Part shown: piece by piece, positions 1 through 64,000 of the stretch | Layout: each line of letters starts with the position of its first letter | Position numbering within the stretch: the stretch's first letter is position 1 | DNA from: an uncultured Spongiibacteraceae bacterium | GTDB taxonomy: Bacteria; Pseudomonadota; Gammaproteobacteria; Pseudomonadales; DT-91 | Direction of reading: 5' to 3' | Length of the DNA stretch: 64,000 nt | Assembly (NCBI GenBank): GCA_964617765.1 | Contig: CAZTZY010000004.1 | Span: 15 to 64,014, forward strand | Translations under genes and position numbers: made by a program | Notes under the pieces: model-generated | What the model saw: the letters and a program-made list of their open reading frames with translations, nothing else | Told to the model about the DNA's origin: nothing | Database searches by the model: none

Positions 1-1908
1 GCTGCGGGTAACGATGGTGCGGTGGCATCACAAGCCTATGTACTCGATACCACCGCACCGACCATTACTATCAGTGCTATCGATATTTCAGCCGATACCG
101 GTACATTGGCAACGGATTTTTTAACCAAAACCGCAGCCCAAACGATTACCGGTACTTTAGGTACAACGTTGGCGGTGGGGGATATTCTTTATGGTTCGGT
201 GGATGCCGGCAGTACCTGGACTGACATCACCAGTAAAGTGGCGGGCACAGCCATAACCTGGAACACGGCAACATTGTCGGGTAGCAGTTCCATTCAATTG
301 AAAGTGACCGATGCTGCGGGTAACGATGGCACCGTTGTTTCACAATCTTATGTATTGGATACCACAGCGCCAACCACCACTGTCAGTGCGATTGATATAT
401 CTGACGATACCGGTACAACAGATACAGATTTCAATACCTATACTGCATCACAAACCATTACTGCCACGTTGAGTACCGGTTTACTTGCCGGTGAAATACT
501 TTACGGTTCAGTGGATGCCGGTAGTACCTGGATTGATGTTACCGGCAAGGTGAGTGGTACCGCCATTAGCTGGAATGCAGCAACCCTTGCGGGTAGCAGT
601 TCCATACAATTTAAAGTCACCGATGCTGCCGGCAATGATGGCTCCGTCGCTTCACAAGCTTATGTACTGGATACCACAAACCCGGGTACCACGATCAGCG
701 CCATAGATATTTCTGCAGATACCGGCACCCTTGACTCTGATTTTCTGACCAAAACCGATGCCCAAACCATTACTGGCACCTTGAGTGCCTCGTTAGTGGC
801 CGGAGAAATTCTGTATGGATCAGTGGATGGTGGTGCAACATGGACCGATATTACCAGCAAGGCAACTCTGACGGCTATCAGTTGGGATGGCGTTACACTT
901 CTGGGTAGTACAGCTATTCAGTTTAAAGTCACTGATGCTGCCGGCAATGATGGTGCAGTAGCTTCACAGGATTATGTGCTGGATATATCAGCTTCCTCTA
1001 CCGTTATCAGTGCTATCGATATTTCTGATGATACCGGAAAGTTGGCTACAGACTTCAATACCAATACAGCAGCCCAAACCATTACGGCCACGTTGAGTGT
1101 CGATCTTGAAGTGGGTGATGTGTTATGGGGTTCGGTTGATGCCGGGGCATCATGGACCGATATCACCAGCAAGGCCAGTGGTACAGCCATTAGTTGGGAT
1201 GGGGCAACGCTCTCTGGCAGCAGTTCTATCCAGATTAAAATAATTGATGCTGCAGGTAATGAAGGCACAGTGGCATCACAAGCCTATGTGCTGGATAGTA
1301 CAGCTCCAACAACCCTGGTGAGCGGCATTGATATTTCCGCGGATACCGGCATATCGGCAACCGACTTCCTGACAAAAACCGCTTCCCAAACAATTACTGC
1401 TACATTGGACAATGCGTTAGTGGCGGGTGAAGTGTTGTGGGGCTCCGTCAATAACGGCTCAACATGGACAGATATCACCAATAAGGCATCGGGTACAGCG
1501 ATTACCTGGAATGGTGCAACCTTGTCAGGCAGCAATACCATCATTATAAAAGTCAGTGATCTGGCGGGTAATGACAGTACTCCAGAGACGCAGGCCTATG
1601 TGCTGGATACCGCTGCACCTACTACCACCATCAGTGGCATTGATATATCTGCTGATAGCGGCACACTGGCAACAGATTTCATCACCAAAACTTCATCTCA
1701 AACCATTACGGCAACGTTAACTACTGGGTTGGTGGCCGGTGAAGTGCTCTGGGGATCAGTGAATGGTGGTAGTAGCTGGACTGATATTACCAGCAAAGCC
1801 AGTGGAACAGCGATCAGTTGGGATGGAGCTACGTTATCAGGTAGCAGTTCGATAAAACTGAAAGTCAGTGATGAAGCGGGCAACGATGCGGCGGTAGCAA
1901 CGCAAACC
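1..1908 (+). repeat. In-frame tandem coding repeats, 312 bp / 104 aa per unit: 6 full copies plus a partial copy at the window edge
   Basis: The Y-V-L-D codons recur at nt 37, 349, 661, 973, 1285, 1597 and 1909, an exact 312-nt phase. The units are diverged at the DNA level but clearly homologous. Confidence 0.9.
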
Positions 1909-2745
1909 TACGTGCTTGATACGACAGCACCTACAGTAACCATTGCCAGTGCAAGTTATGATAATGCAACCAATACATTGACGTTGACCGGAACCAATAT
2001 AACAACACTGCTTTCTGGCAGTGAAACACCGGCTTCAGATTTGAAGGCCAATTTTGACTGGAGCAAATTGCAGTGGGATATCGATAGTGATAATACTGGC
2101 AATATCTCGTTTGCTTTAGCTGATATCACCAGTGCCAGGGCAACCAATGGCACGACATTGACCATTGTGTTAGGGGGTGCCAAGGCTGTTGCACTGGAAA
2201 GTACAGGTGGTTTTGATCCTTTATCGGGTAATGACAGCCTGGATATTACTACGGGTTTTACGGGAGACACAGCAGGCAATATGTCTGCCACAGACAGATT
2301 GAATACACCAGATCCTACAGTGGTTGTGTTTGATTTGGTGGGCGGGCTTTCTTCCAGCCATTCCGGTCGGGCTTTTGATGCGGGCACCAGTTATACCATT
2401 TATGTTATGGTTGATTCGAATAGTAGTGCCTTGGCAGCTCCGACACAGTGGACAGCTGGGGGCAATTTGGGCTCCGACGATACGATTGTGTTGGTGGGTA
2501 ACGGTTCAGCAATTCTTGGTCCAGTGAATAATGCGGTAACGCGCTCAAGCATTACACCGCCTTTTACACTATTATGGAGTTCTGCCTCTGGGTGGGCTGC
2601 CTTACTGACTGGTGCCGGTAGTTTCTTGCGACAATCTTCTATGGTGGTTACAACTCAAAAAATTTGGTCGGGATCGGGTACCCCTGTAGCTGGCGGTTTC
2701 CTGACAACTTTACCAATCGGTATATATACTTCTCAAGGTTTGTGA
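1..2745 (+). CDS. Giant T1SS-type surface adhesin, C-terminal fragment (BapA/LapF-like Ig-like tandem repeats); 5' end lies outside the window
   Basis: Frame 1 is open from nt 1 (AAGNDGAVASQA...), so the ORF-track Met at nt 22 is internal. The 104-aa units read DTTAP..IDIS(A/D)DTG..TDF(L/N)T..QTITxTL..GSVDxGxxWTDIT..DAAGND. A distinct ~280-aa C-terminal domain follows. Complete T1SS genes lie directly downstream. Confidence 0.8.
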   Translation, partial: AAGNDGAVASQAYVLDTTAPTITISAIDISADTGTLATDFLTKTAAQTITGTLGTTLAVGDILYGSVDAGSTWTDITSKVAGTAITWNTATLSGSSSIQLKVTDAAGNDGTVVSQSYVLDTTAPTTTVSAIDISDDTGTTDTDFNTYTASQTITATLSTGLLAGEILYGSVDAGSTWIDVTGKVSGTAISWNAATLAGSSSIQFKVTDAAGNDGSVASQAYVLDTTNPGTTISAIDISADTGTLDSDFLTKTDAQTITGTLSASLVAGEILYGSVDGGATWTDITSKATLTAISWDGVTLLGSTAIQFKVTDAAGNDGAVASQDYVLDISASSTVISAIDISDDTGKLATDFNTNTAAQTITATLSVDLEVGDVLWGSVDAGASWTDITSKASGTAISWDGATLSGSSSIQIKIIDAAGNEGTVASQAYVLDSTAPTTLVSGIDISADTGISATDFLTKTASQTITATLDNALVAGEVLWGSVNNGSTWTDITNKASGTAITWNGATLSGSNTIIIKVSDLAGNDSTPETQAYVLDTAAPTTTISGIDISADSGTLATDFITKTSSQTITATLTTGLVAGEVLWGSVNGGSSWTDITSKASGTAISWDGATLSGSSSIKLKVSDEAGNDAAVATQTYVLDTTAPTVTIASASYDNATNTLTLTGTNITTLLSGSETPASDLKANFDWSKLQWDIDSDNTGNISFALADITSARATNGTTLTIVLGGAKAVALESTGGFDPLSGNDSLDITTGFTGDTAGNMSATDRLNTPDPTVVVFDLVGGLSSSHSGRAFDAGTSYTIYVMVDSNSSALAAPTQWTAGGNLGSDDTIVLVGNGSAILGPVNNAVTRSSITPPFTLLWSSASGWAALLTGAGSFLRQSSMVVTTQKIWSGSGTPVAGGFLTTLPIGIYTSQGL

Positions 2746-2788
2746 TTGATCAGTGATTACCCATAATGAGTGAGTCGGGTTTCGATGA

Positions 2789-2811
2789 GCGGAATGATTT
2801 ATTCATTCCGC
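2789..2811 (+). terminator. Stem-loop downstream of the adhesin stop codon (possible terminator or attenuator)
   Basis: GCGGAATGA-tttat-TCATTCCGC is a perfect 9-bp stem about 45 nt after the stop at 2745. No U-tract follows, so intrinsic termination is uncertain. Confidence 0.35.
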
Positions 2812-3098
2812 CCTGCCCATGAACATCTCTTCCGGCACCTGGAATTCCAGCCTTAAATTACTCAACTGTCATTGCCCGGTCTCTGGCTAGTTAATAATAT
2901 TTACAAAGCTTCCGGATGTGCCTCACAAAGATATTTTCTGGCGTTTTTGCAACTCTGGGGGAAACTTCATCATTTTGTGTAACAAGTTCATTTTCGAGCC
3001 AATCTATCAATCTTTACGGTGAAATTAGCTAAAATACCTGACTACTGATGTGACACCCTTTATAGTTAGTCTCTAAAAATGATAACAACAATAAATCC

Positions 3099-5816
3099 AT
3101 GATTATTTCCTTACTGCGCAAACTGGCTGACCAGCAACAATACTCCGAACTAGAGAGCTCGGCGTTAGGCTTTTGGACAGAACATCAAGACATACAAATA
3201 TTGCCTTTACTGGCTTTATCTTATGCCCATACAGGTCAATGGCAGCGGGCAAATGAAACCTTCGCTATTGCTCAAGAATATAAAGCAGATTTACCCCCCG
3301 CATCTTTAATAGATATGGCGGCCGTCCTGATTGTGTTGCATCGGATAGAGGCAGCTGAGGAGTTGTTAAAAGAAGCCATCAAACTGTTGCCTGACCATGG
3401 TTTGGGGTTGGCACGTTTGGCATTTTGCCGAATGGTGCAGGGGGATTTACCCACAGCCCAGACTCTGTTTAAACAAGCTGCACTTCTGGATCCAGAGCGT
3501 ATACCCATTCGGAATTTATTGGCACAAGTCTATTTACAACAATCGGCTTTTGCTGAAGCCCAGGAAGTGGTCAGCCAGGCTTTGCCAATACTTGAGAGTA
3601 TTCGAGCTAACCTTAATGATGTGTTGTATCAGCAATATTGGCAGCTGTTGTGTTTGTTGCAGTTGCAGATCTGGGTGGCTGAAGATGCCTTTGCCCATGC
3701 TGAACAATGGTTGCAGGAACAACAGAAATTACATCAGCAGGATGAAATTGAAGAAGCCCAATATATATACTGGATAAGCCAATATAGCCGTTTGCTGGCC
3801 GAGCAGGATCATCACCAGCAAGCTTCAGAAATGTTGCGCAATACTTTAAAAGCCTATCCCGATAATACGGTGTTGTGTTTGCAGTTGGCGGAACTGTCTC
3901 AGGTGCAAGGGCAATTTATGCCTGCCATCCGCTTGTTGAACAGAGCCTTGAAAAAAGACCCGGAAAACATCGCTTTATGGGTACAGCTAGCCACTGCCAG
4001 TTTGCATCGTTTTGATAAAAAAGCCCGGCAAGCCGCTGAAAAAGCCGTAGCATTGGCAGCTGCCCTTCAAGAAGATGCAGATCATCCTTTGCATGCCATA
4101 AAAATCCAGCAGGCCCAGGCCAAAAATGCCCTGGCTCAAGTGGAAAGCCAGGAGCAGAATTTTGATATTTCTGAATCACTTTTTTCAGAAATACTGGCCG
4201 ATCATCCATACTTTGTGCCTGCCTTGCAGGGTTTGGGCCAGCAGTATTTACAGCAAGGGAAAATTGAAGAAGCGTTAGCATTGTTTGAACGTATTAAAGC
4301 GGTTGATCCCATCAAAGGTATTGCTTCGCTGATTTCTGCGCGACGTTATCCCGAGGATGAAGAAACACTCGAAAAAATGGCGAAGGCGGCCGAACGCCCT
4401 AGTATCGAAGGTCCATTGAAAAGCAGTATTTTGTTTCAGTTGGCAGCCGCTTGGGAAAAACGTAAAGACTACGATAAAGCGTTTACTTTTGCAGAAAAAG
4501 CCAATGCCACTACCAAAAAATTTCTCCCTTATGATGCCATGGCTCACCGCAATATGTGCGCGCGCATTCGCATGAGTTTTTGCAAAGCCTTGTATGAGCA
4601 TCGTCCCGGTTTTGGAATTGATTCTACCGTGCCTGTGTATGTGTTAGGCATGCCGCGTTCTGGCACTACACTGGTTGAACAAATCCTTGCTGGCCATAGC
4701 GAGATTTTTGGTGCCGGTGAGTTGGGTATTATTCCGCAAGTGATTCAAGGGTTGAATCGCTGGGAACGGCATGTGGGTTCGGGTCGCACTTATCCGGATT
4801 GTATTGACGACCTGACTCCTTACATAACCGCTGGCATCGCCAATAATGTATTAAAGGAGTTGCAGGAATACGCTCCAGAAGCCAAACACATTGTTGATAA
4901 GCTGCCCCATAATTTCGAGAATATCGGGCTGATTAAATTTTTATTCCCCAAGGCGAAAATTATTTCAGTGAGAAGAGATTCGCGTGATATTGCCATTTCT
5001 AACTATTTTACTGATTACCAGGCCAAGCATGGCGGCATGGGTTTCGCCTATGATCTTGAGAATATTGGCGAACAATTGGCAGATCATAATCTAATGATGC
5101 ATCACTGGCACCAGATTTTCCCCGGGGAAATCCTGGAAGTGAAATATGAGGATGTAGTGGATGACATAGAAGGCAGTGCCCGTAAAATGCTGGCTTATAT
5201 CGGCGTTGATTGGCAGCCGGAAGTGCTCAAATTCAATGAACTTGAACGCACGGTAAAGACCGCCAGTGTATGGCAAGTGCGTCAACCCATTTACAAAACA
5301 TCCAAGGCAAAATGGCAACAATACGAAAAATATATAGCCCCTTTGATCAAGGGAACCAATGCTAAAATATTGCCTGATCCTTATGAAATGCTAACCTTGC
5401 CAGAGCCGGGCTTTTTGCAAGCCGGAGTTGAGCTTTATACACTGGGTAACCTGGATGGTGCTGAGTTGAGTTTCAAGAAAATGCTGCACCATAATCCGGA
5501 ACATGCCGCCTGTAATTATATGTTAGGCCTGGTTTATCTCAGTAAGGGAAATTTGCAGGAGGGTATAGTACAGATTGAAAAAGCCATTGGTAAAAGCCCG
5601 TGGCATAAAGATTGGCGAGAGAATTTGCATAAAGCCTATGAACTGGCCGGAGAGCATGAAAAAGCGGCTGAACTTGGAAAACGGTTTAATCGTCAAAAAC
5701 GAATGGAAGAAACAGTGGAAAATAAAGAGTTAGGCAATACAGAAGACAATACAGAAGACAATGCAGAAGACAATGAATGGATAATGGATGCTGAAGATTA
5801 TGTGCAGGAAGATTAA
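3099..5816 (+). CDS. TPR repeat-flanked sulfotransferase family protein (905 aa)
   Basis: The N-terminal ~500 aa are TPR-like helical repeats. The sulfotransferase core has a PAPS 5'-phosphosulfate loop (VLGMPRSGTTLVEQIL) and a 3'-phosphate-type motif (ISVRRDSRDIAISNY). A second TPR block (ELYTLGNLDGAELSFKKML..., YMLGLVYLSKGNLQEG...) and an acidic NTED-repeat tail follow. Confidence 0.8.
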   Translation: MIISLLRKLADQQQYSELESSALGFWTEHQDIQILPLLALSYAHTGQWQRANETFAIAQEYKADLPPASLIDMAAVLIVLHRIEAAEELLKEAIKLLPDHGLGLARLAFCRMVQGDLPTAQTLFKQAALLDPERIPIRNLLAQVYLQQSAFAEAQEVVSQALPILESIRANLNDVLYQQYWQLLCLLQLQIWVAEDAFAHAEQWLQEQQKLHQQDEIEEAQYIYWISQYSRLLAEQDHHQQASEMLRNTLKAYPDNTVLCLQLAELSQVQGQFMPAIRLLNRALKKDPENIALWVQLATASLHRFDKKARQAAEKAVALAAALQEDADHPLHAIKIQQAQAKNALAQVESQEQNFDISESLFSEILADHPYFVPALQGLGQQYLQQGKIEEALALFERIKAVDPIKGIASLISARRYPEDEETLEKMAKAAERPSIEGPLKSSILFQLAAAWEKRKDYDKAFTFAEKANATTKKFLPYDAMAHRNMCARIRMSFCKALYEHRPGFGIDSTVPVYVLGMPRSGTTLVEQILAGHSEIFGAGELGIIPQVIQGLNRWERHVGSGRTYPDCIDDLTPYITAGIANNVLKELQEYAPEAKHIVDKLPHNFENIGLIKFLFPKAKIISVRRDSRDIAISNYFTDYQAKHGGMGFAYDLENIGEQLADHNLMMHHWHQIFPGEILEVKYEDVVDDIEGSARKMLAYIGVDWQPEVLKFNELERTVKTASVWQVRQPIYKTSKAKWQQYEKYIAPLIKGTNAKILPDPYEMLTLPEPGFLQAGVELYTLGNLDGAELSFKKMLHHNPEHAACNYMLGLVYLSKGNLQEGIVQIEKAIGKSPWHKDWRENLHKAYELAGEHEKAAELGKRFNRQKRMEETVENKELGNTEDNTEDNAEDNEWIMDAEDYVQED

Positions 5817-7143
5817 AAATTATTTTATAAGAAAGAGCCACAAGCAATTTTTAATGTCGATGCTGTGTGCACTTTTTTGTTTGATAAATATTGGCGGGCA
5901 GCGTGTTTTTGCGGAAGCTGAAAATACGGTTTTAAACAAACCGGTCATTTCCGAAAACCCATCCGGCCTGGTAGCGGCCTTGCAATCGGTTATAAAGCTG
6001 CATCCAGCTATTAAAAGCCAGCGATCGAAAGTCGATGCGCTGGAATACTCGATCAGTGCCGCTAAATCCGGACGTTATCCCTCCTTGTCAGCACAGGCCA
6101 ATAATGTCAACGAAGAAATGGATCGCGGCACTCTGCAAATAAAACAGCCACTATGGGCATTTGGAAAGATTGATAGTGCTATTGAGGCAGCTAAAGCTAA
6201 CTGGTCTGTAGAAAAATGGATGTTACTGCAGGTGCAGCGGCAGTATATTGAAGAGACTGCAGTAGCCTATGCAAAATTATTGGGTATTCATCAGCAGCAA
6301 GCGGTTGCTGAATTGAATATTATTGAGCATGAAAAGCTTTATCAGCGTATACAGCATCGTCAGCAGGGGCAGCTGGCGTCAGTAGCCGATGTTAATCTCG
6401 CCAATTCCCGTTTGATACAGGCTCAATCGAGGCTGGATAGAATTCGTGGTGAATGGCTCAGTGCCTTGGCCGAGTTACAGGCATTAACACAGGTGTTAGT
6501 CAATGCGGATCAATCCGTTGATGAGGCGCTTATTTCTTTGCCAGCTATGGAAGAAGTGGAGAAGCTTGCTATTGAAAACAGTGCGGATTTGCAAGTGAAG
6601 CGTGAGCAAGCTGTTGCCGTTAGTATTACTGTTAAACAAGAGCGCGTAGCTGCAACGCCCACGGTGTATTTTCAGGTAGATCACGAGGCACTTGACCAGG
6701 TTGATAATCGCTTGAATCGAACCCAGTCAGGTTTGGCCATTGAGGCGTCATTGGGTGGAGCCGGATTTACCACCTTAAACCGGGTAAGGGGTGCCGAGGC
6801 AAAACTGGAAAGCGCACAGTATGATATTGATGCTGCGATTAACGATATTAAACGTCGAGTACAAACCTTGATGCTGGGTTTACAGATACAGAATAACCTT
6901 GGCAAGTCACAAACTGAAACTATTCTTGTGGTCGAAGAAACACTGGCTTCGTTTATGCGGCAATATGATACAGGCCGAAAATCATGGATAGATTTGTTGA
7001 ATACCCAGCGGGAACTGACGGAGTTACGTTATCAACAGGTGCAAATTGACAATGATCGATTGATTCTTTCGTTGCGTGTGGCAGCATTAATTGGCAATCT
7101 GGATAAAATGGCAGGTATCGAGGCCTTCAATGAAGACAAATGA
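5788..7143 (+). CDS. TolC-family outer membrane channel of the T1SS
   Basis: It has a basic N-region and hydrophobic signal peptide (..MSMLCALFCLINIGGQRVFA/EAE). The body is a two-fold repeated long coiled-coil OEP-like sequence. It sits directly upstream of the ABC and MFP genes, and its stop overlaps the ABC start. The start is ambiguous (ATG at 5788, 5800 or 5854). Confidence 0.75.
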   Translation: MLKIMCRKIKNYFIRKSHKQFLMSMLCALFCLINIGGQRVFAEAENTVLNKPVISENPSGLVAALQSVIKLHPAIKSQRSKVDALEYSISAAKSGRYPSLSAQANNVNEEMDRGTLQIKQPLWAFGKIDSAIEAAKANWSVEKWMLLQVQRQYIEETAVAYAKLLGIHQQQAVAELNIIEHEKLYQRIQHRQQGQLASVADVNLANSRLIQAQSRLDRIRGEWLSALAELQALTQVLVNADQSVDEALISLPAMEEVEKLAIENSADLQVKREQAVAVSITVKQERVAATPTVYFQVDHEALDQVDNRLNRTQSGLAIEASLGGAGFTTLNRVRGAEAKLESAQYDIDAAINDIKRRVQTLMLGLQIQNNLGKSQTETILVVEETLASFMRQYDTGRKSWIDLLNTQRELTELRYQQVQIDNDRLILSLRVAALIGNLDKMAGIEAFNEDK

Positions 7144-9385
7144 ACCAATACCCGTAAATGCGGATCATGCACTTCCAGAATCTGCGCAAGAACAATTAGT
7201 GCAAGTGCCGTTACCAGTAAATGTATTGAATAGTTTATTGCAACGCTTGAAGGTATCTGTTGAGGCGGGCGCATTATCAATGGCATGCCTGAAAGCCGAG
7301 AAGGAGTTGCCGGGTTCATCACCAGTCAAACGTATCAATGCTGTTTTTAATAACCTGCAATTACAGGGTATACAAGTTGCCTTGTTGGGTTGGGCGCGTT
7401 TTGATCAGCGCTATTTGCCTGCGATGATATTTTTTAAATCACAATGGTTTTTAATAGAACGTACAGAAAATAATCTTTTTATTCTTGCTGATAATAATGG
7501 CCAGCGTATTGAGGCGGTCAATGAAGATCTGCAAGGTGCGATGGTGCTGTGGTTTCGTAACGTAAAAAAACAGGCCTCGAAAATTCCCTTCTCTACAAAA
7601 GATAACCGGGCCTTTGCGCTGGTATGGCATGAACTCTTCAAACATCCACGCTGGGTGCGGGATATCACCTTGGCAACAGTGCTGGTGAATCTGATTGCCA
7701 TTTCCACTTCCCTGTTTGCGATGCAGGTATATGACCGTGTGGTGCCGACGTTATCCTATGCAACATTATGGACTTTGGTCGCAGGGATGTTTATCGCAGT
7801 GGCCCTGGACTGGATACTCAAAACTGTTAGAAGCCGGGTTCTCGACAGTGTGTCTTGCGAAGCCAATGATGCAATATCACAGCATGTATTTGATCATGTG
7901 ATGCATTTGCAACTGGATACGCGTCCACGTTCACTAGGCACCCTGGCAGCACAGGTAGGCGGCCTTGATTCAGTGCGCCAGTTTTTTTCTTCGGGGGTTA
8001 TTTTTGGCTTGGTTGATATGCCCTTTGCTTTATTGTTTATTGCATTTATCGGCATTATTGGTGGCCATATTGCCTGGGTTTACCTGTTGCTTTTACCTGT
8101 TGCTGCCGTGCTCGGTTTGCTTAACCAGAAATATCTGCGTCGTTTAACGCGGCAGCAAATGATGCGCTCGAATGAACGTCAAGGTTTATTGGTTGATGCT
8201 ATTCAGGGTACGGAATCTATTCGGGCCAGCAATGCCACCTGGCGTTTTTCGGAACAATGGAAAAGCATTACCCATTCTATTGCGGAATATAATATCCAGC
8301 AGAAAGCCATTGGCAGTTTGAGCGCCGTGACAACCTCCAGTATTTCTACCCTCGCCTATGTTGCTGCCATCGTTGTAGGGGTTTACGGTATTGAGGCCGG
8401 TACACTAACGATGGGTGCCATGATTGCTTGTAGCATATTGGGTGGCAGGGTTATTGCTCCGGTAGCACAAAGTATCCAGTATCTTGCACAGTGGCAGAAT
8501 GTATCCGAGGCTTTGATGATGGTTAACCAGGTCTTATCGCTTAATACAGAACGTCGTGAGGATCAAAACCTGTTAATGCCCGATGAAAAGCCGGAGAAGG
8601 TGATATTGGAATCCGTGCAGTTTTCTTATCCCAATTCACCGGTTAAACAGATTGATATTCCCGGCCTGAGTTTCCAGTCGGGTGACAGGGTTTTACTGTT
8701 AGGCCCTATTGGTTCAGGTAAATCGACATTGTTGAAAGTGTTGGCCGGTTTATATCGACCATCGCAAGGACGCATTCGTTTGGGTAATGCAGACTTGTGG
8801 GAGATACATCCACATATTGTTGCCGACCAGGTGGGTTATTTGCCGCAATCAGTGCATTTATTTAAAGGTACATTACGCAGCAATTTATGTTTGTCCGGTG
8901 CGGTGAGTGATTCCCATTTGTTAAAGGTGTGTGAAGATCTGGGCATTGACCGTATAGCGGCCAATAACCCCTTGGGTATGGATCTGGAAATCAGTGAGGG
9001 TGGGGAAGGTTTGTCCGGTGGCCAAAAACAATTGGTTGGGCTAGGTCGTGTATTTTTAGCACAACCCCGAATCTGGTTGCTGGATGAGCCAACAGCTTCG
9101 CTGGATAGCGAAGGTGATGCCAAGGTGTTAGATGCCATTGCAGCCTACATCAAGCCAGAAGATATTCTTGTGGTTTCTACGCATCGTGTGGCATTGGCTT
9201 TAAAAATTGCCAATAGGGTCATTATGATGCAACAAAGCCAGATTGTTGCAGATGGCAAACCTGATGAAGTGATCCCCCAGGCTATGCGCGCAGCCAGTTT
9301 GCCCACAGGGGGTATTTCGGCTGCCAGGCCAAAACCAGGATTATCATTTCCAGTAATGAACAAGGGACCCAATAATGTTATTTGA
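7130..9385 (+). CDS. Type I secretion system permease/ATPase (LssB/HlyB-like) with a degenerate N-terminal C39-like domain
   Basis: ATG at 7130 (MKTNEPIP), because the ORF-track start at 7091 is TTG. TM domain motif: LFAMQVYDRVVP. Walker A: GPIGSGKST. ABC signature: LSGGQKQ. Walker B: IWLLDEPT. The ~160-aa N-terminal domain lacks the C39 catalytic Cys and His context. Confidence 0.85.
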   Translation: MKTNEPIPVNADHALPESAQEQLVQVPLPVNVLNSLLQRLKVSVEAGALSMACLKAEKELPGSSPVKRINAVFNNLQLQGIQVALLGWARFDQRYLPAMIFFKSQWFLIERTENNLFILADNNGQRIEAVNEDLQGAMVLWFRNVKKQASKIPFSTKDNRAFALVWHELFKHPRWVRDITLATVLVNLIAISTSLFAMQVYDRVVPTLSYATLWTLVAGMFIAVALDWILKTVRSRVLDSVSCEANDAISQHVFDHVMHLQLDTRPRSLGTLAAQVGGLDSVRQFFSSGVIFGLVDMPFALLFIAFIGIIGGHIAWVYLLLLPVAAVLGLLNQKYLRRLTRQQMMRSNERQGLLVDAIQGTESIRASNATWRFSEQWKSITHSIAEYNIQQKAIGSLSAVTTSSISTLAYVAAIVVGVYGIEAGTLTMGAMIACSILGGRVIAPVAQSIQYLAQWQNVSEALMMVNQVLSLNTERREDQNLLMPDEKPEKVILESVQFSYPNSPVKQIDIPGLSFQSGDRVLLLGPIGSGKSTLLKVLAGLYRPSQGRIRLGNADLWEIHPHIVADQVGYLPQSVHLFKGTLRSNLCLSGAVSDSHLLKVCEDLGIDRIAANNPLGMDLEISEGGEGLSGGQKQLVGLGRVFLAQPRIWLLDEPTASLDSEGDAKVLDAIAAYIKPEDILVVSTHRVALALKIANRVIMMQQSQIVADGKPDEVIPQAMRAASLPTGGISAARPKPGLSFPVMNKGPNNVI

Positions 9386-10589
9386 TCTATTGTTTACCGA
9401 TGATGATACAAGAAGGCAGCAAGCCATTGCCAGGCTGGAAAATTTCCATCGGCGTCCCTATTCAGTATTGTTGTTCATTATTGCAGGCGCATTAATGGCA
9501 TTTGCCTTGTGGGCCTGGTTTTTCAAGATTGATCAGGTGGCTCGAGCAAAAGGTGAGGTTATTGCCAGTAGCAGGGTTCAAATTATCCAGGCTGTTGATG
9601 GCGGGGTGCTGGCTGCCTTGAATGTAAAGGAGGGCGATACTGTTGAAAGAGGGCAGGTGTTAGCGCAGCTTGATCAAATCAAATTGGGTGCTTCCGTAAA
9701 AGAAATTGAGGCGCGCCTGTCTTCATTAAAGGTTAAGGCTATTCGACTAAGGGCTGAAGTGATTGGCGTGAATGAGCTGCAATTTCCATCAGAACTGAAT
9801 CAATATCCCGATTTGGTTCAGGTTGAACAGGCTTTGTTTCAACAGCGTCGACTGGGATTGAAAGAAGAAATTCGTACGATTGAAAATTCCATTAAACTTG
9901 CACAGGAAGAAACAGATTTAGTGCGGCAGTTAGTGAAATCGGGGGATGCCAATCGATCTGAAGTCATTCGTGCAGAAAATGCCCTGAATGAGGCTAATTC
10001 CAAATTGATTATCCGCAAGAACCGTTTTTTTGAAGAAGCCAGTTCAGAGTTGACCAAAGTGGAAGACGGCATTGCCCAAAATGAACAAGTGTTGGCACAG
10101 AGGCAGCAACAACTCGAAGACAGTACTTTCAGGGCGGTAGTGCCCGGTATTGTTAAAAACATCCGGGTGACTACCGTGGGCGGTGTGTTGCGTGCCGGTG
10201 AAGAGTTAATGCAAATTATCCCTATTGATGATCAGCTGATTATTGAGACAAAAGTGAGTCCGGTAGATATTGCCCAGATACGGCCAGGCTTGGCAGCCAT
10301 GATTCGTTTTGATCCTTTTGATTACACAATTTTTGGAGCGGTGGAAGGCAAGGTTGTATATGTGAGTGCTGATACACTAAAGGAAGATACGCCCAAAGGT
10401 GAAGAAATTTATTACCGCGTTCATGTGTCCAGCAATTCACTTCCTGTGACTACTACGACAGGAAAGGAAATCGATATTTTGCCGGGTATGACCGCGCAGG
10501 TTGATATTCGCACAGGAAGTCGAAGCGTATTGGATTACTTATTAAAGCCATTGCGTAAAACGGTGACTGAATCGTTTGGTGAAAGATAG
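9375..10589 (+). CDS. HlyD-family T1SS membrane fusion protein
   Basis: It has a single N-terminal TM segment (VLLFIIAGALMAFALWAWFF), a lipoyl-like segment (GEVIASSRVQIIQAVDGGVL), a long coiled-coil hairpin and a C-terminal beta-barrel (ILPGMTAQVDIRTG). It overlaps the ABC gene by 11 nt. Confidence 0.85.
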   Translation: MLFDLLFTDDDTRRQQAIARLENFHRRPYSVLLFIIAGALMAFALWAWFFKIDQVARAKGEVIASSRVQIIQAVDGGVLAALNVKEGDTVERGQVLAQLDQIKLGASVKEIEARLSSLKVKAIRLRAEVIGVNELQFPSELNQYPDLVQVEQALFQQRRLGLKEEIRTIENSIKLAQEETDLVRQLVKSGDANRSEVIRAENALNEANSKLIIRKNRFFEEASSELTKVEDGIAQNEQVLAQRQQQLEDSTFRAVVPGIVKNIRVTTVGGVLRAGEELMQIIPIDDQLIIETKVSPVDIAQIRPGLAAMIRFDPFDYTIFGAVEGKVVYVSADTLKEDTPKGEEIYYRVHVSSNSLPVTTTTGKEIDILPGMTAQVDIRTGSRSVLDYLLKPLRKTVTESFGER

Positions 10590-10718
10590 CTTGCTATACA
10601 ATATGGAAGTGCGTGCCATGTGTGATTTCTCATGCAATGAAAATATTGCGGGTAGAATTATTAGGGTATTCAGCGGACTCACATTTGCCGCTGCATGATT
10701 ACTCTCGTGACGGTAAAA

Positions 10719-11858
10719 TTATTCAGTGCTGAAGTTAAATTGCATTTGTCGAAGCTTGTCCAGTGCATAAGTGCTTAATACCGCGTTTTTATTTTCCGAA
10801 ATAATCCAGATGTCTTTTTCACTGTTGCTCAGGTTGTAAATGAACTTCTGCAGGGTTGCATGGGCTTTTTCTTCGGTGCTGGATTGTTGTTTGTAGTTAT
10901 TATGTCTTTGCAGCAAATATTTTTGGAAGGCCTGTTTTAATTCAGCAATCGACTTACTGCCAATTTTCTTCTCTATCAATTCCTCTACATAAGCTGTGGA
11001 AGCTATAGTGTCAAGAATCAGTTGCTCGCCTTTGTCAGTGAGTAATAGTTTTTTTGCGCGTTTATCAGAAGGGTCATCGACCCTGGCAATATAGTCAGCT
11101 TTTTCAATTTCGTTAGCCAGTTGGCTGATTGCCTGTTTTGATATGCCATTCAGTTCGGCAAGATCATTAATGCGCACACCTTGCTGGGTAATTTTTTCGA
11201 GGACTTGCCAGTAAGAGCGTTTTAACGGTGCATGACCTTTTTGGGCATTTTTTTCCTGCATTAATAAATCCAGTTGTGTCGCTATTGAGGTGACATAGGC
11301 AATCAGGGGTAATTCACTGGAGATTTCCGGAGTATACGCCCCGGCATCAGGATATTTTAATGACAGGCTTTTAAATAACGCATGTGAATGAGTTTTTAGT
11401 GCATAAAAAGCTGTTTCACCCATGTTTGATTTGAGTCTGGCATCTGTATCGCTGGTAAAGCTGGCGGCCTGGCGAATCAGATGAATACCTTGCGTTGTCA
11501 GGATCAGTTTTTTCGAGCGCTTGTCAGTCTGGTCATCTGCGCGGGTAATGTACCCAAGGCTTTCCAGTTCATTGGCAATTTGCCCAATAGCTTGTTTGCT
11601 GACCCCTTGGGATTTGGCAATATCGACGATGCGTGTGCCTGTGCTGGAAATTTGCGGCAAAATCAGTGCATGGGAAAGTTTGAGCCCTTTATGACCAGCG
11701 GCCAGAGCCTTATCCATCAAATCCTTGTAAATGTCATCTGCCAACAATGAGTAATACAAGCAAAGATTGTCGGAGAGGTTATTAAGTTTGTGGCTAAGTT
11801 TTTCGGTCGTCATGATCTTCACATCGTTATTGTGAGTAGAGTGTAGCATAAAGGACAA
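10719..11858 (-). CDS. Tandem (duplicated) MarR-family transcriptional regulator
   Basis: One chain carries two winged-HTH units. Unit 1: TRIVDIAKSQGVSKQAIGQIANELESLGYITRADDQTDKRSKKLILTTQG. Unit 2: VRINDLAELNGISKQAISQLANEIEKADYIARVDDPSDKRAKKLLLTDKG. The ORF-track start is TTG; ATG candidates are at 11849 and 11813. Confidence 0.75.
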   Translation of the reverse strand: MSFMLHSTHNNDVKIMTTEKLSHKLNNLSDNLCLYYSLLADDIYKDLMDKALAAGHKGLKLSHALILPQISSTGTRIVDIAKSQGVSKQAIGQIANELESLGYITRADDQTDKRSKKLILTTQGIHLIRQAASFTSDTDARLKSNMGETAFYALKTHSHALFKSLSLKYPDAGAYTPEISSELPLIAYVTSIATQLDLLMQEKNAQKGHAPLKRSYWQVLEKITQQGVRINDLAELNGISKQAISQLANEIEKADYIARVDDPSDKRAKKLLLTDKGEQLILDTIASTAYVEELIEKKIGSKSIAELKQAFQKYLLQRHNNYKQQSSTEEKAHATLQKFIYNLSNSEKDIWIISENKNAVLSTYALDKLRQMQFNFSTE

Positions 11859-12858
11859 TCGATATTGACTATATAGACAGGTATAATTTACTGTTTATTT
11901 TCCCGCAATATTTTGTTGAATGACTCCTTTTCAGGTATTTGTCATGAAAATAGTTAGATTTGATCTGATCTGTATTTCCATAAAGTTATTGAACCCCCTT
12001 ATCCTGGAAACTCGAATCGTATATTTGGGTATTGGTCAACGATTTGCTTGAGTAGTATTTGATCGAATTACAGGACTAATATCCTGCCTGATTTGTGGTG
12101 TACCTGCCGATGGTAGTTATTTTACGTCTGATTATAATTCCTTGAAATGGTGAGTATTGGTTGTGAAAATTAATCAATTTGCTGTTATCGTGCAATAAAA
12201 ACGAGTTTAAAGTTCTGCCTGCAGCTGCAGGCAAGTATTGATGTTGTGTCGACTTTGCAAACAGGCGGCAAAACCTGATTGGATTGCTGGGTATGGAAAA
12301 GCAGTTCGCATTGATGGTTCTGCCAGGTTATTGCTCGGAACTGCGAGGGTATATATTGAATTATATGGGAAAATCCTGATGTGTATGATGACCCTCGTAA
12401 AACCATGGGGCACTGCGGTTTTGGTATTCATGCCTGCGTGGATTCTGAAGAAATTCTAAAATGGTTGCCATAGTATGCATTGACGAATCAGCTTTGTAGT
12501 GTATGCATTCTCCCAATGTTCGTGGGTTTATTCATATCCCGTTGCCCTGCAGGTTTTAAACCAGTCTTTTCTGTTAAATGTTCAAATTTTGCACTGTTTT
12601 TGAGCGTCCCATGCTCCGGTCTTCTATTACCAACTATTATATTTGTGTTTGTGTCTAGCTCATGTAGAATCAGGAACTTATCGTAGAAAAGTAAAACAAT
12701 TTTAATAATAAATAATAACGTAAAAAATGCGCTCACTGCCCATCAAAATTTCCTGATGTTTGTGCTCCTGAAACTCAATACGCAGTTTACGTTTGGTTTT
12801 ACTTGTAAAAAACGAATCAAAATCGGATTAATCCATAAACATAATGGATGGATGAAGA

Positions 12859-13386
12859 ATGAAGAATCTTAGAAATCTGGGTGCTTATTGCGGGCAGGTA
12901 ATTTTTTTTCTGTTCATTTCATATGCTGCAATCGCTGCAGACCTTAATCAGGAAAAAACGCAATTAAAAGTTGATGTAGATGCCTTGGGAAGAGATATTG
13001 CTGCTGTTGAAAAGGATATTTTATTGCCCTCTGCCTCTCGTGTTGAGGTTTTTTTATCATTGGCTCCCAATGTTGAATATACGCTCAAGTCAGTCACTTT
13101 GCTTCTTGATGGCAATGAAGTAGCCAGTCATACCTATTCCGGGGCGGATATCAAATCATTGTTGTTTGGTGCCCTGCATACAGTTTGGCAGGGTAATGTC
13201 GACTCAGGTTCGCATGTATTGCAGGCAAAATTTTCAGGCATTGATCGTAAGGATAAACCCGTACAAAACACGGCAACACTAGACTTTGAAAAATCAGCCA
13301 ATCATCGTTCTCTGGAGTTGAAAATTACTTTTACTGAAGAGGATAAGATTGTGGTGTATTCGGTAAAGGATTGGGGTGATAAATAA
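12859..13386 (+). CDS. Secreted protein of unknown function (signal peptide, short coiled coil, beta-rich domain); first gene of the TPR/ExbBD/TonB-like operon
   Basis: The N-terminal hydrophobic signal is VIFFLFISYAAIAADL. There are only 2 nt between its stop and the next start. I recognise no family motif. Confidence 0.55.
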   Translation: MKNLRNLGAYCGQVIFFLFISYAAIAADLNQEKTQLKVDVDALGRDIAAVEKDILLPSASRVEVFLSLAPNVEYTLKSVTLLLDGNEVASHTYSGADIKSLLFGALHTVWQGNVDSGSHVLQAKFSGIDRKDKPVQNTATLDFEKSANHRSLELKITFTEEDKIVVYSVKDWGDK

Positions 13387-13388
13387 AA

Positions 13389-14852
13389 ATGAAATCATCA
13401 ACTAGATTTATTGCTATTGCCGCAGCATTGTTTTCCTGCTGCGTACAGGCAAAAACCAATTTTTGGGCGGTGGATGCAGCTTCGCCTGTTGCTGAAGATA
13501 TTCCGTATCGTGCGGCACATTTTTTTCAGCGCTCGCACGAGTATGAAAAAGCTTTGGCAGTATTGTCGACAGCCAATCGAGCTTCTGCATCGGCGGTGGT
13601 AAATGCCCATAGGGATATGCTGGCAGGATATTTGAACATATTGCTCAAGCGTTATGAGGATGCCGAGCGTTCTTTGGCGGGCTTGGGTGACCCACAAATA
13701 TTTTCTGATTATAACGCCCAGGTTTTGTATCCATTGGCGCGTGCTTATTATGGTCAATCGCGTTGTGATAAGGCATTAGGCACGATTGCCAGGGCGCAGG
13801 GATTTCATCCTGAAATAAATGCCCGTGTGATGCATATTCGGGTTGCCTGTATGTTGCAGCAAAGTTCCGATGCCAGTGTGATTAGCCAGGCTGAAAGTGT
13901 TATCAATGATGCATTAATGACAAAAAGCGATGTTGATAAAATGTGGTTTGCCTATGCGTATTATAATCTGGCTAGTGCGGCTGCAGGGCAATTCCAGAAT
14001 TACATGGATGCAGATCGATTTTTTAATGAAGCCCTGAAGTATGCCGATAATTCATCGGAAGGATTAGCATTAAAAGAGCGTACATTGCTGAATCTGGGTT
14101 TTGCTAATTATGCGGATAACCGTTTTGACTATGCGGCGAAGGCGTTTGCCGAGTTGCCAGTAGATGGAATATGGGCTGATGTGGCGCTCTTGGCTTATGG
14201 GTGGGCGTCTTTAAATAGCTATAAGCCCGATATGGCTATTGAGTCATGGCGGCAATTGGTCAATCTGCCCTATAAATCTGCTGCGGTTTATGATGGTTAT
14301 ATGGCAATTCCGCAGGCTTATGAAAAGGCAACATCCTATTCCGAAGCATTAGCTGCATATGATGAGGCTATTGTTGAATTCTCGAAGCTGGCGAATGATA
14401 TTGATGGATTACTGAAAACATTGTCACGTCAAAAAATCCATGAGTATGCGATCCAGTACTCTCAGGATAACAAAGAAACCGCAAAAAACTTGCCGGCATT
14501 ATTGGCTCGTACTTATACAGAAGATAATTTGCGGGGCAAGGTTGAGTTTATTAATGACATCGAGTCGTATAAAAAACGTTTGACGGAGTATGAAAAAGTA
14601 TTGCAACAATTACAGGCTAAAGGCGGGGCGGAGGCGGTTAAATTAAAAGTCTTGCAAAATAATATTGTTTCATTAAGGCAGCGGAGCGAGAAAGTGCTAG
14701 TGATTGAAGAGACTCAATTATTGGAGCAGACCCTGGTTATGCTGAATCAGCAAAAGAAGAAGATCATGCAATATACACTCGATGCACGGATTACCAATGC
14801 GCGTTTGCAAGAGGAGTTTTTTCAGCGTGGGGGTCGTAGATTATGGCGATAA
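13389..14852 (+). CDS. Secreted or lipoprotein TPR-like helical-repeat protein with a C-terminal coiled coil
   Basis: The signal/lipobox-like N-terminus is IAIAAALFSCC. It has repeated TPR-like helices (YEKALAVL, YEDAERSL, CDKALGTI, FDYAAKAF, YSEALAAYDEAI) and a coiled-coil tail (KKRLTEYEKVLQQLQAK). Its stop overlaps the next start (TAATG). Confidence 0.6.
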   Translation: MKSSTRFIAIAAALFSCCVQAKTNFWAVDAASPVAEDIPYRAAHFFQRSHEYEKALAVLSTANRASASAVVNAHRDMLAGYLNILLKRYEDAERSLAGLGDPQIFSDYNAQVLYPLARAYYGQSRCDKALGTIARAQGFHPEINARVMHIRVACMLQQSSDASVISQAESVINDALMTKSDVDKMWFAYAYYNLASAAAGQFQNYMDADRFFNEALKYADNSSEGLALKERTLLNLGFANYADNRFDYAAKAFAELPVDGIWADVALLAYGWASLNSYKPDMAIESWRQLVNLPYKSAAVYDGYMAIPQAYEKATSYSEALAAYDEAIVEFSKLANDIDGLLKTLSRQKIHEYAIQYSQDNKETAKNLPALLARTYTEDNLRGKVEFINDIESYKKRLTEYEKVLQQLQAKGGAEAVKLKVLQNNIVSLRQRSEKVLVIEETQLLEQTLVMLNQQKKKIMQYTLDARITNARLQEEFFQRGGRRLWR

Positions 14853-17680
14853 TGCAACGATTAGGCCTATTGTTTGTCATTTTGAGTTTAGGGGCTTGTG
14901 TATCCAATACGGCTAAAAGGGAAACAGTAGATTCCCAAGAGCCCTTTTTGTTACGAGAGTTAATTCCTTTTTATGTTTCCAATACTACCGATGTAGTAAA
15001 GGTAGGAACAGACAAGTTAATTGCTAATTATCGTGATCTCTTGACGCGTATTAATGATCCGAAGCTGATAGCAGCAATTACTGCTCGTGTAGCTGACCTT
15101 GAATTGCTCTTGCAAGATCAGTTGGTAGCGCAAGCTGAAGATGCTGATAAGGTTTACATCGCAGATTATAGTAAGGCTATCAAAGCCTATATTGAAATAT
15201 TAACGAGATTCCCCAAACTTGAAAATAATGATCAAACCTATTACCAGTTAGCCAAGGCTTACGATATGGGAGCGCAAGGCGATAACTCCCTTAATGCATT
15301 AACCCAGTTGGTGACCAAATATCCTGAATCTATCTATTTTGTGGAGGCGCAATTCAGGCGAGGTGATTATCTGTTCTCCAAGGGTCGGTATAAGGACGCC
15401 CAGGTTGCTTATCAGGCTGCCATTGATAAAGGTAAAGAAACTCCATTCTATGAGAATGCTTTATATATGAACGGCTGGACCGCTTTCAAGCGTACTTCTT
15501 ATGATCTGGCTTTGTTGAATTTTACCGGGGTTCTTGATCGCAGCTTGCCAGAAAATGGCCACATGGAAGGGGTGGATACTACCAAGTTGCCACTGGTGGA
15601 AGATAGTTTACGTATCATGGGCATAGTTTTCGCTTATATGGATGGCGGTAAATCGATTGCTGAAACCTATGACAATCTTGGGCGTCGTGGTTATGAAGGT
15701 TTGTTATATGAGCAATTGGGTGATTTGCTGGTTGAGCAAGAGCGTTATAAAGATGCTATTGATACCTATAAAGATTACATTGCCATAAATCCTTCCAGTC
15801 AATATGCGCCCGCATTGCATAATAAAGTATTAAAAACCATGCAGCTGGCGAAATTTTTTAATAAATCCTTTATTGAAAAAGAAAGTTTTATCAATACTTA
15901 TGATAGCGCCGGTGATTACTACGCCCAGGCTGATGAACTTACACAAGCCTATATCAATCCGTTTTTGTATACCTATATCGATGAGGTTGCTCGGTTTTAT
16001 CATTCGCGCGCCAAGAAGGCGAAAGCTGCAACTGTTGATAAACAGGGTAACATGCAAAAAGATTATGCTACCGCTATCAGCTTTTATGAGAAGTTTGTCA
16101 GTAATTTCCCTGAAGATGCCAATGCCCCTGAAAAAGTTTTTATGATGGGTGAGATTTATGCAGATATTGGGGATTATGAAAAAGCTGTTAAGGCTTATGA
16201 GCAAGCGGCTTATGATTTCCCTATCAATTTTTATTCTGAAGATGCCGTTTATGCATCTATTCTTGCCTACACTCAATTGCTTTTGGAAGAAAAAGATCCT
16301 GAAAAACATAAAGTGCTGGTTGAGCGTAAACTGGCAGCGCAGGTGGCTTTAACCGAGAAGTATGCGTTTAGTAAATACAGTCGTCCGGTTATGCTGGATG
16401 CCATTGATACCCTTTATACCGAGAAAGATTATACGCGTGTTGTGGAGCAATCCGAGCGTTTTCTGGTATTGGAGCCAGCACCTACAAAAGATGAAGAAGC
16501 GAATGTATCTATTGTGTTAGGTCATAGCCAGTTTGAATTGAAGAATTTCCCTGCATCGGAAGCAGCTTATGAAAGGGCACTTGCGATTCTGGAACCTAGT
16601 GATCCAAGAGCTATAGACATTGTCGACAGAATTGCAGGTGCTGTTTATCGTAAAGCGGAAGGTTTATATGCCGAAGGCAATAAAGAGGGCGCGATTGATG
16701 AGTTTTTGCGCGTAGCCCAAGTGGCGCCCACTTCACAATTCAGGAAAAATGCCGAATATGATGCGGCAACCTATTTGTTAGAGATTAAAGATTGGAAGCG
16801 TGCGCTGGATGTTTTGAGTGGCTATCGAACCAGATTTGATCAGGATGCCAGTAGCCTTGATGTCTCTGCAAAATTCCTGATGGCTTATGAGGGATTGGAG
16901 CGTTTCGATTTGGCTGCATCAGAGCTAACACGTGTTTCAGCGCTTTCCGAGGATCCTGAGAAAAAACGCCAGGCTTTGTTTTTATCAGCTGAATATTATG
17001 AAAAAGCGGGTCAGGAAAACCGTTCTCTGGCAATGTATAAAGAATACCTTGATGCCTATCCCCAGCCTTTTGATCTGGCTATGGAAACGCGTTATAAGTT
17101 GAGCGAGGCTTATAAAAAGCAGAAAGATATCCAGACGTATCGTTATTGGCTGGAAGAGATGATTGCCTTCGATACTTCGGCGGGTGCAGAAAGAACGGAT
17201 AGGTCAAAATATCTGGCAGCTTCAGCGAAAAATGTTTTTGCTGAAGATTTTCGTGTGGCTTTTGAGTCGATCAAGTTAACTTTGCCATTGAATGAATCCT
17301 TGCCTAACAAAAAAGAAGCACTGGAAGTGGCATTAAGCAAATATCAGGAAATTATTGATTACGGTGTTCAGGAATTTACCACGCAGGCGACGTTTTATCT
17401 GGGTGGTATATATGCGACGCTGAGTAAGGATTTGATTGATTCTGATCGCCCGGCGGGTTTTGATGAACTCGCGCTGGAGCAATATACCATCCTGTTAGAA
17501 GAAGAGGCTCTGCCTTTTGAAGATAAAGCGATTGAAATCCATGAGGCCAATGTGCTGAATAGTAAAGCGGGATTTTACGATAAGTGGGTGTCAAAAAGTA
17601 TTGATGCTTTAGCCAAGTTACAGCCAGGTCGTTATAACAAGAAAGAAGAACAAGGGGGGTATAGTAATGCGATTTACTAA
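14843..17680 (+). CDS. Large TPR lipoprotein (~940 aa), positionally and architecturally GltD/AgmU-like
   Basis: The lipobox is VILSLGAC. TPR-type repeats run through the whole protein (YYQLAKAY, EAQFRRGDYLFSKGRYKDAQVAYQ, YENALYMNGW, MGEIYADIGDYEKAVKAYEQ...). An alternative ATG at 14852 overlaps the upstream stop. The GltD assignment rests on architecture and gene order only. Confidence 0.6.
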   Translation: MAIMQRLGLLFVILSLGACVSNTAKRETVDSQEPFLLRELIPFYVSNTTDVVKVGTDKLIANYRDLLTRINDPKLIAAITARVADLELLLQDQLVAQAEDADKVYIADYSKAIKAYIEILTRFPKLENNDQTYYQLAKAYDMGAQGDNSLNALTQLVTKYPESIYFVEAQFRRGDYLFSKGRYKDAQVAYQAAIDKGKETPFYENALYMNGWTAFKRTSYDLALLNFTGVLDRSLPENGHMEGVDTTKLPLVEDSLRIMGIVFAYMDGGKSIAETYDNLGRRGYEGLLYEQLGDLLVEQERYKDAIDTYKDYIAINPSSQYAPALHNKVLKTMQLAKFFNKSFIEKESFINTYDSAGDYYAQADELTQAYINPFLYTYIDEVARFYHSRAKKAKAATVDKQGNMQKDYATAISFYEKFVSNFPEDANAPEKVFMMGEIYADIGDYEKAVKAYEQAAYDFPINFYSEDAVYASILAYTQLLLEEKDPEKHKVLVERKLAAQVALTEKYAFSKYSRPVMLDAIDTLYTEKDYTRVVEQSERFLVLEPAPTKDEEANVSIVLGHSQFELKNFPASEAAYERALAILEPSDPRAIDIVDRIAGAVYRKAEGLYAEGNKEGAIDEFLRVAQVAPTSQFRKNAEYDAATYLLEIKDWKRALDVLSGYRTRFDQDASSLDVSAKFLMAYEGLERFDLAASELTRVSALSEDPEKKRQALFLSAEYYEKAGQENRSLAMYKEYLDAYPQPFDLAMETRYKLSEAYKKQKDIQTYRYWLEEMIAFDTSAGAERTDRSKYLAASAKNVFAEDFRVAFESIKLTLPLNESLPNKKEALEVALSKYQEIIDYGVQEFTTQATFYLGGIYATLSKDLIDSDRPAGFDELALEQYTILLEEEALPFEDKAIEIHEANVLNSKAGFYDKWVSKSIDALAKLQPGRYNKKEEQGGYSNAIY

Positions 17681-18404
17681 TCCTGGAAAAATATCTGCGT
17701 TATTATTTATAACGGTATTTTTTCTCGTATCTTGTGGGGGTGCCGATAAAAAAGAAGAAGAGCCCGTTGCATTAACGACGGAGCAAATACGTATTATGGA
17801 ATTGGTCAAGTTTGGGCCTGACCCCTATTTGGCTACGGCGCCTGTGTTCAAGAAGGAAGATAAAGAGGCAAAAGCAAAATTTGATGCATTGAAGGCTGAA
17901 TTTGAATCAGCAACCAAGTTATTGGCGAGTGACGAGGCTGCCGCAGAAGTTAAGTTAAAAGCTCTAATGGAAAAATACCCAACCTATTCTGGCCCTGTCT
18001 ATAATTTGGCGGTATTGGAAAAGAATCGCGGTAATGTAAAAGCTGAGAAGGACTATCTGGACGAAGCTATAAAGCGAAACCCAATGAATTTTAGTGCGCG
18101 AAATTTGCGGGCTTTAATCTATCGTGATGATGGCAAGTTTGCAGATGCTGAAAAAGAATATCTCGAAATTATCAAATTATGGGGAGGCTATCTAACAGCC
18201 TATAAAAATATTGGTATCTTGTATGATTTGTATATGGGCAGATCCAGTGACGCGTTACCCTATTATAAAAAATACAATTTCCTGATTCCGACGCCAGATA
18301 AACAGGTTACGGGCTGGATTGTTGATATCGAAAGACGCGTTGGTACACAGCCAGTTCCTCAGGTTCAGGAATCAGCTCCAACTACTGATTCGGGAGGGCA
18401 ATAG
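17667..18404 (+). CDS. Small TPR lipoprotein (245 aa), positionally GltE/AglT-like
   Basis: The lipobox is FFLVSCGG. TPR repeats include PVYNLAVLEKNRGNVKAEKDYLDEAIKRNP and ARNLRALIYRDDGKFADAEKEYLE. An AAGGGGGG RBS lies upstream. It overlaps the previous gene by 14 nt. Confidence 0.6.
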   Translation: MRFTNPGKISALLFITVFFLVSCGGADKKEEEPVALTTEQIRIMELVKFGPDPYLATAPVFKKEDKEAKAKFDALKAEFESATKLLASDEAAAEVKLKALMEKYPTYSGPVYNLAVLEKNRGNVKAEKDYLDEAIKRNPMNFSARNLRALIYRDDGKFADAEKEYLEIIKLWGGYLTAYKNIGILYDLYMGRSSDALPYYKKYNFLIPTPDKQVTGWIVDIERRVGTQPVPQVQESAPTTDSGGQ

Positions 18405-18405
18405 C

Positions 18406-18678
18406 ATGCGAATATTTTTATTTTTGTTAGTTCTGGGTTTTAGTTTTCGTTCGTTTGCGCAAGAGATAATTACTATTCAATCAACAATAACCGGTAGCCA
18501 GGAACAACCTAAGGTGATCAGTATTGTTCCATGGCAGAAGCCTGAAGACCCTGATTATTTTGGTCAGGAAACTTCAGTGTTGGGTTTGACCCCGAATGTT
18601 TTCAAATCATTGGACAGGGATGGTTTCTCCAAAGAGCTTGAATACATATCAGTGATGAGAAAAAGTGCACAGAAATAG
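18406..18678 (+). CDS. Small secreted protein (90 aa), in the position GltF occupies in Agl-Glt core clusters
   Basis: The internal ATG at 18406 is preceded by GGGAGGG and lies 1 nt after the upstream stop. The signal peptide is MRIFLFLLVLGFSFRSFA/QE. The upstream part of the ORF-track ORF (18319-18405) overlaps the previous gene and is probably not translated. Confidence 0.5.
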   Translation: MRIFLFLLVLGFSFRSFAQEIITIQSTITGSQEQPKVISIVPWQKPEDPDYFGQETSVLGLTPNVFKSLDRDGFSKELEYISVMRKSAQK

Positions 18679-18859
18679 CTGTTTTATTACAATATAGACA
18701 TGAATAAGGTATTTTAATTGGTACTAAAATGTCTAGAATAGAAGCTAATTATTTGGCATTAAAAATTATAATAAAAAAACCGGGTTCAGCTTAAAAAGAA
18801 ATCATTCGATCAAAAGTACACCATTAACAATTAACACTCAAAACCAGTAGGTAAAAGTT

Positions 18860-19477
18860 ATGAATGCAATAATAAAATTTATGCAAGACGGTGGTTTTTT
18901 TATGATTCCAATCGCCTTATGTATGGGAACCGGAGTCGTAATCGCCATAGAGCGATTTATATTCCTGACCATGCAAAAGATATCAAACAGGAAGGCGTTT
19001 GATGAAATGCTACCCATCATTAAAAAAGGGGATATTGATGCATTGGTTAAATATACCAAAGCGTCAAAGGCTCCTGTTTCAAGCATCATTGGAGCGGGTG
19101 CAGCCCGTCTTAAAGAAACTCAGGATCGTGATGATATTTCCTACGCAATGGAAGAGTGTGTGATGGAAGCTACTCCGCGTTTGGAAAGACGTACCGGTTA
19201 TCTCCCCATGTTGGCAAACATTTCAACTTTGTTAGGTCTTCTGGGTACTGTTATGGGTCTTATAGATGCGTTCTCTGCAGTTGCCCATGCTGAAGCCGCT
19301 GAAAAATCAGCATTATTAACAGCCAGTATCGCGGTCGGTATGAACACCACGGCATTTGGATTGTTAGGTGCTATTCCTTTGGTTCTTGCCTATGCCTTGT
19401 TGCAAACAAGAACAACCGAAATTGTTGATAGTTTAGAGATGGCCGGTGTGAAGTTTTTAAACATGATCGTGCGCTAA
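18860..19477 (+). CDS. MotA/TolQ/ExbB-family proton channel
   Basis: Three TM segments. Family motifs: GGFFMIPIALCMGTGVVIAIERF, LANISTLLGLLGTVMGLIDAF and GMNTTAFGLLGAIPLVLAY. An AGGTAA RBS lies upstream. Confidence 0.85.
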   Translation: MNAIIKFMQDGGFFMIPIALCMGTGVVIAIERFIFLTMQKISNRKAFDEMLPIIKKGDIDALVKYTKASKAPVSSIIGAGAARLKETQDRDDISYAMEECVMEATPRLERRTGYLPMLANISTLLGLLGTVMGLIDAFSAVAHAEAAEKSALLTASIAVGMNTTAFGLLGAIPLVLAYALLQTRTTEIVDSLEMAGVKFLNMIVR

Positions 19478-19506
19478 ATTTATTGGCTGATTTTGAGTAT
19501 TAATAT

Positions 19507-20037
19507 ATGTCTAGAAGAAAAAAACATAAAGTTGAAGATCTAGAACTTAGTGCTTTCATGAATATCCTGATTGTTTTGGTTCCGATACTTTTAACCAATA
19601 TGACTATCAGTGCAACGACGATTCTTGATCTAAAGCTGCCGCCGGGTGGTGCTGGCGGTGGAGGCGCATCTGAAAATCAGCAAATCGAATTAATTATCCA
19701 TAAGGATTATATGACCCTGAATTACCCTGCAGGAGTTTATATGGATGAGTTTCCCAAGAAGAATGATGAGTATGATTTGAAAGCTTTGGCAGCGAAATTA
19801 CAGGTATTAAAACCTGCGATAGAGGAGAGCATTGGTAAGCCAAAGCGTGACATATTAATTTTAGCAGAGGAAAAAACCGATTATCAGGCACTGGTATCGA
19901 CAATGGATGCTGTTAGATCATTTGAGGTGGATGAGGGAGAAAAGTTGGTTGAATATGAATTATTTCCGGATATTTCTTTAGGTGATTCACCAGTATTGGC
20001 AGGTTCTGATGCTCAGGAATCTGGAGTTGCACCATGA
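19507..20037 (+). CDS. ExbD/TolR-family protein, paralogue 1 (with poly-Gly insertion)
   Basis: N-terminal TM segment: LSAFMNILIVLVPILL. ExbD-like periplasmic domain: ILILAEEKTDYQALVSTMDAVR. It carries an unusual PPGGAGGGGAS insert just after the TM segment. Confidence 0.75.
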   Translation: MSRRKKHKVEDLELSAFMNILIVLVPILLTNMTISATTILDLKLPPGGAGGGGASENQQIELIIHKDYMTLNYPAGVYMDEFPKKNDEYDLKALAAKLQVLKPAIEESIGKPKRDILILAEEKTDYQALVSTMDAVRSFEVDEGEKLVEYELFPDISLGDSPVLAGSDAQESGVAP

Positions 20038-20537
20038 AGCAATCAATGCGTGCAAAAAGAATGCAGCGTAAGCATTCCCGTCATGGTGACGATGGTACTC
20101 TTAGTTTAACAGCATTAATGGATGTATTTACCGTTCTGGTGTTTATGATGCTGATTAACTCTCAAGATGGTGTGCAGTTAAACGATACTAAAGAAATGAG
20201 AATGCCTGTATCCAGTGCACTTGAACTCCCCAAAGAAAATTTACTCGTGATGATTGTCAAAAACGATATTCTTGTGCAGGGTAATAAAGTGGGTGAAGTT
20301 TCAGCAATCAATGATAAGAAAGAGATTGATTTAACCGCTTTCAGTGAGGAATTGAAGTATCAGGCTGATAGGCATCCTGATTTAACCGATGAAGAGAAAG
20401 AGTTGGGGCGACCTATTACGATTCAGGCTGATCGCAAGCTGCCTTATTCTGTGTTGAAGCAAATTATGTCTGCTGCTGCCATGGCTGAGTATCGCAATAT
20501 TTCTTTGGCTGTAACGCATAAGTCGAAGGAGGGTTGA
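20034..20537 (+). CDS. ExbD/TolR-family protein, paralogue 2
   Basis: TM segment: LSLTALMDVFTVLVFMMLIN. Periplasmic domain: ITIQADRKLPYSVLKQIMSAAAMAEY. A 4-nt ATGA overlap joins it to the previous gene. Confidence 0.8.
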   Translation: MKQSMRAKRMQRKHSRHGDDGTLSLTALMDVFTVLVFMMLINSQDGVQLNDTKEMRMPVSSALELPKENLLVMIVKNDILVQGNKVGEVSAINDKKEIDLTAFSEELKYQADRHPDLTDEEKELGRPITIQADRKLPYSVLKQIMSAAAMAEYRNISLAVTHKSKEG

Positions 20538-20539
20538 AT

Positions 20540-21607
20540 ATGCAGAATACTTCATCATATTCAAGTCTCGATACTTTATTGCCCTGGTCATCTTCAGCTA
20601 AGGAAGATAAACGCTTTAATATATTGGTTATTATATTTCTTCTCTTTTTATTATTTGCCAGCTTTTGGGTGAAGAGTGTTCAGTTGCCTAAGGTTGATCG
20701 AAAAGAGTTGGAGGCACTTCCGCCATCAATTGCGAAAATCATCATCAAGAAAAAGGAAGAGTTGAAACGTAAACCCGTTGAAATCAAGAAAGTTACTGAA
20801 GAAGTAGCACAAAAGACTGAGGAAGCCCCAAAGGTTGAAGAAGTTAAGCAGGTGGAAGTAGAAAAGCCTGCTGAAGTTAAACAGGCCATTAAACCTGTTA
20901 TGACGGCTGAACAAGTTCGTGAGATTAAGGTTTCAGAGGCTAAAGCAGTTGCCAATAAAGAAATATCAAAGATAAAAGATGATTTGGCGTCAATGCGAAA
21001 TATGTTTGCACCCAAGAGTATAGCGCCCGGTGGTGGAGGTAATGGAGGAATTAAAGTTTCAACAGCTTTGGGTAACTCTGGCGCTGGTGTTTCCCGTTCG
21101 CAAATAGTTGGCGCAGGAACGGGTGGTAGTGGCGGTATTTCAGTTTCTTCAGGTGCATCTTCGGGATTGGGTGGTGGTTCAGGTGGTGGCTCAGGTACCG
21201 GTATTGGTAGTGGCAGCGGTCGCGGAGATACCAATGTTGATAGCGTAACCTTGGGCGGAGCAATTGTTGATACTGGCGGTGATGTTGCGGATGCTATAAA
21301 AAGTGCCGGATCTGCTGGTAATCGCAGTGAAGAGTCTATTCGTTCTACATTGGATGCGAATAAATCTGCATTGTATGCAATATACAACAGGGCATTACGT
21401 GAAGATCCATCTTTACAAGGCAAGGTGGTTTTCAAATTGGTGATTGAGCCGGATGGTTCTGTATCTTCTTGTTCGATAGTCAGTACGGAGCTTAATGATC
21501 CGGCATTGGGTAATAAACTGATAAGCCGTATGAAGTTTATTAATTTCGGTCCCGATGATGTGACCCAAACAACGACTCAATGGGCTATCGATTTTTTGCC
21601 TAATTAG
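20540..21607 (+). CDS. TonB-like / AgmX(GltG)-like energy-transducer protein
   Basis: ATG at 20540 lies 7 nt after GGAGGG, because the ORF-track start at 20534 is TTG. It has a single TM segment (FNILVIIFLLFLLFASFWV), a K/E/P/V-rich spacer, a Gly/Ser-rich low-complexity spacer and a C-terminal TonB_C/AgmX-like fold (ALYAIYNRALREDPSLQGKVVFKLVIEPDGSVSSCSIV...). Confidence 0.7.
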   Translation: MQNTSSYSSLDTLLPWSSSAKEDKRFNILVIIFLLFLLFASFWVKSVQLPKVDRKELEALPPSIAKIIIKKKEELKRKPVEIKKVTEEVAQKTEEAPKVEEVKQVEVEKPAEVKQAIKPVMTAEQVREIKVSEAKAVANKEISKIKDDLASMRNMFAPKSIAPGGGGNGGIKVSTALGNSGAGVSRSQIVGAGTGGSGGISVSSGASSGLGGGSGGGSGTGIGSGSGRGDTNVDSVTLGGAIVDTGGDVADAIKSAGSAGNRSEESIRSTLDANKSALYAIYNRALREDPSLQGKVVFKLVIEPDGSVSSCSIVSTELNDPALGNKLISRMKFINFGPDDVTQTTTQWAIDFLPN

Positions 21608-21618
21608 CGGTTTTTTTT

Positions 21619-21646
21619 AAATGCCATTCAATCCTGAATGGCATTT
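21619..21646 (+). terminator. Stem-loop at the operon end (putative terminator)
   Basis: AAATGCCATTCA-atcc-TGAATGGCATTT is a perfect 12-bp stem 12 nt after the stop, preceded by a T8 run. The trailing U-tract is weak. Confidence 0.5.
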
Positions 21647-21961
21647 AACCTCTTGTTTTACATGTTGAATTAAATAATTGATAGGGTCAAAAACTATAGG
21701 CATATTGGATCTGCGGATTTAACGATTATTCATTGCTTGGATGTTATTTTTTCATAGAGTAATTAGGCTGTAAGTTTTTAGGGTCAATTAATGCCTTTTA
21801 GGCAATGTTGTATATTTAATTTTTAAGTTTTTGAAAATTCATCTGGGTTTTGCCATGTGTTTTTGTGATAATGACTGGTCTTGCTAAGCCTGATTTGGAA
21901 TAAGGTTCGTTAAAGCATTTTGGTTTTGAATAATAATAAGTTTGTGTAGAGGAACATCTTC

Positions 21962-23182
21962 ATGCATGTCTCATCTCGGGGTTTTAAGCGTGTGCGCTTT
22001 TTACTGGCTTGCTCAATGCTTGCACCTTTATTCAGTGCAACAGTATTTGCAGGAATACCTGCTGCATCGGAAATAATGCCCAAAGCCAGTAAATCACTTC
22101 TTCTTGATATAGAGAGTGTTGGCGGGAAAATTATTGCTGTTGGCGAGAGAGGGCATATTTTATTATCTGACGACCAAGGTAATACCTGGTCACAAGCTTC
22201 TGTCCCTACGGTACAAATGCTGAATGCTGTTGATTTCCCTGATGAGAATCTGGGTTGGGCAGTGGGTCATGATGGCAATATTCTTCATTCAGAAGATGGT
22301 GGGGAAACATGGCTTTTGCAGCGTGATGGTCTTAAGGCTCAGCATGGGTCAAACATTACAGCATTGAGTAAAGCCAAATCCAAAGTGCAGGATCTGGAAA
22401 AACAGATTGAAGAAATGAGTTTGTCTGTAGAAGTTGAGCCTGTTGAAGAAGTTGTTCAGCCTCTGGATGAAAATGGCATAGTTATTGAAGCGCCGTTGAC
22501 TATTGAGGAGCAACTGGAAGAGGCTCAATGGGAACTGGAAAAGGCCCAAGAAAGCATTAAAGGTCCATCAATTGCACCACCGTTGATGGATGTTTGGTTT
22601 GCTGATGAAAATAATGGTTGGGCAGTCGGGGCATTTGGTACTTTATTACAAACAAAAAACGCCGGTAAAACATGGATTGATCGTGGTGCCGATATTAATA
22701 ATACGGAAGGCTACCATTTAAATGCAGTTACCGGTGTTGCCGGAACTGTGTTTATTGCAGGGGAGGCGGGATTTCTGGTTTATACGCAAGATAATGGCGA
22801 AACCTGGGTTAAGGGTAATTTGGGCTATGAGGGGACTATTTTTGGAATACTCGCTTCGGCAAATGGATCATTTGTTGTAGTGACAGGATTAAGGGGTAAT
22901 ACCTTGCTTAGCTCGGATATGGGTCTTACCTGGGCGCCATTAAGTCCCGGTATTGATTATTCATTGTCCGGTGGTTGTGTGTATGGAGAAGAAAGTTTAG
23001 TACTTGTTGGTTCTGGAGGCTCCATTGCCGTCAGTCATGATAAAGGAGCAACATTCGATCGCTACACATTGCCTGCCCGCGCATCATTAAGCAGTGTTAT
23101 CAGCTTGGAAGGTGACCATTTTCTGTTGGTTGGTCAGGGTGGAGTTCACCAGTTTGATATTAACACTAAAAAGAATAATTAA
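21962..23182 (+). CDS. Secreted BNR/Asp-box beta-propeller protein (Ycf48-like, WD40/YVTN-like)
   Basis: Signal peptide: LLACSMLAPLFSATVFA. Six Asp-box-like motifs: DDQGNTWSQ, EDGGETWLL, KNAGKTWID, QDNGETWVK, SDMGLTWAP, HDKGATFDR. An acidic coiled-coil insert is present. Confidence 0.7.
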   Translation: MHVSSRGFKRVRFLLACSMLAPLFSATVFAGIPAASEIMPKASKSLLLDIESVGGKIIAVGERGHILLSDDQGNTWSQASVPTVQMLNAVDFPDENLGWAVGHDGNILHSEDGGETWLLQRDGLKAQHGSNITALSKAKSKVQDLEKQIEEMSLSVEVEPVEEVVQPLDENGIVIEAPLTIEEQLEEAQWELEKAQESIKGPSIAPPLMDVWFADENNGWAVGAFGTLLQTKNAGKTWIDRGADINNTEGYHLNAVTGVAGTVFIAGEAGFLVYTQDNGETWVKGNLGYEGTIFGILASANGSFVVVTGLRGNTLLSSDMGLTWAPLSPGIDYSLSGGCVYGEESLVLVGSGGSIAVSHDKGATFDRYTLPARASLSSVISLEGDHFLLVGQGGVHQFDINTKKNN

Positions 23183-23199
23183 AATATTTGAGGTGAACA

Positions 23200-25725
23200 A
23201 TGTCTGAGCAATCCAATCTCAGTTCTTACCAGTACGGTTCGGAAGCTAAAATTTACGAGCGATTGATATTTGATAATCGTCCGGCCTTGTTGGTATTTTT
23301 CTTTATAACGACGATGTTTTTTGCATTTCAGGCTTCGCATATCCGTTTAGATACCAACTTTTTGAAGATGATTCCTTCCGAACATCCTTTTATCAAGAAT
23401 ATGGTAGAAAATCTTTCTGATATCGGAGCTGTAGGTACAGTTATCCAGATCGCAGTGGAAACCACTGAAGGTGATATTTTCACTCCGGAATATCTTGAAA
23501 CACTCAAGCAAATTAGTGACGAAACCTTCTTTTTGCCCGGTGTAAATCGGGTAGGGCTGGAATCAATATGGACTCCTAACGTCAGGTGGTCGGAAGTTAC
23601 AGAAGAAGGTTTTGACGGTGGCCCAGTAATACCTAACGCTTATGATAGATCGCCGCAAAAAATAAAAGAATTACGTGAAAATATTCTACGTTCGGGACGT
23701 GTGGGAAGTCTGGTCGCTGATAATTTTAAATCTTCAATCGTATCTGCAACATTGTTTGATCAAGATCCTGATACCAAAAAGCCTCTTGATTATCAGGCAT
23801 TTTCTGCAGAGTTGGAAAAGAAAATCCGGGATAAATATCAAACTGATAAAATCAAGATTCATGTTGTAGGTATTGCCAAGTTAATCGGTGATTTGACAGA
23901 TGCAGGGCCTGAAATTGCCATGTTTTTTGTTTATGCATTAATCATTTCTTTCCTTTTGTTGATGTGGTATTCGCATTGTTTTATATCTACAGTCGTTTTG
24001 TTAGTCTGTGCTGTGATTTCAGTCATTTGGCAATTAGGCATATTGGAAACCTTTGGTGATGTTGGTCATGCCATGCAGGGCTGGGTAGCTACAGGTAAAA
24101 TTGCAGCACTTTTTGGGACTTATGGATCTTCAGGAGAGTCGGTACTGCTATCTGTGGCGCAGTTTTTAACTGATAACTCCAGTTTAAGTGCATATTCTAG
24201 CCTGGTACCATTTTTGGTGTTTGCTATTTCAATAAGTCATGGCATCCAGAATATCAATACTACAGCATTAAATATGGCTGATGGATTGCCGGCGGTAGAG
24301 GCGTCACGTCGTTCGTTTAGCTCATTGTATATAGCCGGTATGACGGCTTTGCTCGCCGATGTGATAGGTTTTGCTACACTTTATGTGATTGATATCCCCT
24401 CAATCAAGCAACTAACCATAGCAGCCAGTATTGGCATTGCCGTGATTATTTTTACCAAGTTGATTTTATTGACCATTATCATGTCTTATCTTGGGGTAAC
24501 TAAAGCGGGTATTAAACACTTTAAAAATAAAGGTCTTAAACATCCCGTTATTTGGGAAAAAGTTTCGAATGTGGCTACACCGAAACTGGCGGCCGCCTCT
24601 TTGGTGATTGCTTTGGTTATGACTGTTGCCGGCTATTATACGTATGGTAAAAACGTCAAAGTCGGTGATCTTGATGAAGGTGCTCCAGAGCTACATCCAG
24701 ATTCCCGATATAACCTGGATAACAAGTATATTGCCGATAATTATACTGTCAGCTCAGATATATTTCTGATCATGGTCAAGACGCCTAAAGACAAGTGTGT
24801 CAGCTATGAAAATCTTGAAGTACTGGATCGTTTTGGCTGGACAATGGAGAACGTTGAGGGTGTTCAGTCTTCAGTTTCCATGTCGTTTGTGGTTCGTCAG
24901 GTGTTAGCGGGTTTTAGCGAGGGTAGTTTGAAATGGAGTACTATACCTCGTGATCAACAGGCGATTGACAGTACTGTTTTCCAGATCCCGCCACAATTGG
25001 TGAACTCGGATTGTAGCTATGCTCCTCTTGTACTTTTCCTTGCGGATCATAAGGCAGAAACACTTGATCGTGTTGTGAAGGCGGCAAACAAATTTATTGC
25101 TGAAAACCCGATGAAAGAGCTTAAGTTTTTATTGGCTACAGGTAATGCAGGTATAGAAGCTGCTACCAATGAAGTTATTGTAAATGCCTATTTGAAAATG
25201 TTGGCACTGGTGTATGGAGTTGTGACCTTGTTAGTCTTCGTCACATTTAATTCCTGGCGCCCCACAGTTTGTATTGTCATACCATTGGTAATTACTTCTT
25301 TATTGTGTGATGCATTGATGGCATATCTAGGTATAGGTATCAAGGTAGCTACATTGCCAGTGGTTGCTTTGGGTGTAGGTATTGGCGTTGATTATGGTAT
25401 TTACATTTATGCCAAGCTGGAAACCTATTTACATGAAGGTTTGCCTTTGCGTGAAGCTTATTTTAATACCTTGAAAACAACAGGTAATGCGATTGTATTA
25501 ACTGCAGTAACATTGGCCATTGGTGTAATTACCTGGATATGGTCACCTATTAAATTCCAGGCAGATATGGGCGTTTTATTAACATTTATGTTTTTGTGGA
25601 ATATGGTTGGTGCATTATGGTTACTTCCAGCTCTGGCATATTTCCTGATCAAGCCTGAAAAAATTGTGGCTCAGGAAGCTAAAAGACAAGAGAAAAAAAT
25701 GAAAAAAATGGCTAAATCGACCTGA
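23200..25725 (+). CDS. RND-superfamily transporter (MMPL/HpnN-like, 841 aa)
   Basis: The topology is two-fold: 1 TM, periplasmic loop, 5 TM, repeated. The sequence is typical of HpnN/MMPL-like exporters. It starts 17 nt after the propeller gene, with a GAGGTGA RBS. Confidence 0.8.
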   Translation: MSEQSNLSSYQYGSEAKIYERLIFDNRPALLVFFFITTMFFAFQASHIRLDTNFLKMIPSEHPFIKNMVENLSDIGAVGTVIQIAVETTEGDIFTPEYLETLKQISDETFFLPGVNRVGLESIWTPNVRWSEVTEEGFDGGPVIPNAYDRSPQKIKELRENILRSGRVGSLVADNFKSSIVSATLFDQDPDTKKPLDYQAFSAELEKKIRDKYQTDKIKIHVVGIAKLIGDLTDAGPEIAMFFVYALIISFLLLMWYSHCFISTVVLLVCAVISVIWQLGILETFGDVGHAMQGWVATGKIAALFGTYGSSGESVLLSVAQFLTDNSSLSAYSSLVPFLVFAISISHGIQNINTTALNMADGLPAVEASRRSFSSLYIAGMTALLADVIGFATLYVIDIPSIKQLTIAASIGIAVIIFTKLILLTIIMSYLGVTKAGIKHFKNKGLKHPVIWEKVSNVATPKLAAASLVIALVMTVAGYYTYGKNVKVGDLDEGAPELHPDSRYNLDNKYIADNYTVSSDIFLIMVKTPKDKCVSYENLEVLDRFGWTMENVEGVQSSVSMSFVVRQVLAGFSEGSLKWSTIPRDQQAIDSTVFQIPPQLVNSDCSYAPLVLFLADHKAETLDRVVKAANKFIAENPMKELKFLLATGNAGIEAATNEVIVNAYLKMLALVYGVVTLLVFVTFNSWRPTVCIVIPLVITSLLCDALMAYLGIGIKVATLPVVALGVGIGVDYGIYIYAKLETYLHEGLPLREAYFNTLKTTGNAIVLTAVTLAIGVITWIWSPIKFQADMGVLLTFMFLWNMVGALWLLPALAYFLIKPEKIVAQEAKRQEKKMKKMAKST

Positions 25726-25901
25726 TTGAAAAGAGCATTACGCTAGATTTCTATTTGCTTCATTGCACTTGGTTAACTTGATAAGTAATGTTTTTTCGCT
25801 AATCTAGGCAAAATTAAGTCAATGTTTTTTGGATGTTGTGAATTATTTAAAGTGATATTAATGAAGTCGAATACATTTATATTATGGGGAATTTCTAGGT
25901 A

Positions 25902-27287
25902 ATGAATATAAAAACTATTATTACGGGCACTGTAATGGGCGTATGCCTTTTTTTCCCGGTTCTTGTTAATGCAGCGGTATCTCAACAAGAGGCAAAAAAG
26001 CTGGGTTCAGAATTAACCACTATGGGAGCACAGAAAGCAGGTAATGCCGATGGCTCTATTCCAGTATGGAAAGGAACCATGTCGGGTGTGCCCGCTGGAC
26101 TTTCATATATGGGAAGTGGGGATGTTTATCCAGATCCTTATGCATCGGATCGAATTCTGTATACGATTAACGCCAGAAATATGTCGGGTTATTCAGCCTA
26201 TCTTAGTGAAGGTTTAAAGGCGTTATTAACCAAGTATCCTGATACTTTTAATATCCCTGTCTATCAATCACATCGTGACGCTCGCTGGTCTCAATTAACT
26301 GAAGGTAGAACATTGTGGAATGCCGTCAATACAGTGTTGGTAAATGGTATTGATGGATTGCAAAACTATACTGGTGGTGCACCTTTCCCTATACCTAAAA
26401 ATGGCGCTGAAGTTGTTTGGAATGCACGTACTATTCACCCTAATCCTACCATTATGGGTGTTTTGGATGATGTGGCAGTTTACCTTAATGGCGAACAACA
26501 ATTGGTTAGGCAAGAGTATGTCTCTGAATTCCCTTATTCATATCCTCAAAACAAGATAGGTGATACAGAACCTCAGATCGGCATTAATGGTGGTTTGGTT
26601 CATGTTACAGTTCTTAAGCCCGAGCGTCAGAAAGGGCAGATGACAATTGTTCTTGAGGCTATGGATCAAGTGAAGAACGAGCGTAAAGCATGGGCCTATA
26701 TTCCTGGTTCACGTCGAGTACGCAGGGCACCAACAGTGGGTTACGATACTCCCAATGGACCTGGCGGTGTAAAAACCATTGATGATGAATTGGGATTTAA
26801 TGGGGCTTTTGATCGTTTTGACTGGACTTTGATTGGCAAGCGCGAAATGATTATTCCTTATCATTCTTATAAGTTTGATTCCCCACAAGTTAAATACAAA
26901 ACCTTATTGATGCCAGGCCATGCTAATCCGGCTTATATGCGTTATGAGAAACATCGGGTTTGGGTAGTTGAGGCAAACCTCAAGCGTGGTTTGCGACATG
27001 TGTATGCCAAACGTCGTTTCTATATTGATGAGGATAGCTGGCAGTTTTCTTTGACTGAAAGCTATGATGGTCGTGGCGCGTTATGGAAAGTGGCTATATT
27101 GAATACAGTTTATGATTTTGCATTGAAAGGATATATTGCTCGTGCACAAATGTTCCATGATTTGCAGTCAGGGGCATATGTTTCTGGTCGTATGGTCAAT
27201 GAGACAGGACAGCCAAATTTAATGGCAACTCCTAGAGGCGATGAATATTACTCACCTTCCAGTTTAAGGACTATGGGTACTCGCTAG
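25902..27287 (+). CDS. DUF1329-family periplasmic protein (LolA-like fold family)
   Basis: Signal peptide: GVCLFFPVLVNA/AV. I recall the segment GGAPFPIPKNGAEVVWNARTIHPNP and the overall ~460-aa size as characteristic of DUF1329. This was not verified by search. Confidence 0.6.
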   Translation: MNIKTIITGTVMGVCLFFPVLVNAAVSQQEAKKLGSELTTMGAQKAGNADGSIPVWKGTMSGVPAGLSYMGSGDVYPDPYASDRILYTINARNMSGYSAYLSEGLKALLTKYPDTFNIPVYQSHRDARWSQLTEGRTLWNAVNTVLVNGIDGLQNYTGGAPFPIPKNGAEVVWNARTIHPNPTIMGVLDDVAVYLNGEQQLVRQEYVSEFPYSYPQNKIGDTEPQIGINGGLVHVTVLKPERQKGQMTIVLEAMDQVKNERKAWAYIPGSRRVRRAPTVGYDTPNGPGGVKTIDDELGFNGAFDRFDWTLIGKREMIIPYHSYKFDSPQVKYKTLLMPGHANPAYMRYEKHRVWVVEANLKRGLRHVYAKRRFYIDEDSWQFSLTESYDGRGALWKVAILNTVYDFALKGYIARAQMFHDLQSGAYVSGRMVNETGQPNLMATPRGDEYYSPSSLRTMGTR

Positions 27288-27310
27288 TTTTCAATTGCTG
27301 TTCAATCAAT

Positions 27311-27339
27311 AAAAAAACCGCACAATGTGCGGTTTTTTT
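27311..27339. terminator. Bidirectional rho-independent terminator between the DUF1329 gene and pilU
   Basis: The sequence AAAAAAACCGCACAaTGTGCGGTTTTTTT is a GC-containing stem flanked by an A-run and a T-run, lying between convergent genes. Confidence 0.8.
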
Positions 27340-27371
27340 ATTCTCGTTCCTGTCAGAAATTCAGATCCTTA

Positions 27372-28430
27372 TTAGCCACCAAACCGCATCATTAATTTTA
27401 GATTATCCTTCGAGTCTGCATGTTTTAGCGCTTCAGATTCCGTGATTTTTTGTGCGATAAAAAGCCCATAAAGTGCCTGGTCAAAAGTTTGAGATCCATC
27501 ATCATTATCTTTGATCATGACTTCCTGGATTTTATCGATCTCACCTTCTTTGATGAGCTCTTGAATGTAAGGTGTACACATCATTATTTCGACGGCCGGT
27601 ATGCGCGTTCCATCAACCCCAATAGGTAAACGTTGGCAGATTATGGCTTTTAAATGCTCAGAAAGATCTGACCGGATTTGCTTGTGTAATTCTTGTGGGA
27701 AGATATTAACAATACGGTCTATGGCTTGACGGGCATTATTAGCATGAATAGTGGTATAACAAAGGTGTCCAGTTTCCGCAAAAGTTAATGCATATTTCAC
27801 TGTTTCCATATCACGGCATTCACCAATCAGGATGGCATCTGGAGCTTCCCGCATGGCACTCATTAAAGCATCTTTATAGGTCAGTGCATCAATACCAACT
27901 TCACGTTGACTGATTATCGATTTTTTGTGGGCATGAATAAACTCTACAGGATCCTCAATAGTAAGTATGTGGCCACTCATAGTCTCATTACGATGATTGA
28001 CCATAGAGGCCAACGTAGTAGATTTACCTGTGCCTGTTGCGCCTACAACAAGAACCAACCCTTGTTTTTTGACAGCAAGATCTTCAAGGATTTTTGGGAG
28101 ATTTAAAGCTGCCAGGCTCGGGATAATACTGACAATGTAACGTGCAACCAGTGCAGGCTCACCTTTTTGATAATAGGCATTAAGACGAAAACGTCCGCAG
28201 TCTTCAACGGTATAGCCCAAATCAAGTTGTCGCTTTTCTTCAAATTCAGTTAATTGATCAATATCCAGCATGGTATTGATAATTTCCCGCACATTTTCTT
28301 TGGTTAACGGGGTTTGTCCTACAGGTTTCATACTGCCTAAAATTTTTACCATGGGAGGCGCGCCCACATTGATAAACAAGTCGGTGCCATTTTTATCGAC
28401 AACAAATTTAAGTAATGTCTTCAGATTCAT
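27372..28430 (-). CDS. pilU: PilT/PilU-family type IV pilus retraction ATPase (PilU-like)
   Basis: Walker A: GATGTGKSTT. Asp box: ILTIEDPVEF. Walker B: ILIGECRD. His box: TGHLCYTTIHANNARQAIDRIVNIFP. The PilU-like C-terminus reads QTFDQALYGLF..ADSKDNLKLMMR and lacks the PilT AIRNLIRE motif. Confidence 0.75.
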   Translation of the reverse strand: MNLKTLLKFVVDKNGTDLFINVGAPPMVKILGSMKPVGQTPLTKENVREIINTMLDIDQLTEFEEKRQLDLGYTVEDCGRFRLNAYYQKGEPALVARYIVSIIPSLAALNLPKILEDLAVKKQGLVLVVGATGTGKSTTLASMVNHRNETMSGHILTIEDPVEFIHAHKKSIISQREVGIDALTYKDALMSAMREAPDAILIGECRDMETVKYALTFAETGHLCYTTIHANNARQAIDRIVNIFPQELHKQIRSDLSEHLKAIICQRLPIGVDGTRIPAVEIMMCTPYIQELIKEGEIDKIQEVMIKDNDDGSQTFDQALYGLFIAQKITESEALKHADSKDNLKLMMRFGG

Positions 28431-28619
28431 TTTAGAGCCTTTTTTTCATTATTATCGCTGCAAATGCTTATATGCAGGGCTATATCTTGAAAGTTTATCC
28501 TATCGTTACTCTTGGTATGGGTAAACAGATATAAGCGTTTTGTTATAAAATTATTCGCTGTTATTCATTTTTTATGACTGTTATTGTAGTCCAAATTTTT
28601 GAATGTGAGAGGATTTAAA

Positions 28620-29753
28620 ATGGGTCCATTGGCAGGAATCAGGATCATAGAAATGGGTGGTATCGGGCCATCGCCATTTGCAGCAATGTTACTTTCAGAC
28701 ATGGGTGCCGAAGTTATACGAATTGAGAGAAATAGTGCGAGCTCAGTAAATGCCTGTGAAGTGACATTACGCGGTCGTAAATCGATTGCGTTGAACTTGA
28801 AAGATCCCAGGGCAATTGAACTGGTGTTGAAACTTATTAAAACATCAGATGCCTTGATTGAGGGTTTTCGTCCAGGGGTTATGGAAAAACTGGGCTTGGG
28901 GCCTGATGTTTGTCTGGGGGTTAATCCAAAATTTGTTTATGGGCGAATGACCGGGTGGGGGCAATATGGACCATTGTCGCAAATTGCAGGCCACGACATT
29001 AACTACATAGCCATAACCGGGGCATTATCAACAATTGGTCGCAAAGAGGGCGGTCCTGCGATTCCTTTAAATTTATTGGGTGATTTCGGTGGTGGCGGCG
29101 CTTACCTTGTTATGGGTATGTTAGCAGCAATGTTGGAAGCCAAAACGTCTGGCAAGGGCCAGGTTGTAGATGCGGCCATCAGTGATGGAGTGGCTTCATT
29201 GATGGCAATGATCCAAGGTTATCGAGCCATGGGTATGTGGGATTTACAACGCCAGAATAACCTGTTTGATGGTGGCCCCCAATATTACGATACTTATGAA
29301 TGTGCTGACGGAAAATGGATATCCCTGGGTGCTATTGAAGTCCATTTTTATGAGACCTTGGTCAAAAAACTCGAGATAGATGTTGGTGCAATTGACTATC
29401 CCGCGCAATTTGATAAAGAAAAGTGGGCGGCATTAAAACCTGTTTTTACGGCAAGAATTAAGCAGAAAACCCGTGATGAATGGTGCGAAGTTTTTGGCGA
29501 TTCAGATGCCTGTTTTGCACCTGTTTTGGATATGGATGAGGCAATTACTTATCCGCATAATGTCGCCCGCAAGACTTTTGTTGATATTGACGGAGTCAAT
29601 CAGGCTGCACCAGCCCCACGGTTCAGTCGTACTGAATCTGAAATTCAGGGCGGCCCTGTGCCTGCAGGTAAGGATAATGACAAAGTGTTAGCTGACCTGG
29701 GGTTAACATTAGAAGAAATTCAGGCGCTGAAAGAGGCGCGGGTAATCAGTTAA
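28620..29753 (+). CDS. CaiB/BaiF family III CoA-transferase (alpha-methylacyl-CoA racemase-like)
   Basis: The N-terminus MGPLAGIRIIEMGGIGPSPFAAMLLSDMGAEVIRIER is typical of the family. ATG at 28620 follows GAGAGGA. The ORF-track start at 28599 is an upstream in-frame extension. Confidence 0.85.
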   Translation: MGPLAGIRIIEMGGIGPSPFAAMLLSDMGAEVIRIERNSASSVNACEVTLRGRKSIALNLKDPRAIELVLKLIKTSDALIEGFRPGVMEKLGLGPDVCLGVNPKFVYGRMTGWGQYGPLSQIAGHDINYIAITGALSTIGRKEGGPAIPLNLLGDFGGGGAYLVMGMLAAMLEAKTSGKGQVVDAAISDGVASLMAMIQGYRAMGMWDLQRQNNLFDGGPQYYDTYECADGKWISLGAIEVHFYETLVKKLEIDVGAIDYPAQFDKEKWAALKPVFTARIKQKTRDEWCEVFGDSDACFAPVLDMDEAITYPHNVARKTFVDIDGVNQAAPAPRFSRTESEIQGGPVPAGKDNDKVLADLGLTLEEIQALKEARVIS

Positions 29754-29763
29754 GGATTTTATT

Positions 29764-30444
29764 ATGGGCCAAAAAGATATTATTCAAGCGTTTGAATCGT
29801 TAGTTAAGTCCAGACATTCTGTGCGGGCTTTTTTGCCAAAAGAGGTGACTCACACAGACCTCAACAAAATTTTCGAGTTGGCTCAAACAGCCCCGTCCAA
29901 TTGTAATACCCAACCATGGAGTGCACATGTTGTCAGTGGAGAGAAAACAAGGATTTTGAAACAGGAATTAACCGCTGCCATTATGCGCGGTGAATTTTCC
30001 ATGGATTTTCCTTATGAAGGAAAATATGAAAATGAATTCCGTGACAGGCAATATGATGCAGCGAACCAACTCTACACCGCGATGGGAATAGCTCGAGAAG
30101 ATAAGCTCGCTCGTAATGCCGCTTTTTTACGCAATTTCAGTTTTTTTGATGCGCCGCATGCCGTTTTATTATTTATGCATGAAAAGTTTGGTATCAGGGA
30201 GGCTGCTGATGTAGGCATGTATGCACAGAATCTTATGTTGGCGTTAACAGCTTATGGTGTTGCCAGTTGCCCCCAAACGGCATTAGGTTTTCATGCAGAT
30301 AAGGTTCGGGAAGTTTTGGGAATATCCAACGAAATGAAATTATTATTTGGAATTTCTTTTGGTTATGAAGATTGCAGTGCACCCGCTAATAAAGCCAGAG
30401 TGGGCCGTGCCCCAGTAGATAAAGCCGTTATTTTTCATCATTAA
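29764..30444 (+). CDS. Nitroreductase-family NAD(P)H oxidoreductase
   Basis: It has the RHSVRAF motif near the N-terminus, then TAPSNCNTQPW and a C-terminal ISFGY motif. Its size is ~226 aa. Confidence 0.8.
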   Translation: MGQKDIIQAFESLVKSRHSVRAFLPKEVTHTDLNKIFELAQTAPSNCNTQPWSAHVVSGEKTRILKQELTAAIMRGEFSMDFPYEGKYENEFRDRQYDAANQLYTAMGIAREDKLARNAAFLRNFSFFDAPHAVLLFMHEKFGIREAADVGMYAQNLMLALTAYGVASCPQTALGFHADKVREVLGISNEMKLLFGISFGYEDCSAPANKARVGRAPVDKAVIFHH

Positions 30445-30458
30445 ATAGTTTGTACGAT

Positions 30459-30486
30459 ATTGAGCAACAAAAAGTTGTTGCTCAAT
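30459..30486. terminator. Hairpin between the convergent nitroreductase gene and nuoN (bidirectional terminator candidate)
   Basis: ATTGAGCAACAA-aaag-TTGTTGCTCAAT is a perfect 12-bp stem in the 53-nt gap between the two convergent genes. Confidence 0.65.
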
Positions 30487-30497
30487 AAAACTGCAAT

Positions 30498-31958
30498 TTA
30501 CTGCATGATCCAATCAAACATCGGTTGTGGATAAGCACCTAACAGGATAATAAGCGCGCCAATCAAAATCAGCAGGCAAATACTCAATTTACTGCTCCAG
30601 TTACTGGGCAATTGATGGGTTGAAGAGGTTGAGCCAGATGGATTGGTGTTTGTATCTTGATACAACATTACCGTTACGCGTAAATAATAATAGATACCAA
30701 TAGCACTACCTATCACCATCACTGCTAACAAAGGCCAAAGTGAAGCATTAACAGCTGCGCTAATTAAGTAAAACTTACCAATAAATCCCGCAGTTAGAGG
30801 AATTCCTGCCATGGATAGCATGGCAATGGACATAATGATGGCCAGCAAGGGTTGTGTGCGGTAAAGCCCGCGATAATGCTGGGCAAGGTTATCAGCATCA
30901 TCAGCATTGGAAAATTGGGTAGATACCATGGAGACCACACCAAAGGCTGCAAGGGATGTCAGCGTATATACCAGTATATAAACCATGGCGATTTCATGTA
31001 CTTCAGTATTGAAGGCAACGATTCCAACCAGTAAATAACCAAAATGAGAAATGGACGAATAGGCCAGCAAACGTTTGATATTGTTTTGTGTGATAGCCAG
31101 TAGATTACCGACAAGCATCGATAAGGCAGCCAATACGGTTAAAACCAGTTTTATAGCAGGATCTTGAAATATTGATACTTCGGTTAGCAATCGAATAAAG
31201 ACCGCAACCACAGCAATCTTGGCGACAGTGGCAATGAAAGCACTCACCGGTGCAGGTGAGCCTTCATAGACATCAGGTGTCCATAAGTGGAAGGGCGCAA
31301 GAGATAATTTGAATGCCAGGGCGATAACGATGAGCAGTGAACCGATCATGATAACGGGATTCAATGAGCCTCCCATTTGCAGCAATTGCTGGGCAATACC
31401 AGAAAACGACAAACTTCCTGAATAAGCATATAACAATGCCATTCCAAACAGCATCAATGCAGAGCCCGTAGCAGATAAAACCAGATACTTGATGCCTGAT
31501 TCAAGAGAGCGTCTATTTTTAAAGCTATAGGCGACGAGAGCGTATAAAGGAACGGATAATATCTCGAGTCCAATAAAGAGACTGGCAAAATGACAACTGG
31601 TTACCAACACTACGCCGCCAATCAACGAAAGAATCATGAGCAGGTACATTTCTTCACGGTTGCCTTCCCGTTTTTGCAAATAGGCATGTGCGAGCGAAAT
31701 ACAAATGAAGGTTGCAAAAATCATCAAGGTAATAAAAAAACTGGCAAATCGATCAACCTTGACCAATTCGGTAAAGTTTTGGGGTATATCAGAATTTGAC
31801 TGGAATGTTGCTAACTGGGTTATAACAAGCCCGCCAAGTGCTATCAGGATATTCCAGCCCTTGTGACGGAAAAAAGCGATGCTTAACATCAACAAAGTTG
31901 CAGTTGCACTTAGGATAAATACAGGCAACGGGTAAAAAAACTGGGATTGAGTCAACAT
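30498..31958 (-). CDS. nuoN: NADH-quinone oxidoreductase subunit N
   Basis: A polytopic antiporter-like subunit with the motif LAPFHLWTPDVYEGSPAPVSAF. It is the last gene of the colinear nuoA-N operon. Confidence 0.9.
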   Translation of the reverse strand: MLTQSQFFYPLPVFILSATATLLMLSIAFFRHKGWNILIALGGLVITQLATFQSNSDIPQNFTELVKVDRFASFFITLMIFATFICISLAHAYLQKREGNREEMYLLMILSLIGGVVLVTSCHFASLFIGLEILSVPLYALVAYSFKNRRSLESGIKYLVLSATGSALMLFGMALLYAYSGSLSFSGIAQQLLQMGGSLNPVIMIGSLLIVIALAFKLSLAPFHLWTPDVYEGSPAPVSAFIATVAKIAVVAVFIRLLTEVSIFQDPAIKLVLTVLAALSMLVGNLLAITQNNIKRLLAYSSISHFGYLLVGIVAFNTEVHEIAMVYILVYTLTSLAAFGVVSMVSTQFSNADDADNLAQHYRGLYRTQPLLAIIMSIAMLSMAGIPLTAGFIGKFYLISAAVNASLWPLLAVMVIGSAIGIYYYLRVTVMLYQDTNTNPSGSTSSTHQLPSNWSSKLSICLLILIGALIILLGAYPQPMFDWIMQ

Positions 31959-31963
31959 GGCGC

Positions 31964-33520
31964 TTACTTACCCACTACCGAATAAAAGTTAATGAGAGAT
32001 TGCATGGATGGAGCAGAAATATCCAATACGGGTTGAGGGAATATACCAAGAGCTAACAGTGCAATTGCCATAAACAGCATCAAGGCCAATTCGCGTAAGG
32101 ATAATCCGGTTAGTTCGGCTTGATTATCTTCAGCCCCTTTAGATATTGATTGCCCATAAAATGCTTTTTGTATCATCATCAGGCTATATATGACGGCCAG
32201 TATTAATCCCGCGGTGCCGATAGTGACAATCAATGGATAGTTTTTAAATGCCCCTAACAAAATAAGGAATTCACCCACAAAATTTCCCAAGCCCGGCAAG
32301 CCTAGTGATGCTAAAGCAAAAAACAAGGTAATTGGAGGCAGCCAGGCAATGCGTGACCACAATCCACCCATTTTACGCAAGTCACGGGTGTGAATGCGGT
32401 CATATAAAAGACCACTGAGAATGAATAATGCGCCGGCAGAAATGCCGTGGGCAATCATTTGTACAACAACACCCTGAAGGCTTATTAAAGAACCGGCATA
32501 AATGCCAATCAGGATAAAACCCATATGCGATATACTGCTATAGGCAATCAAACGTTTTACATCAGTTTGGGCGCAGGCCATGATGGCCCCATAAAACAGG
32601 GTGATAAGTCCAAGTATCATGGCGATTGGCGCAAACTCTTGAGAAGCTTGTGGGAACAGGGGCAGGGCAAAACGCAACATGCCATAGGCAGACGTTTTCA
32701 ATAAAATACCGGTAATATCCACACTGCCTGAGGTAGGTGTGAATTCATGTACATCGGGCAACCACGAGTGAAAAGGCACTATCGGTAATTTCACGGCAAA
32801 GGCAATGAAAAACCCCAGCATCACTATCATTTCCCAAACTGGTGGTAGATAGGTATGTGCGCCAAGTAAAATACTATAATCAAAACTTAAAACACCGCTG
32901 GCAGAAAACTGGAAGAAGACCAATGCTAAAATACTGAGTAGCAGTAACAAGCCACTGGCTTGGGTATAGATAAAAAATTTATTGGCAGCATAAAGTCGAT
33001 CTTTTCCACCAGTTGTTTTTACTGTCGGGTCTTCGCCACGATATCCCCAGAAAACAATCAGAAAGTAGACGGGGACTAACATGAGCTCCCAGAATACAAA
33101 AAACAGGAACAGGTCGAGTGATAAAAATACCCCAAGCACGCCAGCCATATTCCATAGCAGGCATAAATAGAAAAAACCGACATTTTTGGTGGTTTCACGC
33201 CATGAGCAAAATACCGCAGCGATACCCATAGCTCCACTCAGGATAACCATTAACAAGGAAAGCCCATCAAGCCCGAGATGAAAAGAAATACCAAACTGGG
33301 GAATCCACGGCAATATTATTTCCTGCTGCCAGGGACTCAGTGCTAAAGCAAGATCCGGTAAAGCGACGTCGCCCTGTAAACCCAACTGAATTGCCAGGGC
33401 GAATATAGCTACCATGGCAAAGAGAGCTATCCAGCGTGGTGCCAAAATACTGCTTTTTTCGCTAACCCAACAGATTAATCCACCGATGAGTGGGATGATG
33501 ATAAATAAGGAAAGAATCAT
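31964..33520 (-). CDS. nuoM: NADH-quinone oxidoreductase subunit M
   Basis: Antiporter-like subunit with the motif PFHSWLPDVHEFTPTSGSVDITGILLKTSAYGMLRF. Its position lies between nuoL and nuoN. Confidence 0.9.
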   Translation of the reverse strand: MILSLFIIIPLIGGLICWVSEKSSILAPRWIALFAMVAIFALAIQLGLQGDVALPDLALALSPWQQEIILPWIPQFGISFHLGLDGLSLLMVILSGAMGIAAVFCSWRETTKNVGFFYLCLLWNMAGVLGVFLSLDLFLFFVFWELMLVPVYFLIVFWGYRGEDPTVKTTGGKDRLYAANKFFIYTQASGLLLLLSILALVFFQFSASGVLSFDYSILLGAHTYLPPVWEMIVMLGFFIAFAVKLPIVPFHSWLPDVHEFTPTSGSVDITGILLKTSAYGMLRFALPLFPQASQEFAPIAMILGLITLFYGAIMACAQTDVKRLIAYSSISHMGFILIGIYAGSLISLQGVVVQMIAHGISAGALFILSGLLYDRIHTRDLRKMGGLWSRIAWLPPITLFFALASLGLPGLGNFVGEFLILLGAFKNYPLIVTIGTAGLILAVIYSLMMIQKAFYGQSISKGAEDNQAELTGLSLRELALMLFMAIALLALGIFPQPVLDISAPSMQSLINFYSVVGK

Positions 33521-35361
33521 AGAATCACCAAGGCTAACAGAGCCACAACACCGGCAGCCATGGTCATGGCATACCAGCGAACTTGTCCATTTTGAGCAAT
33601 ACTGAGCGTTTGGCGTGCCAAACGTAATGTGGCAGGAATAAAGCCGTCCACAACAAAATCTGCGACATCACGACGATTAATTGCTACCAATGCTGTAAAA
33701 GGTTTTACCAGGATAAAATGATAAAGCTGATCAAAACCCCAGGCATTTTTCCATAAAGAATCTAAAGCACGGCCATAACCTGTTGCAGCAATACGGGTTA
33801 TGAAAGCGCGATTGCCGTTGTAAAGGAAATGTGCAATAGCAACACCGCTCACTGAAACTGCAATGGCAATCATTTCCAGCATGGTTTTGCCTTCAGTGCT
33901 ATCACCCGCCGGTGACAATGGCAGCACGCCAGCCAGTGGTGGATGAATCAATGCGCCAATTCCAGTGGATAATGCAGCCAAAACCAAGAGCGGTAAAGTA
34001 TGGGGAATGCCTTTACCTGCATGTATGTCAGCTTTGTTAGGCGAACCATGGAAAACAATAAAGATCAGGCGGAAAGTGTATATTGAGGTCAGGAAAGCAC
34101 CCAGCAAACCGGCAATTACAAATTCTGGTTTGTTAGCCGCCAAAGCCTGCCAGAGGATTTCATCTTTGCTGTAAAAGCCAGCGGTCAGAAATGGTAATGC
34201 AGCCAGGGCACCACCACCGATAATAAAACTGGCATAAACTAAGGGTAACGATTTACGTAAGCCGCCCATCCTGAAAATGTTTTGTTCGTGATGAGTGGCA
34301 ATTATTACAGCGCCTGCCGAAAGGAATAATAATGCCTTGAAAAATGCGTGAGTCATCAGGTGGAAAATAGCGGCATCCCACGCACCGACACCCAGAGCGA
34401 GAAACATGTAGCCAATTTGGCTCATCGTTGAGTAAGCCAATATGCGCTTGATATCAGTTTGTGCCAATGCGCTGAAACCCGCCATTAATAATGTGGCTGC
34501 ACCAACAACACCGACGAGATATAACACATCAGGTGACAGCTCAAACAAGGTGTGGGTGCGGGCTATCAGATATACTCCAGCTGTTACCATCGTTGCAGCA
34601 TGAATTAATGCAGAAACGGGAGTGGGTCCAGCCATTGCATCAGCAAGCCAGGTTTGCAAAGGTATTTGCGCAGATTTGCCAACAGCACCACCGAGTAATA
34701 ACAAGGCAGCCAAATGCAACATCGGTTGATTAGCGTGCGCGGGCGCAGACAAGAGCAGGCTTTGGATATGCAGTGTGCCGAATTCATTAAATAAAATGAA
34801 CAGGCCAATCAGCATTAATACGTCACCCACCCGTGTGACCAAAAAGGCTTTCATGGCTGCAGCGCCATTGGCAGGATCACGGTGATAGAAGCCAATCAAT
34901 AAATAGCTGCATAAACCCACACCTTCCCATCCAAAAAATAACAGGGCCAGGTCATCAGCAAGTATCAAAACTAACATGCTGGCAACAAAGAGATTCATGT
35001 AAGCAAAGAATCGAGAGTAGCCTTCATCTCCACGCATATACCATGTGGCAAAAAGGTGAATAAGGAAACCAACGCCCGTGACAACACCCAGCAAGGTTAA
35101 AGACAAACCATCAAGCTGCAGGCGCAAAGACAATGTCAGTTCTGGAAGTGATACCCACGTCCACAGGAGCTGGCTGAAAAAATTATTTTCGGATGGATTT
35201 TGTAAAAATAAAGCGCCGACATAAGCCGCTGTCAAAGCCGACAAGCCGATAGCACCTACGGCAACAGCAGCAACCGAATTTTCCGAGAGTCGTTTGCCAG
35301 CAAATGCCAGAATCAAAAAACTGATAATGGGGAACAGTATGGTGAGAAATAGTAGGTTCAT
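33517..35361 (-). CDS. nuoL: NADH-quinone oxidoreductase subunit L
   Basis: 614 aa. Motif: [33 protein letters not shown]. It has the C-terminal extension typical of NuoL. Confidence 0.92.
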
Positions 35362-35666
35362 CCGCGCATCTCACTTGCAGCATCAATATCAAGGGAATGG
35401 AAGTGACGGTACAGTTGTAAAAGCAGGGCAAGGCCGATGGAAGCCTCGGCTGCGGCTAACGATAGAATAAGGATAAACATGATCTGCCCATCTGCTTGCT
35501 GCCAACGACTGCCAGCCATAACAAAAGCCATTGCAGCAGCATTCATCATGATCTCAATAGAGATCAGCATAAACAGGATATTGCGGCGAACCATTACGCC
35601 AATAAAGCCCAACGCAAACAAGATGGCGGCAACAATTAATCCATGTTCTAAAGGTATACTTGTCAT
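35358..35666 (-). CDS. nuoK: NADH-quinone oxidoreductase subunit K
   Basis: 102 aa with 3 TM segments. Motifs: [12 protein letters not shown] and [14 protein letters not shown]. Confidence 0.9.
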
Positions 35667-35695
35667 AACTAATCGCTCTTACTCATTATTTTGAC

Positions 35696-36196
35696 TTAAT
35701 CTTCAACACGGCCGAGATGATAGGCGGCTACCAATGCAGCCAATAAAAGAATGGAAGCCAGTTCAACCAATAACAGGTCGGGGCCAAATAATGCCATTCC
35801 CACTTGTTTGGCATTGACTTCGCCAATGCCCAATAGACCATTAGCAAAATCTGGAGCGCCATATAAGGCTATAAATAACTCACCAAACAATATTGCTGTC
35901 AGAAGTGCGGGGCCGCGCCATAAACCGGGTTTAAGCCAGGCTTTTTCCTGACGGATAGTCTCAGCTCCAAGATTCAGCATCATCACTACAAACACAAAGA
36001 GAATCATGATGGCTCCAGCATAAACGATTATTTCCAGAGCACCGGCAAAAGGTGCACCGAGTGCAAAAAAGACCATGGATACTGCCATCAATGAAACCAC
36101 CATGTACAACAATGCATGCACCGGATTGGTATTGGTAATAATCCGCAGCGTAGCAAGTATTGCGACCAGTGATGATAAATAAAATGCGATAGCCAT
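35696..36196 (-). CDS. nuoJ: NADH-quinone oxidoreductase subunit J
   Basis: A 166-aa membrane subunit with the motif NPVHALLYMVVSL and the segment EIIVYAGAIMILFVFVVMM. Position matches the operon order. Confidence 0.9.
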   Translation of the reverse strand: MAIAFYLSSLVAILATLRIITNTNPVHALLYMVVSLMAVSMVFFALGAPFAGALEIIVYAGAIMILFVFVVMMLNLGAETIRQEKAWLKPGLWRGPALLTAILFGELFIALYGAPDFANGLLGIGEVNAKQVGMALFGPDLLLVELASILLLAALVAAYHLGRVED

Positions 36197-36209
36197 TTAC
36201 AGTTCCTCG

Positions 36210-36764
36210 TTAGGGCATCAAGCCGCGCACATCGATAGGTTGCGCTTCATTTTGGGCAGCACCCTTGGGTTTACCGGCAATTGCCATGCCGCTTAAGCGG
36301 TAGAAGTTGTATTCAGGATATTTACCTACGCCACTAATCAGCAAATGCTCTTTCTCATACACCAGATTCTGGCGATTGTATTCTGCCATTTCAAAATCAG
36401 GTGTTAACTGGATGGCATTGGTAGGGCAGGCCTCTTCACACATGCCACAAAAAATACAGCGGGAGAAATTGATACGGAAGAAATCGGCATACCAGCGGCC
36501 ATCATCCTTTTCTGCTTTTTGCAGTGAAATACAACCTACCGGACAAGATACAGCGCAGAGGTTGCAAGCGACACAGCGCTCTTCACCATCAGGATCACGA
36601 GTCAGAACAATGCGGCCACGATAACGTGGTGGCAAATATACTTTTTCTTCGGGGTACATGATGGTATCGCGCTTGCGAAAGGCATGCATGAAAACCATGT
36701 ACATACTGCGGAACTGGCTGCCGATGCCCCATATCCATGATTTTAATGAAGTTAAAAATTCCAC
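36210..36764 (-). CDS. nuoI: NADH-quinone oxidoreductase subunit I (2x[4Fe-4S] ferredoxin-type)
   Basis: Two CxxCxxCxxxCP motifs: [12 protein letters not shown] and [12 protein letters not shown]. The MYPEEK motif lies near the N-terminus. Confidence 0.92.
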
Positions 36765-36768
36765 AGTG

Positions 36769-37809
36769 TTAACCTCCGCTCTGCAGGAGAACCCATGCAG
36801 CGGTTGCCATTAAATTGATTAATGTCAGTGGCAGGCAAATCTTCCATCCTGCTGACATGACCTGATCATATCGTGGGCGAGGTAGTGCGCCACGCAACAA
36901 AATAAATAACATAATAAAGAAAAGTATTTTGCCCAGGAACCAGAAAAATGTGGGTATATAGGTTAATAATCCAGGCAACAAACGATATCCAAAAGCGGCA
37001 GGGGTATTCCAGCCGCCTACAAAGAGCGTCACCAGAAGTGCTGAAATTAACACAATACCCACATATTCACTGACGAAAAACATAACCCATTTCATACCGG
37101 AATATTCAGTGTGATAGCCGGCTGCCAACTCAGATTCAGCTTCCGGTAAATCAAACGGTGTTCTATGGGCTACAGCTACGCCAGCGATGAAAAAAGTAAA
37201 AAAGCCAATAATTTGTGGAAATATAAACCAGCCATCTTTTTGGGCTTCAACAATATCACGCATGTTGAATGAACCCGTCAGCATCACCACACCCATAACA
37301 GAGAGGCCCATGAAGACTTCATAGCTGACTGTTTGTGCAGCTGAGCGCAAACCGCCGAGCAATGAATATTTGTTGTTGCTTGACCAACCAGCAAACAAGA
37401 CGGCATACACTGACAGGCCCGCCATGGCGAGGAAAAATAAAATGCCAATATTGAGATCAGCAACGCCCCAGGTGGGTGTGATCGGAACAATGGCGAATGA
37501 TACTAACAGTGCGCTCATGGCAATAAATGGCGCTAGCCAAAAAGTCAGCTTATCGGCAAAAGGAGGAGTCCAGTCTTCTTTGAATAATAATTTCAGGATA
37601 TCGGCAATCAATTGCAGCATGCCAAAAGGCCCTGTCCTGCTTGGGCCATGGCGATCTTGCCATAATGCCAACAGGCGGCGTTCGATAAAGCTTAGGAATC
37701 CGGCACAACACAGGGTTACCACCAGAATCACAGCCGCTTTCAGAACGGCAATAACCACAGTAATAACTGTTGGTGTTATAAATGCGGGAAGGAGTGATTC
37801 GATATTCAT
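36769..37809 (-). CDS. nuoH: NADH-quinone oxidoreductase subunit H
   Basis: Motifs: [24 protein letters not shown] and [24 protein letters not shown]. Confidence 0.92.
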
Positions 37810-40559
37810 ACACTCGCACCGGTCAATAATTGAACTGTAGAATTAAAATGAATTACCGGCATTCCAGCCAAACCAACGGGTAATGCTACTAAGCCTTGTG
37901 GAAGATCTTTAAATACACGAACCACCAGCGACAAATTGTTTTCAATGCTATGAACTTTTAACAATGCCCCTTCACGAACGCCGATTTTTTCAGCATCTTC
38001 AGGATTTAAACCCACATAAGGTTGTTCAAGCAGGGTAGCTGTCGCTTGTGCCCGAGATGATAATTCCTCACTGCCGAAAATATGATACATAGGCACGGGT
38101 TGCCAATGATTTTTCTGCACAGTAAATGCTGATGGAATATCTGTGTAATATTCAGTGACAGAATTCTCAAGGGGTTCAATCAACCGAACGCCTGGGTCAC
38201 CGGAGCGTAAATGACCACCAACCTCATCCTGGAATTTGGTCCAGGCTTGTGGAGAGTTCCAGCCCGGAGCCCAGGCAAAGGGTACAAACGAAGCATCTTC
38301 ATTTGGGCCACCATAACCTTCCATAGAAAACGTCAAAGCACTGTCAGTATCTTGTGATACTCGAGGCTCATGCACAGAAAGGTTGGCGCGCATGGATGTG
38401 CGGCCAGAGTAACGACGAGGTGCGCGCGCAATTTTTAAACCTTTTACGCGGTAACTGGCATCGGGTGAAGCTTCAGCGATGCGCGCCAGTAAGGGTATGT
38501 TTGTGGCGCATTGTTGAGTGATGTCATCAAATTGTGTCCAGCAAAATTCTGCATTATTCACTGTTGTATGCAGGGCGCAAATCCAGCGCCAGCTTTCTTT
38601 TATTTTGCAGCTTGGATCGTAATATTCAGGGTTGTATACCTGGAAGTAGCGTTGGGCACGGCCTTCCATGCTAACCATGGTGCCATCACCTTCAGCAAAA
38701 CTGGCAGCAGGTAAAACATATTTGGCTTTTTCGGTTGTGGCAGTTGATTGGTGATCGACTGCAACCATAACGGATACATGGCTGATTGCACCATCGACAC
38801 GTTGGGCCAACGCACGACGGTAAAGATCATTTTCTACCACAATCAATGCATCCGCCTTGTCGTTCAATAAGGCATTGAGAGCCGCATCAACGGATTCACC
38901 ACCTAACATGGCCACGCCCAGGCTGTTTACTTCGGGCACGCATAATGAAAGAGAAACGTTTTTACCTTTTTTATGCAGGGCATGGGTAATATTGGATGTA
39001 GCTTGCAGGATTGCCTCAGAAGCTGCACCAGTACCGGAAACAATCAGTGGCTTTTCGGCAGCCATTAATGCATCGGCAATGCGTTGCGCCTTTTGCAGGG
39101 TTTCGCTGTTTAAATCGCTAACTGCAGGTGAATCAGCATCAATGGCATGCGCAACAGCAAATCCAAAACGCGCCAGATCTTCACCGGCAGCATGAAAGGT
39201 TGCTTCAGCAATATCATCAAGACGTGTAGCACTAAAACTGGCTATAAATAAAGGGCTCTTTTCATGTTGGCCGATATGCTGTATTGCGGCACTTTGCCAA
39301 TCCGGAATTTTGTTACCTGCGGCCATTTTTATGGCTTTGTTTTTTACTGACTGGCGTAACGCAAGCGCAATACGCGGCGCAGTTTGGGTGACATCTTCGC
39401 CAAGAACAAATACTGCATCACATGATTCCATATCACGAAGTGCTGGAGTGCGAGTAGGACTTTTTTGCAAGATATCCAGGATGCTGCGTACCAGTACAAG
39501 TTCTGATTCACCCATGCCACTGTAAAAATTCCCGGCACCCACCAGATCACGCAAGGCATAATTGGCTTCAAGGCTTGCACGTGGTGAGCCAATACCAATG
39601 ACACGTTTTTGCGTAAAGGATTCACGCAGCTCAGCAGTAATGTTATCCAGCGCTTCATCAATGGATAATATATCCAATACGCTATTATGAGGGAGAGAAT
39701 TGTTGCGTGCAAAAGGTTGGCGAGGACGATCTTTGCGATTAACAAAACCATGGCCAAAACGGCCGCGGTCGCAGAGGAAGTAGTGATTGATTTCACCGTG
39801 ATAACGATTCTCTATACGACGTAATTCACCATAGCGTTCACCAGGGCTGGTATTACATCCGACGCTGCACTGTTGGCAAATACTGGGGGCAAACTGCATA
39901 TCCCATTTGCGATTGTAATGCTCGGAATGGGTACGGTCAGTGAATACACCTGTTGGACATACTTCAATCAGGTTGCCTGAAAACTCACTGTTAAACACAC
40001 CATCACTTTCACGGCCAAAGTACAAATTATCATGGGCGCCAAACACGCCAAAATCTTCACCACCAGCATAGTCATTGTAATAGCGTGTGCAGCGATAACA
40101 GGCTATACAGCGGTTCATTTCATGGTTAATGAAAGGGCCAAGATCCTGGTTTTGATGAGTGCGTTTGGTAAAGCGATAACGACGTTTGTTATGGCCAGTC
40201 ATTACCGTCATATCCTGCAGATGGCAATGACCACCTTCTTCGCAAACAGGGCAGTCGTGCGGATGATTGGTCATCAACCATTCAACCACAGATTTTCGGA
40301 ATGCCTTGGCTTCCTCATCATCAATAGATATATAGGTATTGTCAGAGGATGGTGTCATGCATGACATCACCAGACGACCGCGTTTATCATCGGCGTTGGC
40401 ATATTGTTTTACTGCGCAGGCACGACAAGCACCGACAGAACCTAACGCCGGATGCCAGCAGAAATAGGGCACATCCAGACCGAGCGATAGACAGGCGCGC
40501 AGCAGGTTATCTGCTCCATCCACGTCGAAAGGTTTGCCATCTATATATATCGTTGCCAT
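37806..40559 (-). CDS. nuoG: NADH-quinone oxidoreductase subunit G (long, E. coli-type)
   Basis: [11 protein letters not shown]... begins at the ATG at 40559; the ORF-track extension to 40610 uses TTG and would overlap nuoF. The 2Fe-2S and 4Fe-4S Cys clusters are [33 protein letters not shown] and [11 protein letters not shown] molybdopterin-like domain is present. Confidence 0.9.
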
Positions 40560-40581
40560 CTTTTTGTTACCTGTTAAATAC

Positions 40582-41883
40582 CTAACCCGCGTTCGAGATA
40601 CCGCGTTCAAATTCGCTACGGAAAAATTTCAATGCACTTTGCAATGGCTCCATGGCACCAGGGGCATGAGCACAAAAGGTTTTGCCGGGACCAAGGAATC
40701 GTGTCAGTTCTTCAAGAATTTCAATATCACCTTCTTTGCCATTACCTTTTTCTATCGCTTGCAATAATTTTACTGACCATGGCAAGCCATCGCGACAGGG
40801 TGTGCACCAGCCACAGGATTCCCTGGCAAAAAACTGCTCGAGGTTACGTACAACAGATACAATATTTTGTTTGTTATCAACCGCCATAATGAGACCTGTT
40901 CCCATACGACTTCCGGCTTTCATGATAGTGTCGTAATCCATTGCGAGATCCAGATGCTGCGGCATAAGGAAGTCGGTAGATGCACCGCCGGGTAGCCAGC
41001 ACATTAACTCCAGCCCATCCTGCATGCCACCGGCATGTTCATACAATAATTCACGGCATGTAGTACCAATAGGTAATTCCCAAACGCCGGTACGTTTTAC
41101 CCGGCCAGAAACACCGTACAGTTTTGTGCCGCTATCCGGGCTTTTACCGCGTGACAAACCTTTAAACCAGTCAGCACCGCGGAGAATGATTGCCGGAACA
41201 TTGTTCAATGTTTCAACATTATTCACGACAGTAGGCTTACCCCATAAACCAGCTATCTGGGGAAAAGGAGGTTTGGCGCGTGGATTGGCTCGACGGCCTT
41301 CCAGTGAGTTGATCAAGGCAGTTTCTTCCCCACAAATGTAGCGACCGGCACCGGTGTGTACATGTAATTCCATGCCCCAGCCAGAACCGAGAATATTGTT
41401 GCTTAAATAACCGGCCTCCTTAGCTTCTGCTATGGCACGGTTCAAGCGCTCAGCGGCAATAACATATTCGCCACGGATAAAGATGTAAGCCTTGGACACC
41501 TGTAATGCATAACCGACAAGAATCATTGCCTCAATTAATTGATGGGGTAATTGCTCCATCAGCAGGCGATCTTTAAAAGTGCCTGGCTCCATTTCGTCAG
41601 CATTACATACCAGGTATTTTTGTTTTGGTGCATTTTCACCCATGGGTACCAGTGACCATTTAACGCCTGCCGGAAACCCTGCGCCGCCACGACCCCGTAA
41701 ATTAGCTTCCTTGACTATTTGCTGGACATCTTGTGGTGACATCGCGGGAATCGCTTTGCGCAAGGCAGCAAAACCTTCCAGCGATTCGTAGGTTTTTAAA
41801 TCCAGCGGTGTGCTACCGAGTTTATCGAGGCGCCAGGTAAGCGGATGCGTTTCTGCTGTTTTGGTTATAGCGGCATTCATCAA
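40582..41883 (-). CDS. nuoF: NADH-quinone oxidoreductase subunit F (NADH/FMN-binding)
   Basis: Motifs: [32 protein letters not shown] and [12 protein letters not shown]. The start is either the TTG at 41883 or the adjacent ATG at 41880. Confidence 0.92.
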
Positions 41884-41890
41884 CAGCTCC

Positions 41891-42418
41891 TCAGCGGTAT
41901 TTTTCCAACAGGGTTGCTATTTGGGTCGGTGTTACCGGGCCATGCGTATCATCATCGATCATGATGGTAGGGCCCTTGTCACAATTACCCAGACAACAAA
42001 TAGGCAGCAAGGTGAAGCGACCATCCGGAGTAGTTTGGCCATATTCGATATTCAGGTGCTGTTTAATAGCAGAAATCAAATCATCATAGCCGGTGAGGAA
42101 ACAGCCTATGCTGTCACATACCTTGATCACATGACGACCTACAGGTTTGCGGAATATCAGGTTATAGAAGGTAGCAACTCCTTCAACATCGGCCGCCGGG
42201 ATTTCCAGTATGCCTGCTATGGCGCCAATGGCCTCATCAGGCACCCAGCCATGCCTTTTCTGCACGATTTTCAAGGCATCAATAGACGCAGCGCGTGCAT
42301 CATCATAATGCGCAATACTGTGCATAATATCTTCACGATCCTGTGGGTGAAACGCGTAACGCTTGGTGCGATCAGTTGCCAGGATATTACTGGGTTGTAT
42401 AGGTTTAGCGGTCGACAT
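41891..42418 (-). CDS. nuoE: NADH-quinone oxidoreductase subunit E (2Fe-2S)
   Basis: Thioredoxin-like 2Fe-2S motifs: [11 protein letters not shown] and [17 protein letters not shown]. Confidence 0.9.
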
Positions 42419-44219
42419 CAGCCATCACAAAGTCAATACTTGCCAAATAGGCGATCAAATCCGGGATCATGGATCCGCGAATCACCGAGGGAATCTGTTG
42501 TAAATGTGCAAAACTGGGTGTACGAATACGGGTACGGTAACTCATGGTACTCGCATCAGAAATCAGGTAATAACTATTAATGCCTTTTGTTGCTTCAATC
42601 ATTTGACTGGTTTCACCGGCTGGCATTACTGGTCCCCAGGATACACTCAGGAAGTGAGTGATCAGGGTTTCTATATCCTGTAATGTCCGTTCTTTGGGTG
42701 GTGGACAAGTCAGAGGATGATCGGCCTTGTAAGGACCTGCAGGCATATTATTCAGGCACTGCTCGATAATACGCATGCTTTGGTGGATCTCTTCAAGGCG
42801 AACAATGGCGCGGTCATAAGCATCGCCATTTACAGCCAAAGGAATGTCAAAATCAAACCTATCATAACCTGAGTAAGGGCGTTTTTTACGTAAATCATAA
42901 TCGACGCCAGTAGCGCGCAATCCAGGACCGGTAACACCCCATTCGAGCGCTTCTTTGCTGTTATATTGAGCCACACCAATAGTACGGGCACGTAATATCC
43001 CGTTCATGAAGGCAGCTTTTTTATAATCTTTCAGGCGTTGCGGCATCCAGTCGAGAAAATTCCTGACTAATCCTTCCCAGCCTTTGGGTAAATCATGGGC
43101 AACACCGCCAATGCGATACCAGGCAGGATGCATACGGAAGCCGGTAATAGCCTCGATAACATCGAAGATTTTCTGTCTGTCAGTGAACATATAGAAAATA
43201 GGCGTCATGCCGCCAACATCTTGTATATAGGTTCCCAGAAACAACAGGTGAGAAGATATACGGAAAAATTCTGCCAACATGATGCGAATGACTTCTACAC
43301 GCTCAGGCACCTTGATTCCAGCCAGTTTTTCAACGGCTAACACATAAGGTAAGTTGTTCATTACGCCACCGAGATAATCGATACGGTCGGTGTAGGGAAT
43401 AAAAGAGTGCCAGCTTTGGCGTTCAGCCATTTTTTCGGCGCCACGATGGTGATAACCGATATCAGGTACGCAATCGATAATTTCTTCGCCATCCAGCTGT
43501 AATACAATACGAAATGCTCCGTGTGCTGAAGGATGGTTAGGACCAAGGTTCAGGAACATAAAATCGGTATTTTCATTGCCGCGTTTCATGCCCCAATCTT
43601 CAGGTTTGAAGCGCAGGGCTTCCTGCGCTGCATCCTGTTTGGCAGCATCAAGATAAAAAGGATCAAATTCCGTAGCGCGCGCGGGATAGCTTTTGCGAAG
43701 TGGATGACCTTGCCATGTGCCTGGCATCATGATGCGGGTCAGGTGAGGGTGGCCTTCGAACTTGATGCCGAATAAATCCCAAACTTCTCTCTCGTACCAA
43801 TTGGCATTCGGCCAAATACTGATAGCGGTTGGAATATTTAAATCATCAGCCTGCAAAGCCACTTTGATACGTACATCGCCGTTATAATCCGATGTGGTAC
43901 GGTCAATGGAAAGCAAATGGTAGAAAACAGTATATTCTGATGGTGGTTGACCGCGGCGATAATTACGCAGTTGCTCGTCAATCGCAGAAAGGTCGTACAG
44001 CATTGAAAACGGCTTTGGAACCTGACGCAGGAAGCGCAGAACTTCAATTAGTTGTGCGCGCGACACCCATAAGGTTGGCACACCATCTCGGGTTTTCTGA
44101 AATCGGCAAGCATCTCCGCCAAAGCGCGATTGCAGCTCCCGAACAACAGTATATTCACACCCGGGAAATGATTCCGGTTGAGAAGTTTGTTGGTTAGCTT
44201 CCTGGTCTATTGTAGACAC
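42405..44219 (-). CDS. nuoC: Fused NADH-quinone oxidoreductase subunit C/D
   Basis: A 604-aa single chain. The NuoC part reads [18 protein letters not shown]. The NuoD part reads [40 protein letters not shown]. Confidence 0.92.
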
Positions 44220-44240
44220 TTGTTTCTTTTACCTTGCTGG

Positions 44241-44912
44241 TTAAATTTGATCAGGGGTGCGTAAAACCTGTACTGCACACCGTTCTTCTTGTTTTAAATC
44301 GCGTTGAGCCGGCATATTGGCTTTATAGACGCCTTGTTCTCCGACAACCCATGAAAGCGGACGGCGTTCCTGTCCAATGGCATCCTGTAATAACATCAAG
44401 CCCTGTAAAAAAGCTTCCGGCCTTGGCGGACAGCCCGGTATGTATACATCAACAGGCAAAAATTTATCCACGCCCTGTACGACTGAATAGATGTCATACA
44501 TACCTCCCGAGTTGGCACAAGCCCCCATTGAGATTACCCATTTAGGTTCAAGCATTTGTTCATAAAGACGCTGAACAACAGGTGCCATCTTGATAAAGCA
44601 GGTACCTGCCACGACCATTAAATCTGCCTGGCGAGGTGAAGCCCGGATAACTTCAGCGCCGAAACGGGCGATATCATGTGGCGAAGTAAAGGCGGTTGCC
44701 ATTTCTACATAACAACATGAAAGGCCGAAATTATAGGGCCACAATGAGTTTTTACGACCCCAATTAACAGCGTCATTAATCATGTGCTCGAGAGTGCCAA
44801 CAAACACATTTTTATGGACATGTTCTTCCAGTGGATCGCGCACAATTTGTTTTTCACCGAGCGGATAATGACCTGGATCATCGGGGTTAACGCGTGTCAG
44901 GGTGTAATCCAT
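44241..44912 (-). CDS. nuoB: NADH-quinone oxidoreductase subunit B
   Basis: The N2 cluster ligand motifs are [17 protein letters not shown] and PGCPPRPE. Confidence 0.92.
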
Positions 44913-44961
44913 GAAAACTTACCTCAGTTTTTACATCTATACATCTAGAATATTTAAAAAA

Positions 44962-45411
44962 TCAGAGAGCCTGCTCTGCTTCCCGTTGCTTGCGCTTGCG
45001 ACGAGCTTCAGGAGCCCAATCAAGACCGCCAGCGCGCCATAGATAAATCAGCCCAGCCAAAAGTACAGTAATAAAAATGGTGATTTCAGCAAAAGCAGCC
45101 CAGCCCACTTCCTTTACGCATACTGCCCAGGCATAAATAAACAGTGCTTCTGCATCAAAAATTACAAACATCATGGCAACCAGATAGAACTTGGCAGAAA
45201 ATCGAAGTCTGGCTCCGCCAACAGATACAATACCTGATTCAAAAGGATCATTCTTGGCGCGTCCACGATAGCGGCCACCCAGGAAATAAGATACGCCCAG
45301 CATGGCGCAACATAAAATGGCAATAATCAGTAAAAAAATACCAAAAGCCCAGTTATGGGCCAGTGTTTCGACTATAACAGTATTGGTAATTGTTGGAATG
45401 GTTTCAGCCAT
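44962..45411 (-). CDS. nuoA: NADH-quinone oxidoreductase subunit A
   Basis: A 149-aa subunit with 3 TM segments and the motif [37 protein letters not shown]. It is the first gene of the operon, with a 384-nt AT-rich promoter region upstream. Confidence 0.9.
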
Positions 45412-45795
45412 GTGCTGTATTCCTGATTAAAAATGCCCTGATTTTGATTTTATAATCATATTTCTATCAAACATGATTTTGAGACACAGATTCTTTAAAT
45501 CAAAAAGTATGCCAAATCATTCTGGCCTGTGTTTAAGGGGTGCTATTTTATGAAGGGAGACTTTAAAATGCACGAAATTTTATTCAATCTTTCTTGATCT
45601 TCATCATCGATTTAAATCAACCAAGTCGAATTAGAAAATTATTATAGTAGGTATAGTTGCACTTGGTGAAAGTAGTCTGGATAATATTCAACCCAAATTA
45701 AGGTATAAAAAATCCTTTTTTTATTGTTTTTGAGTAAGGCATCTCTTTTGCTCTTCTGGGCCAAAATAAATATCTACAATTTAAGGTGAAAAGCT

Positions 45796-47262
45796 GTGGC
45801 TGATACTATCAAGCGTGACCGTCCGGATGACTATTTTTTAGATTGGAAACAACGGGAAGCATTGGCTGAAGGCTTGATTCCTCTGGTAGGCAAACTCTAC
45901 AGAGAGAAAAATGTCAAAAGTTATATTTATGGGCACTCTTTATATAATGAGTCTGTGATTGATGTTATGCAGGCTCATCGCACGGTTCGCCAGGTTGAGC
46001 AAAATGAATTATCTGAATTTGAAACATTTCCTGTCGCAAAAGTATTGGCTGATCTGGATTTAGGCCCCGCGCATATCGATTTAGGGCGTTTGGCTGTTAA
46101 TTATGAAAAGGATGCCAAACCAAAAGGTATTTCTGTTGAAGAATATGTAAAAAGCCAGGTCGCTGATTTGATTGGTAAGTCGGGTGGAAAATCCCACCCG
46201 CAAGATGTTGTACTTTATGGGTTTGGCCGTATTGGGCGGTTAATGGCGCGTCTATTGATTGAAAAAGCGGGTGGTGGAGATAATTTGCGCTTGCGCGCAA
46301 TAGTTATCCGCCCCAGTGGTTCTGATAATGATCTTGAAAAACGTGCGAGTTTGTTGGGTCGTGATTCAGTGCACGGCAAGTTCCGTGGCACAATCCGTGT
46401 TGATCATGAGCGTCAATCATTTGTCGCAAATGGTAATGAAGTGAAAGTTATATATTCTTCAGCCCCTGATACGATTGATTACACTGCTTATGGTATTCAT
46501 GATGCTATTATTGTTGATAATACCGGCAAATGGCGTGATGAGGCAGGCTTAAGCCTGCATTTGAAGGCCAAAGGCGTGAAAAAAGTATTACTGACTGCAC
46601 CTGGCAAGGGCAGCCTTAAAAATATTGTGTACGGCATTAACAATAATATTATTGAAGATAGTGACACCATCATTTCTGCGGCATCATGTACAACCAATGC
46701 TATTGCGCCTCCTTTAAAAGCTATCGATGACAAGTTTTGCATCAAGTATGGCCATGTAGAGACGGTTCATGCTTATACCAATGACCAGAATTTGATTGAT
46801 AACTATCATAAGGCTGATCGTCGTGGCCGAAGTGCTGCGATGAATATGGTTATTACCGAAACCGGGGCTGCCAAGGCTGTGGGTAAAGTCTTGCCACAAT
46901 TTGCCGGCAAATTAACCGGTAATGCCATTCGCGTTCCGATTCCTAATGTCTCCATGGCAATTCTGAATTTGACCCTTGAAAGGGAAACGTCGGTCGAGGA
47001 ATTAAACGAATATATGCGCCAAACTGCGTTACATTCAGATTTGCGCAAGCAAATTGATTATTCCAATTCCCCTGAAGTGGTTTCTTCCGATTTCGTAGGT
47101 AGCCGCTCGGCCTGTATTTATGATGCAGTGGCAACGATTGTTAATGGCACTAACGTTGTTGTTTATCTTTGGTACGATAATGAATTTGGTTATTCGTGTC
47201 AGGTTCACCGCGTTCTGGAGCAGATGGCAGGAGTTAAATACGCGGTGTATCCTAAAAACTGA
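45796..47262 (+). CDS. gap: Glyceraldehyde-3-phosphate dehydrogenase, long (~490 aa) form
   Basis: The GTG start is preceded by AAGGTGA. An N-terminal ~130-aa extension precedes the Rossmann motif VLYGFGRIGRL. The catalytic motif is SAASCTTNAIAP. The C-terminus carries WYDNEFGYS. Confidence 0.88.
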   Translation: MADTIKRDRPDDYFLDWKQREALAEGLIPLVGKLYREKNVKSYIYGHSLYNESVIDVMQAHRTVRQVEQNELSEFETFPVAKVLADLDLGPAHIDLGRLAVNYEKDAKPKGISVEEYVKSQVADLIGKSGGKSHPQDVVLYGFGRIGRLMARLLIEKAGGGDNLRLRAIVIRPSGSDNDLEKRASLLGRDSVHGKFRGTIRVDHERQSFVANGNEVKVIYSSAPDTIDYTAYGIHDAIIVDNTGKWRDEAGLSLHLKAKGVKKVLLTAPGKGSLKNIVYGINNNIIEDSDTIISAASCTTNAIAPPLKAIDDKFCIKYGHVETVHAYTNDQNLIDNYHKADRRGRSAAMNMVITETGAAKAVGKVLPQFAGKLTGNAIRVPIPNVSMAILNLTLERETSVEELNEYMRQTALHSDLRKQIDYSNSPEVVSSDFVGSRSACIYDAVATIVNGTNVVVYLWYDNEFGYSCQVHRVLEQMAGVKYAVYPKN

Positions 47263-47367
47263 TAAGATAATTTCAGGTAACAGACAATTCTTTAGGATAT
47301 TTTTTGCATTCAGTCGGTTACATGAGTTACATGTTTTATTTTAAGAATATATAACCGGTAACATTGT

Positions 47368-48708
47368 ATGATCAGGATTAAAAGAGGTCTCGATTTGCCG
47401 ATTGAGGGATTGCCTTCACTGACTATTGAAGACAGCGCCACACCTCGATCGGTGGCATTAATTGGATTTGACTATATTGGTCTTCGCCCAACGATGTTAG
47501 TTCAGGTTGGCGAAAGCGTGGCTAAAGGACAAGTGCTCTTTGAAGATAAACAAACGCCGGGTGTCAAATTCACTGCGCCGTGTGCCGGTGTTATCAGGGA
47601 AGTAAATCGTGGATCCCAAAGAGTCTTCCAATCTATCGTGATTGCTGTCGAAGGGAATGCAGAAATTACCTTTACAAAATATGATGCAGCATCTTTGGCA
47701 AGTTTAGATCGCCAGCTTGTTATCGATAATCTTGTGCAATCAGGTTTGTGGACAGCTTTGCGTACTCGACCCTACAGTAAAATTCCCTTAATAGATTCCG
47801 TGCCTTCATCAATATTTGTTAATGTCATGGATACTAATCCATTGGCATTTGATCCGATGCTGGTAGTAAGCAATCAGCAGCAAGATTTTATTGCAGGGTT
47901 AGATGTTTTAAGTCGTTTAAGTAATACTTTGCATGTGTGTTATGCAGAAGGTGCATTGGTGCCAAAATCGCATGCCACTAATGTAACCTATACAGGTTTT
48001 GCCGGTGTTCATCCCGCAGGTCTTGCAGGTACGCATATTCATTTTCTGGATCCGGTCAATGAAAAGAAATCAGTATGGTCAATTAACTATCAGGATGTGA
48101 TTGCAATAGGTAAGCTGTTTTTAACGGGTTCACTTGTATTGGATCGAATAATTTCTCTGGCAGGTCCATCAGTATTAAAACCAAGATTGATTAAAACTCA
48201 ATTTGGAGCAAATCTGGCTGATTTAACCAATGGTCAACTTAAAGATTGCGAAAACCGTATTGTTTCCGGTTCAGTGCTTTCCGGAAGAATGGCTTCTGGT
48301 GTGTTAGCTTATTTGGGTCGATACCATCTTCAGGTTTCTGTTCTTGAAGAAGGGCGGCATCGTGATTTTCTGGGTTGGATTTCGCCAGGAGCCAACCGTT
48401 TTTCCAATATGAATATTTATTTGTCAAAATTCATGCCATCGAAAAAATTTAGGTTTACCACCAATACTAATGGCTCTCCGCGAGCTATTGTCCCTATTGG
48501 TACCTACGAAACAGTCATGCCGTTAGACATCCTGCCTACGCATTTATTACGTTCGTTAGTGGTTGGTGATATTGATACGGCGGTAAAGCTTGGTGCATTA
48601 GAGCTTGATGAAGAGGATCTGGCATTGTGTACTTATGTTTGTCCCGGCAAGTATGAATTTGGCCCAATATTGCGTGACAACTTAACCCATATAGAGCAGG
48701 AGGGCTAA
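47368..48708 (+). CDS. nqrA: Na+-translocating NADH:quinone oxidoreductase subunit A
   Basis: The N-terminus is [14 protein letters not shown], the size is 446 aa, and it is the first gene of the colinear nqrABCDEF operon. Confidence 0.9.
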
Positions 48709-49917
48709 GTGAATATCATTCGTCAATTTTTTGATCGCATCGAGCCGCATTTTCAAAAAGGCGGTAAGCTGGAAAAATATTTCGCTATTTATGAAGTATT
48801 CGATACTTTCTTTTATTCGCCAAATACCGTTACTTATAGCGCATCGCATGTCCGTGACGGTATTGATCTAAAGCGGGTAATGATTACCGTTTGGCTTGCT
48901 ACCTTTCCTGTTATGTTTTACGGCATGTATAACGTCGGTTATCAGGCAAATACAGCTATGGCTAACATGGGTATTGCCGCTATAACAGATTGGCATGGAT
49001 GTTTTATTGAGATTTTTGCAGGTTATGATGCGGGAAGTATTTGGGATTGTTTCTGGCATGGTGCGGTGTATTTTCTGCCTATTTATATAGTCACATTTGT
49101 CGTAGGTATTGCCTGGGAAATTTTATTTGCCATTATCCGTGGCCATGAAGTCAACGAAGGTTTCTTTGTGACCTCAGTTTTATTTGCCTTGATACTTCCT
49201 CCTGATATTCCTTTGTGGCAAGTGGCGTTAGGTATAAGTTTTGGCGTGGTAATTGCGAAAGAGGTTTTTGGTGGCACCGGCAAGAACTTTCTTAACCCTG
49301 CATTGGCTGGCAGGGCATTCCTGTTTTTTGCTTATCCTGCACAAATATCCGGTGATGCTGTCTGGACGGCTGTTGATGGTTTTAGCGGGGCAACTGCACT
49401 TAGTCTAGCGGCGGCAGGCGGTGTTCAGGAGATTACCAATAATTCTATTACCTGGATGGATGCATTTTTAGGTAATATTCAAGGTAGCATTGGTGAAACA
49501 TCAACATTGGCGATCTTGTTAGGTGCCGTTATCCTCCTTTGGACAAAAATAGCATCGTGGCGAATTATGGCGGGTGTAATGCTGGGTATGGTGGCAACAA
49601 CATTACTGTTTAATGTGATAGGTTCAGATACTAATCCTATGTTCGCAATGCCATTCTGGTGGCATATGGTTTTAGGCGGATTTGCTTTTGGAACAGTATT
49701 CATGGCAACCGATCCGGTATCTGCAGCCATGACTAATACAGGGAAATGGTATTTTGGTGCCTTGATAGGGTTTATGGTGATTTTGATTCGGGTAATGAAC
49801 CCGGCGTTTCCGGAAGGCATGATGTTGGCGATACTGTTTGCAAACCTGTTTGCCCCTACGATTGACCATTTTGTGGTTAAGGCTAATATCAATCGGAGGT
49901 TGGCACGTAATGCTTAG
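48709..49917 (+). CDS. nqrB: Na+-NQR subunit B
   Basis: The GTG start follows GGAGGG. It is a polytopic protein with an FMN-attachment context ([15 protein letters not shown]) and the motif [10 protein letters not shown]. Confidence 0.9.
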
Positions 49918-50695
49918 TAAAGAGGCTATTAAAACATTATTGGTTGCTTTGGTTCTCTGTCTTGTTTGCTCTGTCCTGGTTTCAACATTTGCAGTTTCAT
50001 TGAAACCGGTACAAACTAAAAATAAGTTGTTAGACAGGAATAAGAATATTTTGGCAGCTGCCGGCCTTTATGAGGAAGGCAAATATACTGATCAGCAGAT
50101 TGATACAATGTTCAGTAATTTTATTGTGAAGCTGGTGAATCTGGAAACCGGAAAATACGCCACAGCAGAAGAAATGAATGCAGACGGCATTAATCCTGAA
50201 AGTTACGAGCAAAGGGTTGCAGCAAAAAATCCAAAAATTTCTAAATCATTGTCGGGCGATGATCCAGCAGGAATTATTCGTCAGGAAAAATATGCCAAGG
50301 TGTATTTGTTAGAGAAAGATGGCTCTCTGGATTTAATCGTACTGCCGGTTCATGGTTATGGCTTGTGGGGTACTTTGTATGGCTTTTTAGCTTTGTCTGG
50401 TGATGTCAATACTGTAAAAGGTTTAGGGTTTTATGAGCATAAGGAAACGCCAGGCTTGGGTGCTCTCGTCGATAGCTCAAAATGGAAAGCATTATGGCCA
50501 GGCAAGACCGCTTATACAGAGGATGGCAAGGTCAACTTAAAAGTTATTAAAGGCAGGGCTACTCATGATAATGAAATTGATGGTTTAAGTGGTGCTTCAT
50601 TAACAACAAGAGGTGTCGATAACCTGATTCATTTCTGGCTTGGTGAAAGAGGCTTTGCGCCATTTTTAAAAAATCTGAAATCCGGTGAGGCATAA
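49910..50695 (+). CDS. nqrC: Na+-NQR subunit C
   Basis: The ATG at 49910 ([10 protein letters not shown]) overlaps the nqrB stop. It has a single TM segment and the FMN-binding motif [14 protein letters not shown]. The ORF-track start at 49838 is an in-frame extension inside nqrB. Confidence 0.88.
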
Positions 50696-50700
50696 ATATT

Positions 50701-51369
50701 ATGGCTACTGAAACAATGAAGACGATTTTAGTAGAACCTATTGTTGCAAAAAATCCGATCACCTTGCAGGTTCTGGGTATATGTTCATCGCTGGCGGTAA
50801 CATCAAGCCTGAACACTGCACTGGTAATGGGTATCGCCTTGACAGTGGTAACAGCTTTTTCCAGTTATTTTATTGCCTTAATTCGTAACTTCATTCCCAG
50901 TAGTATTCGAATCATAGTGCAAATGATTATTATTGCTTCTCTCGTTATTGTGGTTGATCAGATTCTTCAGGCTTATGCCTATAGTATCAGTAAATCGTTG
51001 TCGGTATTTGTTGGGCTCATCATTACTAACTGTATTGTTATGGGGCGAGCAGAAGGTTATGCCATGTCTAATGGTGCAGTGAAGAGTTTTATTGATGGTA
51101 TCGGTAATGGTTTGGGTTACACGCTGATTTTATTGCTGGTCGGTACTTTCCGAGAGTTTTTGGGCAGTGGTTCCTTGTTTGGATTTTCAATTATCCCCCT
51201 TGTGCAGGATGGTGGTTGGTATCAGGCTAATGGCTTGTTGCTTTTGCCCCCGAGTGCATTTTTTATTATTGCGATGCTGATCTGGCTGGTGCGTACATGG
51301 AAGCCGGAGCAGCAAGAAAAATCTGAATTTAAAATAGCGCAGCATACAAAAGCGATGGGAGCACATTAA
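50701..51369 (+). CDS. nqrD: Na+-NQR subunit D
   Basis: Rnf/Nqr D-type membrane protein with the motifs [17 protein letters not shown] and [14 protein letters not shown]. Confidence 0.9.
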
Positions 51370-51977
51370 TGGAGCATTTTATCAGTTTATTTATACGCTC
51401 TGTTTTTATTGAGAATATGGCTCTCTCATTCTTTTTGGGTATGTGTACGTTTATTGCGGTATCCAAAAAGATAGAAACTGCGATAGGTTTAGGTATATCT
51501 GTTACTTTTGTGCAGGCTATAACAGTGCCCGCTAACAATTTGGTATATCAGTATCTATTGAAAGATGGCGCTTTGGCATGGGCGGGTTATCCTGATCTGG
51601 ATTTAAGTTTTCTGGGTTTTTTAAGCTATATCGGAGTTGTTGCAGCTATAGTGCAAATTCTCGAAATGTTCATGGATAAATTTGTGCCGTCGCTCTATAA
51701 CGCTTTAGGTATATATCTCCCTTTGATTACTGTTAATTGTGCAATTCTTGGGGGAGCACTGTTAATGGTAGAGCGTGACTATAATTTTTCGGAAAGTGTT
51801 ATTTATGGAATTGGTTCGGGCTTTGGCTGGGCTTTGGCTATTGCGGCAATGGCCGGCATAAGGGAAAAGCTGAAATACAGTGATGTGCCAAAAGCGTTAC
51901 AAGGCCTGGGTATTGGTTTTGTCACTACAGGCTTGATGGCGCTTGGTTTTATGTCTTTTGGTGGCATGTCTATATAA
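51369..51977 (+). CDS. nqrE: Na+-NQR subunit E
   Basis: Motifs: [18 protein letters not shown] and [17 protein letters not shown] 1-nt overlap joins it to nqrD. Confidence 0.9.
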
Positions 51978-52004
51978 CCATTTCGTACAGGTGTAAAAAA
52001 ATAT

Positions 52005-53240
52005 ATGATTGATACAGGTACAATTATCAGCGGTGTTTCAATGTTTACCGCTATTATAATGGGATTGGTAGTCATTATTCTGGTTGCCCGTTCGCGACTG
52101 GTAAGTAGCGGTAATGTGACTATTGAAATAAACAATGATCCAGAAAAAGCCATTGTTGTTCCTGCGGGCGGGAAATTATTACAAACGTTGGCTAGCAAAG
52201 GCATATTTTTATCTTCTGCCTGTGGTGGCGGTGGTACATGCGCGCAATGTAAATGTCATGTCATTGATGGTGGCGGTTCGATTTTGGCAACGGAAGAAGG
52301 ACATTTTACTAAAGGACAAATTCGTGATCATATGCGCCTGGCATGCCAGGTGGCTGTTAAGCAAAATATGAAAATCGAAGTAGAACCTGAATTTTTTGGT
52401 GTAAAACAATGGATAACAAGCGTTAGATCAAATAACAATGTTGCTACTTTTATTAAAGAATTAGTGTTGGAGATTCCTGAAGGCCAAAGCGTTGATTTTC
52501 GTGCTGGTGGCTATGTGCAGTTAGAATGTCCTCCGCACAGCGTTGAATATAAAAATTTTGATATTCCTGTAGAGTATCGCGCTGATTGGGAAAAATTTGG
52601 TTTTTTCAATTATGTTTCGAAGGTTGATGAAGCGACTATTCGTGCCTATTCAATGGCAAACTATCCCGATGAAAAAGGTTTAATCAAATTCAATATCCGT
52701 ATTGCTACTCCGCCACCGGGCAGCAAGGATATACCTCCTGGAATCATGTCTTCCTGGGTATTCGGTCTGAGACCGGGCGACAAGGTGAAGGTGTCAGGTC
52801 CGTTTGGGGAGTTTTTTGCCAAAGATACTGATGCGGAAATGGTGTTCATTGGTGGTGGTGCTGGTATGGCGCCGATGCGTTCGCATATTTTTGACCAGTT
52901 AAAGCGTTTGCAGTCCAAGCGCAAGATTACTTTCTGGTATGGTGCCCGTAGCAGGCGCGAGATGTTCTACTATGATGAATATGATGCATTAGCCAAGGAG
53001 TTTAATAATTTCACATGGCATGCTGCATTGTCTGATCCAATGCCCGAAGATAACTGGACTGGTTATACTGGTTTCATACATAACGTCGTTTATGAAAATC
53101 AACTTAAGAATCATCCGGCTCCAGAAGATTGTGAGTTCTATATGTGTGGGCCGCCAATGATGAATAAATCTGTCATTGCCATGTTGAAAGATCTGGGTGT
53201 GGCGGATGAAAATATCATGCTTGATGATTTTGGCGGATAG
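52005..53240 (+). CDS. nqrF: Na+-NQR subunit F (2Fe-2S ferredoxin, FAD and NADH binding)
   Basis: It has an N-terminal TM segment, a 2Fe-2S motif ([15 protein letters not shown]), an FAD motif (RAYSMANYP) and an NADH motif ([15 protein letters not shown]). Confidence 0.92.
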
Positions 53241-54293
53241 ATGACGGGTTTAAATAAGCTGTCATTTGTCAGGTATCTAAGGGCGAGTCTGGTATTCCAG
53301 TTCTCGCTTTTGTTTTTGTGGGGCTGTGATTCTCGCCAATACGAAATTTTTCAAGGGCCAACCCAGGGTACGCAATATCATATTACTGCCCAATTACCCC
53401 GAAATATTACCCATGAAAAAGTTCAGGAAGAAATTGATAAAATCCTGAAGGATGTTGATATCAGCTTATCGACTTATCGTGAAGATTCAGAGATCAGTCG
53501 CTTCAATAAAATGCCTATTGGTTCCAGAGTGAAAGTGAGTCAAGAGTTTATTGATGTGTTGAATGTTTCTCGTGAGGTTTTTGAGCAATCATCGGGTGCA
53601 TTTAATCCCAGTGTTAATGATCTTGTGCAATTATGGGGATTTGGGAAAAAATTATCGACTGGGCAAAAAGCGGTAATTCCTGATGGAAAAGCTATAGCTG
53701 ATGCAAAATACACGATGAATTTTGAAGCGGTTATCATCAAGGGTCGCGAAATTCAAAAAACGTTACCGGTAAAGCTCGATTTTAATGGAGTGGCTCAAGG
53801 TTATACTGTGGATCTGCTGGGAAAGGTTCTGCAAACGCTTGGCGTTGAAAATTATATGGTAGAGGTTGGTGGAGAGGTGGCAACCAAGGGCTTAAGTCCT
53901 AGAGGCAATGACTGGCGCATTGGGGTTGAAATGCCAGACAATTTAAATGTACAGGCGGATCATCAGGTATTTGCGGCATTGTCCTTAAGCAATGCCAATT
54001 TGGCGACATCAGGTGATTACAGGGATTATTATGAGATTAATGGAAAACGTTATTCGCATACTATTGATCCTCAGAGCGGTAAGCCGATAAACCACAAGTT
54101 GGCTTCTGTTACGGTCATCACAAAATCTACCGGTCATGCCGATGCCTGGGCTACGGCATTTATGGTGTTGGGAGAAACTGCGGGATTTGAACTGGCTGAA
54201 AAACTGACAATGCCTGCATATTTCATTTATCGAATTAATGGCAAGTTTGATGTAAAAATGACCAGGGCGATGCACCCCTATATTGAGAAGTGA
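53241..54293 (+). CDS. apbE: FAD:protein FMN transferase (ApbE) lipoprotein
   Basis: Lipobox: LLFLWGCDS. ApbE motifs: AFNPSVNDLVQLWGFG, TSGDYRDYYEINGKRYSHTIDPQSG and ADAWATAF. It lies immediately after nqrF. Confidence 0.88.
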   Translation: MTGLNKLSFVRYLRASLVFQFSLLFLWGCDSRQYEIFQGPTQGTQYHITAQLPRNITHEKVQEEIDKILKDVDISLSTYREDSEISRFNKMPIGSRVKVSQEFIDVLNVSREVFEQSSGAFNPSVNDLVQLWGFGKKLSTGQKAVIPDGKAIADAKYTMNFEAVIIKGREIQKTLPVKLDFNGVAQGYTVDLLGKVLQTLGVENYMVEVGGEVATKGLSPRGNDWRIGVEMPDNLNVQADHQVFAALSLSNANLATSGDYRDYYEINGKRYSHTIDPQSGKPINHKLASVTVITKSTGHADAWATAFMVLGETAGFELAEKLTMPAYFIYRINGKFDVKMTRAMHPYIEK

Positions 54294-54297
54294 AATA

Positions 54298-54525
54298 ATG
54301 GAAGTGATCTTTGCATTTGTTTTTTTCGTACTTTTTTTTCTTGGTATGTCGGTGAGTTTATTAGTAAAAGGCAAACCTATCAAAGGTTCTTGCGGCGGTG
54401 TGGCGGCTTTAATGGGAAATGAAAGCTGTGAGATTTGTGGTGGTAATCCTGATAAGTGTGAAGAAGTTCAGCAGGAAAAAAGCAGTAAAAATCTTGCATA
54501 TAATGCTGCGGTAAAGAAAAAATAA
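54298..54525 (+). CDS. nqrM: (Na+)-NQR maturation factor NqrM
   Basis: A 75-aa protein with one TM segment and the Cys motif KGSCGG...CEICGG..DKCE. It occupies the canonical position after apbE. The ATG at 54298 is internal to the ORF-track ORF. Confidence 0.8.
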   Translation: MEVIFAFVFFVLFFLGMSVSLLVKGKPIKGSCGGVAALMGNESCEICGGNPDKCEEVQQEKSSKNLAYNAAVKKK

Positions 54526-54606
54526 TTTCCCCTATCTCGAAATATAGTAATTAACGAAAACAATAATTGGCATGAGCCAGATTTTAATAAACAGTATAGT
54601 TGCCCT

Positions 54607-55866
54607 ATGATGAATATCAGGCTCCCAATAATGATCGGTTTACGTTATAACCGATCTACCAATAAGCAACGGTTTTTATCCTTATTATCCTGGGTGTCAT
54701 TGTTAGGCATGATATTGGGCGTTGCTGCCTTGATCATTGTTTTATCGGTAATGAATGGCTTTCAGGCAGAGTTGCGTGATCGAATGCTCGCATTGATTGC
54801 ACATGGACAGATAGAGGGTAATGCTGAACAACCTTTTGGTGAATGGCAGCAGCTTGGAAAAAAACTTGAAGAATTTCCTGGAATTATTGCAGTTGCCCCT
54901 TTGGTGGGAGGAGATGTAATGATCTCTTCAGGTAGAGTTTTGCGTGCGGTTGAATTACAGGGTGTGGATATTATTGAAGAACAAAAGATTGCCCAAATTC
55001 ATGATCGAATAGTTGTGGGTGATTTGGCAGATTTTTCTACAAAACGGTTCCCTATTATTTTAGGCAGAGCATTGGCAAATAGTATGGGCGTGGGTGTTGG
55101 TGAAACGATTGCAGTGGTGTTGCCAAAAATGAATATTACACCCATTGGTGCGAGGCCGAGAATCAAGCAATTCAAGGTGGTGGCATTGTTTGAGGTTGGT
55201 GCTGAAATGGATTCGACACATGCATATATCCCGTTAAAGGATGCACAGCGATTATATGCTATTGGTAATCAAGTCCATGCATTACGTTATTTAACCCGGG
55301 ATGTGCTTACTTCAGAATCAATAACAGCTGATCTTCAGCGCTATGTTAATCAACTGCAATCGGGATTGCGTGTGGCACCCTGGACAGAAAAGCGACTGCA
55401 ATTATTCAGTGCAGTGAAAATGGAAAAAATCATGGTGATGTTTATGCTTAGCATGATTATTGCTGTAGCCAGTTTTAACCTGATTTCAGTGTTAAGCATG
55501 ATGGTTTCGGAGAAGCGGGGCGAGATAGCCGTGTTGCGTATGATGGGTTTTTCACAGTGGAGTGTAATGATTGTTTTTTTAACACAAGGATTAAGTCTGG
55601 CGTTAGTAGGTTTAATGTTGGGTGGCGTTATTGGTATTATTACAGCGCTCAATTTAACTGTCATTATTCATTTCCTGGAAAATCTTTTCGGGTTTTATTT
55701 GTTTGATCCCAATGTTTTTTACATATCCGGATTACCTTCAACATTAATGTGGCAGGATGTGGTTTATGTATTCATACTCAGCGTTGTATTTAGTATTTTG
55801 TTTACGGTCTACCCGGCTTATAGAGCTTCCCGTGTTCAGGCTGTAGAAGCATTACAATATCAATAG
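54607..55866 (+). CDS. lolC: Lipoprotein-releasing ABC transporter permease LolC
   Basis: MacB/FtsX-type topology. The N-terminus reads IGLRYNRSTNKQRFLSLLSWVSLLGMILGVAALIIVLSVMNGF. It is the first gene in the lolCDE order. Confidence 0.85.
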   Translation: MMNIRLPIMIGLRYNRSTNKQRFLSLLSWVSLLGMILGVAALIIVLSVMNGFQAELRDRMLALIAHGQIEGNAEQPFGEWQQLGKKLEEFPGIIAVAPLVGGDVMISSGRVLRAVELQGVDIIEEQKIAQIHDRIVVGDLADFSTKRFPIILGRALANSMGVGVGETIAVVLPKMNITPIGARPRIKQFKVVALFEVGAEMDSTHAYIPLKDAQRLYAIGNQVHALRYLTRDVLTSESITADLQRYVNQLQSGLRVAPWTEKRLQLFSAVKMEKIMVMFMLSMIIAVASFNLISVLSMMVSEKRGEIAVLRMMGFSQWSVMIVFLTQGLSLALVGLMLGGVIGIITALNLTVIIHFLENLFGFYLFDPNVFYISGLPSTLMWQDVVYVFILSVVFSILFTVYPAYRASRVQAVEALQYQ

Positions 55867-55873
55867 GAATTCT

Positions 55874-56572
55874 ATGCCTGAAATTATTTTACATTGTCAT
55901 CAATTGGAAAAAACCTATCATCAAGGCAGGTCTGACCTTTGTGTTTTAAATGGCATTAATTTTTCAATCTATAAGGGTGAGTCAGTTGCTATTGTAGGTG
56001 CTTCAGGTTCCGGGAAATCAACATTATTGAATTTGCTGGGTGGGCTGGATGTGGCGACGCGGGGTTATGTTGAGTTATTAGGTAATCGTTATGAAAATCT
56101 GAATGAATCGCAACTATCCACTTTAAGAAACAGGGAGTTGGGCTTTGTTTATCAGTTTCATCATTTACTCAGTGAATTTGATGCCCTGGAAAATGCAGCT
56201 ATGCCATTGCTGATCAGGGGTTTGCCAAAAAAACAGGCCAAACTGGAAGCAGAAAAAATTCTGGAAAAAGTAGGTCTAAAGGATAGGCTATACCATCGCC
56301 CCTCAGAGCTTTCCGGTGGGGAGCGCCAGCGTGTTGCTATAGCCAGGGCGTTAGTGGCAAAGCCCAGTTGCGTGCTCATGGATGAGCCTACAGGTAATCT
56401 GGATGAAAAAACTGCCTGCCATATTCAGGCATTATTGCAGGAATTAAATCAGGAATTGGGTATTTGTTTTATTCTTGTTACACATGACAGGCAAATCGCA
56501 TTACAACAACAACGCATTCTTTCTTTACATGATGGTCAGTTAAACGAGTTTAATAAAGATGAATGGCTTTAG
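55874..56572 (+). CDS. lolD: Lipoprotein-releasing ABC transporter ATPase LolD
   Basis: Walker A: GASGSGKST. Signature: LSGGERQRVAIARAL. Walker B: VLMDEPTGNLD. It lies between two LolC/E-type permease genes. Confidence 0.9.
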   Translation: MPEIILHCHQLEKTYHQGRSDLCVLNGINFSIYKGESVAIVGASGSGKSTLLNLLGGLDVATRGYVELLGNRYENLNESQLSTLRNRELGFVYQFHHLLSEFDALENAAMPLLIRGLPKKQAKLEAEKILEKVGLKDRLYHRPSELSGGERQRVAIARALVAKPSCVLMDEPTGNLDEKTACHIQALLQELNQELGICFILVTHDRQIALQQQRILSLHDGQLNEFNKDEWL

Positions 56573-57785
56573 TCTACTGGTTGGTTTGCGCTACACATTA
56601 TCGCGTAAGCAGAGTCATCTGGTAGCGTTTATTTCTCGTGTATCAACCCTCGGTATGGTGCTTGCTGTCAGTGTATTGATAACTGTAGTTTCAGTCATGA
56701 ATGGTTTTGATCGTGAGTTAAGGGAAAAAATCCTCGCCATTGTGCCACACGCAACCTTGATGGGTTTTGATGCTACCCCTGATTGGAAGCGTTATATTGA
56801 TATTTCCCTCAGGCATCCTGGTGTAGTTGATGCGGCCCCGTTTAGTTACCTGCAAGGCCTTGTCATGCATAAGTCGGCCGTAAAGCCAGTTTTCTTTTAC
56901 GGTATTGATCCGGATTTTGAAAAAGAAGGGTCAATATTATTGAAAATGATGGGGCGTGATTTGCTGTATTCGATCAAGCAGGATAAAAGTCTTATTCTGG
57001 GCAAAAAACTGGCTGATAAGTTAAAAATCAATGTCGGTGATACTTTGAAAGTGATTGTTCCTGCTGTTGATAGTGCTGAATTACCCACGATTGACCAGTT
57101 TCAGGTGAATGGATTTCTCGATAGTGGCACGGAGCTCGATGAAAAAATTATTTTAATGCACCGTTCAGGTATCGCATTATTAAATGGCAAGCCTGCTGAT
57201 AGTGTTGATGGTATACGAATTTCAGTTGATGATTTATTTGCTGCAGGAAAAATAGCCACAGAATTAAGCGAACTTACCCATCTTTATCAGGTTAAAGACT
57301 GGTCTCGTACTCATGGTAATCTTTATCAGGCGGTACAAATGTCGCGAAAAATGGTTCTTTTGTTGGTATTCATTATTATTGCTGTAGCAGCATTCAATGT
57401 GGTCTCTACCTTGATTCTTGCGGTTAATGATAAGGCGGCTGATATTGCCATATTGCGTACCATGGGTGCTACGCGTCACCAAATTCTCGGTATATTTATT
57501 ATTCAGGGTGCTGTTATTGGCGTGGTTGGAGTCGTTATAGGGGTAATAGTGGGTATTATTTTTAGCGTGGCTGTCAGTGACGGAGTGACATGGCTTGAAC
57601 ATTTTATTGGCTATCAGTTCCTTAAAACGGATGTGTACCCTATTGATCATTTGCCCAGTGATATCCGTGGTGTTGATGTTATCATTGTTGCATTGATTGC
57701 ACTTTTTTTAAGTATTTTTGCAACCATTATTCCTGCATTGCAGGCGAGCAAGATGGAGCCGGCTAAAGTGCTGCGTTATGAATGA
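56559..57785 (+). CDS. lolE: Lipoprotein-releasing ABC transporter permease LolE
   Basis: The N-terminus VGLRYTLSRKQSHLVAFISRVSTLGMVLAVSVLITVVSVMNGF is paralogous to LolC. It overlaps lolD by 14 nt. Confidence 0.85.
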   Translation: MNGFSLLVGLRYTLSRKQSHLVAFISRVSTLGMVLAVSVLITVVSVMNGFDRELREKILAIVPHATLMGFDATPDWKRYIDISLRHPGVVDAAPFSYLQGLVMHKSAVKPVFFYGIDPDFEKEGSILLKMMGRDLLYSIKQDKSLILGKKLADKLKINVGDTLKVIVPAVDSAELPTIDQFQVNGFLDSGTELDEKIILMHRSGIALLNGKPADSVDGIRISVDDLFAAGKIATELSELTHLYQVKDWSRTHGNLYQAVQMSRKMVLLLVFIIIAVAAFNVVSTLILAVNDKAADIAILRTMGATRHQILGIFIIQGAVIGVVGVVIGVIVGIIFSVAVSDGVTWLEHFIGYQFLKTDVYPIDHLPSDIRGVDVIIVALIALFLSIFATIIPALQASKMEPAKVLRYE

Positions 57786-58300
57786 TAGCCGCGTATTTTT
57801 CGCCGGTGTTGCCAGCGTCTTATGGTTGCCCAGCGCCATAATATGTCAACAATGACATATCCAATAGAAGCTGAGCTGATTGATAATATCAGGCTGCCCA
57901 ATAACAGCGGCTTTCCAATAGTGTACAAACTGTTCATTAGCCAATCCCATTCAAGATGAAATTCAATATCCAGTGTCGGTATGTTAAGTATAAAAGCCCC
58001 AATTTTATAACTGGCATATAAAACCGGCGGTGTAGTGACAGGGTTAGTAATCCATACCAGTGCAATACTTAATGGCAGGTTGGCGCGGGCTGCAATACAA
58101 AAAAATGTGGCAGGTATCATCTGTAATGGTATGGGTGTGAAAGCAAAAAATAAGCCAATAAACATTGCCCTGCTGGCTGAGCGTCGATTGAGGTGCCAAA
58201 CATTATGCCCAAGAATAGAGCTGCTGACATAGCGCAGTGTTTTGTGTTCTGCGAGTTTTTCATCAGGAATCATGAAGCGCTTGAGCAGTTTTTTAGGCAT
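57776..58300 (-). CDS. DUF2062-family membrane protein
   Basis: A 174-aa protein with 3-4 TM segments. It occupies the conserved position between lolE and comEC seen in Pseudomonas-like genomes. The family assignment is from memory. Its 3' end overlaps the lolE 3' end by 10 nt (convergent). Confidence 0.55.
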   Translation of the reverse strand: MPKKLLKRFMIPDEKLAEHKTLRYVSSSILGHNVWHLNRRSASRAMFIGLFFAFTPIPLQMIPATFFCIAARANLPLSIALVWITNPVTTPPVLYASYKIGAFILNIPTLDIEFHLEWDWLMNSLYTIGKPLLLGSLILSISSASIGYVIVDILWRWATIRRWQHRRKIRGYHS

Positions 58301-58457
58301 AGTGTGACTTACTCATGGAGGGTTAACATAGTATAGTATGCCAATCGAAAGGGTATTGTCGGCTAAGCTAAAATATTAGTACATACTTGGAACCGATATC
58401 GGTCAAGTTGTATTGATTTTTTTGTTGTATCACGTTAACTGGCACAAGGATGTTGCT

Positions 58458-60785
58458 ATGTATTTTTGTATTGCTTTTAGTGTCGCACTTATTTTAAGTG
58501 GCTTCCAGTCTGCACTGCTTCCCGTTTCTTTAAGCCTGTCGTTTTTATTCCTGTGCTTTTTATTGTTATTTCCCTGTTGGCGCTATAGCCAATGGCGACC
58601 CTTCTTGATTTTTTTAATTGGATTTTTGATAGGCATTGCCTACATCAATCTGGTTGCTTCGTATCGACTGGAAAACCAGTTGCCGGTTAGTCTGGAGAAT
58701 AAAGATATTCATGTGATTGTGGAGGTTGCCGGTTTGCCCATCAATAAGGGTCGATATCAGCAGTATCCGGCAAATGTAATTTCATCCCCTGATGCAGTGG
58801 GTTTGCAGCGGATATTGATCAGCGATTATGAGCCTAAAAATATTCATCCCTGTGATACATGGCAACTCACGGTACGGCTTAAGCGCCCGCATAGCCTGGG
58901 CAATCCCGCAGGTTTTGATTATGAGGCTTATTTACTTGAGTTGGGTATTCAGGGTAAAGGCTATATTCGCAAAGCATCCCTGATGTCATCTCATGAAGGT
59001 TTTTGTTTGCACAGGGTAAGGCGGGAGTGGAGTGATTATGTGTTAGAACGTTTGCCGCAGGAAAGTGCTGCATGGATTGTAGCCTTGAGTACCGGCGATA
59101 AAAGTCTGCTGAATGAGGAACAAAATCTACTTTTACGTGAAACAGGCACAACACATTTGTTTGTGATATCAGGTTCACATATTGCGTTATGTGCATTGGC
59201 TATTTACTGGTTTTTAATGTTGTTGAGGCGTTGTGGTTTAGGTCGAATATGGGATGGCGATTGGCGGCCTTTTGTAGCACTCACTTCTTTAACAGTGGCG
59301 GCAATGTATACCGCATTGGCAGGCTTTGGTGTGCCGTCAGTCCGTTCATTGATTATGCTCAGTGTTTTTTTGGGGGCGCAGGTCATAGGCCTGCAAACCA
59401 GTTTGTGGCTGCGTTACTGGATTTCCATGATGGCCGTACTCTTGATTAACCCATTGTCGGCATTAAATGTTGGTTTCGTTTTGTCTTTTGGAGCTGTATT
59501 TGTGCTTATCATGTTGGCGCAATCAACAACTGAAGTTCCACATCATGCCAGTCGCATAAATCGTTTTTTACAAGGAATAAAAACCTTGTTCTGGGCACAG
59601 TTAGTCATTTTTGTGGGTTTATTGCCCTTCACATTATTGTATTTTTCGCAGGTTTCTTTATTGGCGCCACTGGTTAATTTTATTGCAATACCGAGTATGA
59701 GTTTTGCGATTCTCCCGACCATTTTACTGGCTTTATTGTGCTGGTGTTTAACAGGCAATGATTTCGGTTTGATCCGTTTTGCAGGTTATCAACTGGATCT
59801 GTTATTTCGGGGTATTGAATTGACTAACGCTTACTTCAGGCAATTGCCTGAAACATATCCTTCCTTTGCATTCAGTCATGCCATGATTGCCATTTTATTG
59901 CTGGCCTGTTTGTTGTTGTTAATGCCCACAGCTTTAATGCTGCGTAAAGCGGGATTCTTGCTCTTGCTGGCTGTGTTTACCAGCAATGCTCGGCAATCCG
60001 TGCCCGAAAATACAATATTGATGGATGTTATAGATGTTGATCAGGGTTTGGCAGTGCTGGTACAAACTGCACATCATCAGCTTTTATACGATACCGGTGC
60101 TGCATGGCCAGATGGTAGCATGATGGAAAGGGCTATAAAGCCCTATTTGCTGCAAAAAGGCATTACCCAACTCGACAAGGTGATCATAAGTCATCTGGAT
60201 AATGATCATGCCGGTGGTATTTATGATTTGCTCAAGGATTTTACAGTGGCTGAAGTATACAGCTCCGAGCCGATCAATAAGGTTGAAGGCCAGGCTTGCC
60301 GAGCCGGCCAACATTGGAATTGGGATGGTATCGAATTCAGGATCCTGCATCCGGTAGACCCTGATAATTACTGGGACAGGAATGATAAATCCTGTGTACT
60401 GTTAATCATCGTTGCGGGAAGAAAAATATTACTTCCTGGTGATATAGAGTCTGCTGTCGAACAAGAGCTTCTGGCAAAAACGTTTCCCGAAATTGATGTG
60501 ATGGTAGCGCCTCATCATGGCAGTAAAACCTCATCGACACCTGAATGGGTGCAAAAGGTTAATCATGGCGTGGTTATCTATTCCAGTGGTTATCTTAGCC
60601 AGTTTGGCCATCCCCACGCAGTTGTACAGCAAAGATATCAGGATGCTCATGTGCAGGAATGGAATACGGCATTACAAGGTAAAATCAATGTCAGTGTCGA
60701 TGCCATGGGTAAAGTACAGGTACAGTCCTGGCGAGAACAGGATGGCAGGTATTGGCAAAAAAATGCGCGAAAAACCAATTTTTAG
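58458..60785 (+). CDS. comEC: DNA internalisation-related competence protein ComEC/Rec2 (with C-terminal metallo-beta-lactamase domain)
   Basis: It has a polytopic competence domain (LSTGDKSLL..TGTTHLFVISGSHIA) and an MBL motif (ISHLDNDHAGG...APHHGS). The first ATG is at 58458; the ORF-track start at 58413 is TTG. Confidence 0.85.
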   Translation: MYFCIAFSVALILSGFQSALLPVSLSLSFLFLCFLLLFPCWRYSQWRPFLIFLIGFLIGIAYINLVASYRLENQLPVSLENKDIHVIVEVAGLPINKGRYQQYPANVISSPDAVGLQRILISDYEPKNIHPCDTWQLTVRLKRPHSLGNPAGFDYEAYLLELGIQGKGYIRKASLMSSHEGFCLHRVRREWSDYVLERLPQESAAWIVALSTGDKSLLNEEQNLLLRETGTTHLFVISGSHIALCALAIYWFLMLLRRCGLGRIWDGDWRPFVALTSLTVAAMYTALAGFGVPSVRSLIMLSVFLGAQVIGLQTSLWLRYWISMMAVLLINPLSALNVGFVLSFGAVFVLIMLAQSTTEVPHHASRINRFLQGIKTLFWAQLVIFVGLLPFTLLYFSQVSLLAPLVNFIAIPSMSFAILPTILLALLCWCLTGNDFGLIRFAGYQLDLLFRGIELTNAYFRQLPETYPSFAFSHAMIAILLLACLLLLMPTALMLRKAGFLLLLAVFTSNARQSVPENTILMDVIDVDQGLAVLVQTAHHQLLYDTGAAWPDGSMMERAIKPYLLQKGITQLDKVIISHLDNDHAGGIYDLLKDFTVAEVYSSEPINKVEGQACRAGQHWNWDGIEFRILHPVDPDNYWDRNDKSCVLLIIVAGRKILLPGDIESAVEQELLAKTFPEIDVMVAPHHGSKTSSTPEWVQKVNHGVVIYSSGYLSQFGHPHAVVQQRYQDAHVQEWNTALQGKINVSVDAMGKVQVQSWREQDGRYWQKNARKTNF

Positions 60786-60916
60786 GTAGTCATAGGCATA
60801 AACTTTGTGCGGCTGCTCTACGGAAGATGTAATAGAGTGCCTTTAACCTTGAGTATTCAAGGGGGCATAGTTATCATTGCCAACACTGCATTATTCAAAT
60901 AATAAAGGGTTGCACT

Positions 60917-61540
60917 GTGTACGAATTTTTCCTAGCTGGCGGCATACTCATGTGGCCGATATTGTTTTGTTCGATAGCCGCAATAGCCATTTGTGTAGAG
61001 CGTTTATGGAGCTTGAGCCCCACCAAAATTGCACCAGCCAACCTTATTGCCCAGGTCTGGGTGTGGTTAAAAAATGATGAATTTACCGTGGAGAGGATGC
61101 GCGAGTTGAAAATGTCCTCGCCTTTGGGATATATCCTTGCTGCGGGTTTAACGAATTCAAACAGCCGTGATTCAATGAAAGAGAGCATCGAGGAAGCAGC
61201 CAGTCATGTCATTCATGATCTGGAACGATATCTCAACCCATTGGGTACTATAGCTGCCATTAGCCCATTATTAGGATTGTTAGGTACAGTATTCGGAATG
61301 ATACAGGTATTCAGCGATATCATGGTGCAAGGCACTGGTGATTCGCAAGTGTTGGCAGGTGGTATATCTACTGCGCTGATTACAACAGCAGCTGGATTGT
61401 CTGTAGCTATTCCGGCGTTAGTCATGCATCGTTATTTTGAGCGAAAGATCGACAGTATAGTCGTGCAGTTAGAGCAACAATCATTGAAACTCGTTGATGC
61501 GTTACATTCCAATCGGCAAGTGGAAGTGAAAGAGCATTAA
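60917..61540 (+). CDS. exbB: MotA/TolQ/ExbB-family proton channel
   Basis: GTG start. Motifs: GGILMWPILFCSIAAIAICVERL, LGTIAAISPLLGLLGTVFGMI and ALITTAAGLSVAIPALVMHRYF. Confidence 0.85.
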   Translation: MYEFFLAGGILMWPILFCSIAAIAICVERLWSLSPTKIAPANLIAQVWVWLKNDEFTVERMRELKMSSPLGYILAAGLTNSNSRDSMKESIEEAASHVIHDLERYLNPLGTIAAISPLLGLLGTVFGMIQVFSDIMVQGTGDSQVLAGGISTALITTAAGLSVAIPALVMHRYFERKIDSIVVQLEQQSLKLVDALHSNRQVEVKEH

Positions 61541-61543
61541 TCG

Positions 61544-61960
61544 ATGCAATTCAAACGTCAAAAAAGGGATAAATTAAACGTAGATATAACGCCATTAATT
61601 GATGTGGTTTTTTTGTTGCTTATCTTCTTTATGGTTTCCACTACATTTACCAATAAAACTGAATTAACCATTGATCTCCCTGAGGCAAAGGGTCAATTGC
61701 AAATGCAAGCGAATGATGCCATTGAAGTTCTTATTAATGAATCCGGCGAATATTCAGTCAATGGCCAACGCTTGATTAATGATGACTTTGCTACCCTTAA
61801 AAGTGCCATCAGTCAGGTGGCCGATCATAATCTTAAAAAGCCATTCCTGATTACAGCTGATGCCAATACATCGCATCAATCGGTAGTAAAAGTCATGGAT
61901 GCAGCTGGTCAGTTAGGGTTAACCAATCTCAGTATCACTACCATAAAACCTAATGAGTAA
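61544..61960 (+). CDS. exbD: ExbD/TolR-family protein
   Basis: Motifs: LNVDITPLIDVVFLLLIFFMVSTTF and FLITADANTSHQSVVKVMDAAGQLG. It starts 3 nt after exbB. Confidence 0.85.
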   Translation: MQFKRQKRDKLNVDITPLIDVVFLLLIFFMVSTTFTNKTELTIDLPEAKGQLQMQANDAIEVLINESGEYSVNGQRLINDDFATLKSAISQVADHNLKKPFLITADANTSHQSVVKVMDAAGQLGLTNLSITTIKPNE

Positions 61961-63803
61961 GATGTTGCCAAAAAATAAAATACCGATTTCCAGTGATTGG
62001 CATACTTATAAACGCTTGCTGCATTATGTTAAGCCTTATACGGCTGCATTCATTCTCAGTCTGTTGGGTTTTATGCTTTTTGCTACCATGGATGTGCTGG
62101 CAGCCGATTTGATGCAGTATTTGATTGATAGTATTGGTGGCAACCTCACGTCCGAAAAAAAAACCGGCATCATCAGTTCTGTTTTGCAGAAACTGGTTTT
62201 TGTTGATATGTATAATGCAGAGCAGGTGAGAATTATTGCCCCTTCCCTGATTATCATTATCGCATTGGTAAGAAGTATTGGTTTTTATGTGGGTAATTAC
62301 TATATTCGTTTTGTCGGCAATCATGTGGTTTTTGATTTACGGCAAAAACTGTTCGAGCAAATGGTTAGATTGCCCGTTTCTTACATTAACTCCAAAAATA
62401 GCGGCACTTTGATTAGCCGCATAATCTATAACGTGTCTCAAGTTTCCGGTTCGGTGACAACAGCCATCACTACCTATTTCCGTGAAGGCCTGACGGTTAT
62501 CTTTTTGTTTGCTTATCTTGTGTATATCAATTGGCAGCTCACACTGACATTTATAGCCATTGCTCCCTTTGTTGCCGGGGTGGTGAATGTTGTGAGTCAG
62601 CGATTCCGTCGCATCAGTCACCAGATGCAGCATTCGATGGGTGATATTACCCATGTTATTTCAGAGATGGTAAACGGAAATCGGGAAGTAAGAATCTATG
62701 GTGCCCAGGAGTCTGAGGTAAAGCGTTTTTTTGGTATCAGTAAAACCAATTTAAAACAGCAAATGAAAATGGCGATCACTAACGCCGCATTTTCTCCAGT
62801 GATACAGACCTTACTTACGTTTGCCCTGGCCGTCTTGGTTTGGCTTGGCCTGGATGCTGATATTGTCAGTTCCATGTCATCAGGTTTGTTCGTGTCTTAT
62901 CTTATTGCAGCAGGAGCCATTGGAAAACCCATACGCCAAGTCACTTCAGTCGTCAGTACCATACAGCAAGGTTTGGCGGCATCGGAAGATATATTTTTAC
63001 AGTTTGATGAACCGCTTGAACATGATGCGGGCACGCTGGAGTTACACAATGTAAAAGGTGCTGTACGTTTTGACAATGTGCACTTCACCTATCCAGGGCA
63101 AGAAGAAGAAACATTAAAGGGAATCAGCTTTGAAGCCAGGGCAGGACAGATGATTGCACTTGTGGGGGCATCAGGAGGTGGAAAAACCACGATGGCCGGA
63201 TTAATACCGCGTTTCTACAATATTGATAGCGGTACAATCTATATTGATGATATTGATATTTCGACATTAACGCTGAACAATTTGCGCAAACATATTGCAT
63301 TGGTTAGTCAGAATGTCGTATTAATGAATGATACGGTCCAGAATAATATCGCCTATGGTGAGTTGAATGTAAAAACCCTGGAAGAGGTTCAGGCAGCTGC
63401 TAAATTAGCTAATGCCGATGAGTTTATATTGGCGCTGGATCAGGGTTATAAAACCAGGATCGGAGATAATGGTTTGCGTTTGTCAGGTGGGCAAAGACAA
63501 CGTATTGCCATAGCTCGAGCAGTGTTGAAAAATGCGCCCATCCTGATTCTTGATGAAGCTACTTCAGCGCTCGATAATGATTCTGAAAAGCTCATTCAGG
63601 CAGCTTTGTACGATGCAGCGCGTAACCGTACCACTATCGTTATTGCTCATCGGCTTTCCACTATTGAAAAAGCCGACAAGATTCTCGTCATAGATGCGGG
63701 CAGGATTATTGAAGCAGGCACACATCAGGAATTACTGGCTAAAAATGGCCGTTATGCTGAATTACATCGTACCAATAAGGTTGATGATTCGGTGGAGTCC
63801 TAG
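61953..63803 (+). CDS. msbA: Lipid A export ABC transporter permease/ATPase MsbA
   Basis: A six-TM exporter domain plus a nucleotide-binding domain. Walker A: GASGGGKTT. Signature: LSGGQRQRIAIARA. Walker B: ILILDEATSALD. It lies immediately upstream of lpxK. Confidence 0.85.
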   Translation: MSKMLPKNKIPISSDWHTYKRLLHYVKPYTAAFILSLLGFMLFATMDVLAADLMQYLIDSIGGNLTSEKKTGIISSVLQKLVFVDMYNAEQVRIIAPSLIIIIALVRSIGFYVGNYYIRFVGNHVVFDLRQKLFEQMVRLPVSYINSKNSGTLISRIIYNVSQVSGSVTTAITTYFREGLTVIFLFAYLVYINWQLTLTFIAIAPFVAGVVNVVSQRFRRISHQMQHSMGDITHVISEMVNGNREVRIYGAQESEVKRFFGISKTNLKQQMKMAITNAAFSPVIQTLLTFALAVLVWLGLDADIVSSMSSGLFVSYLIAAGAIGKPIRQVTSVVSTIQQGLAASEDIFLQFDEPLEHDAGTLELHNVKGAVRFDNVHFTYPGQEEETLKGISFEARAGQMIALVGASGGGKTTMAGLIPRFYNIDSGTIYIDDIDISTLTLNNLRKHIALVSQNVVLMNDTVQNNIAYGELNVKTLEEVQAAAKLANADEFILALDQGYKTRIGDNGLRLSGGQRQRIAIARAVLKNAPILILDEATSALDNDSEKLIQAALYDAARNRTTIVIAHRLSTIEKADKILVIDAGRIIEAGTHQELLAKNGRYAELHRTNKVDDSVES

Positions 63804-63805
63804 CC

Positions 63806-64000
63806 ATGCATAATGGCTTCGAATATATCTGGTATAAAAATCGCTTTCTTGGTTATCTTCTGTTGCCATTGGCACTGTTTTTTTTACTGATTGTCATCAT
63901 TCGTCGCCAATACCTTCAATACCGCCGGGCGCCGGAAGTTATCAAGAAGCCCGTCATTGTGGTAGGTAATATTACCGTTGGGGGTACAGGTAAAACCCCG
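63806..64000 (+). CDS. lpxK: Tetraacyldisaccharide 4'-kinase LpxK, N-terminal fragment (continues past the window end)
   Basis: The ATG lies 2 nt after the msbA stop. The translation is MHNGFEYIWYKNRFLGYLLLPLALFF...PVIVVGNITVGGTGKTP, which contains the LpxK P-loop. The frame stays open to nt 64000. Confidence 0.85.
   Translation, partial: MHNGFEYIWYKNRFLGYLLLPLALFFLLIVIIRRQYLQYRRAPEVIKKPVIVVGNITVGGTGKTP

What the first reader, a model, noticed from the sequence alone, without database searches (positions are those of the whole stretch)
3099..10589. TPR-flanked sulfotransferase wedged between a T1SS adhesin gene and its dedicated TolC/ABC/MFP genes
Seen in the sequence:
- The 905-aa ORF has a clear PAPS-binding sulfotransferase core (GMPRSGTTL at nt ~4646-4672; RRDSRDIAISNY at nt ~4970-5005) embedded in TPR arrays.
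- It lies 353 nt after the adhesin stop and abuts or overlaps the TolC gene.
- TolC, ABC and MFP are translationally coupled (start/stop overlaps at ~7130-7143 and 9375-9385).

Established knowledge: the best-known sulfotransferase genetically coupled to a T1SS is Xanthomonas raxST-raxA-raxB, where RaxST tyrosine-sulfates the RaxX peptide before export by a peptidase-containing ABC transporter.

Inference: this enzyme may modify the giant adhesin, or a glycan on it, before or during export. TPR arrays would suit docking onto a repetitive substrate. Sulfation of a bacterial T1SS adhesin would be new as far as I know. Co-location could also be fortuitous.
Basis: partly seen in the sequence, partly recalled or inferred. 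Interest (0 to 1): 0.62.

Follow-up and report, generated by a model that had tools for sequence, protein, structure and literature searches.

The report
Sulfotransferase built into adhesin secretion operon
A cytoplasmic enzyme resembling animal protein-tyrosine sulfotransferases is a conserved, dedicated member of a widespread bacterial gene module that exports giant surface proteins, so these proteins are probably sulfated before export; I found no published description of this.

Summary
Five co-oriented genes sit at the stated coordinates: the 3' end of an Ig-repeat giant protein, a 905-aa TPR-sulfotransferase-TPR protein, TolC, an LssB-type ABC transporter and a HlyD adaptor. The last four overlap or abut.

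The co-location is not fortuitous.
- Of 24 loci found through the sulfotransferase's own clade, 19 carry the T1SS genes and 16 carry the cargo's C-terminal domain.
- Of 64 loci with more distant TPR-sulfotransferases, 1 carries adjacent exporter genes and 0 carry the domain (p about 1e-13).
- The reverse search, starting from the cargo C-terminus alone, recovers the sulfotransferase in 11 of 14 informative metagenome loci.
- Three loci append an APS kinase, the enzyme that makes PAPS.

The catalytic domain's closest solved relatives are protein-tyrosine sulfotransferases, with the Arg/Glu/Lys/Ser positions kept.

What is shared is an unannotated ~145-aa C-terminal domain ending in ...MPxGILTSQGL. 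That domain, not the repeats, is the likelier docking site.

Sulfation of the cargo is inferred, not shown. The closest known system is Xanthomonas raxX-raxSTAB. I rate this a new variant of a known kind. No RNA data exist for this metagenome-derived genome.

The parts
1..2745 (+). 3' part of a giant Ig-repeat (Big_13) T1SS cargo or adhesin gene; its 5' end lies outside the window
   Evidence: Open frame. Big_13, E 8.5e-22. 312-nt tandem repeats at 28-1397. Full-length cargo genes at the same position in related loci hit Ca_tandemer and Ig_like_ice adhesin models.
2224..2742 (+). Conserved cargo C-terminal domain: VVFDLv.G.SS.HSGR.F....SYtIYI.VDS...W.G..nLGsDD.I.LVGnG...LW...lP.GIyTSQGL-COOH
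   Evidence: Alignments A2, A3 and A4. HMM hit E 6e-51. AF2 pLDDT above 90 for the ~145-aa core. No PDB fold match. No Pfam or NCBIfam model. 405 clusters in 1.84 billion representatives, nearly always at the extreme C-terminus.
2746..3098 (+). 353-nt intergenic region, with a hairpin at 2789-2811 (no U-tract) and a promoter-like site at 3038-3066
   Evidence: In orthologous loci this gap is often only 12-52 nt.
3099..5816 (+). 905-aa cytoplasmic TPR-sulfotransferase-TPR protein (TPST-like catalytic core)
   Evidence: Pfam Sulfotransfer_3, E 1e-42, plus TPR families. No signal peptide. AF2 mean pLDDT 82. More than 120 orthologues at 55-81% identity.
4647..4673 (+). 5'-phosphosulfate-binding loop GMPRSGTTL (residues 517-525; R520)
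   Evidence: Invariant in A1 and A5. Aligned to the TPST G.PRSGTTL motif.
4719..4721 (+). E541, candidate catalytic base
   Evidence: Invariant. Aligns with the second Glu of the TPST 'GEET' motif.
4899..4901 (+). K601 (DKLP), aligned to the TPST NKDP lysine
   Evidence: Invariant. Alignments.
4971..5006 (+). 3'-phosphate-binding motif RRDSRDIAISNY (R626, S634)
   Evidence: Invariant R626, D627, R629, D630 and S634. Aligned to the TPST RDGR...S motif.
5256..5294 (+). Invariant KTASVWQVRQPIY motif; S723 aligns with the Ser of the TPST 'STDQVIKP' motif
   Evidence: invariant columns 720-732. Profile alignment to TPST chain 8w5z.
5735..5774 (+). In-frame 12-nt repeat (3.3 copies) encoding the NTED-NTED-NAED acidic tail; not conserved in orthologues
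5788..7143 (+). TolC-family outer-membrane channel (start at 5788 or 5800, overlapping the sulfotransferase stop)
   Evidence: PF02321 OEP, E 2e-33; TIGR01844. Sequence.
7091..9385 (+). LssB-type T1SS ABC permease/ATPase (likely ATG at 7130); the N-terminal domain has no Peptidase_C39 hit
   Evidence: TIGR03375, E 6e-183, 610 bits (cutoff 693). ABC_membrane and ABC_tran.
9375..10589 (+). HlyD-family T1SS periplasmic adaptor
   Evidence: TIGR01843, 315 bits (cutoff 209).

Best explanation
This is a five-gene cargo-tailoring type I secretion module: giant Ig-repeat surface protein, TPR-sulfotransferase-TPR enzyme, TolC, LssB-type ABC transporter and HlyD adaptor.

Shown:
- The enzyme has no signal peptide.
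- It keeps all PAPS-binding and catalytic positions of protein-tyrosine sulfotransferases.
- It belongs to a distinct clade that is inherited together with this T1SS and with cargo proteins bearing one particular C-terminal domain.

Inferred:
- In the cytoplasm, the TPR solenoids hold the still-unfolded cargo. The likeliest handle is the conserved C-terminal domain, which is the only part the different cargos share.
- The catalytic domain transfers sulfate from PAPS to hydroxyl groups of the cargo. Tyrosine is the first guess, by homology.
- This happens before or while the ABC/HlyD/TolC channel threads the protein out C-terminus first.
- The product would be a sulfated, more anionic surface or matrix protein.
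For: 1. Conserved synteny. Of 24 loci in the sulfotransferase clade, 19 carry TolC/ABC/HlyD and 16 carry the cargo C-terminal domain (CTD). Of 64 paralogue loci, 1 and 0 do (Fisher p = 9e-14 and 5e-12). Examples are Psychromonas ingrahamii, Marinomonas, Aliiglaciecola, Pseudomonas benzenivorans and P. borbori, Zobellella, and a Thermodesulfobacteriota MAG.
2. Reverse test. Starting from the cargo CTD alone, 16 of 28 metagenome loci have the sulfotransferase. Among those with at least 3 kb downstream, 11 of 14 do.
3. Tree. The window's enzyme sits in a clade of 33 with 100% local support, of which 29 are linked. The label needs 11 changes against 30 in shuffles (0 of 500 as low).
4. Pairwise identities covary: sulfotransferase vs ABC r = 0.87, vs adaptor r = 0.88.
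5. APS kinase follows the adaptor gene in three loci.
6. The closest solved relatives are TPST1/2 (profile E 1e-17), ahead of CurM ST (7e-12) and SULT1A1 (5e-6). R520, E541, K601, S634 and S723 are aligned and invariant.
7. Gene packing is tight. The sulfotransferase and TolC overlap here. Cargo-to-sulfotransferase gaps are 12-52 nt in L007-L010 and L012.
8. In a Zetaproteobacteria locus, a second enzyme fusing TPR, sulfotransferase and a GT41 (OGT-type) domain lies between the cargo and the orthologue. On general knowledge, GT41 enzymes glycosylate proteins.
9. The N-terminal TPRs resemble the OGT/SPINDLY TPR solenoids. On general knowledge, OGT's TPR solenoid binds extended polypeptide substrates.
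Against: - There is no biochemical evidence. No acceptor residue is identified, and the conserved Tyr84 and Tyr87 of the CTD lie in a predicted beta-strand and are not in an acidic TPST-type context.
- TPST R101-type substrate-binding residues are not kept (G543; the TPST numbering is recalled, not tested).
- Some CTD-bearing cargos have no sulfotransferase nearby (L090, L104, L111).
- Proteins that use the CTD-like domain as an internal tandem repeat have neither a sulfotransferase nor a T1SS nearby.
- A few orthologues are orphans (L085, L014).
- In this window a 353-nt gap with a promoter-like site separates the cargo from the sulfotransferase, so they may be separately transcribed.
- The inter-domain geometry of the model is uncertain (pTM 0.50).
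Confidence: 0.58

Rival explanations
1. Chaperone or adaptor role. The TPR-sulfotransferase mainly holds the giant cargo unfolded and hands its C-terminal domain to the ABC transporter. The sulfotransferase domain would then act as a PAPS/PAP-sensing or regulatory module, or would modify a T1SS component rather than the cargo.
For: The TPR arrays are unusually well conserved and make up two thirds of the protein. The enzyme covaries with the ABC transporter and the adaptor. The gene sits between the cargo and the transport genes. No convincing sulfation motif is seen in the cargo.
Against: All catalytic and PAPS-binding residues are invariant across phyla, which argues for catalysis. APS kinase is recruited into three operons, which argues for donor consumption. 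The enzyme also accompanies a different, PrtD-like ABC type in Marinomonas and Methyloglobulus, so its partner is unlikely to be the ABC N-terminal domain.
Confidence: 0.17
2. A different acceptor. The enzyme sulfates a non-protein molecule, such as a surface glycan, a lipid or a small molecule, that works together with the adhesin in the matrix. It would be co-located only for co-regulation.
For: Members of the Sulfotransfer_3 family include non-protein sulfotransferases such as CurM ST, which is the next-best PDB relative. The more distant TPR-sulfotransferase paralogues lie in non-T1SS contexts, some with APS kinase.
Against: No glycosyltransferase, polysaccharide-export or lipid genes are conserved in the module. 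The gene's fixed position between the cargo and TolC and its tight coupling argue against it. TPSTs are clearly the closest relatives. The module travels across phyla as cargo, sulfotransferase and T1SS only.
Confidence: 0.18
3. Fortuitous neighbourhood: an unrelated sulfotransferase gene happens to lie in a T1SS locus.
For: In this window the cargo and the sulfotransferase are 353 nt apart with a hairpin and a promoter-like site between them. A few orthologues are orphans.
Against: Linkage is conserved in both directions across Gammaproteobacteria, Zetaproteobacteria and Thermodesulfobacteriota.
Confidence: 0.02

Closest known systems
Xanthomonas raxX-raxSTAB (RaxST tyrosine sulfotransferase, RaxA adaptor, RaxB ABC transporter; TolC (RaxC) and PAPS synthesis (RaxPQ) encoded elsewhere)
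   Same: The logic and gene order match: substrate gene, then a PAPS-dependent TPST-like sulfotransferase, then T1SS genes. Modification would occur in the cytoplasm before ABC/MFP/TolC export. PAPS supply is sometimes co-encoded (APS kinase in three loci).
   Different: - RaxX is a 60-residue precursor with a double-glycine leader that is removed before secretion, and the cluster occurs only in Xanthomonas (PMC6637879).
- Here the substrate is a multi-thousand-residue Ig-repeat protein with an uncleaved C-terminal domain.
- The ABC transporter is LssB-type with no C39 peptidase hit.
- The enzyme is about three times larger, with TPR arrays on both sides.
- The module occurs in several phyla.
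- Direct homology to RaxST was not tested here, because no RaxST sequence was on hand.
Metazoan tyrosylprotein sulfotransferases TPST1/TPST2 (PDB 3AP1, 5WRI, 8W5Z)
   Same: These are the closest solved relatives of the catalytic domain (E 1e-17). The 5'-PSB, the catalytic Glu, the Lys, the 3'-PB and the C-terminal Ser motif all align.
   Different: TPSTs are Golgi-lumenal type II membrane proteins without TPRs. Identity is only about 25%. TPST's substrate-binding arginines (recalled from the TPST2 literature) are not kept. The acceptor residue here is unknown.
HlyC-type acylation of RTX toxins (hlyCABD), and cytoplasmic adhesin-modifying enzymes (HMW1C N-glycosyltransferase, autotransporter heptosyltransferases)
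   Same: An operon-encoded cytoplasmic enzyme modifies a large secreted protein before export (established knowledge).
   Different: The chemistry differs (acylation or glycosylation rather than sulfation). The enzyme folds are unrelated, and none has a TPR scaffold.
O-GlcNAc transferase / SPINDLY (TPR solenoid plus catalytic domain)
   Same: The architecture is a long TPR superhelix fused to a protein-modifying catalytic domain. The N-terminal TPRs hit the OGT and SPY TPRs by sequence and by fold. One related locus encodes a TPR-sulfotransferase-TPR-GT41 fusion.
   Different: The catalytic domain and the donor differ. No Asn-ladder was evident. This is a resemblance in architecture only.
LapA/MpIBP-type RTX adhesins with LapBCE T1SS
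   Same: Giant Ca-stabilised Ig-repeat surface proteins exported by a dedicated ABC/MFP/TolC system. The cargo orthologues hit the Ca_tandemer and Ig_like_ice models.
   Different: No retention-module hit was found in three full-length cargo orthologues. I saw no RTX nonapeptide (GGxGxD) repeats when reading the in-window C-terminal region. No LapG or LapD hits appeared among the ORFs I scanned, which were not the whole window. The C-terminal domain is a distinct, unannotated one ending in LTSQGL.

Membership tests
PAPS-dependent sulfotransferase (Sulfotransfer_3, PF13469) | Domain match above the curated cutoff | tested here: met
   147 bits against a cutoff of 27; profile positions 1-216 of 216.
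PAPS-dependent sulfotransferase (Sulfotransfer_3, PF13469) | 5'-PSB loop (PRSGTT) and 3'-PB motif (R...S) present and conserved | tested here: met
   GMPRSGTTL at 517-525 and RRDSRDIAIS at 625-634, invariant in 25 and 21 orthologues.
Tyrosylprotein sulfotransferase-like enzymes (TPST/RaxST type) | TPSTs are the closest characterised relatives | tested here: met
   Profile E 1e-17 for TPST1/2, against 7e-12 for CurM ST and 5e-6 for SULT1A1.
Tyrosylprotein sulfotransferase-like enzymes (TPST/RaxST type) | Catalytic Arg, Glu, Lys and Ser positions conserved | tested here: met
   R520, E541, K601 and S723 align to the TPST motifs PRSG, GEET, NKDP and STDQV. All are invariant. The TPST residue numbers are from memory.
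Tyrosylprotein sulfotransferase-like enzymes (TPST/RaxST type) | Transfers sulfate to peptidyl tyrosine | not testable with these tools
   Needs an in vitro PAPS assay or mass spectrometry.
Rax-type sulfation-coupled T1SS | The sulfotransferase gene is adjacent to the substrate gene and to the ABC and MFP genes, and this arrangement is conserved | tested here: met
   19 of 24 clade loci; p = 9e-14.
Rax-type sulfation-coupled T1SS | Small GG-leader peptide substrate processed by a C39 peptidase domain on the ABC transporter | tested here: not met
   The substrate is a giant Ig-repeat protein. There is no Peptidase_C39 hit on the ABC transporter at E <= 0.01. The best model is LssB.
LssB-type T1SS ABC transporter (TIGR03375) | Score above the curated cutoff | tested here: not met
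   609.7 bits against a cutoff of 693.1. It is still by far the best model (the next is PrtD at 313 bits). I treat it as LssB-like.
HlyD-family T1SS adaptor (TIGR01843) | Score above the curated cutoff | tested here: met
   314.6 bits against 208.65.
LapA-like RTX adhesin | N-terminal retention module and RTX nonapeptide repeats before the C-terminal signal | tested here: inconclusive
   The N-terminus lies outside the window. Three full-length cargo orthologues show no retention-module hit. I saw no GGxGxD repeats when reading the in-window C-terminal region. The C-terminal domain matches no library model.

The most novel reading that the evidence does not exclude
A widespread family of bacteria (Gammaproteobacteria, Zetaproteobacteria, Thermodesulfobacteriota) sulfates giant type I-secreted surface adhesins in the cytoplasm. 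The enzyme would be a TPR-guided, TPST-like sulfotransferase that recognises a previously unannotated C-terminal cargo domain ending in ...LTSQGL, whose predicted fold matches no solved structure. This would be the first protein sulfation system for large bacterial surface proteins, and only the second bacterial protein sulfotransferase system after RaxST.
Probability: 0.5. Interest if true: 0.82.

Novelty: new variant of a known kind. Interest (0 to 1): 0.68.

Why it matters
To my knowledge, protein sulfation in bacteria is documented only for the RaxX peptide of Xanthomonas. If giant adhesins are sulfated before export, that adds a new post-translational modification to bacterial surface biology. 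Plausible consequences are changed charge, cation binding, mimicry of sulfated host or algal glycans, and altered matrix cohesion in marine and sediment biofilms.

It would also give a second, much more widespread bacterial TPST-like enzyme for biochemistry and biotechnology, for example recombinant tyrosine sulfation. It would define a new T1SS cargo class through its C-terminal domain.

The hypothesis is directly testable in cultivable hosts that carry the module, such as Psychromonas ingrahamii 37, Marinomonas and Pseudomonas benzenivorans.

Tried and rejected
I could not look for paralogues, PAPS-synthesis genes or further cargos in the window's own genome.
- RNA evidence for co-transcription is unavailable. 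The only holders of this sequence are two DNA runs from one freshwater-sediment metagenome sample, and no RNA runs exist.
- Foldseek on the full-length model returned only TPR solenoids, so it said nothing about the catalytic domain. I used sequence and profile searches against PDB instead.
- I considered that the window enzyme's acidic tail (…DAEDYVQED) might be a conserved auto-sulfation or pseudo-substrate motif. Rejected: the tail is variable and an acidic Tyr occurs in only 32 of 120 orthologues.
- I considered that the CTD-like domain always marks sulfotransferase substrates. Weakened: proteins with many internal copies (P0126, P0130) have no sulfotransferase or T1SS within 10 kb.
- The first CTD alignment (A2) was too diverse for the metagenome scan; a narrower one (A3) worked.
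- P0125, which has 49 copies of the domain, was too long for a context look-up.
- Six literature searches found nothing on a sulfotransferase in adhesin T1SS loci apart from Rax. The library lacks most subscription journals, so this is absence of evidence only.

Full report
**1. Observation**

The window's first 10.6 kb holds five co-oriented plus-strand genes.
- The frame at 1-2745 is open from the window's first base. It encodes 104-aa Ig-like repeats: Pfam Big_13 (E 8.5e-22) with a 312-nt tandem period.
- After a 353-nt gap comes a 905-aa ORF (3099-5816). It has a full-length Sulfotransfer_3 match at residues 512-707 (E 1e-42), and many TPR families match on both sides.
- TolC (5788 or 5800 to 7143; OEP, TIGR01844) overlaps the sulfotransferase stop.
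- The ABC transporter (ATG 7130 to 9385) is best matched by the LssB model TIGR03375. It scores 610 bits, just under the 693-bit cutoff. It overlaps TolC by 14 nt.
- The HlyD adaptor (9375-10589; TIGR01843, above cutoff) overlaps the ABC gene by 11 nt.
- The hairpin at 2789-2811 exists but lacks a U-tract. The region's folding energy is unremarkable (z = -1.85).
- A promoter-like site lies at 3038-3066.

**2. Is the linkage conserved?**

*The sulfotransferase family.* The protein has more than 120 full-length homologues at 55-81% identity and about 890 aa. They come from Psychromonas ingrahamii, Marinomonas, Aliiglaciecola, Pseudomonas benzenivorans, Aeromonas fluvialis, Desulfotalea, Magnetococcales and Mariprofundaceae.

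*Forward test, starting from the sulfotransferase.*
- A scan of one genome per species gave 80 loci. I added seven exact look-ups.
- tblastn with the window's proteins and an HMM of the cargo C-terminus give the counts below.

| Loci | n | T1SS genes in the locus | Cargo C-terminal domain |
|---|---|---|---|
| Enzyme at least 40% identical to the window's | 24 | 19 | 16 |
| TPR-sulfotransferase paralogues at about 30% identity | 64 | 1 (adjacent ABC + MFP) | 0 |

- Fisher p is 9e-14 for the T1SS genes and 5e-12 for the domain.
- The usual order is cargo, sulfotransferase, TolC, ABC, adaptor. The cargo-to-sulfotransferase gap is 12-52 nt in several loci.
- A tree of the catalytic domain puts the window's enzyme in a clade of 33 with 100% local support. 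Of these, 29 are linked. The linkage label needs 11 changes on the tree, against 30 in shuffles (0 of 500 as low).
- Pairwise identities of the sulfotransferase track those of the ABC transporter (r = 0.87) and the adaptor (r = 0.88) over 19 loci. ABC against adaptor gives 0.95. The module is therefore inherited as a unit.

*Reverse test, starting from the cargo.*
- A metagenome scan seeded only with the cargo's C-terminal domain returned 28 loci.
- In 16 of them the sulfotransferase accompanies the cargo. Among the 14 distinct loci with at least 3 kb downstream, 11 have it.
- Exceptions exist. In L104 the cargo is followed by a PQQ dehydrogenase and other unrelated genes. L090 and L111 also lack it.

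*PAPS supply.* An APS kinase gene follows the adaptor gene in Marinomonas, P. benzenivorans and P. borbori. APS kinase makes PAPS.

The co-location is therefore not fortuitous.

**3. What the enzyme is**

- It has no signal peptide or membrane segment.
- AF2 gives mean pLDDT 82: an N-terminal TPR solenoid of about 23 helices, an alpha/beta catalytic domain, four C-terminal TPR-like hairpins and a disordered acidic tail.
- The only close solved relatives of the catalytic domain are metazoan protein-tyrosine sulfotransferases. A single-sequence search gives E 4e-12. A profile search gives E 1e-17, against 7e-12 for CurM ST and 5e-6 for cytosolic SULT1A1.
- The alignments place R520 (PRSG), E541 (second Glu of TPST 'GEET'), K601 (NKDP), R626/S634 (3'-PB) and S723 (TPST 'STDQV') at the TPST positions. 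All are invariant in 21-25 orthologues.
- The mapping of these motifs to TPST2 R78, E99, K158 and S285 is from my memory of the TPST2 literature, not a tool result.
- The catalytic domain is 62-82% identical across the clade.
- The N-terminal TPRs hit the OGT and SPINDLY TPR solenoids by sequence and by fold.

**4. What the cargos share**

- Cargo repeat families differ between loci: Big_13 here, Big_12 in Psychromonas, cadherin in the Thermodesulfobacteriota MAG, and no Pfam hit in Marinomonas and Aliiglaciecola. The TPRs are therefore unlikely to dock on a specific repeat.
- All cargos end in one conserved domain: VVFDLv.G.SS.HSGRtF....SYtIYI.VDS...W.G..nLGsDD.I.LVGnG...LW...MP.GILTSQGL[AVS]-COOH.
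- The domain has no Pfam or NCBIfam model.
- AF2 predicts a compact beta-rich core of about 145 residues at pLDDT above 90. It has no PDB fold match; the best Foldseek E is 1.2.
- A profile search of 1.84 billion representatives finds 405 clusters. The domain is almost always at the very C-terminus.
- The terminal LTSQGL motif was not part of the scan patterns, yet it recurs in the metagenome hits.
- In the Marinomonas locus, where a shorter PrtD-like ABC replaces the LssB-like one, the cargo keeps the VVFDL core but the extreme C-terminus differs. This single case hints that the last residues are the transporter's signal and that the core domain goes with the sulfotransferase. That is inference.

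**5. Mechanism**

*Shown:*
- The gene module is conserved.
- The enzyme's catalytic motifs are intact.
- The sequence predicts a cytoplasmic protein.
- Donor-supply genes are sometimes recruited.

*Inferred:*
- The TPR arrays hold the unfolded cargo, most likely through the shared C-terminal domain.
- The catalytic domain sulfates cargo hydroxyls with PAPS before or during C-terminus-first export. Tyrosine is favoured by homology.

*Supporting by analogy:* in a Zetaproteobacteria locus, a 1202-aa fusion of TPR, sulfotransferase, TPR and a GT41 (OGT-type) domain lies between a CTD-bearing cargo and the orthologue. On general knowledge, GT41 enzymes are protein glycosyltransferases.

*Against:*
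- No acceptor site is evident. The two nearly invariant tyrosines of the C-terminal domain sit in a predicted strand without acidic neighbours.
- Proteins that carry the domain as internal tandem repeats have no sulfotransferase or T1SS nearby.
- In this window the cargo and the sulfotransferase may have separate promoters.

My confidence estimates are:

| Claim | Confidence |
|---|---|
| The enzyme is a dedicated component of the module | about 0.9 |
| It sulfates the cargo protein | about 0.58 |
| Tyrosine is the acceptor | about 0.35 |

**6. Comparison with the known**

- The closest system is Xanthomonas raxX-raxSTAB. It has the same logic: substrate, sulfotransferase and T1SS, with PAPS supply needed.
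- The differences are substantial. RaxX is a 60-residue GG-leader precursor whose leader is removed before secretion. The cluster is confined to Xanthomonas, and raxST homologues elsewhere are mostly not linked to raxA/B (PMC6637879). Here the ABC transporter has no C39 hit, the substrate is a giant adhesin-type protein, and the enzyme carries TPR arrays.
- HlyC acylation of RTX toxins and HMW1C glycosylation of adhesins are functional analogues with other chemistry.
- Six full-text searches found no description of a sulfotransferase in adhesin T1SS loci.
- Earlier notes of this scan saw the same or similar modules in other genomes. They agree with this report but are not independent evidence. 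I re-derived the linkage here.

**7. Limits**

- The window comes from a freshwater-sediment metagenome with no RNA runs.
- The rest of the window is ordinary chromosomal content: nuo genes, ExbBD, MMPL/DUF1329 and others.

**Verdict**

The conserved linkage is established. Sulfation of the cargo is plausible but unproven. This is a new variant of a known kind (Rax-like sulfation-coupled type I secretion). Interest: 0.68.

Noticed in passing
L005:5472-9080 (Zetaproteobacteria MAG PEAA01000012.1): A 1202-aa fusion protein, TPR - Sulfotransfer_3 - TPR - Glyco_transf_41 (OGT-type), lies between a CTD-bearing cargo gene end (85-633) and the sulfotransferase orthologue (9992-12655). It could be a dual sulfation/glycosylation tailoring enzyme.
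   Followed up: partly
P0125 (7573 aa, 49 copies); L116:10001-22870; L117:10001-21007: The cargo C-terminal domain (minus the LTSQGL end) also occurs as an internal tandem repeat in a few giant Big_5 proteins. Two of them, from one 3.3-Mb contig, have no sulfotransferase or T1SS within 10 kb.
   Followed up: partly
window 5735-5774: An in-frame 12-nt repeat (3.3 copies, NTED-NTED-NAED) lies in the sulfotransferase's disordered acidic tail, just upstream of the overlapping TolC start. The tail is not conserved among orthologues. An acidic '...DAEDYVQED' end is shared only with the 81%-identical homologue.
   Followed up: yes
L015:5410-11214 (Desulfobacteraceae MAG): A distant (32% identical) TPR-sulfotransferase is followed directly by an ABC exporter and a HlyD-type adaptor that are only 25-29% identical to the window's. 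This may be an independent pairing of sulfotransferase and exporter.
   Followed up: no
window 10719-11858 (-): A 379-aa protein with MarR-family winged-helix matches is encoded convergently right after the T1SS operon. It is not seen in the orthologous loci examined, where LysR-type regulators appear in two.
   Followed up: no
window 12859-21607 (+): This cluster holds two ORFs with no Pfam hit (175 and 487 aa), a 945-aa and a 245-aa TPR protein, then ExbB, two ExbD and a 357-aa ORF with no hit. It looks like a TonB/ExbBD-type energising module with large TPR partners.
   Followed up: no
window 21962-27287 (+): A BNR/Ycf48-like beta-propeller, an MMPL (RND-like) protein and a DUF1329 lipoprotein lie together. 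On general knowledge, this is a recurring cluster of unknown function in Gammaproteobacteria.
   Followed up: no
L082:40-16431 (Marinomonas CP061081.1): A variant module order: TolC, cargo, sulfotransferase, short PrtD-like ABC (562 aa), adaptor, APS kinase. The cargo keeps the VVFDL core domain but ends ...SQAVTWATPS instead of LTSQGL.
   Followed up: partly

Follow-up and report, generated by a model that had tools for sequence, protein, structure and literature searches.

The open reading frames packed tightly on the plus strand at positions 12859-21607 of the window (the whole 64-kb stretch of DNA that was analysed) include a channel protein of the MotA/TolQ/ExbB family, two ExbD/TolR paralogues and a TonB-like transducer, which raises the question of which envelope machine they encode. 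The kind of cluster to which they belong has already been described (Luciano et al. 2011, PLoS Genet 7:e1002268), and the present locus is most probably another, typical member: a self-standing 'core complex' of the Agl-Glt type, from which, as proposed in 2011, the gliding machine of Myxococcus descends (PLoS Genet 7:e1002268). At the sequence level, this assignment rests on synteny, protein sizes, GltG/AgmX profiles and the published tree.

Layout of the operon

The ORF list and translations bear out the description of nine co-directional, near-contiguous genes given by an earlier sequence-only reading of this DNA (Table 1). Spacings recalculated from the ORF coordinates comprise a 2-nt gap between g1 and g2, a TAATG overlap between g2 and g3 (provided that g3 begins at its second Met), a 14-nt overlap between g3 and g4, gaps of 1, 181 and 29 nt at the g4-g5, g5-g6 and g6-g7 junctions, respectively, an ATGA overlap between g7 and g8, and a 2-nt gap before the ATG of g9, which is probably its translation start. 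These values agree with those reported earlier, except that the g5-g6 gap had been given as 180 nt. The start of g5 is an ATG internal to a TTG ORF opening at 18319, and the strong terminator-like hairpin past g9 is likely to mark the end of the operon. The lipoboxes noted before, LGAC in g3 and LVSC in g4, are read directly in the translations, signal peptides are present in g1, g2 and g5, and g2 is possibly lipidated at LFSCC.

Table 1. Features of the nine-gene operon (window coordinates)
Feature	Position	Strand	Description
g1	12859-13386	+	175 aa, secreted; ORF call, translation
g2	13389-14852	+	487 aa, GltC position
g3	14843 (or ATG 14852)-17680	+	945/942 aa, TPR lipoprotein, GltD position
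g4	17667-18404	+	245 aa, TPR lipoprotein, GltE position
g5	18406-18678	+	90 aa, secreted; 'additional gene' of core complex
g6	18860-19477	+	205 aa, AglR-like MotA/TolQ/ExbB-family proton channel
g7	19507-20037	+	176 aa, first ExbD/TolR paralogue, AglQ position
g8	20034-20537	+	167 aa, second ExbD/TolR paralogue, AglS position
g9	20534 (TTG) or 20540 (ATG)-21607	+	357/355 aa, GltG-like TonB/TolA-type transducer
Terminator-like hairpin	21617-21648	+	14-bp stem, 10 nt past g9 stop codon

Correspondence with the Agl-Glt core

The published core (Group B) consists of gltC, D, E and G together with aglR, Q and S (PLoS Genet 7:e1002268). Sfri_1223-1230 were listed as GltG (332 aa), AglS (177), AglQ (188), AglR (217), GltE (263), GltD (1016) and GltC (692), with 1227 skipped (PLoS Genet 7:e1002268, Table S3), and both order and sizes agree with those of g9 back to g2. 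Group B clusters of Gammaproteobacteria, Betaproteobacteria, Geobacter and Fibrobacter share with the present locus the order GltC-GltD-GltE-[extra small gene]-AglR-AglQ-AglS-GltG, the protein sizes, the organization in one co-directional cluster, the TPR lipoproteins, a single channel with two TolR-like paralogues, and a TonB-like GltG devoid of the myxobacterial additions. The match to the core suggested earlier therefore holds in order, in sizes and in the AgmX/PglI and GltG profile matches of g9; the order gltD-E-F, aglR-Q-S, gltG stands except for GltF, which is outside the published core.

A neighbourhood survey, as the sequence-only reading had proposed, found these nine genes arranged identically in practically all full-length loci of ~80 species (g3 is collinear in 79 loci and g4 in 78), a recurrence indicating that the arrangement is not due to chance. 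The carriers include Cellvibrionaceae, Alteromonadaceae, Marinobacter, Woeseiaceae, Acidiferrobacterales and one betaproteobacterium. The host of the present copy is an uncultured gammaproteobacterium whose nearest relatives are Spongiibacteraceae and Cellvibrionales.

The position and size of g2 agree with those of the GltC homologues Sfri_1230, Sde_3567 and Maqu_1814 in Table S3 of Luciano et al.; the gene had earlier been left outside the core match, while it in fact occupies the GltC slot. Its product is a secreted helical/coiled-coil protein that aligns to profile positions 1-511 of 626 and is shorter by ~115 C-terminal profile positions than its ~650-aa orthologues, as well as than most Group B members. 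No Pfam match (TPR profiles included) and no PDB relative was found for g2, and its orthologues yield only faint TPR matches, so that the former label 'TPR-like' is not confirmed here. On the other hand, g3 matches multiple TPR Pfam families and stands where GltD homologues measure 952-1016 aa (Table S3, PLoS Genet 7:e1002268). TPR Pfam matches were also obtained for g4, whose top NCBIfam match is GltE; at 29.8 bits vs a cut-off of 225 this reflects generic TPR similarity, and the same model scores higher (38.5 bits) on a TPR protein encoded at 3099-5816 that is unrelated. The assignment of g3 and g4 to GltD and GltE is based on their location and length, their character as TPR lipoproteins and the phylogeny of Luciano et al.

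Neither of the two small secreted proteins has a Pfam or NCBIfam match. A near-invariant motif, TIxGNQEQPxVLYIVPWQxP, is found in g5 (78 sequences) and is confined to it. The gene corresponds to the locus tags skipped between GltE and AglR in Table S3 and represents the 'additional gene' of this complex, one without a myxobacterial homologue. Its 90-aa product carries a signal peptide, as does GltF (89 aa), and the two genes occupy the same place; g5 is an analogue of GltF by position and size rather than a recognisable homologue. The g1 product is composed of a signal peptide, a short helix, which in its relatives carries an LNRDL..LEE..LLFP motif, and an Ig-like beta-sandwich (AF2 pLDDT 84 overall and >90 in the sandwich), for which Foldseek returned generic Ig-like matches only. 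Its family, spread over more than 6296 clusters, is unnamed or misnamed 'AraC family'. In 68 loci g1 immediately precedes g2; it is a conserved ninth gene at the 5' end, which the published list of seven core genes does not include.

The g9 protein consists of a 27-aa cytoplasmic N-terminus, one transmembrane (TM) segment, an E/K/P-rich and then a G/S-rich spacer, and an AgmX/PglI-type C-terminal domain. The profile check proposed earlier gave 60.7 bits on the AgmX/PglI C-terminal domain model NF033768 (cut-off 40), with GltG as the best whole-protein NCBIfam family (model positions 337-628 of 650 align to residues 28-338 of g9), and both models are matched by 62/62 g9 relatives tested. The former equation of GltG with AgmX was mistaken: GltG is the former PglI, whereas AgmX is GltJ. 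The C-terminal domain (AF2 pLDDT 85.6) is predicted to fold like that of TonB/TolA, the top 24 Foldseek matches all being TonB, HasB, FusB or TolA C-terminal domains. Some databases label g9 relatives 'TonB family protein'.

The stator and the Tol-Pal and TonB systems

The g6 protein, with three TM segments and a Pfam MotA_ExbB score of 90.7 bits, is 47-70% identical to its cluster orthologues, 29% identical to the ExbB (at 60917) of a separate ExbB/ExbD pair in the window, and ~34% identical to E. coli ExbB/TolQ over half its length. The channel Thr is kept at both sites in g6 and in 85/85 orthologues, while Val replaces ExbB E176 (Val or Ile at this Glu site in 84/85). Both g7 and g8 match Pfam ExbD (45.6 and 56.3 bits, respectively). 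At the site of the essential TM Asp (TolR D23/ExbD D25), g7 carries Asn, as do 83/85 of its orthologues (Ser in the other 2/85), whereas the Asp is kept in g8 and in 80/80 aligned orthologues. In Myxococcus, AglQ and AglS both carry the TM Asp according to a review (PMC9389320); the stator described here may therefore work differently.

These features bear on the improbable alternative that the operon encodes a Tol-Pal-like paralogue that would serve envelope integrity or division by tethering or remodelling the outer membrane, with CpoB/YbgF- or BamD-like TPR lipoproteins. The architecture resembles TolQ5R2-TolA in its 5:2-type channel family and its single-pass long-spacer transducer with a TolA/TonB-like C-terminal fold, the g9 model also matches TolA domain III, and the TPR proteins recall CpoB as a partner: g3 reaches 82.3 bits on the YbgF/CpoB TPR model (cut-off 90.1) and also matches BamD-type TPR. 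However, the best equivalog score of g6, that of TolQ, is 66.4 bits vs a cut-off of 221, and TolR scores only 18 vs 127. In contrast to Tol-Pal (TolQ5R2-TolA, TolB, Pal, CpoB), the locus has two TolR paralogues with the Asp in one only, a channel without the equivalent of TolQ E173, and four extra periplasmic or lipoprotein subunits; moreover, AgmX/PglI outscores the TonB and TolA models on the g9 C-terminal domain. TolB, Pal and YbgC are absent here and in the ~80 related loci, and the cluster is patchy in distribution, while Tol-Pal is near-universal. A complete, separate tolQRAB-pal operon, although expected in the same genomes, is not visible within the window.

An alternative TonB-ExbB-ExbD system (TonB2/TonB3-like) energising TonB-dependent receptors for nutrient uptake is extremely improbable. 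The ExbB/ExbD Pfam domains, the E/K/P-rich spacer, the TonB-CTD-like fold and the database label of g9 relatives are shared with such systems, including those of the Vibrio TonB2/TtpC type. Yet no TonB-dependent receptor adjoins the cluster, nor does any siderophore or haem gene, here or in related loci; there is no TtpC-like gene, and no upstream match to a Fur box is better than 12/19. Pfam TonB_C on g9 stays at 17.7 bits, below the gathering score of 24.6, and the ExbB and ExbD equivalogs are likewise far under cut-off. Furthermore, the ExbD pair is heteromeric, its first member lacking the essential Asp, and four periplasmic/lipoprotein partners, among them the large TPR lipoproteins, are invariant, which uptake systems do not have. 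The earlier claims that receptor, Fur box and TolB/Pal are missing, and that the locus belongs neither to Tol-Pal nor to the TonB systems for uptake, thus survive on neighbouring genes and equivalog scores alike.

Genomic surroundings and proposed output

Among the 66 species loci having upstream sequence, 52 show the cluster directly following, on the same strand, a flavinylation module upstream of g1 (scored as ApbE and/or thioredoxin-like/DUF4266/DUF3570). This suggests, as a possible though rather doubtful alternative, that the operon is the energising and anchoring half of an extracytoplasmic redox system, its motor and g9 acting on DUF3570, an outer-membrane barrel flavinylated by ApbE, along with DUF4266 and a thioredoxin of the TlpA type. 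The module occurs in at least four different gene orders, DUF3570-g1 spacing is 0-40 nt or overlapping in many loci, and DUF3570, whose flavinylation by ApbE was demonstrated experimentally (PMC8238504), has an SGAS flavinylation motif and an aromatic OMP-like C-terminus; downstream of the cluster, no gene is conserved among related loci. However, unlike in most other members, the module is absent from this window and from beside the operon in the closest relatives (loci L002 and L007), so the present copy would have lost the physical linkage; the sole ApbE in the window belongs to an nqr operon. Cellvibrionaceae show only ApbE, after gspLMN, and part of the signal may therefore be inherited synteny. 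No conserved flavinylation motif is found in g1-g9, no physical or genetic interaction is known, and the literature searched yielded neither a link between core cluster and module nor an experimental phenotype for any gammaproteobacterial copy of the core.

Upstream in the window lie a T1SS (TolC/LssB/HlyD) and a Big-domain protein. Given the kinship with Agl-Glt (gliding) and Agl-Nfs (spore-coat polymer transport), the operon might move surface cargo, perhaps for the T1SS adhesin, but this is very unlikely: between the T1SS and the operon lie a MarR gene in divergent orientation and a P450 pseudogene, and the T1SS neighbourhood was not found in other loci. In common with the Myxococcus xanthus machines, the locus would have a stator of the AglR5:AglQ:AglS type that is driven by the PMF and acts on a TonB-like GltG transducer with an AgmX/PglI-type C-terminal domain, as well as a periplasmic GltD/E/C TPR scaffold. 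Unlike Agl-Glt, which is encoded in three clusters, it is a single operon and lacks the GltA/B/H/K outer-membrane complex, the CglB adhesin, the GltI/GltJ/AglZ/MglA cytoplasmic platform and a recognisable GltF. Because all Group A genes (outer-membrane barrels GltA/B/H, GltK, GltI, GltJ) are missing and g9 has no cytoplasmic FHA domain (its N-terminus measures 27 aa, and its alignment to the GltG model starts at position 337), the output is presumably not motility.

For the stand-alone core complex, we infer the protein contacts, stoichiometry and output as follows. As indicated by family, TM segments and both Thr sites, g6 would form a pentameric TolQ/ExbB/AglR-type proton channel, with a 5:2 stoichiometry by analogy with the solved ExbB5D2 and TolQ5R2 complexes and the AglR5QS model. 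The axle or plug would be a g7:g8 heterodimer with a protonatable Asp on g8 only, consistent with the Asn/Asp split conserved in ~80 species. Proton flow would drive conformational or rotary work passed to g9, whose long disordered spacers would cross the periplasm. An AlphaFold model of the machine in Myxococcus (AglR5QS-GltG) has GltD wrapped by the linker of GltG and bound by GltE, while GltF contributes a strand to the C-terminal domain of GltG and GltC makes the connection with outer-membrane barrels (PMC11761067). By comparison, g9 may dock on an outer-membrane-anchored TPR scaffold of g3, g4 and g2, while g5, with its conserved beta-strand motif, and g1 may be periplasmic accessory subunits, the former possibly adding a strand to the g9 C-terminal domain. 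The complex would use the PMF to do work on the outer membrane itself or on a partner located there, other than TonB-dependent nutrient import; the best candidate target in most relatives may be the outer-membrane flavoprotein module of DUF3570 that is co-transcribed with the core there but unlinked in this window.

Operon composition and match to the Agl-Glt core

The ORF map and the translations place nine genes (g1-g9) on the forward strand between 12859 and 21607, as the sequence-only reading had stated, and with the likeliest starts its spacings are reproduced: 2 nt between g1 and g2, a 14-nt overlap of g3 and g4, 1 nt between g4 and g5, 29 nt between g6 and g7, an ATGA overlap of g7 and g8, and 2 nt between g8 and g9. 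The g2-g3 overlap is TAATG when g3 is begun at its second Met (14852), while the starts used for g5 and g9 are the ATGs at 18406 and 20540, the latter being also the start of the database protein P0001. The one wide gap, between g5 and g6, is present, although it measures 181 nt and not 180; it is AT-rich and has a promoter-like site. The gap length ranges from 29 to 405 nt across relatives, so that the motor genes may have an internal promoter, though not a conserved one. Antisense ORFs within the operon (e.g. 20680-21435 and 15830-16309) were rejected as artefacts that mirror stretches of skewed or low-complexity sequence, and an Rfam scan of the window returned zero matches.

Features of the operon and its surroundings, in window coordinates
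Feature	Positions	Strand	Assignment or remark
Type I secretion cluster	22-10589		TolC-like protein, LssB-type ABC transporter, HlyD adaptor
MarR-like gene	10719-11858	-	379 aa, two tandem MarR-type domains
Cytochrome P450 fragments	11900-12860		frameshifted pseudogene remnant
g1	12859-13386	+	secreted protein
g2	13389-14852	+	GltC position
g3	14843/14852-17680	+	GltD position
g4	17667-18404	+	GltE position
g5	18406-18678	+	'additional gene'
Promoter-like site	18666-18693		
g5-g6 gap	18679-18859		AT-rich
g6	18860-19477	+	AglR position
g7	19507-20037	+	AglQ position
g8	20034-20537	+	AglS position
g9	20534/20540-21607	+	GltG position
Terminator-like hairpin	21617-21648		14-bp stem, 3' of g9
nuo (NDH-1) operon	30446-45783	-	complete
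nqr operon	47368-54293		with its own ApbE
comEC	58413-60785		
ExbB/ExbD pair	60917-61960		207 + 138 aa, Asp present
MsbA-like ABC transporter	61953-63803		

The translations bear out the signal peptides described for g1, g2 and g5 and the lipoboxes of g3 (LGAC) and g4 (LVSC), and contain three hydrophobic segments in g6 and one each in g7, g8 and g9, the last of which continues with E/K/P-rich and then G/S-rich spacers. Pfam assigns TPR repeats to g3 and g4, MotA_ExbB to g6 (90.7 bits) and ExbD to g7 and g8 (45.6 and 56.3 bits), with TonB_C in g9 below threshold (17.7 vs 24.6 bits). The g2 product has no match in Pfam, NCBIfam or PDB searches, and its earlier 'TPR-like' label is therefore not confirmed in the window copy. 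Sequence searches of the PDB with g2, g3, g6, g9 and one DUF3570 protein found only designed TPRs, CpoB and ExbB/TolQ, and a plasmid search with g3 gave no match.

The Agl-Glt core complex (Group B) has been reported as a single cluster in several Gammaproteobacteria, one betaproteobacterium, Geobacter and Fibrobacter (Luciano et al. 2011, PLoS Genet 7:e1002268). For Shewanella frigidimarina, Table S3 of that study gives Sfri_1223 as GltG (332 aa), Sfri_1224 as AglS (177 aa), Sfri_1225 as AglQ (188 aa), Sfri_1226 as AglR (217 aa), Sfri_1228 as GltE (263 aa), Sfri_1229 as GltD (1016 aa) and Sfri_1230 as GltC (692 aa), Sfri_1227 not being listed, and equivalent patterns are found there for Cellvibrio, Saccharophagus and Marinobacter (CJA_3312-3315, Sde_2954-2959/3565-3567 and Maqu_1813-1814). 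The Sfri series, when reversed, is exactly g2-g9: compared with Table S3, the ORF map gives a single block of like-oriented genes that follows the published order gltC-gltD-gltE-(extra small gene)-aglR-aglQ-aglS-gltG. Within it, one channel of the MotA/TolQ/ExbB family is followed by two distinct TolR/ExbD paralogues, g3 and g4 are TPR lipoproteins with the size and position of GltD and GltE, and g9 has the single TM segment, long spacer and AgmX/PglI-type TonB-like C-terminal domain of a GltG-type transducer. The score of g4 against the NCBIfam GltE model is 29.8 bits (cut-off 225), less than that of an unrelated TPR protein at 3099-5816, and the specific assignments of g2, g3 and g4 to GltC, GltD and GltE are putative.

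The transducer was examined further. The g9 product exceeds the cut-off of the AgmX/PglI C-terminal domain model NF033768, a myxobacterial NCBIfam model (60.7 bits, cut-off 40), and its best whole-protein family is GltG, with an alignment that begins at the TM segment, extends to the C-terminus and covers model positions 337-628 of 650. Both models are matched by all 62 g9 relatives tested, among which such matches outnumber those to TonB models. An AlphaFold2 model of the C-terminal domain (pLDDT 85.6) retrieved in Foldseek a top 24 consisting entirely of TonB, HasB, FusB or TolA C-terminal domains, with a TM-score to the target of ~0.6 and an rmsd of 2.1-2.5 Å over ~70 residues.

Gene order, protein sizes and the two g9 models thus agree with the central claim of the sequence-only reading, an Agl-Glt-type core, which was correct and well read, while some of its details require revision. 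Its match of genes 3-9 left out g2, which occupies the GltC position. GltF, which it counted as a core member, is a Group A gene (one of the remaining gliding-machine genes) confined to Myxococcales and Bdellovibrionales, and g5, which it equated with GltF, is the 'additional gene' of the core; g5 and GltF do have in common the position after gltE, a similar size (90 vs 89 aa) and a signal peptide. As to its joint naming of GltG and AgmX, PglI is the earlier name of GltG, and AgmX corresponds to GltJ. Systems of this kind have been recognised since 2011, and the window locus is a new, fairly divergent member, not a new system; the closest homologue of g9 is 70 % identical, and judged by its best hits the locus belongs to an uncultured gammaproteobacterium that is probably Spongiibacteraceae-like. 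The core has been cited as a 'basal transport machinery' (PMC3858216), and the literature searched contained no functional study of a gammaproteobacterial copy.

Motor genes and distinction from gliding, TonB and Tol-Pal systems

The g6 channel protein is 47-70 % identical to its cluster orthologues, including the betaproteobacterial one, compared with 29 % to the ExbB encoded elsewhere in the window and ~34 %, over half its length, to E. coli ExbB/TolQ. The channel-lining Thr pair (ExbB T148/T181) is kept in 85/85 sequences, and the site of ExbB E176 and TolQ E173 is Val or Ile in 84 of 85 (Val in the window). The two ExbD-like proteins, which barely detect one another by BLAST, differ at the essential TM Asp site (TolR D23, ExbD D25): among 85 g7 orthologues, 83 have Asn there and 2 have Ser, and g8 has Asp in 80/80. 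For the core, a heterodimeric axle with one protonatable Asp is predicted. This agrees with AlphaFold work on the Myxococcus machine, in which AglR5:AglQ:AglS-GltG was the only robust model (PMC11761067). According to a review, Myxococcus AglQ and AglS both carry the TM Asp (PMC9389320); in that case core and gliding motor diverge at this site.

Several findings separate the locus from TonB-ExbB-ExbD uptake and from Tol-Pal, neither of which it had been taken to be in the sequence-only reading, and this distinction holds. The equivalog scores of the motor genes lie far below the cut-offs, which the ordinary ExbB/ExbD pair of the window also misses, both for uptake systems (ExbB 51.8 vs 206 bits, ExbD 17.5 vs 216 bits) and for Tol-Pal (TolQ 66.4 vs 221 bits, TolR 18 vs 127 bits). 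The Asn that replaces the essential TM Asp of ExbD in g7 likewise argues against uptake; no TonB-dependent receptor gene is present in the flanks or in related loci, and the best Fur-box match upstream (12/19) is not above background. Neither TolB nor Pal is encoded in the window flanks or in related loci, and the similarity of g3 to the YbgF TPR model (82.3 bits, cut-off 90.1) comes from the repeats only. The ordinary ExbB/ExbD pair lies between comEC and an MsbA-like ABC transporter gene, and the nine-gene cluster is therefore not the only ExbBD-type motor of the cell.

The Myxococcus gliding machine additionally comprises the Group A set GltA/B/H/K, GltF, GltI and GltJ, and a cytoplasmic FHA domain on GltG, which provides the link to the MglA/AglZ/MreB platform. 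In contrast, only 27 residues precede the TM segment of g9, and the start of its GltG alignment at position 337 excludes the N-terminal FHA half. Barrel, GltI-like and GltJ-like genes were found neither in the flanks of the window operon nor in related loci. Of the parts on which motility by Agl-Glt depends, namely the FHA domain, GltI/J and GltA/B/H/K, the window machine has none.

The mechanism judged most likely may be drawn by analogy. Proton flow through a g6 pentamer holding the g7:g8 axle, in which g8 alone would be protonatable, would be converted into conformational or rotary work; g9, held via its TM helix, would carry this work across the periplasm along its disordered spacers as far as the TonB-like C-terminal domain, which might dock on an outer-membrane-anchored TPR scaffold of g3, g4 and g2, with g5 and g1 as putative periplasmic accessories. 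The contacts assumed here are taken from the Myxococcus model (PMC11761067), in which GltD is wrapped by the linker of GltG and bound by GltE, GltC forms a bridge to outer-membrane barrels, and a strand from GltF is added to the GltG C-terminal domain.

Conservation of the nine genes and the upstream flavinylation module

A scan of one genome per species, with an alignment of the channel protein as query, detected a relative in more than 573 species, of which the best 80 loci were kept and assessed for collinearity with profiles built from five loci. In essentially every one of these best loci that was of sufficient length, g1-g9 are collinear and co-directional, the order being kept across ~80 species loci in the neighbourhood survey that had been proposed from the sequence. 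Nine-gene loci occur in Cellvibrionaceae, Spongiibacteraceae, Alteromonadaceae, Marinobacter, Oleiphilaceae, Woeseiaceae, Acidiferrobacterales and Kangiellaceae, and the betaproteobacterium Caldimonas has the same arrangement. On the basis of this collinearity, the core unit comprises nine genes rather than seven or eight.

Two of the nine, g1 and g5, encode uncharacterised secreted proteins that belong to no Pfam family. A search with the single g1 sequence retrieved only 4 proteins; an alignment query reached a family of more than 6296 clusters at 90 % identity, without a Pfam domain and often misnamed 'AraC family'. The g1 model combines a short helix with a confident Ig-like beta-sandwich, for which Foldseek returned only generic matches (TM ~0.3) and no functional clue. 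The g5 orthologues share the near-invariant motif TIxGNQEQPxVLYIVPWQxP; it was considered as a 'TonB-box' shared with DUF3570 or flanking proteins and rejected, being confined to g5 in these loci.

Directly 5' of g1 and on the same strand, 52 of the 66 species loci with upstream sequence encode ApbE and/or a TlpA-like thioredoxin (Trx), DUF4266 and DUF3570. At least four arrangements occur (Trx-DUF4266-DUF3570-g1, DUF3570-ApbE-g1, DUF4266-DUF3570-ApbE-Trx-g1 and ApbE-Trx-g1), and DUF3570 and g1 are often separated by 0-40 nt or overlap. The module lies ~0.7-3.5 kb 5' of g1 in, among others, loci L003, L004, L008, L010, L013, L016-L019, L021, L023, L029, L033, L036, L037, L042, L049, L057, L061, L064, L066, L071 and L075. 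It corresponds to the system with flavinylated DUF3570 described by Meheust et al. (2021), where a TonB/ExbB-type neighbour is not mentioned (PMC8238504), and a link between it and the core was not found in the literature searched. The DUF3570 proteins of these loci have an SGAS flavinylation motif and an aromatic, OMP-like C-terminus. Nothing downstream of g9 is conserved among related loci.

The module adjoins the core in most lineages, which nominates a candidate outer-membrane partner, and a functional link between the core and DUF3570/ApbE is a lead, albeit a doubtful one. The module is absent beside the operon in the window (11859-12858), in L002, the closest relative, and in L007; the only ApbE of the window is part of the nqr operon. 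A flavinylation motif [ST]GA[ST] within g1-g9, considered as an explanation for the adjacent ApbE, is not conserved in any of the nine, and Cellvibrionaceae have ApbE alone, after gspLMN. Together, these two observations suggest that part of the association may be inherited synteny. It is conceivable, if rather improbable, that the core does not stand alone but forms, within an envelope unit of 12-13 genes, the half that is PMF-driven and TonB-like-coupled, the other half being the outer-membrane barrel DUF3570, flavinylated by ApbE, together with DUF4266 and the thioredoxin. If true, the precursor of the gliding motor would originally have energised or gated a redox protein of the outer membrane, the window lineage would be a variant with the DUF3570 partner uncoupled, relocated or lost, and the conserved Asn/Asp heterodimeric axle would add a second peculiarity, of a mechanistic kind, to this motor class.

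An answer to the question of core function would explain from what the gliding and spore-coat machines of Myxococcus evolved. Taken together, the definition of the unit as nine genes, the Asn/Asp axle and the presence of DUF3570/ApbE beside the core in relatives make this question more testable. The module link offers phenotypes that can be tested in culturable hosts, among them Marinobacter, Alteromonas, Paraglaciecola, Caldimonas and Cellvibrio.

Genomic neighbourhood in the window

The genes flanking the operon do not recur beyond the closest relatives. The type I secretion cluster also includes a Big-domain repeat protein truncated by the start of the window and a 905-aa TPR protein; the ORFs at 7091-9385 and 5788-7143 overlap by ~50 nt. 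The two-domain MarR-like protein, which is divergent from the operon and keeps its position in L002, may be a local regulator. The ~1 kb between its gene and g1 is occupied by the remnant of a cytochrome P450 gene that is intact in L002 (905-2068). The operon is followed by genes for a BNR/Ycf48-like protein, an MMPL/HAE3 RND transporter and a DUF1329 protein. Further downstream, NuoN, NuoG and a fused NuoCD were confirmed in the nuo operon; this segment of ~15 kb, after which the nqr operon lies, is missing between the flanking genes in L002.
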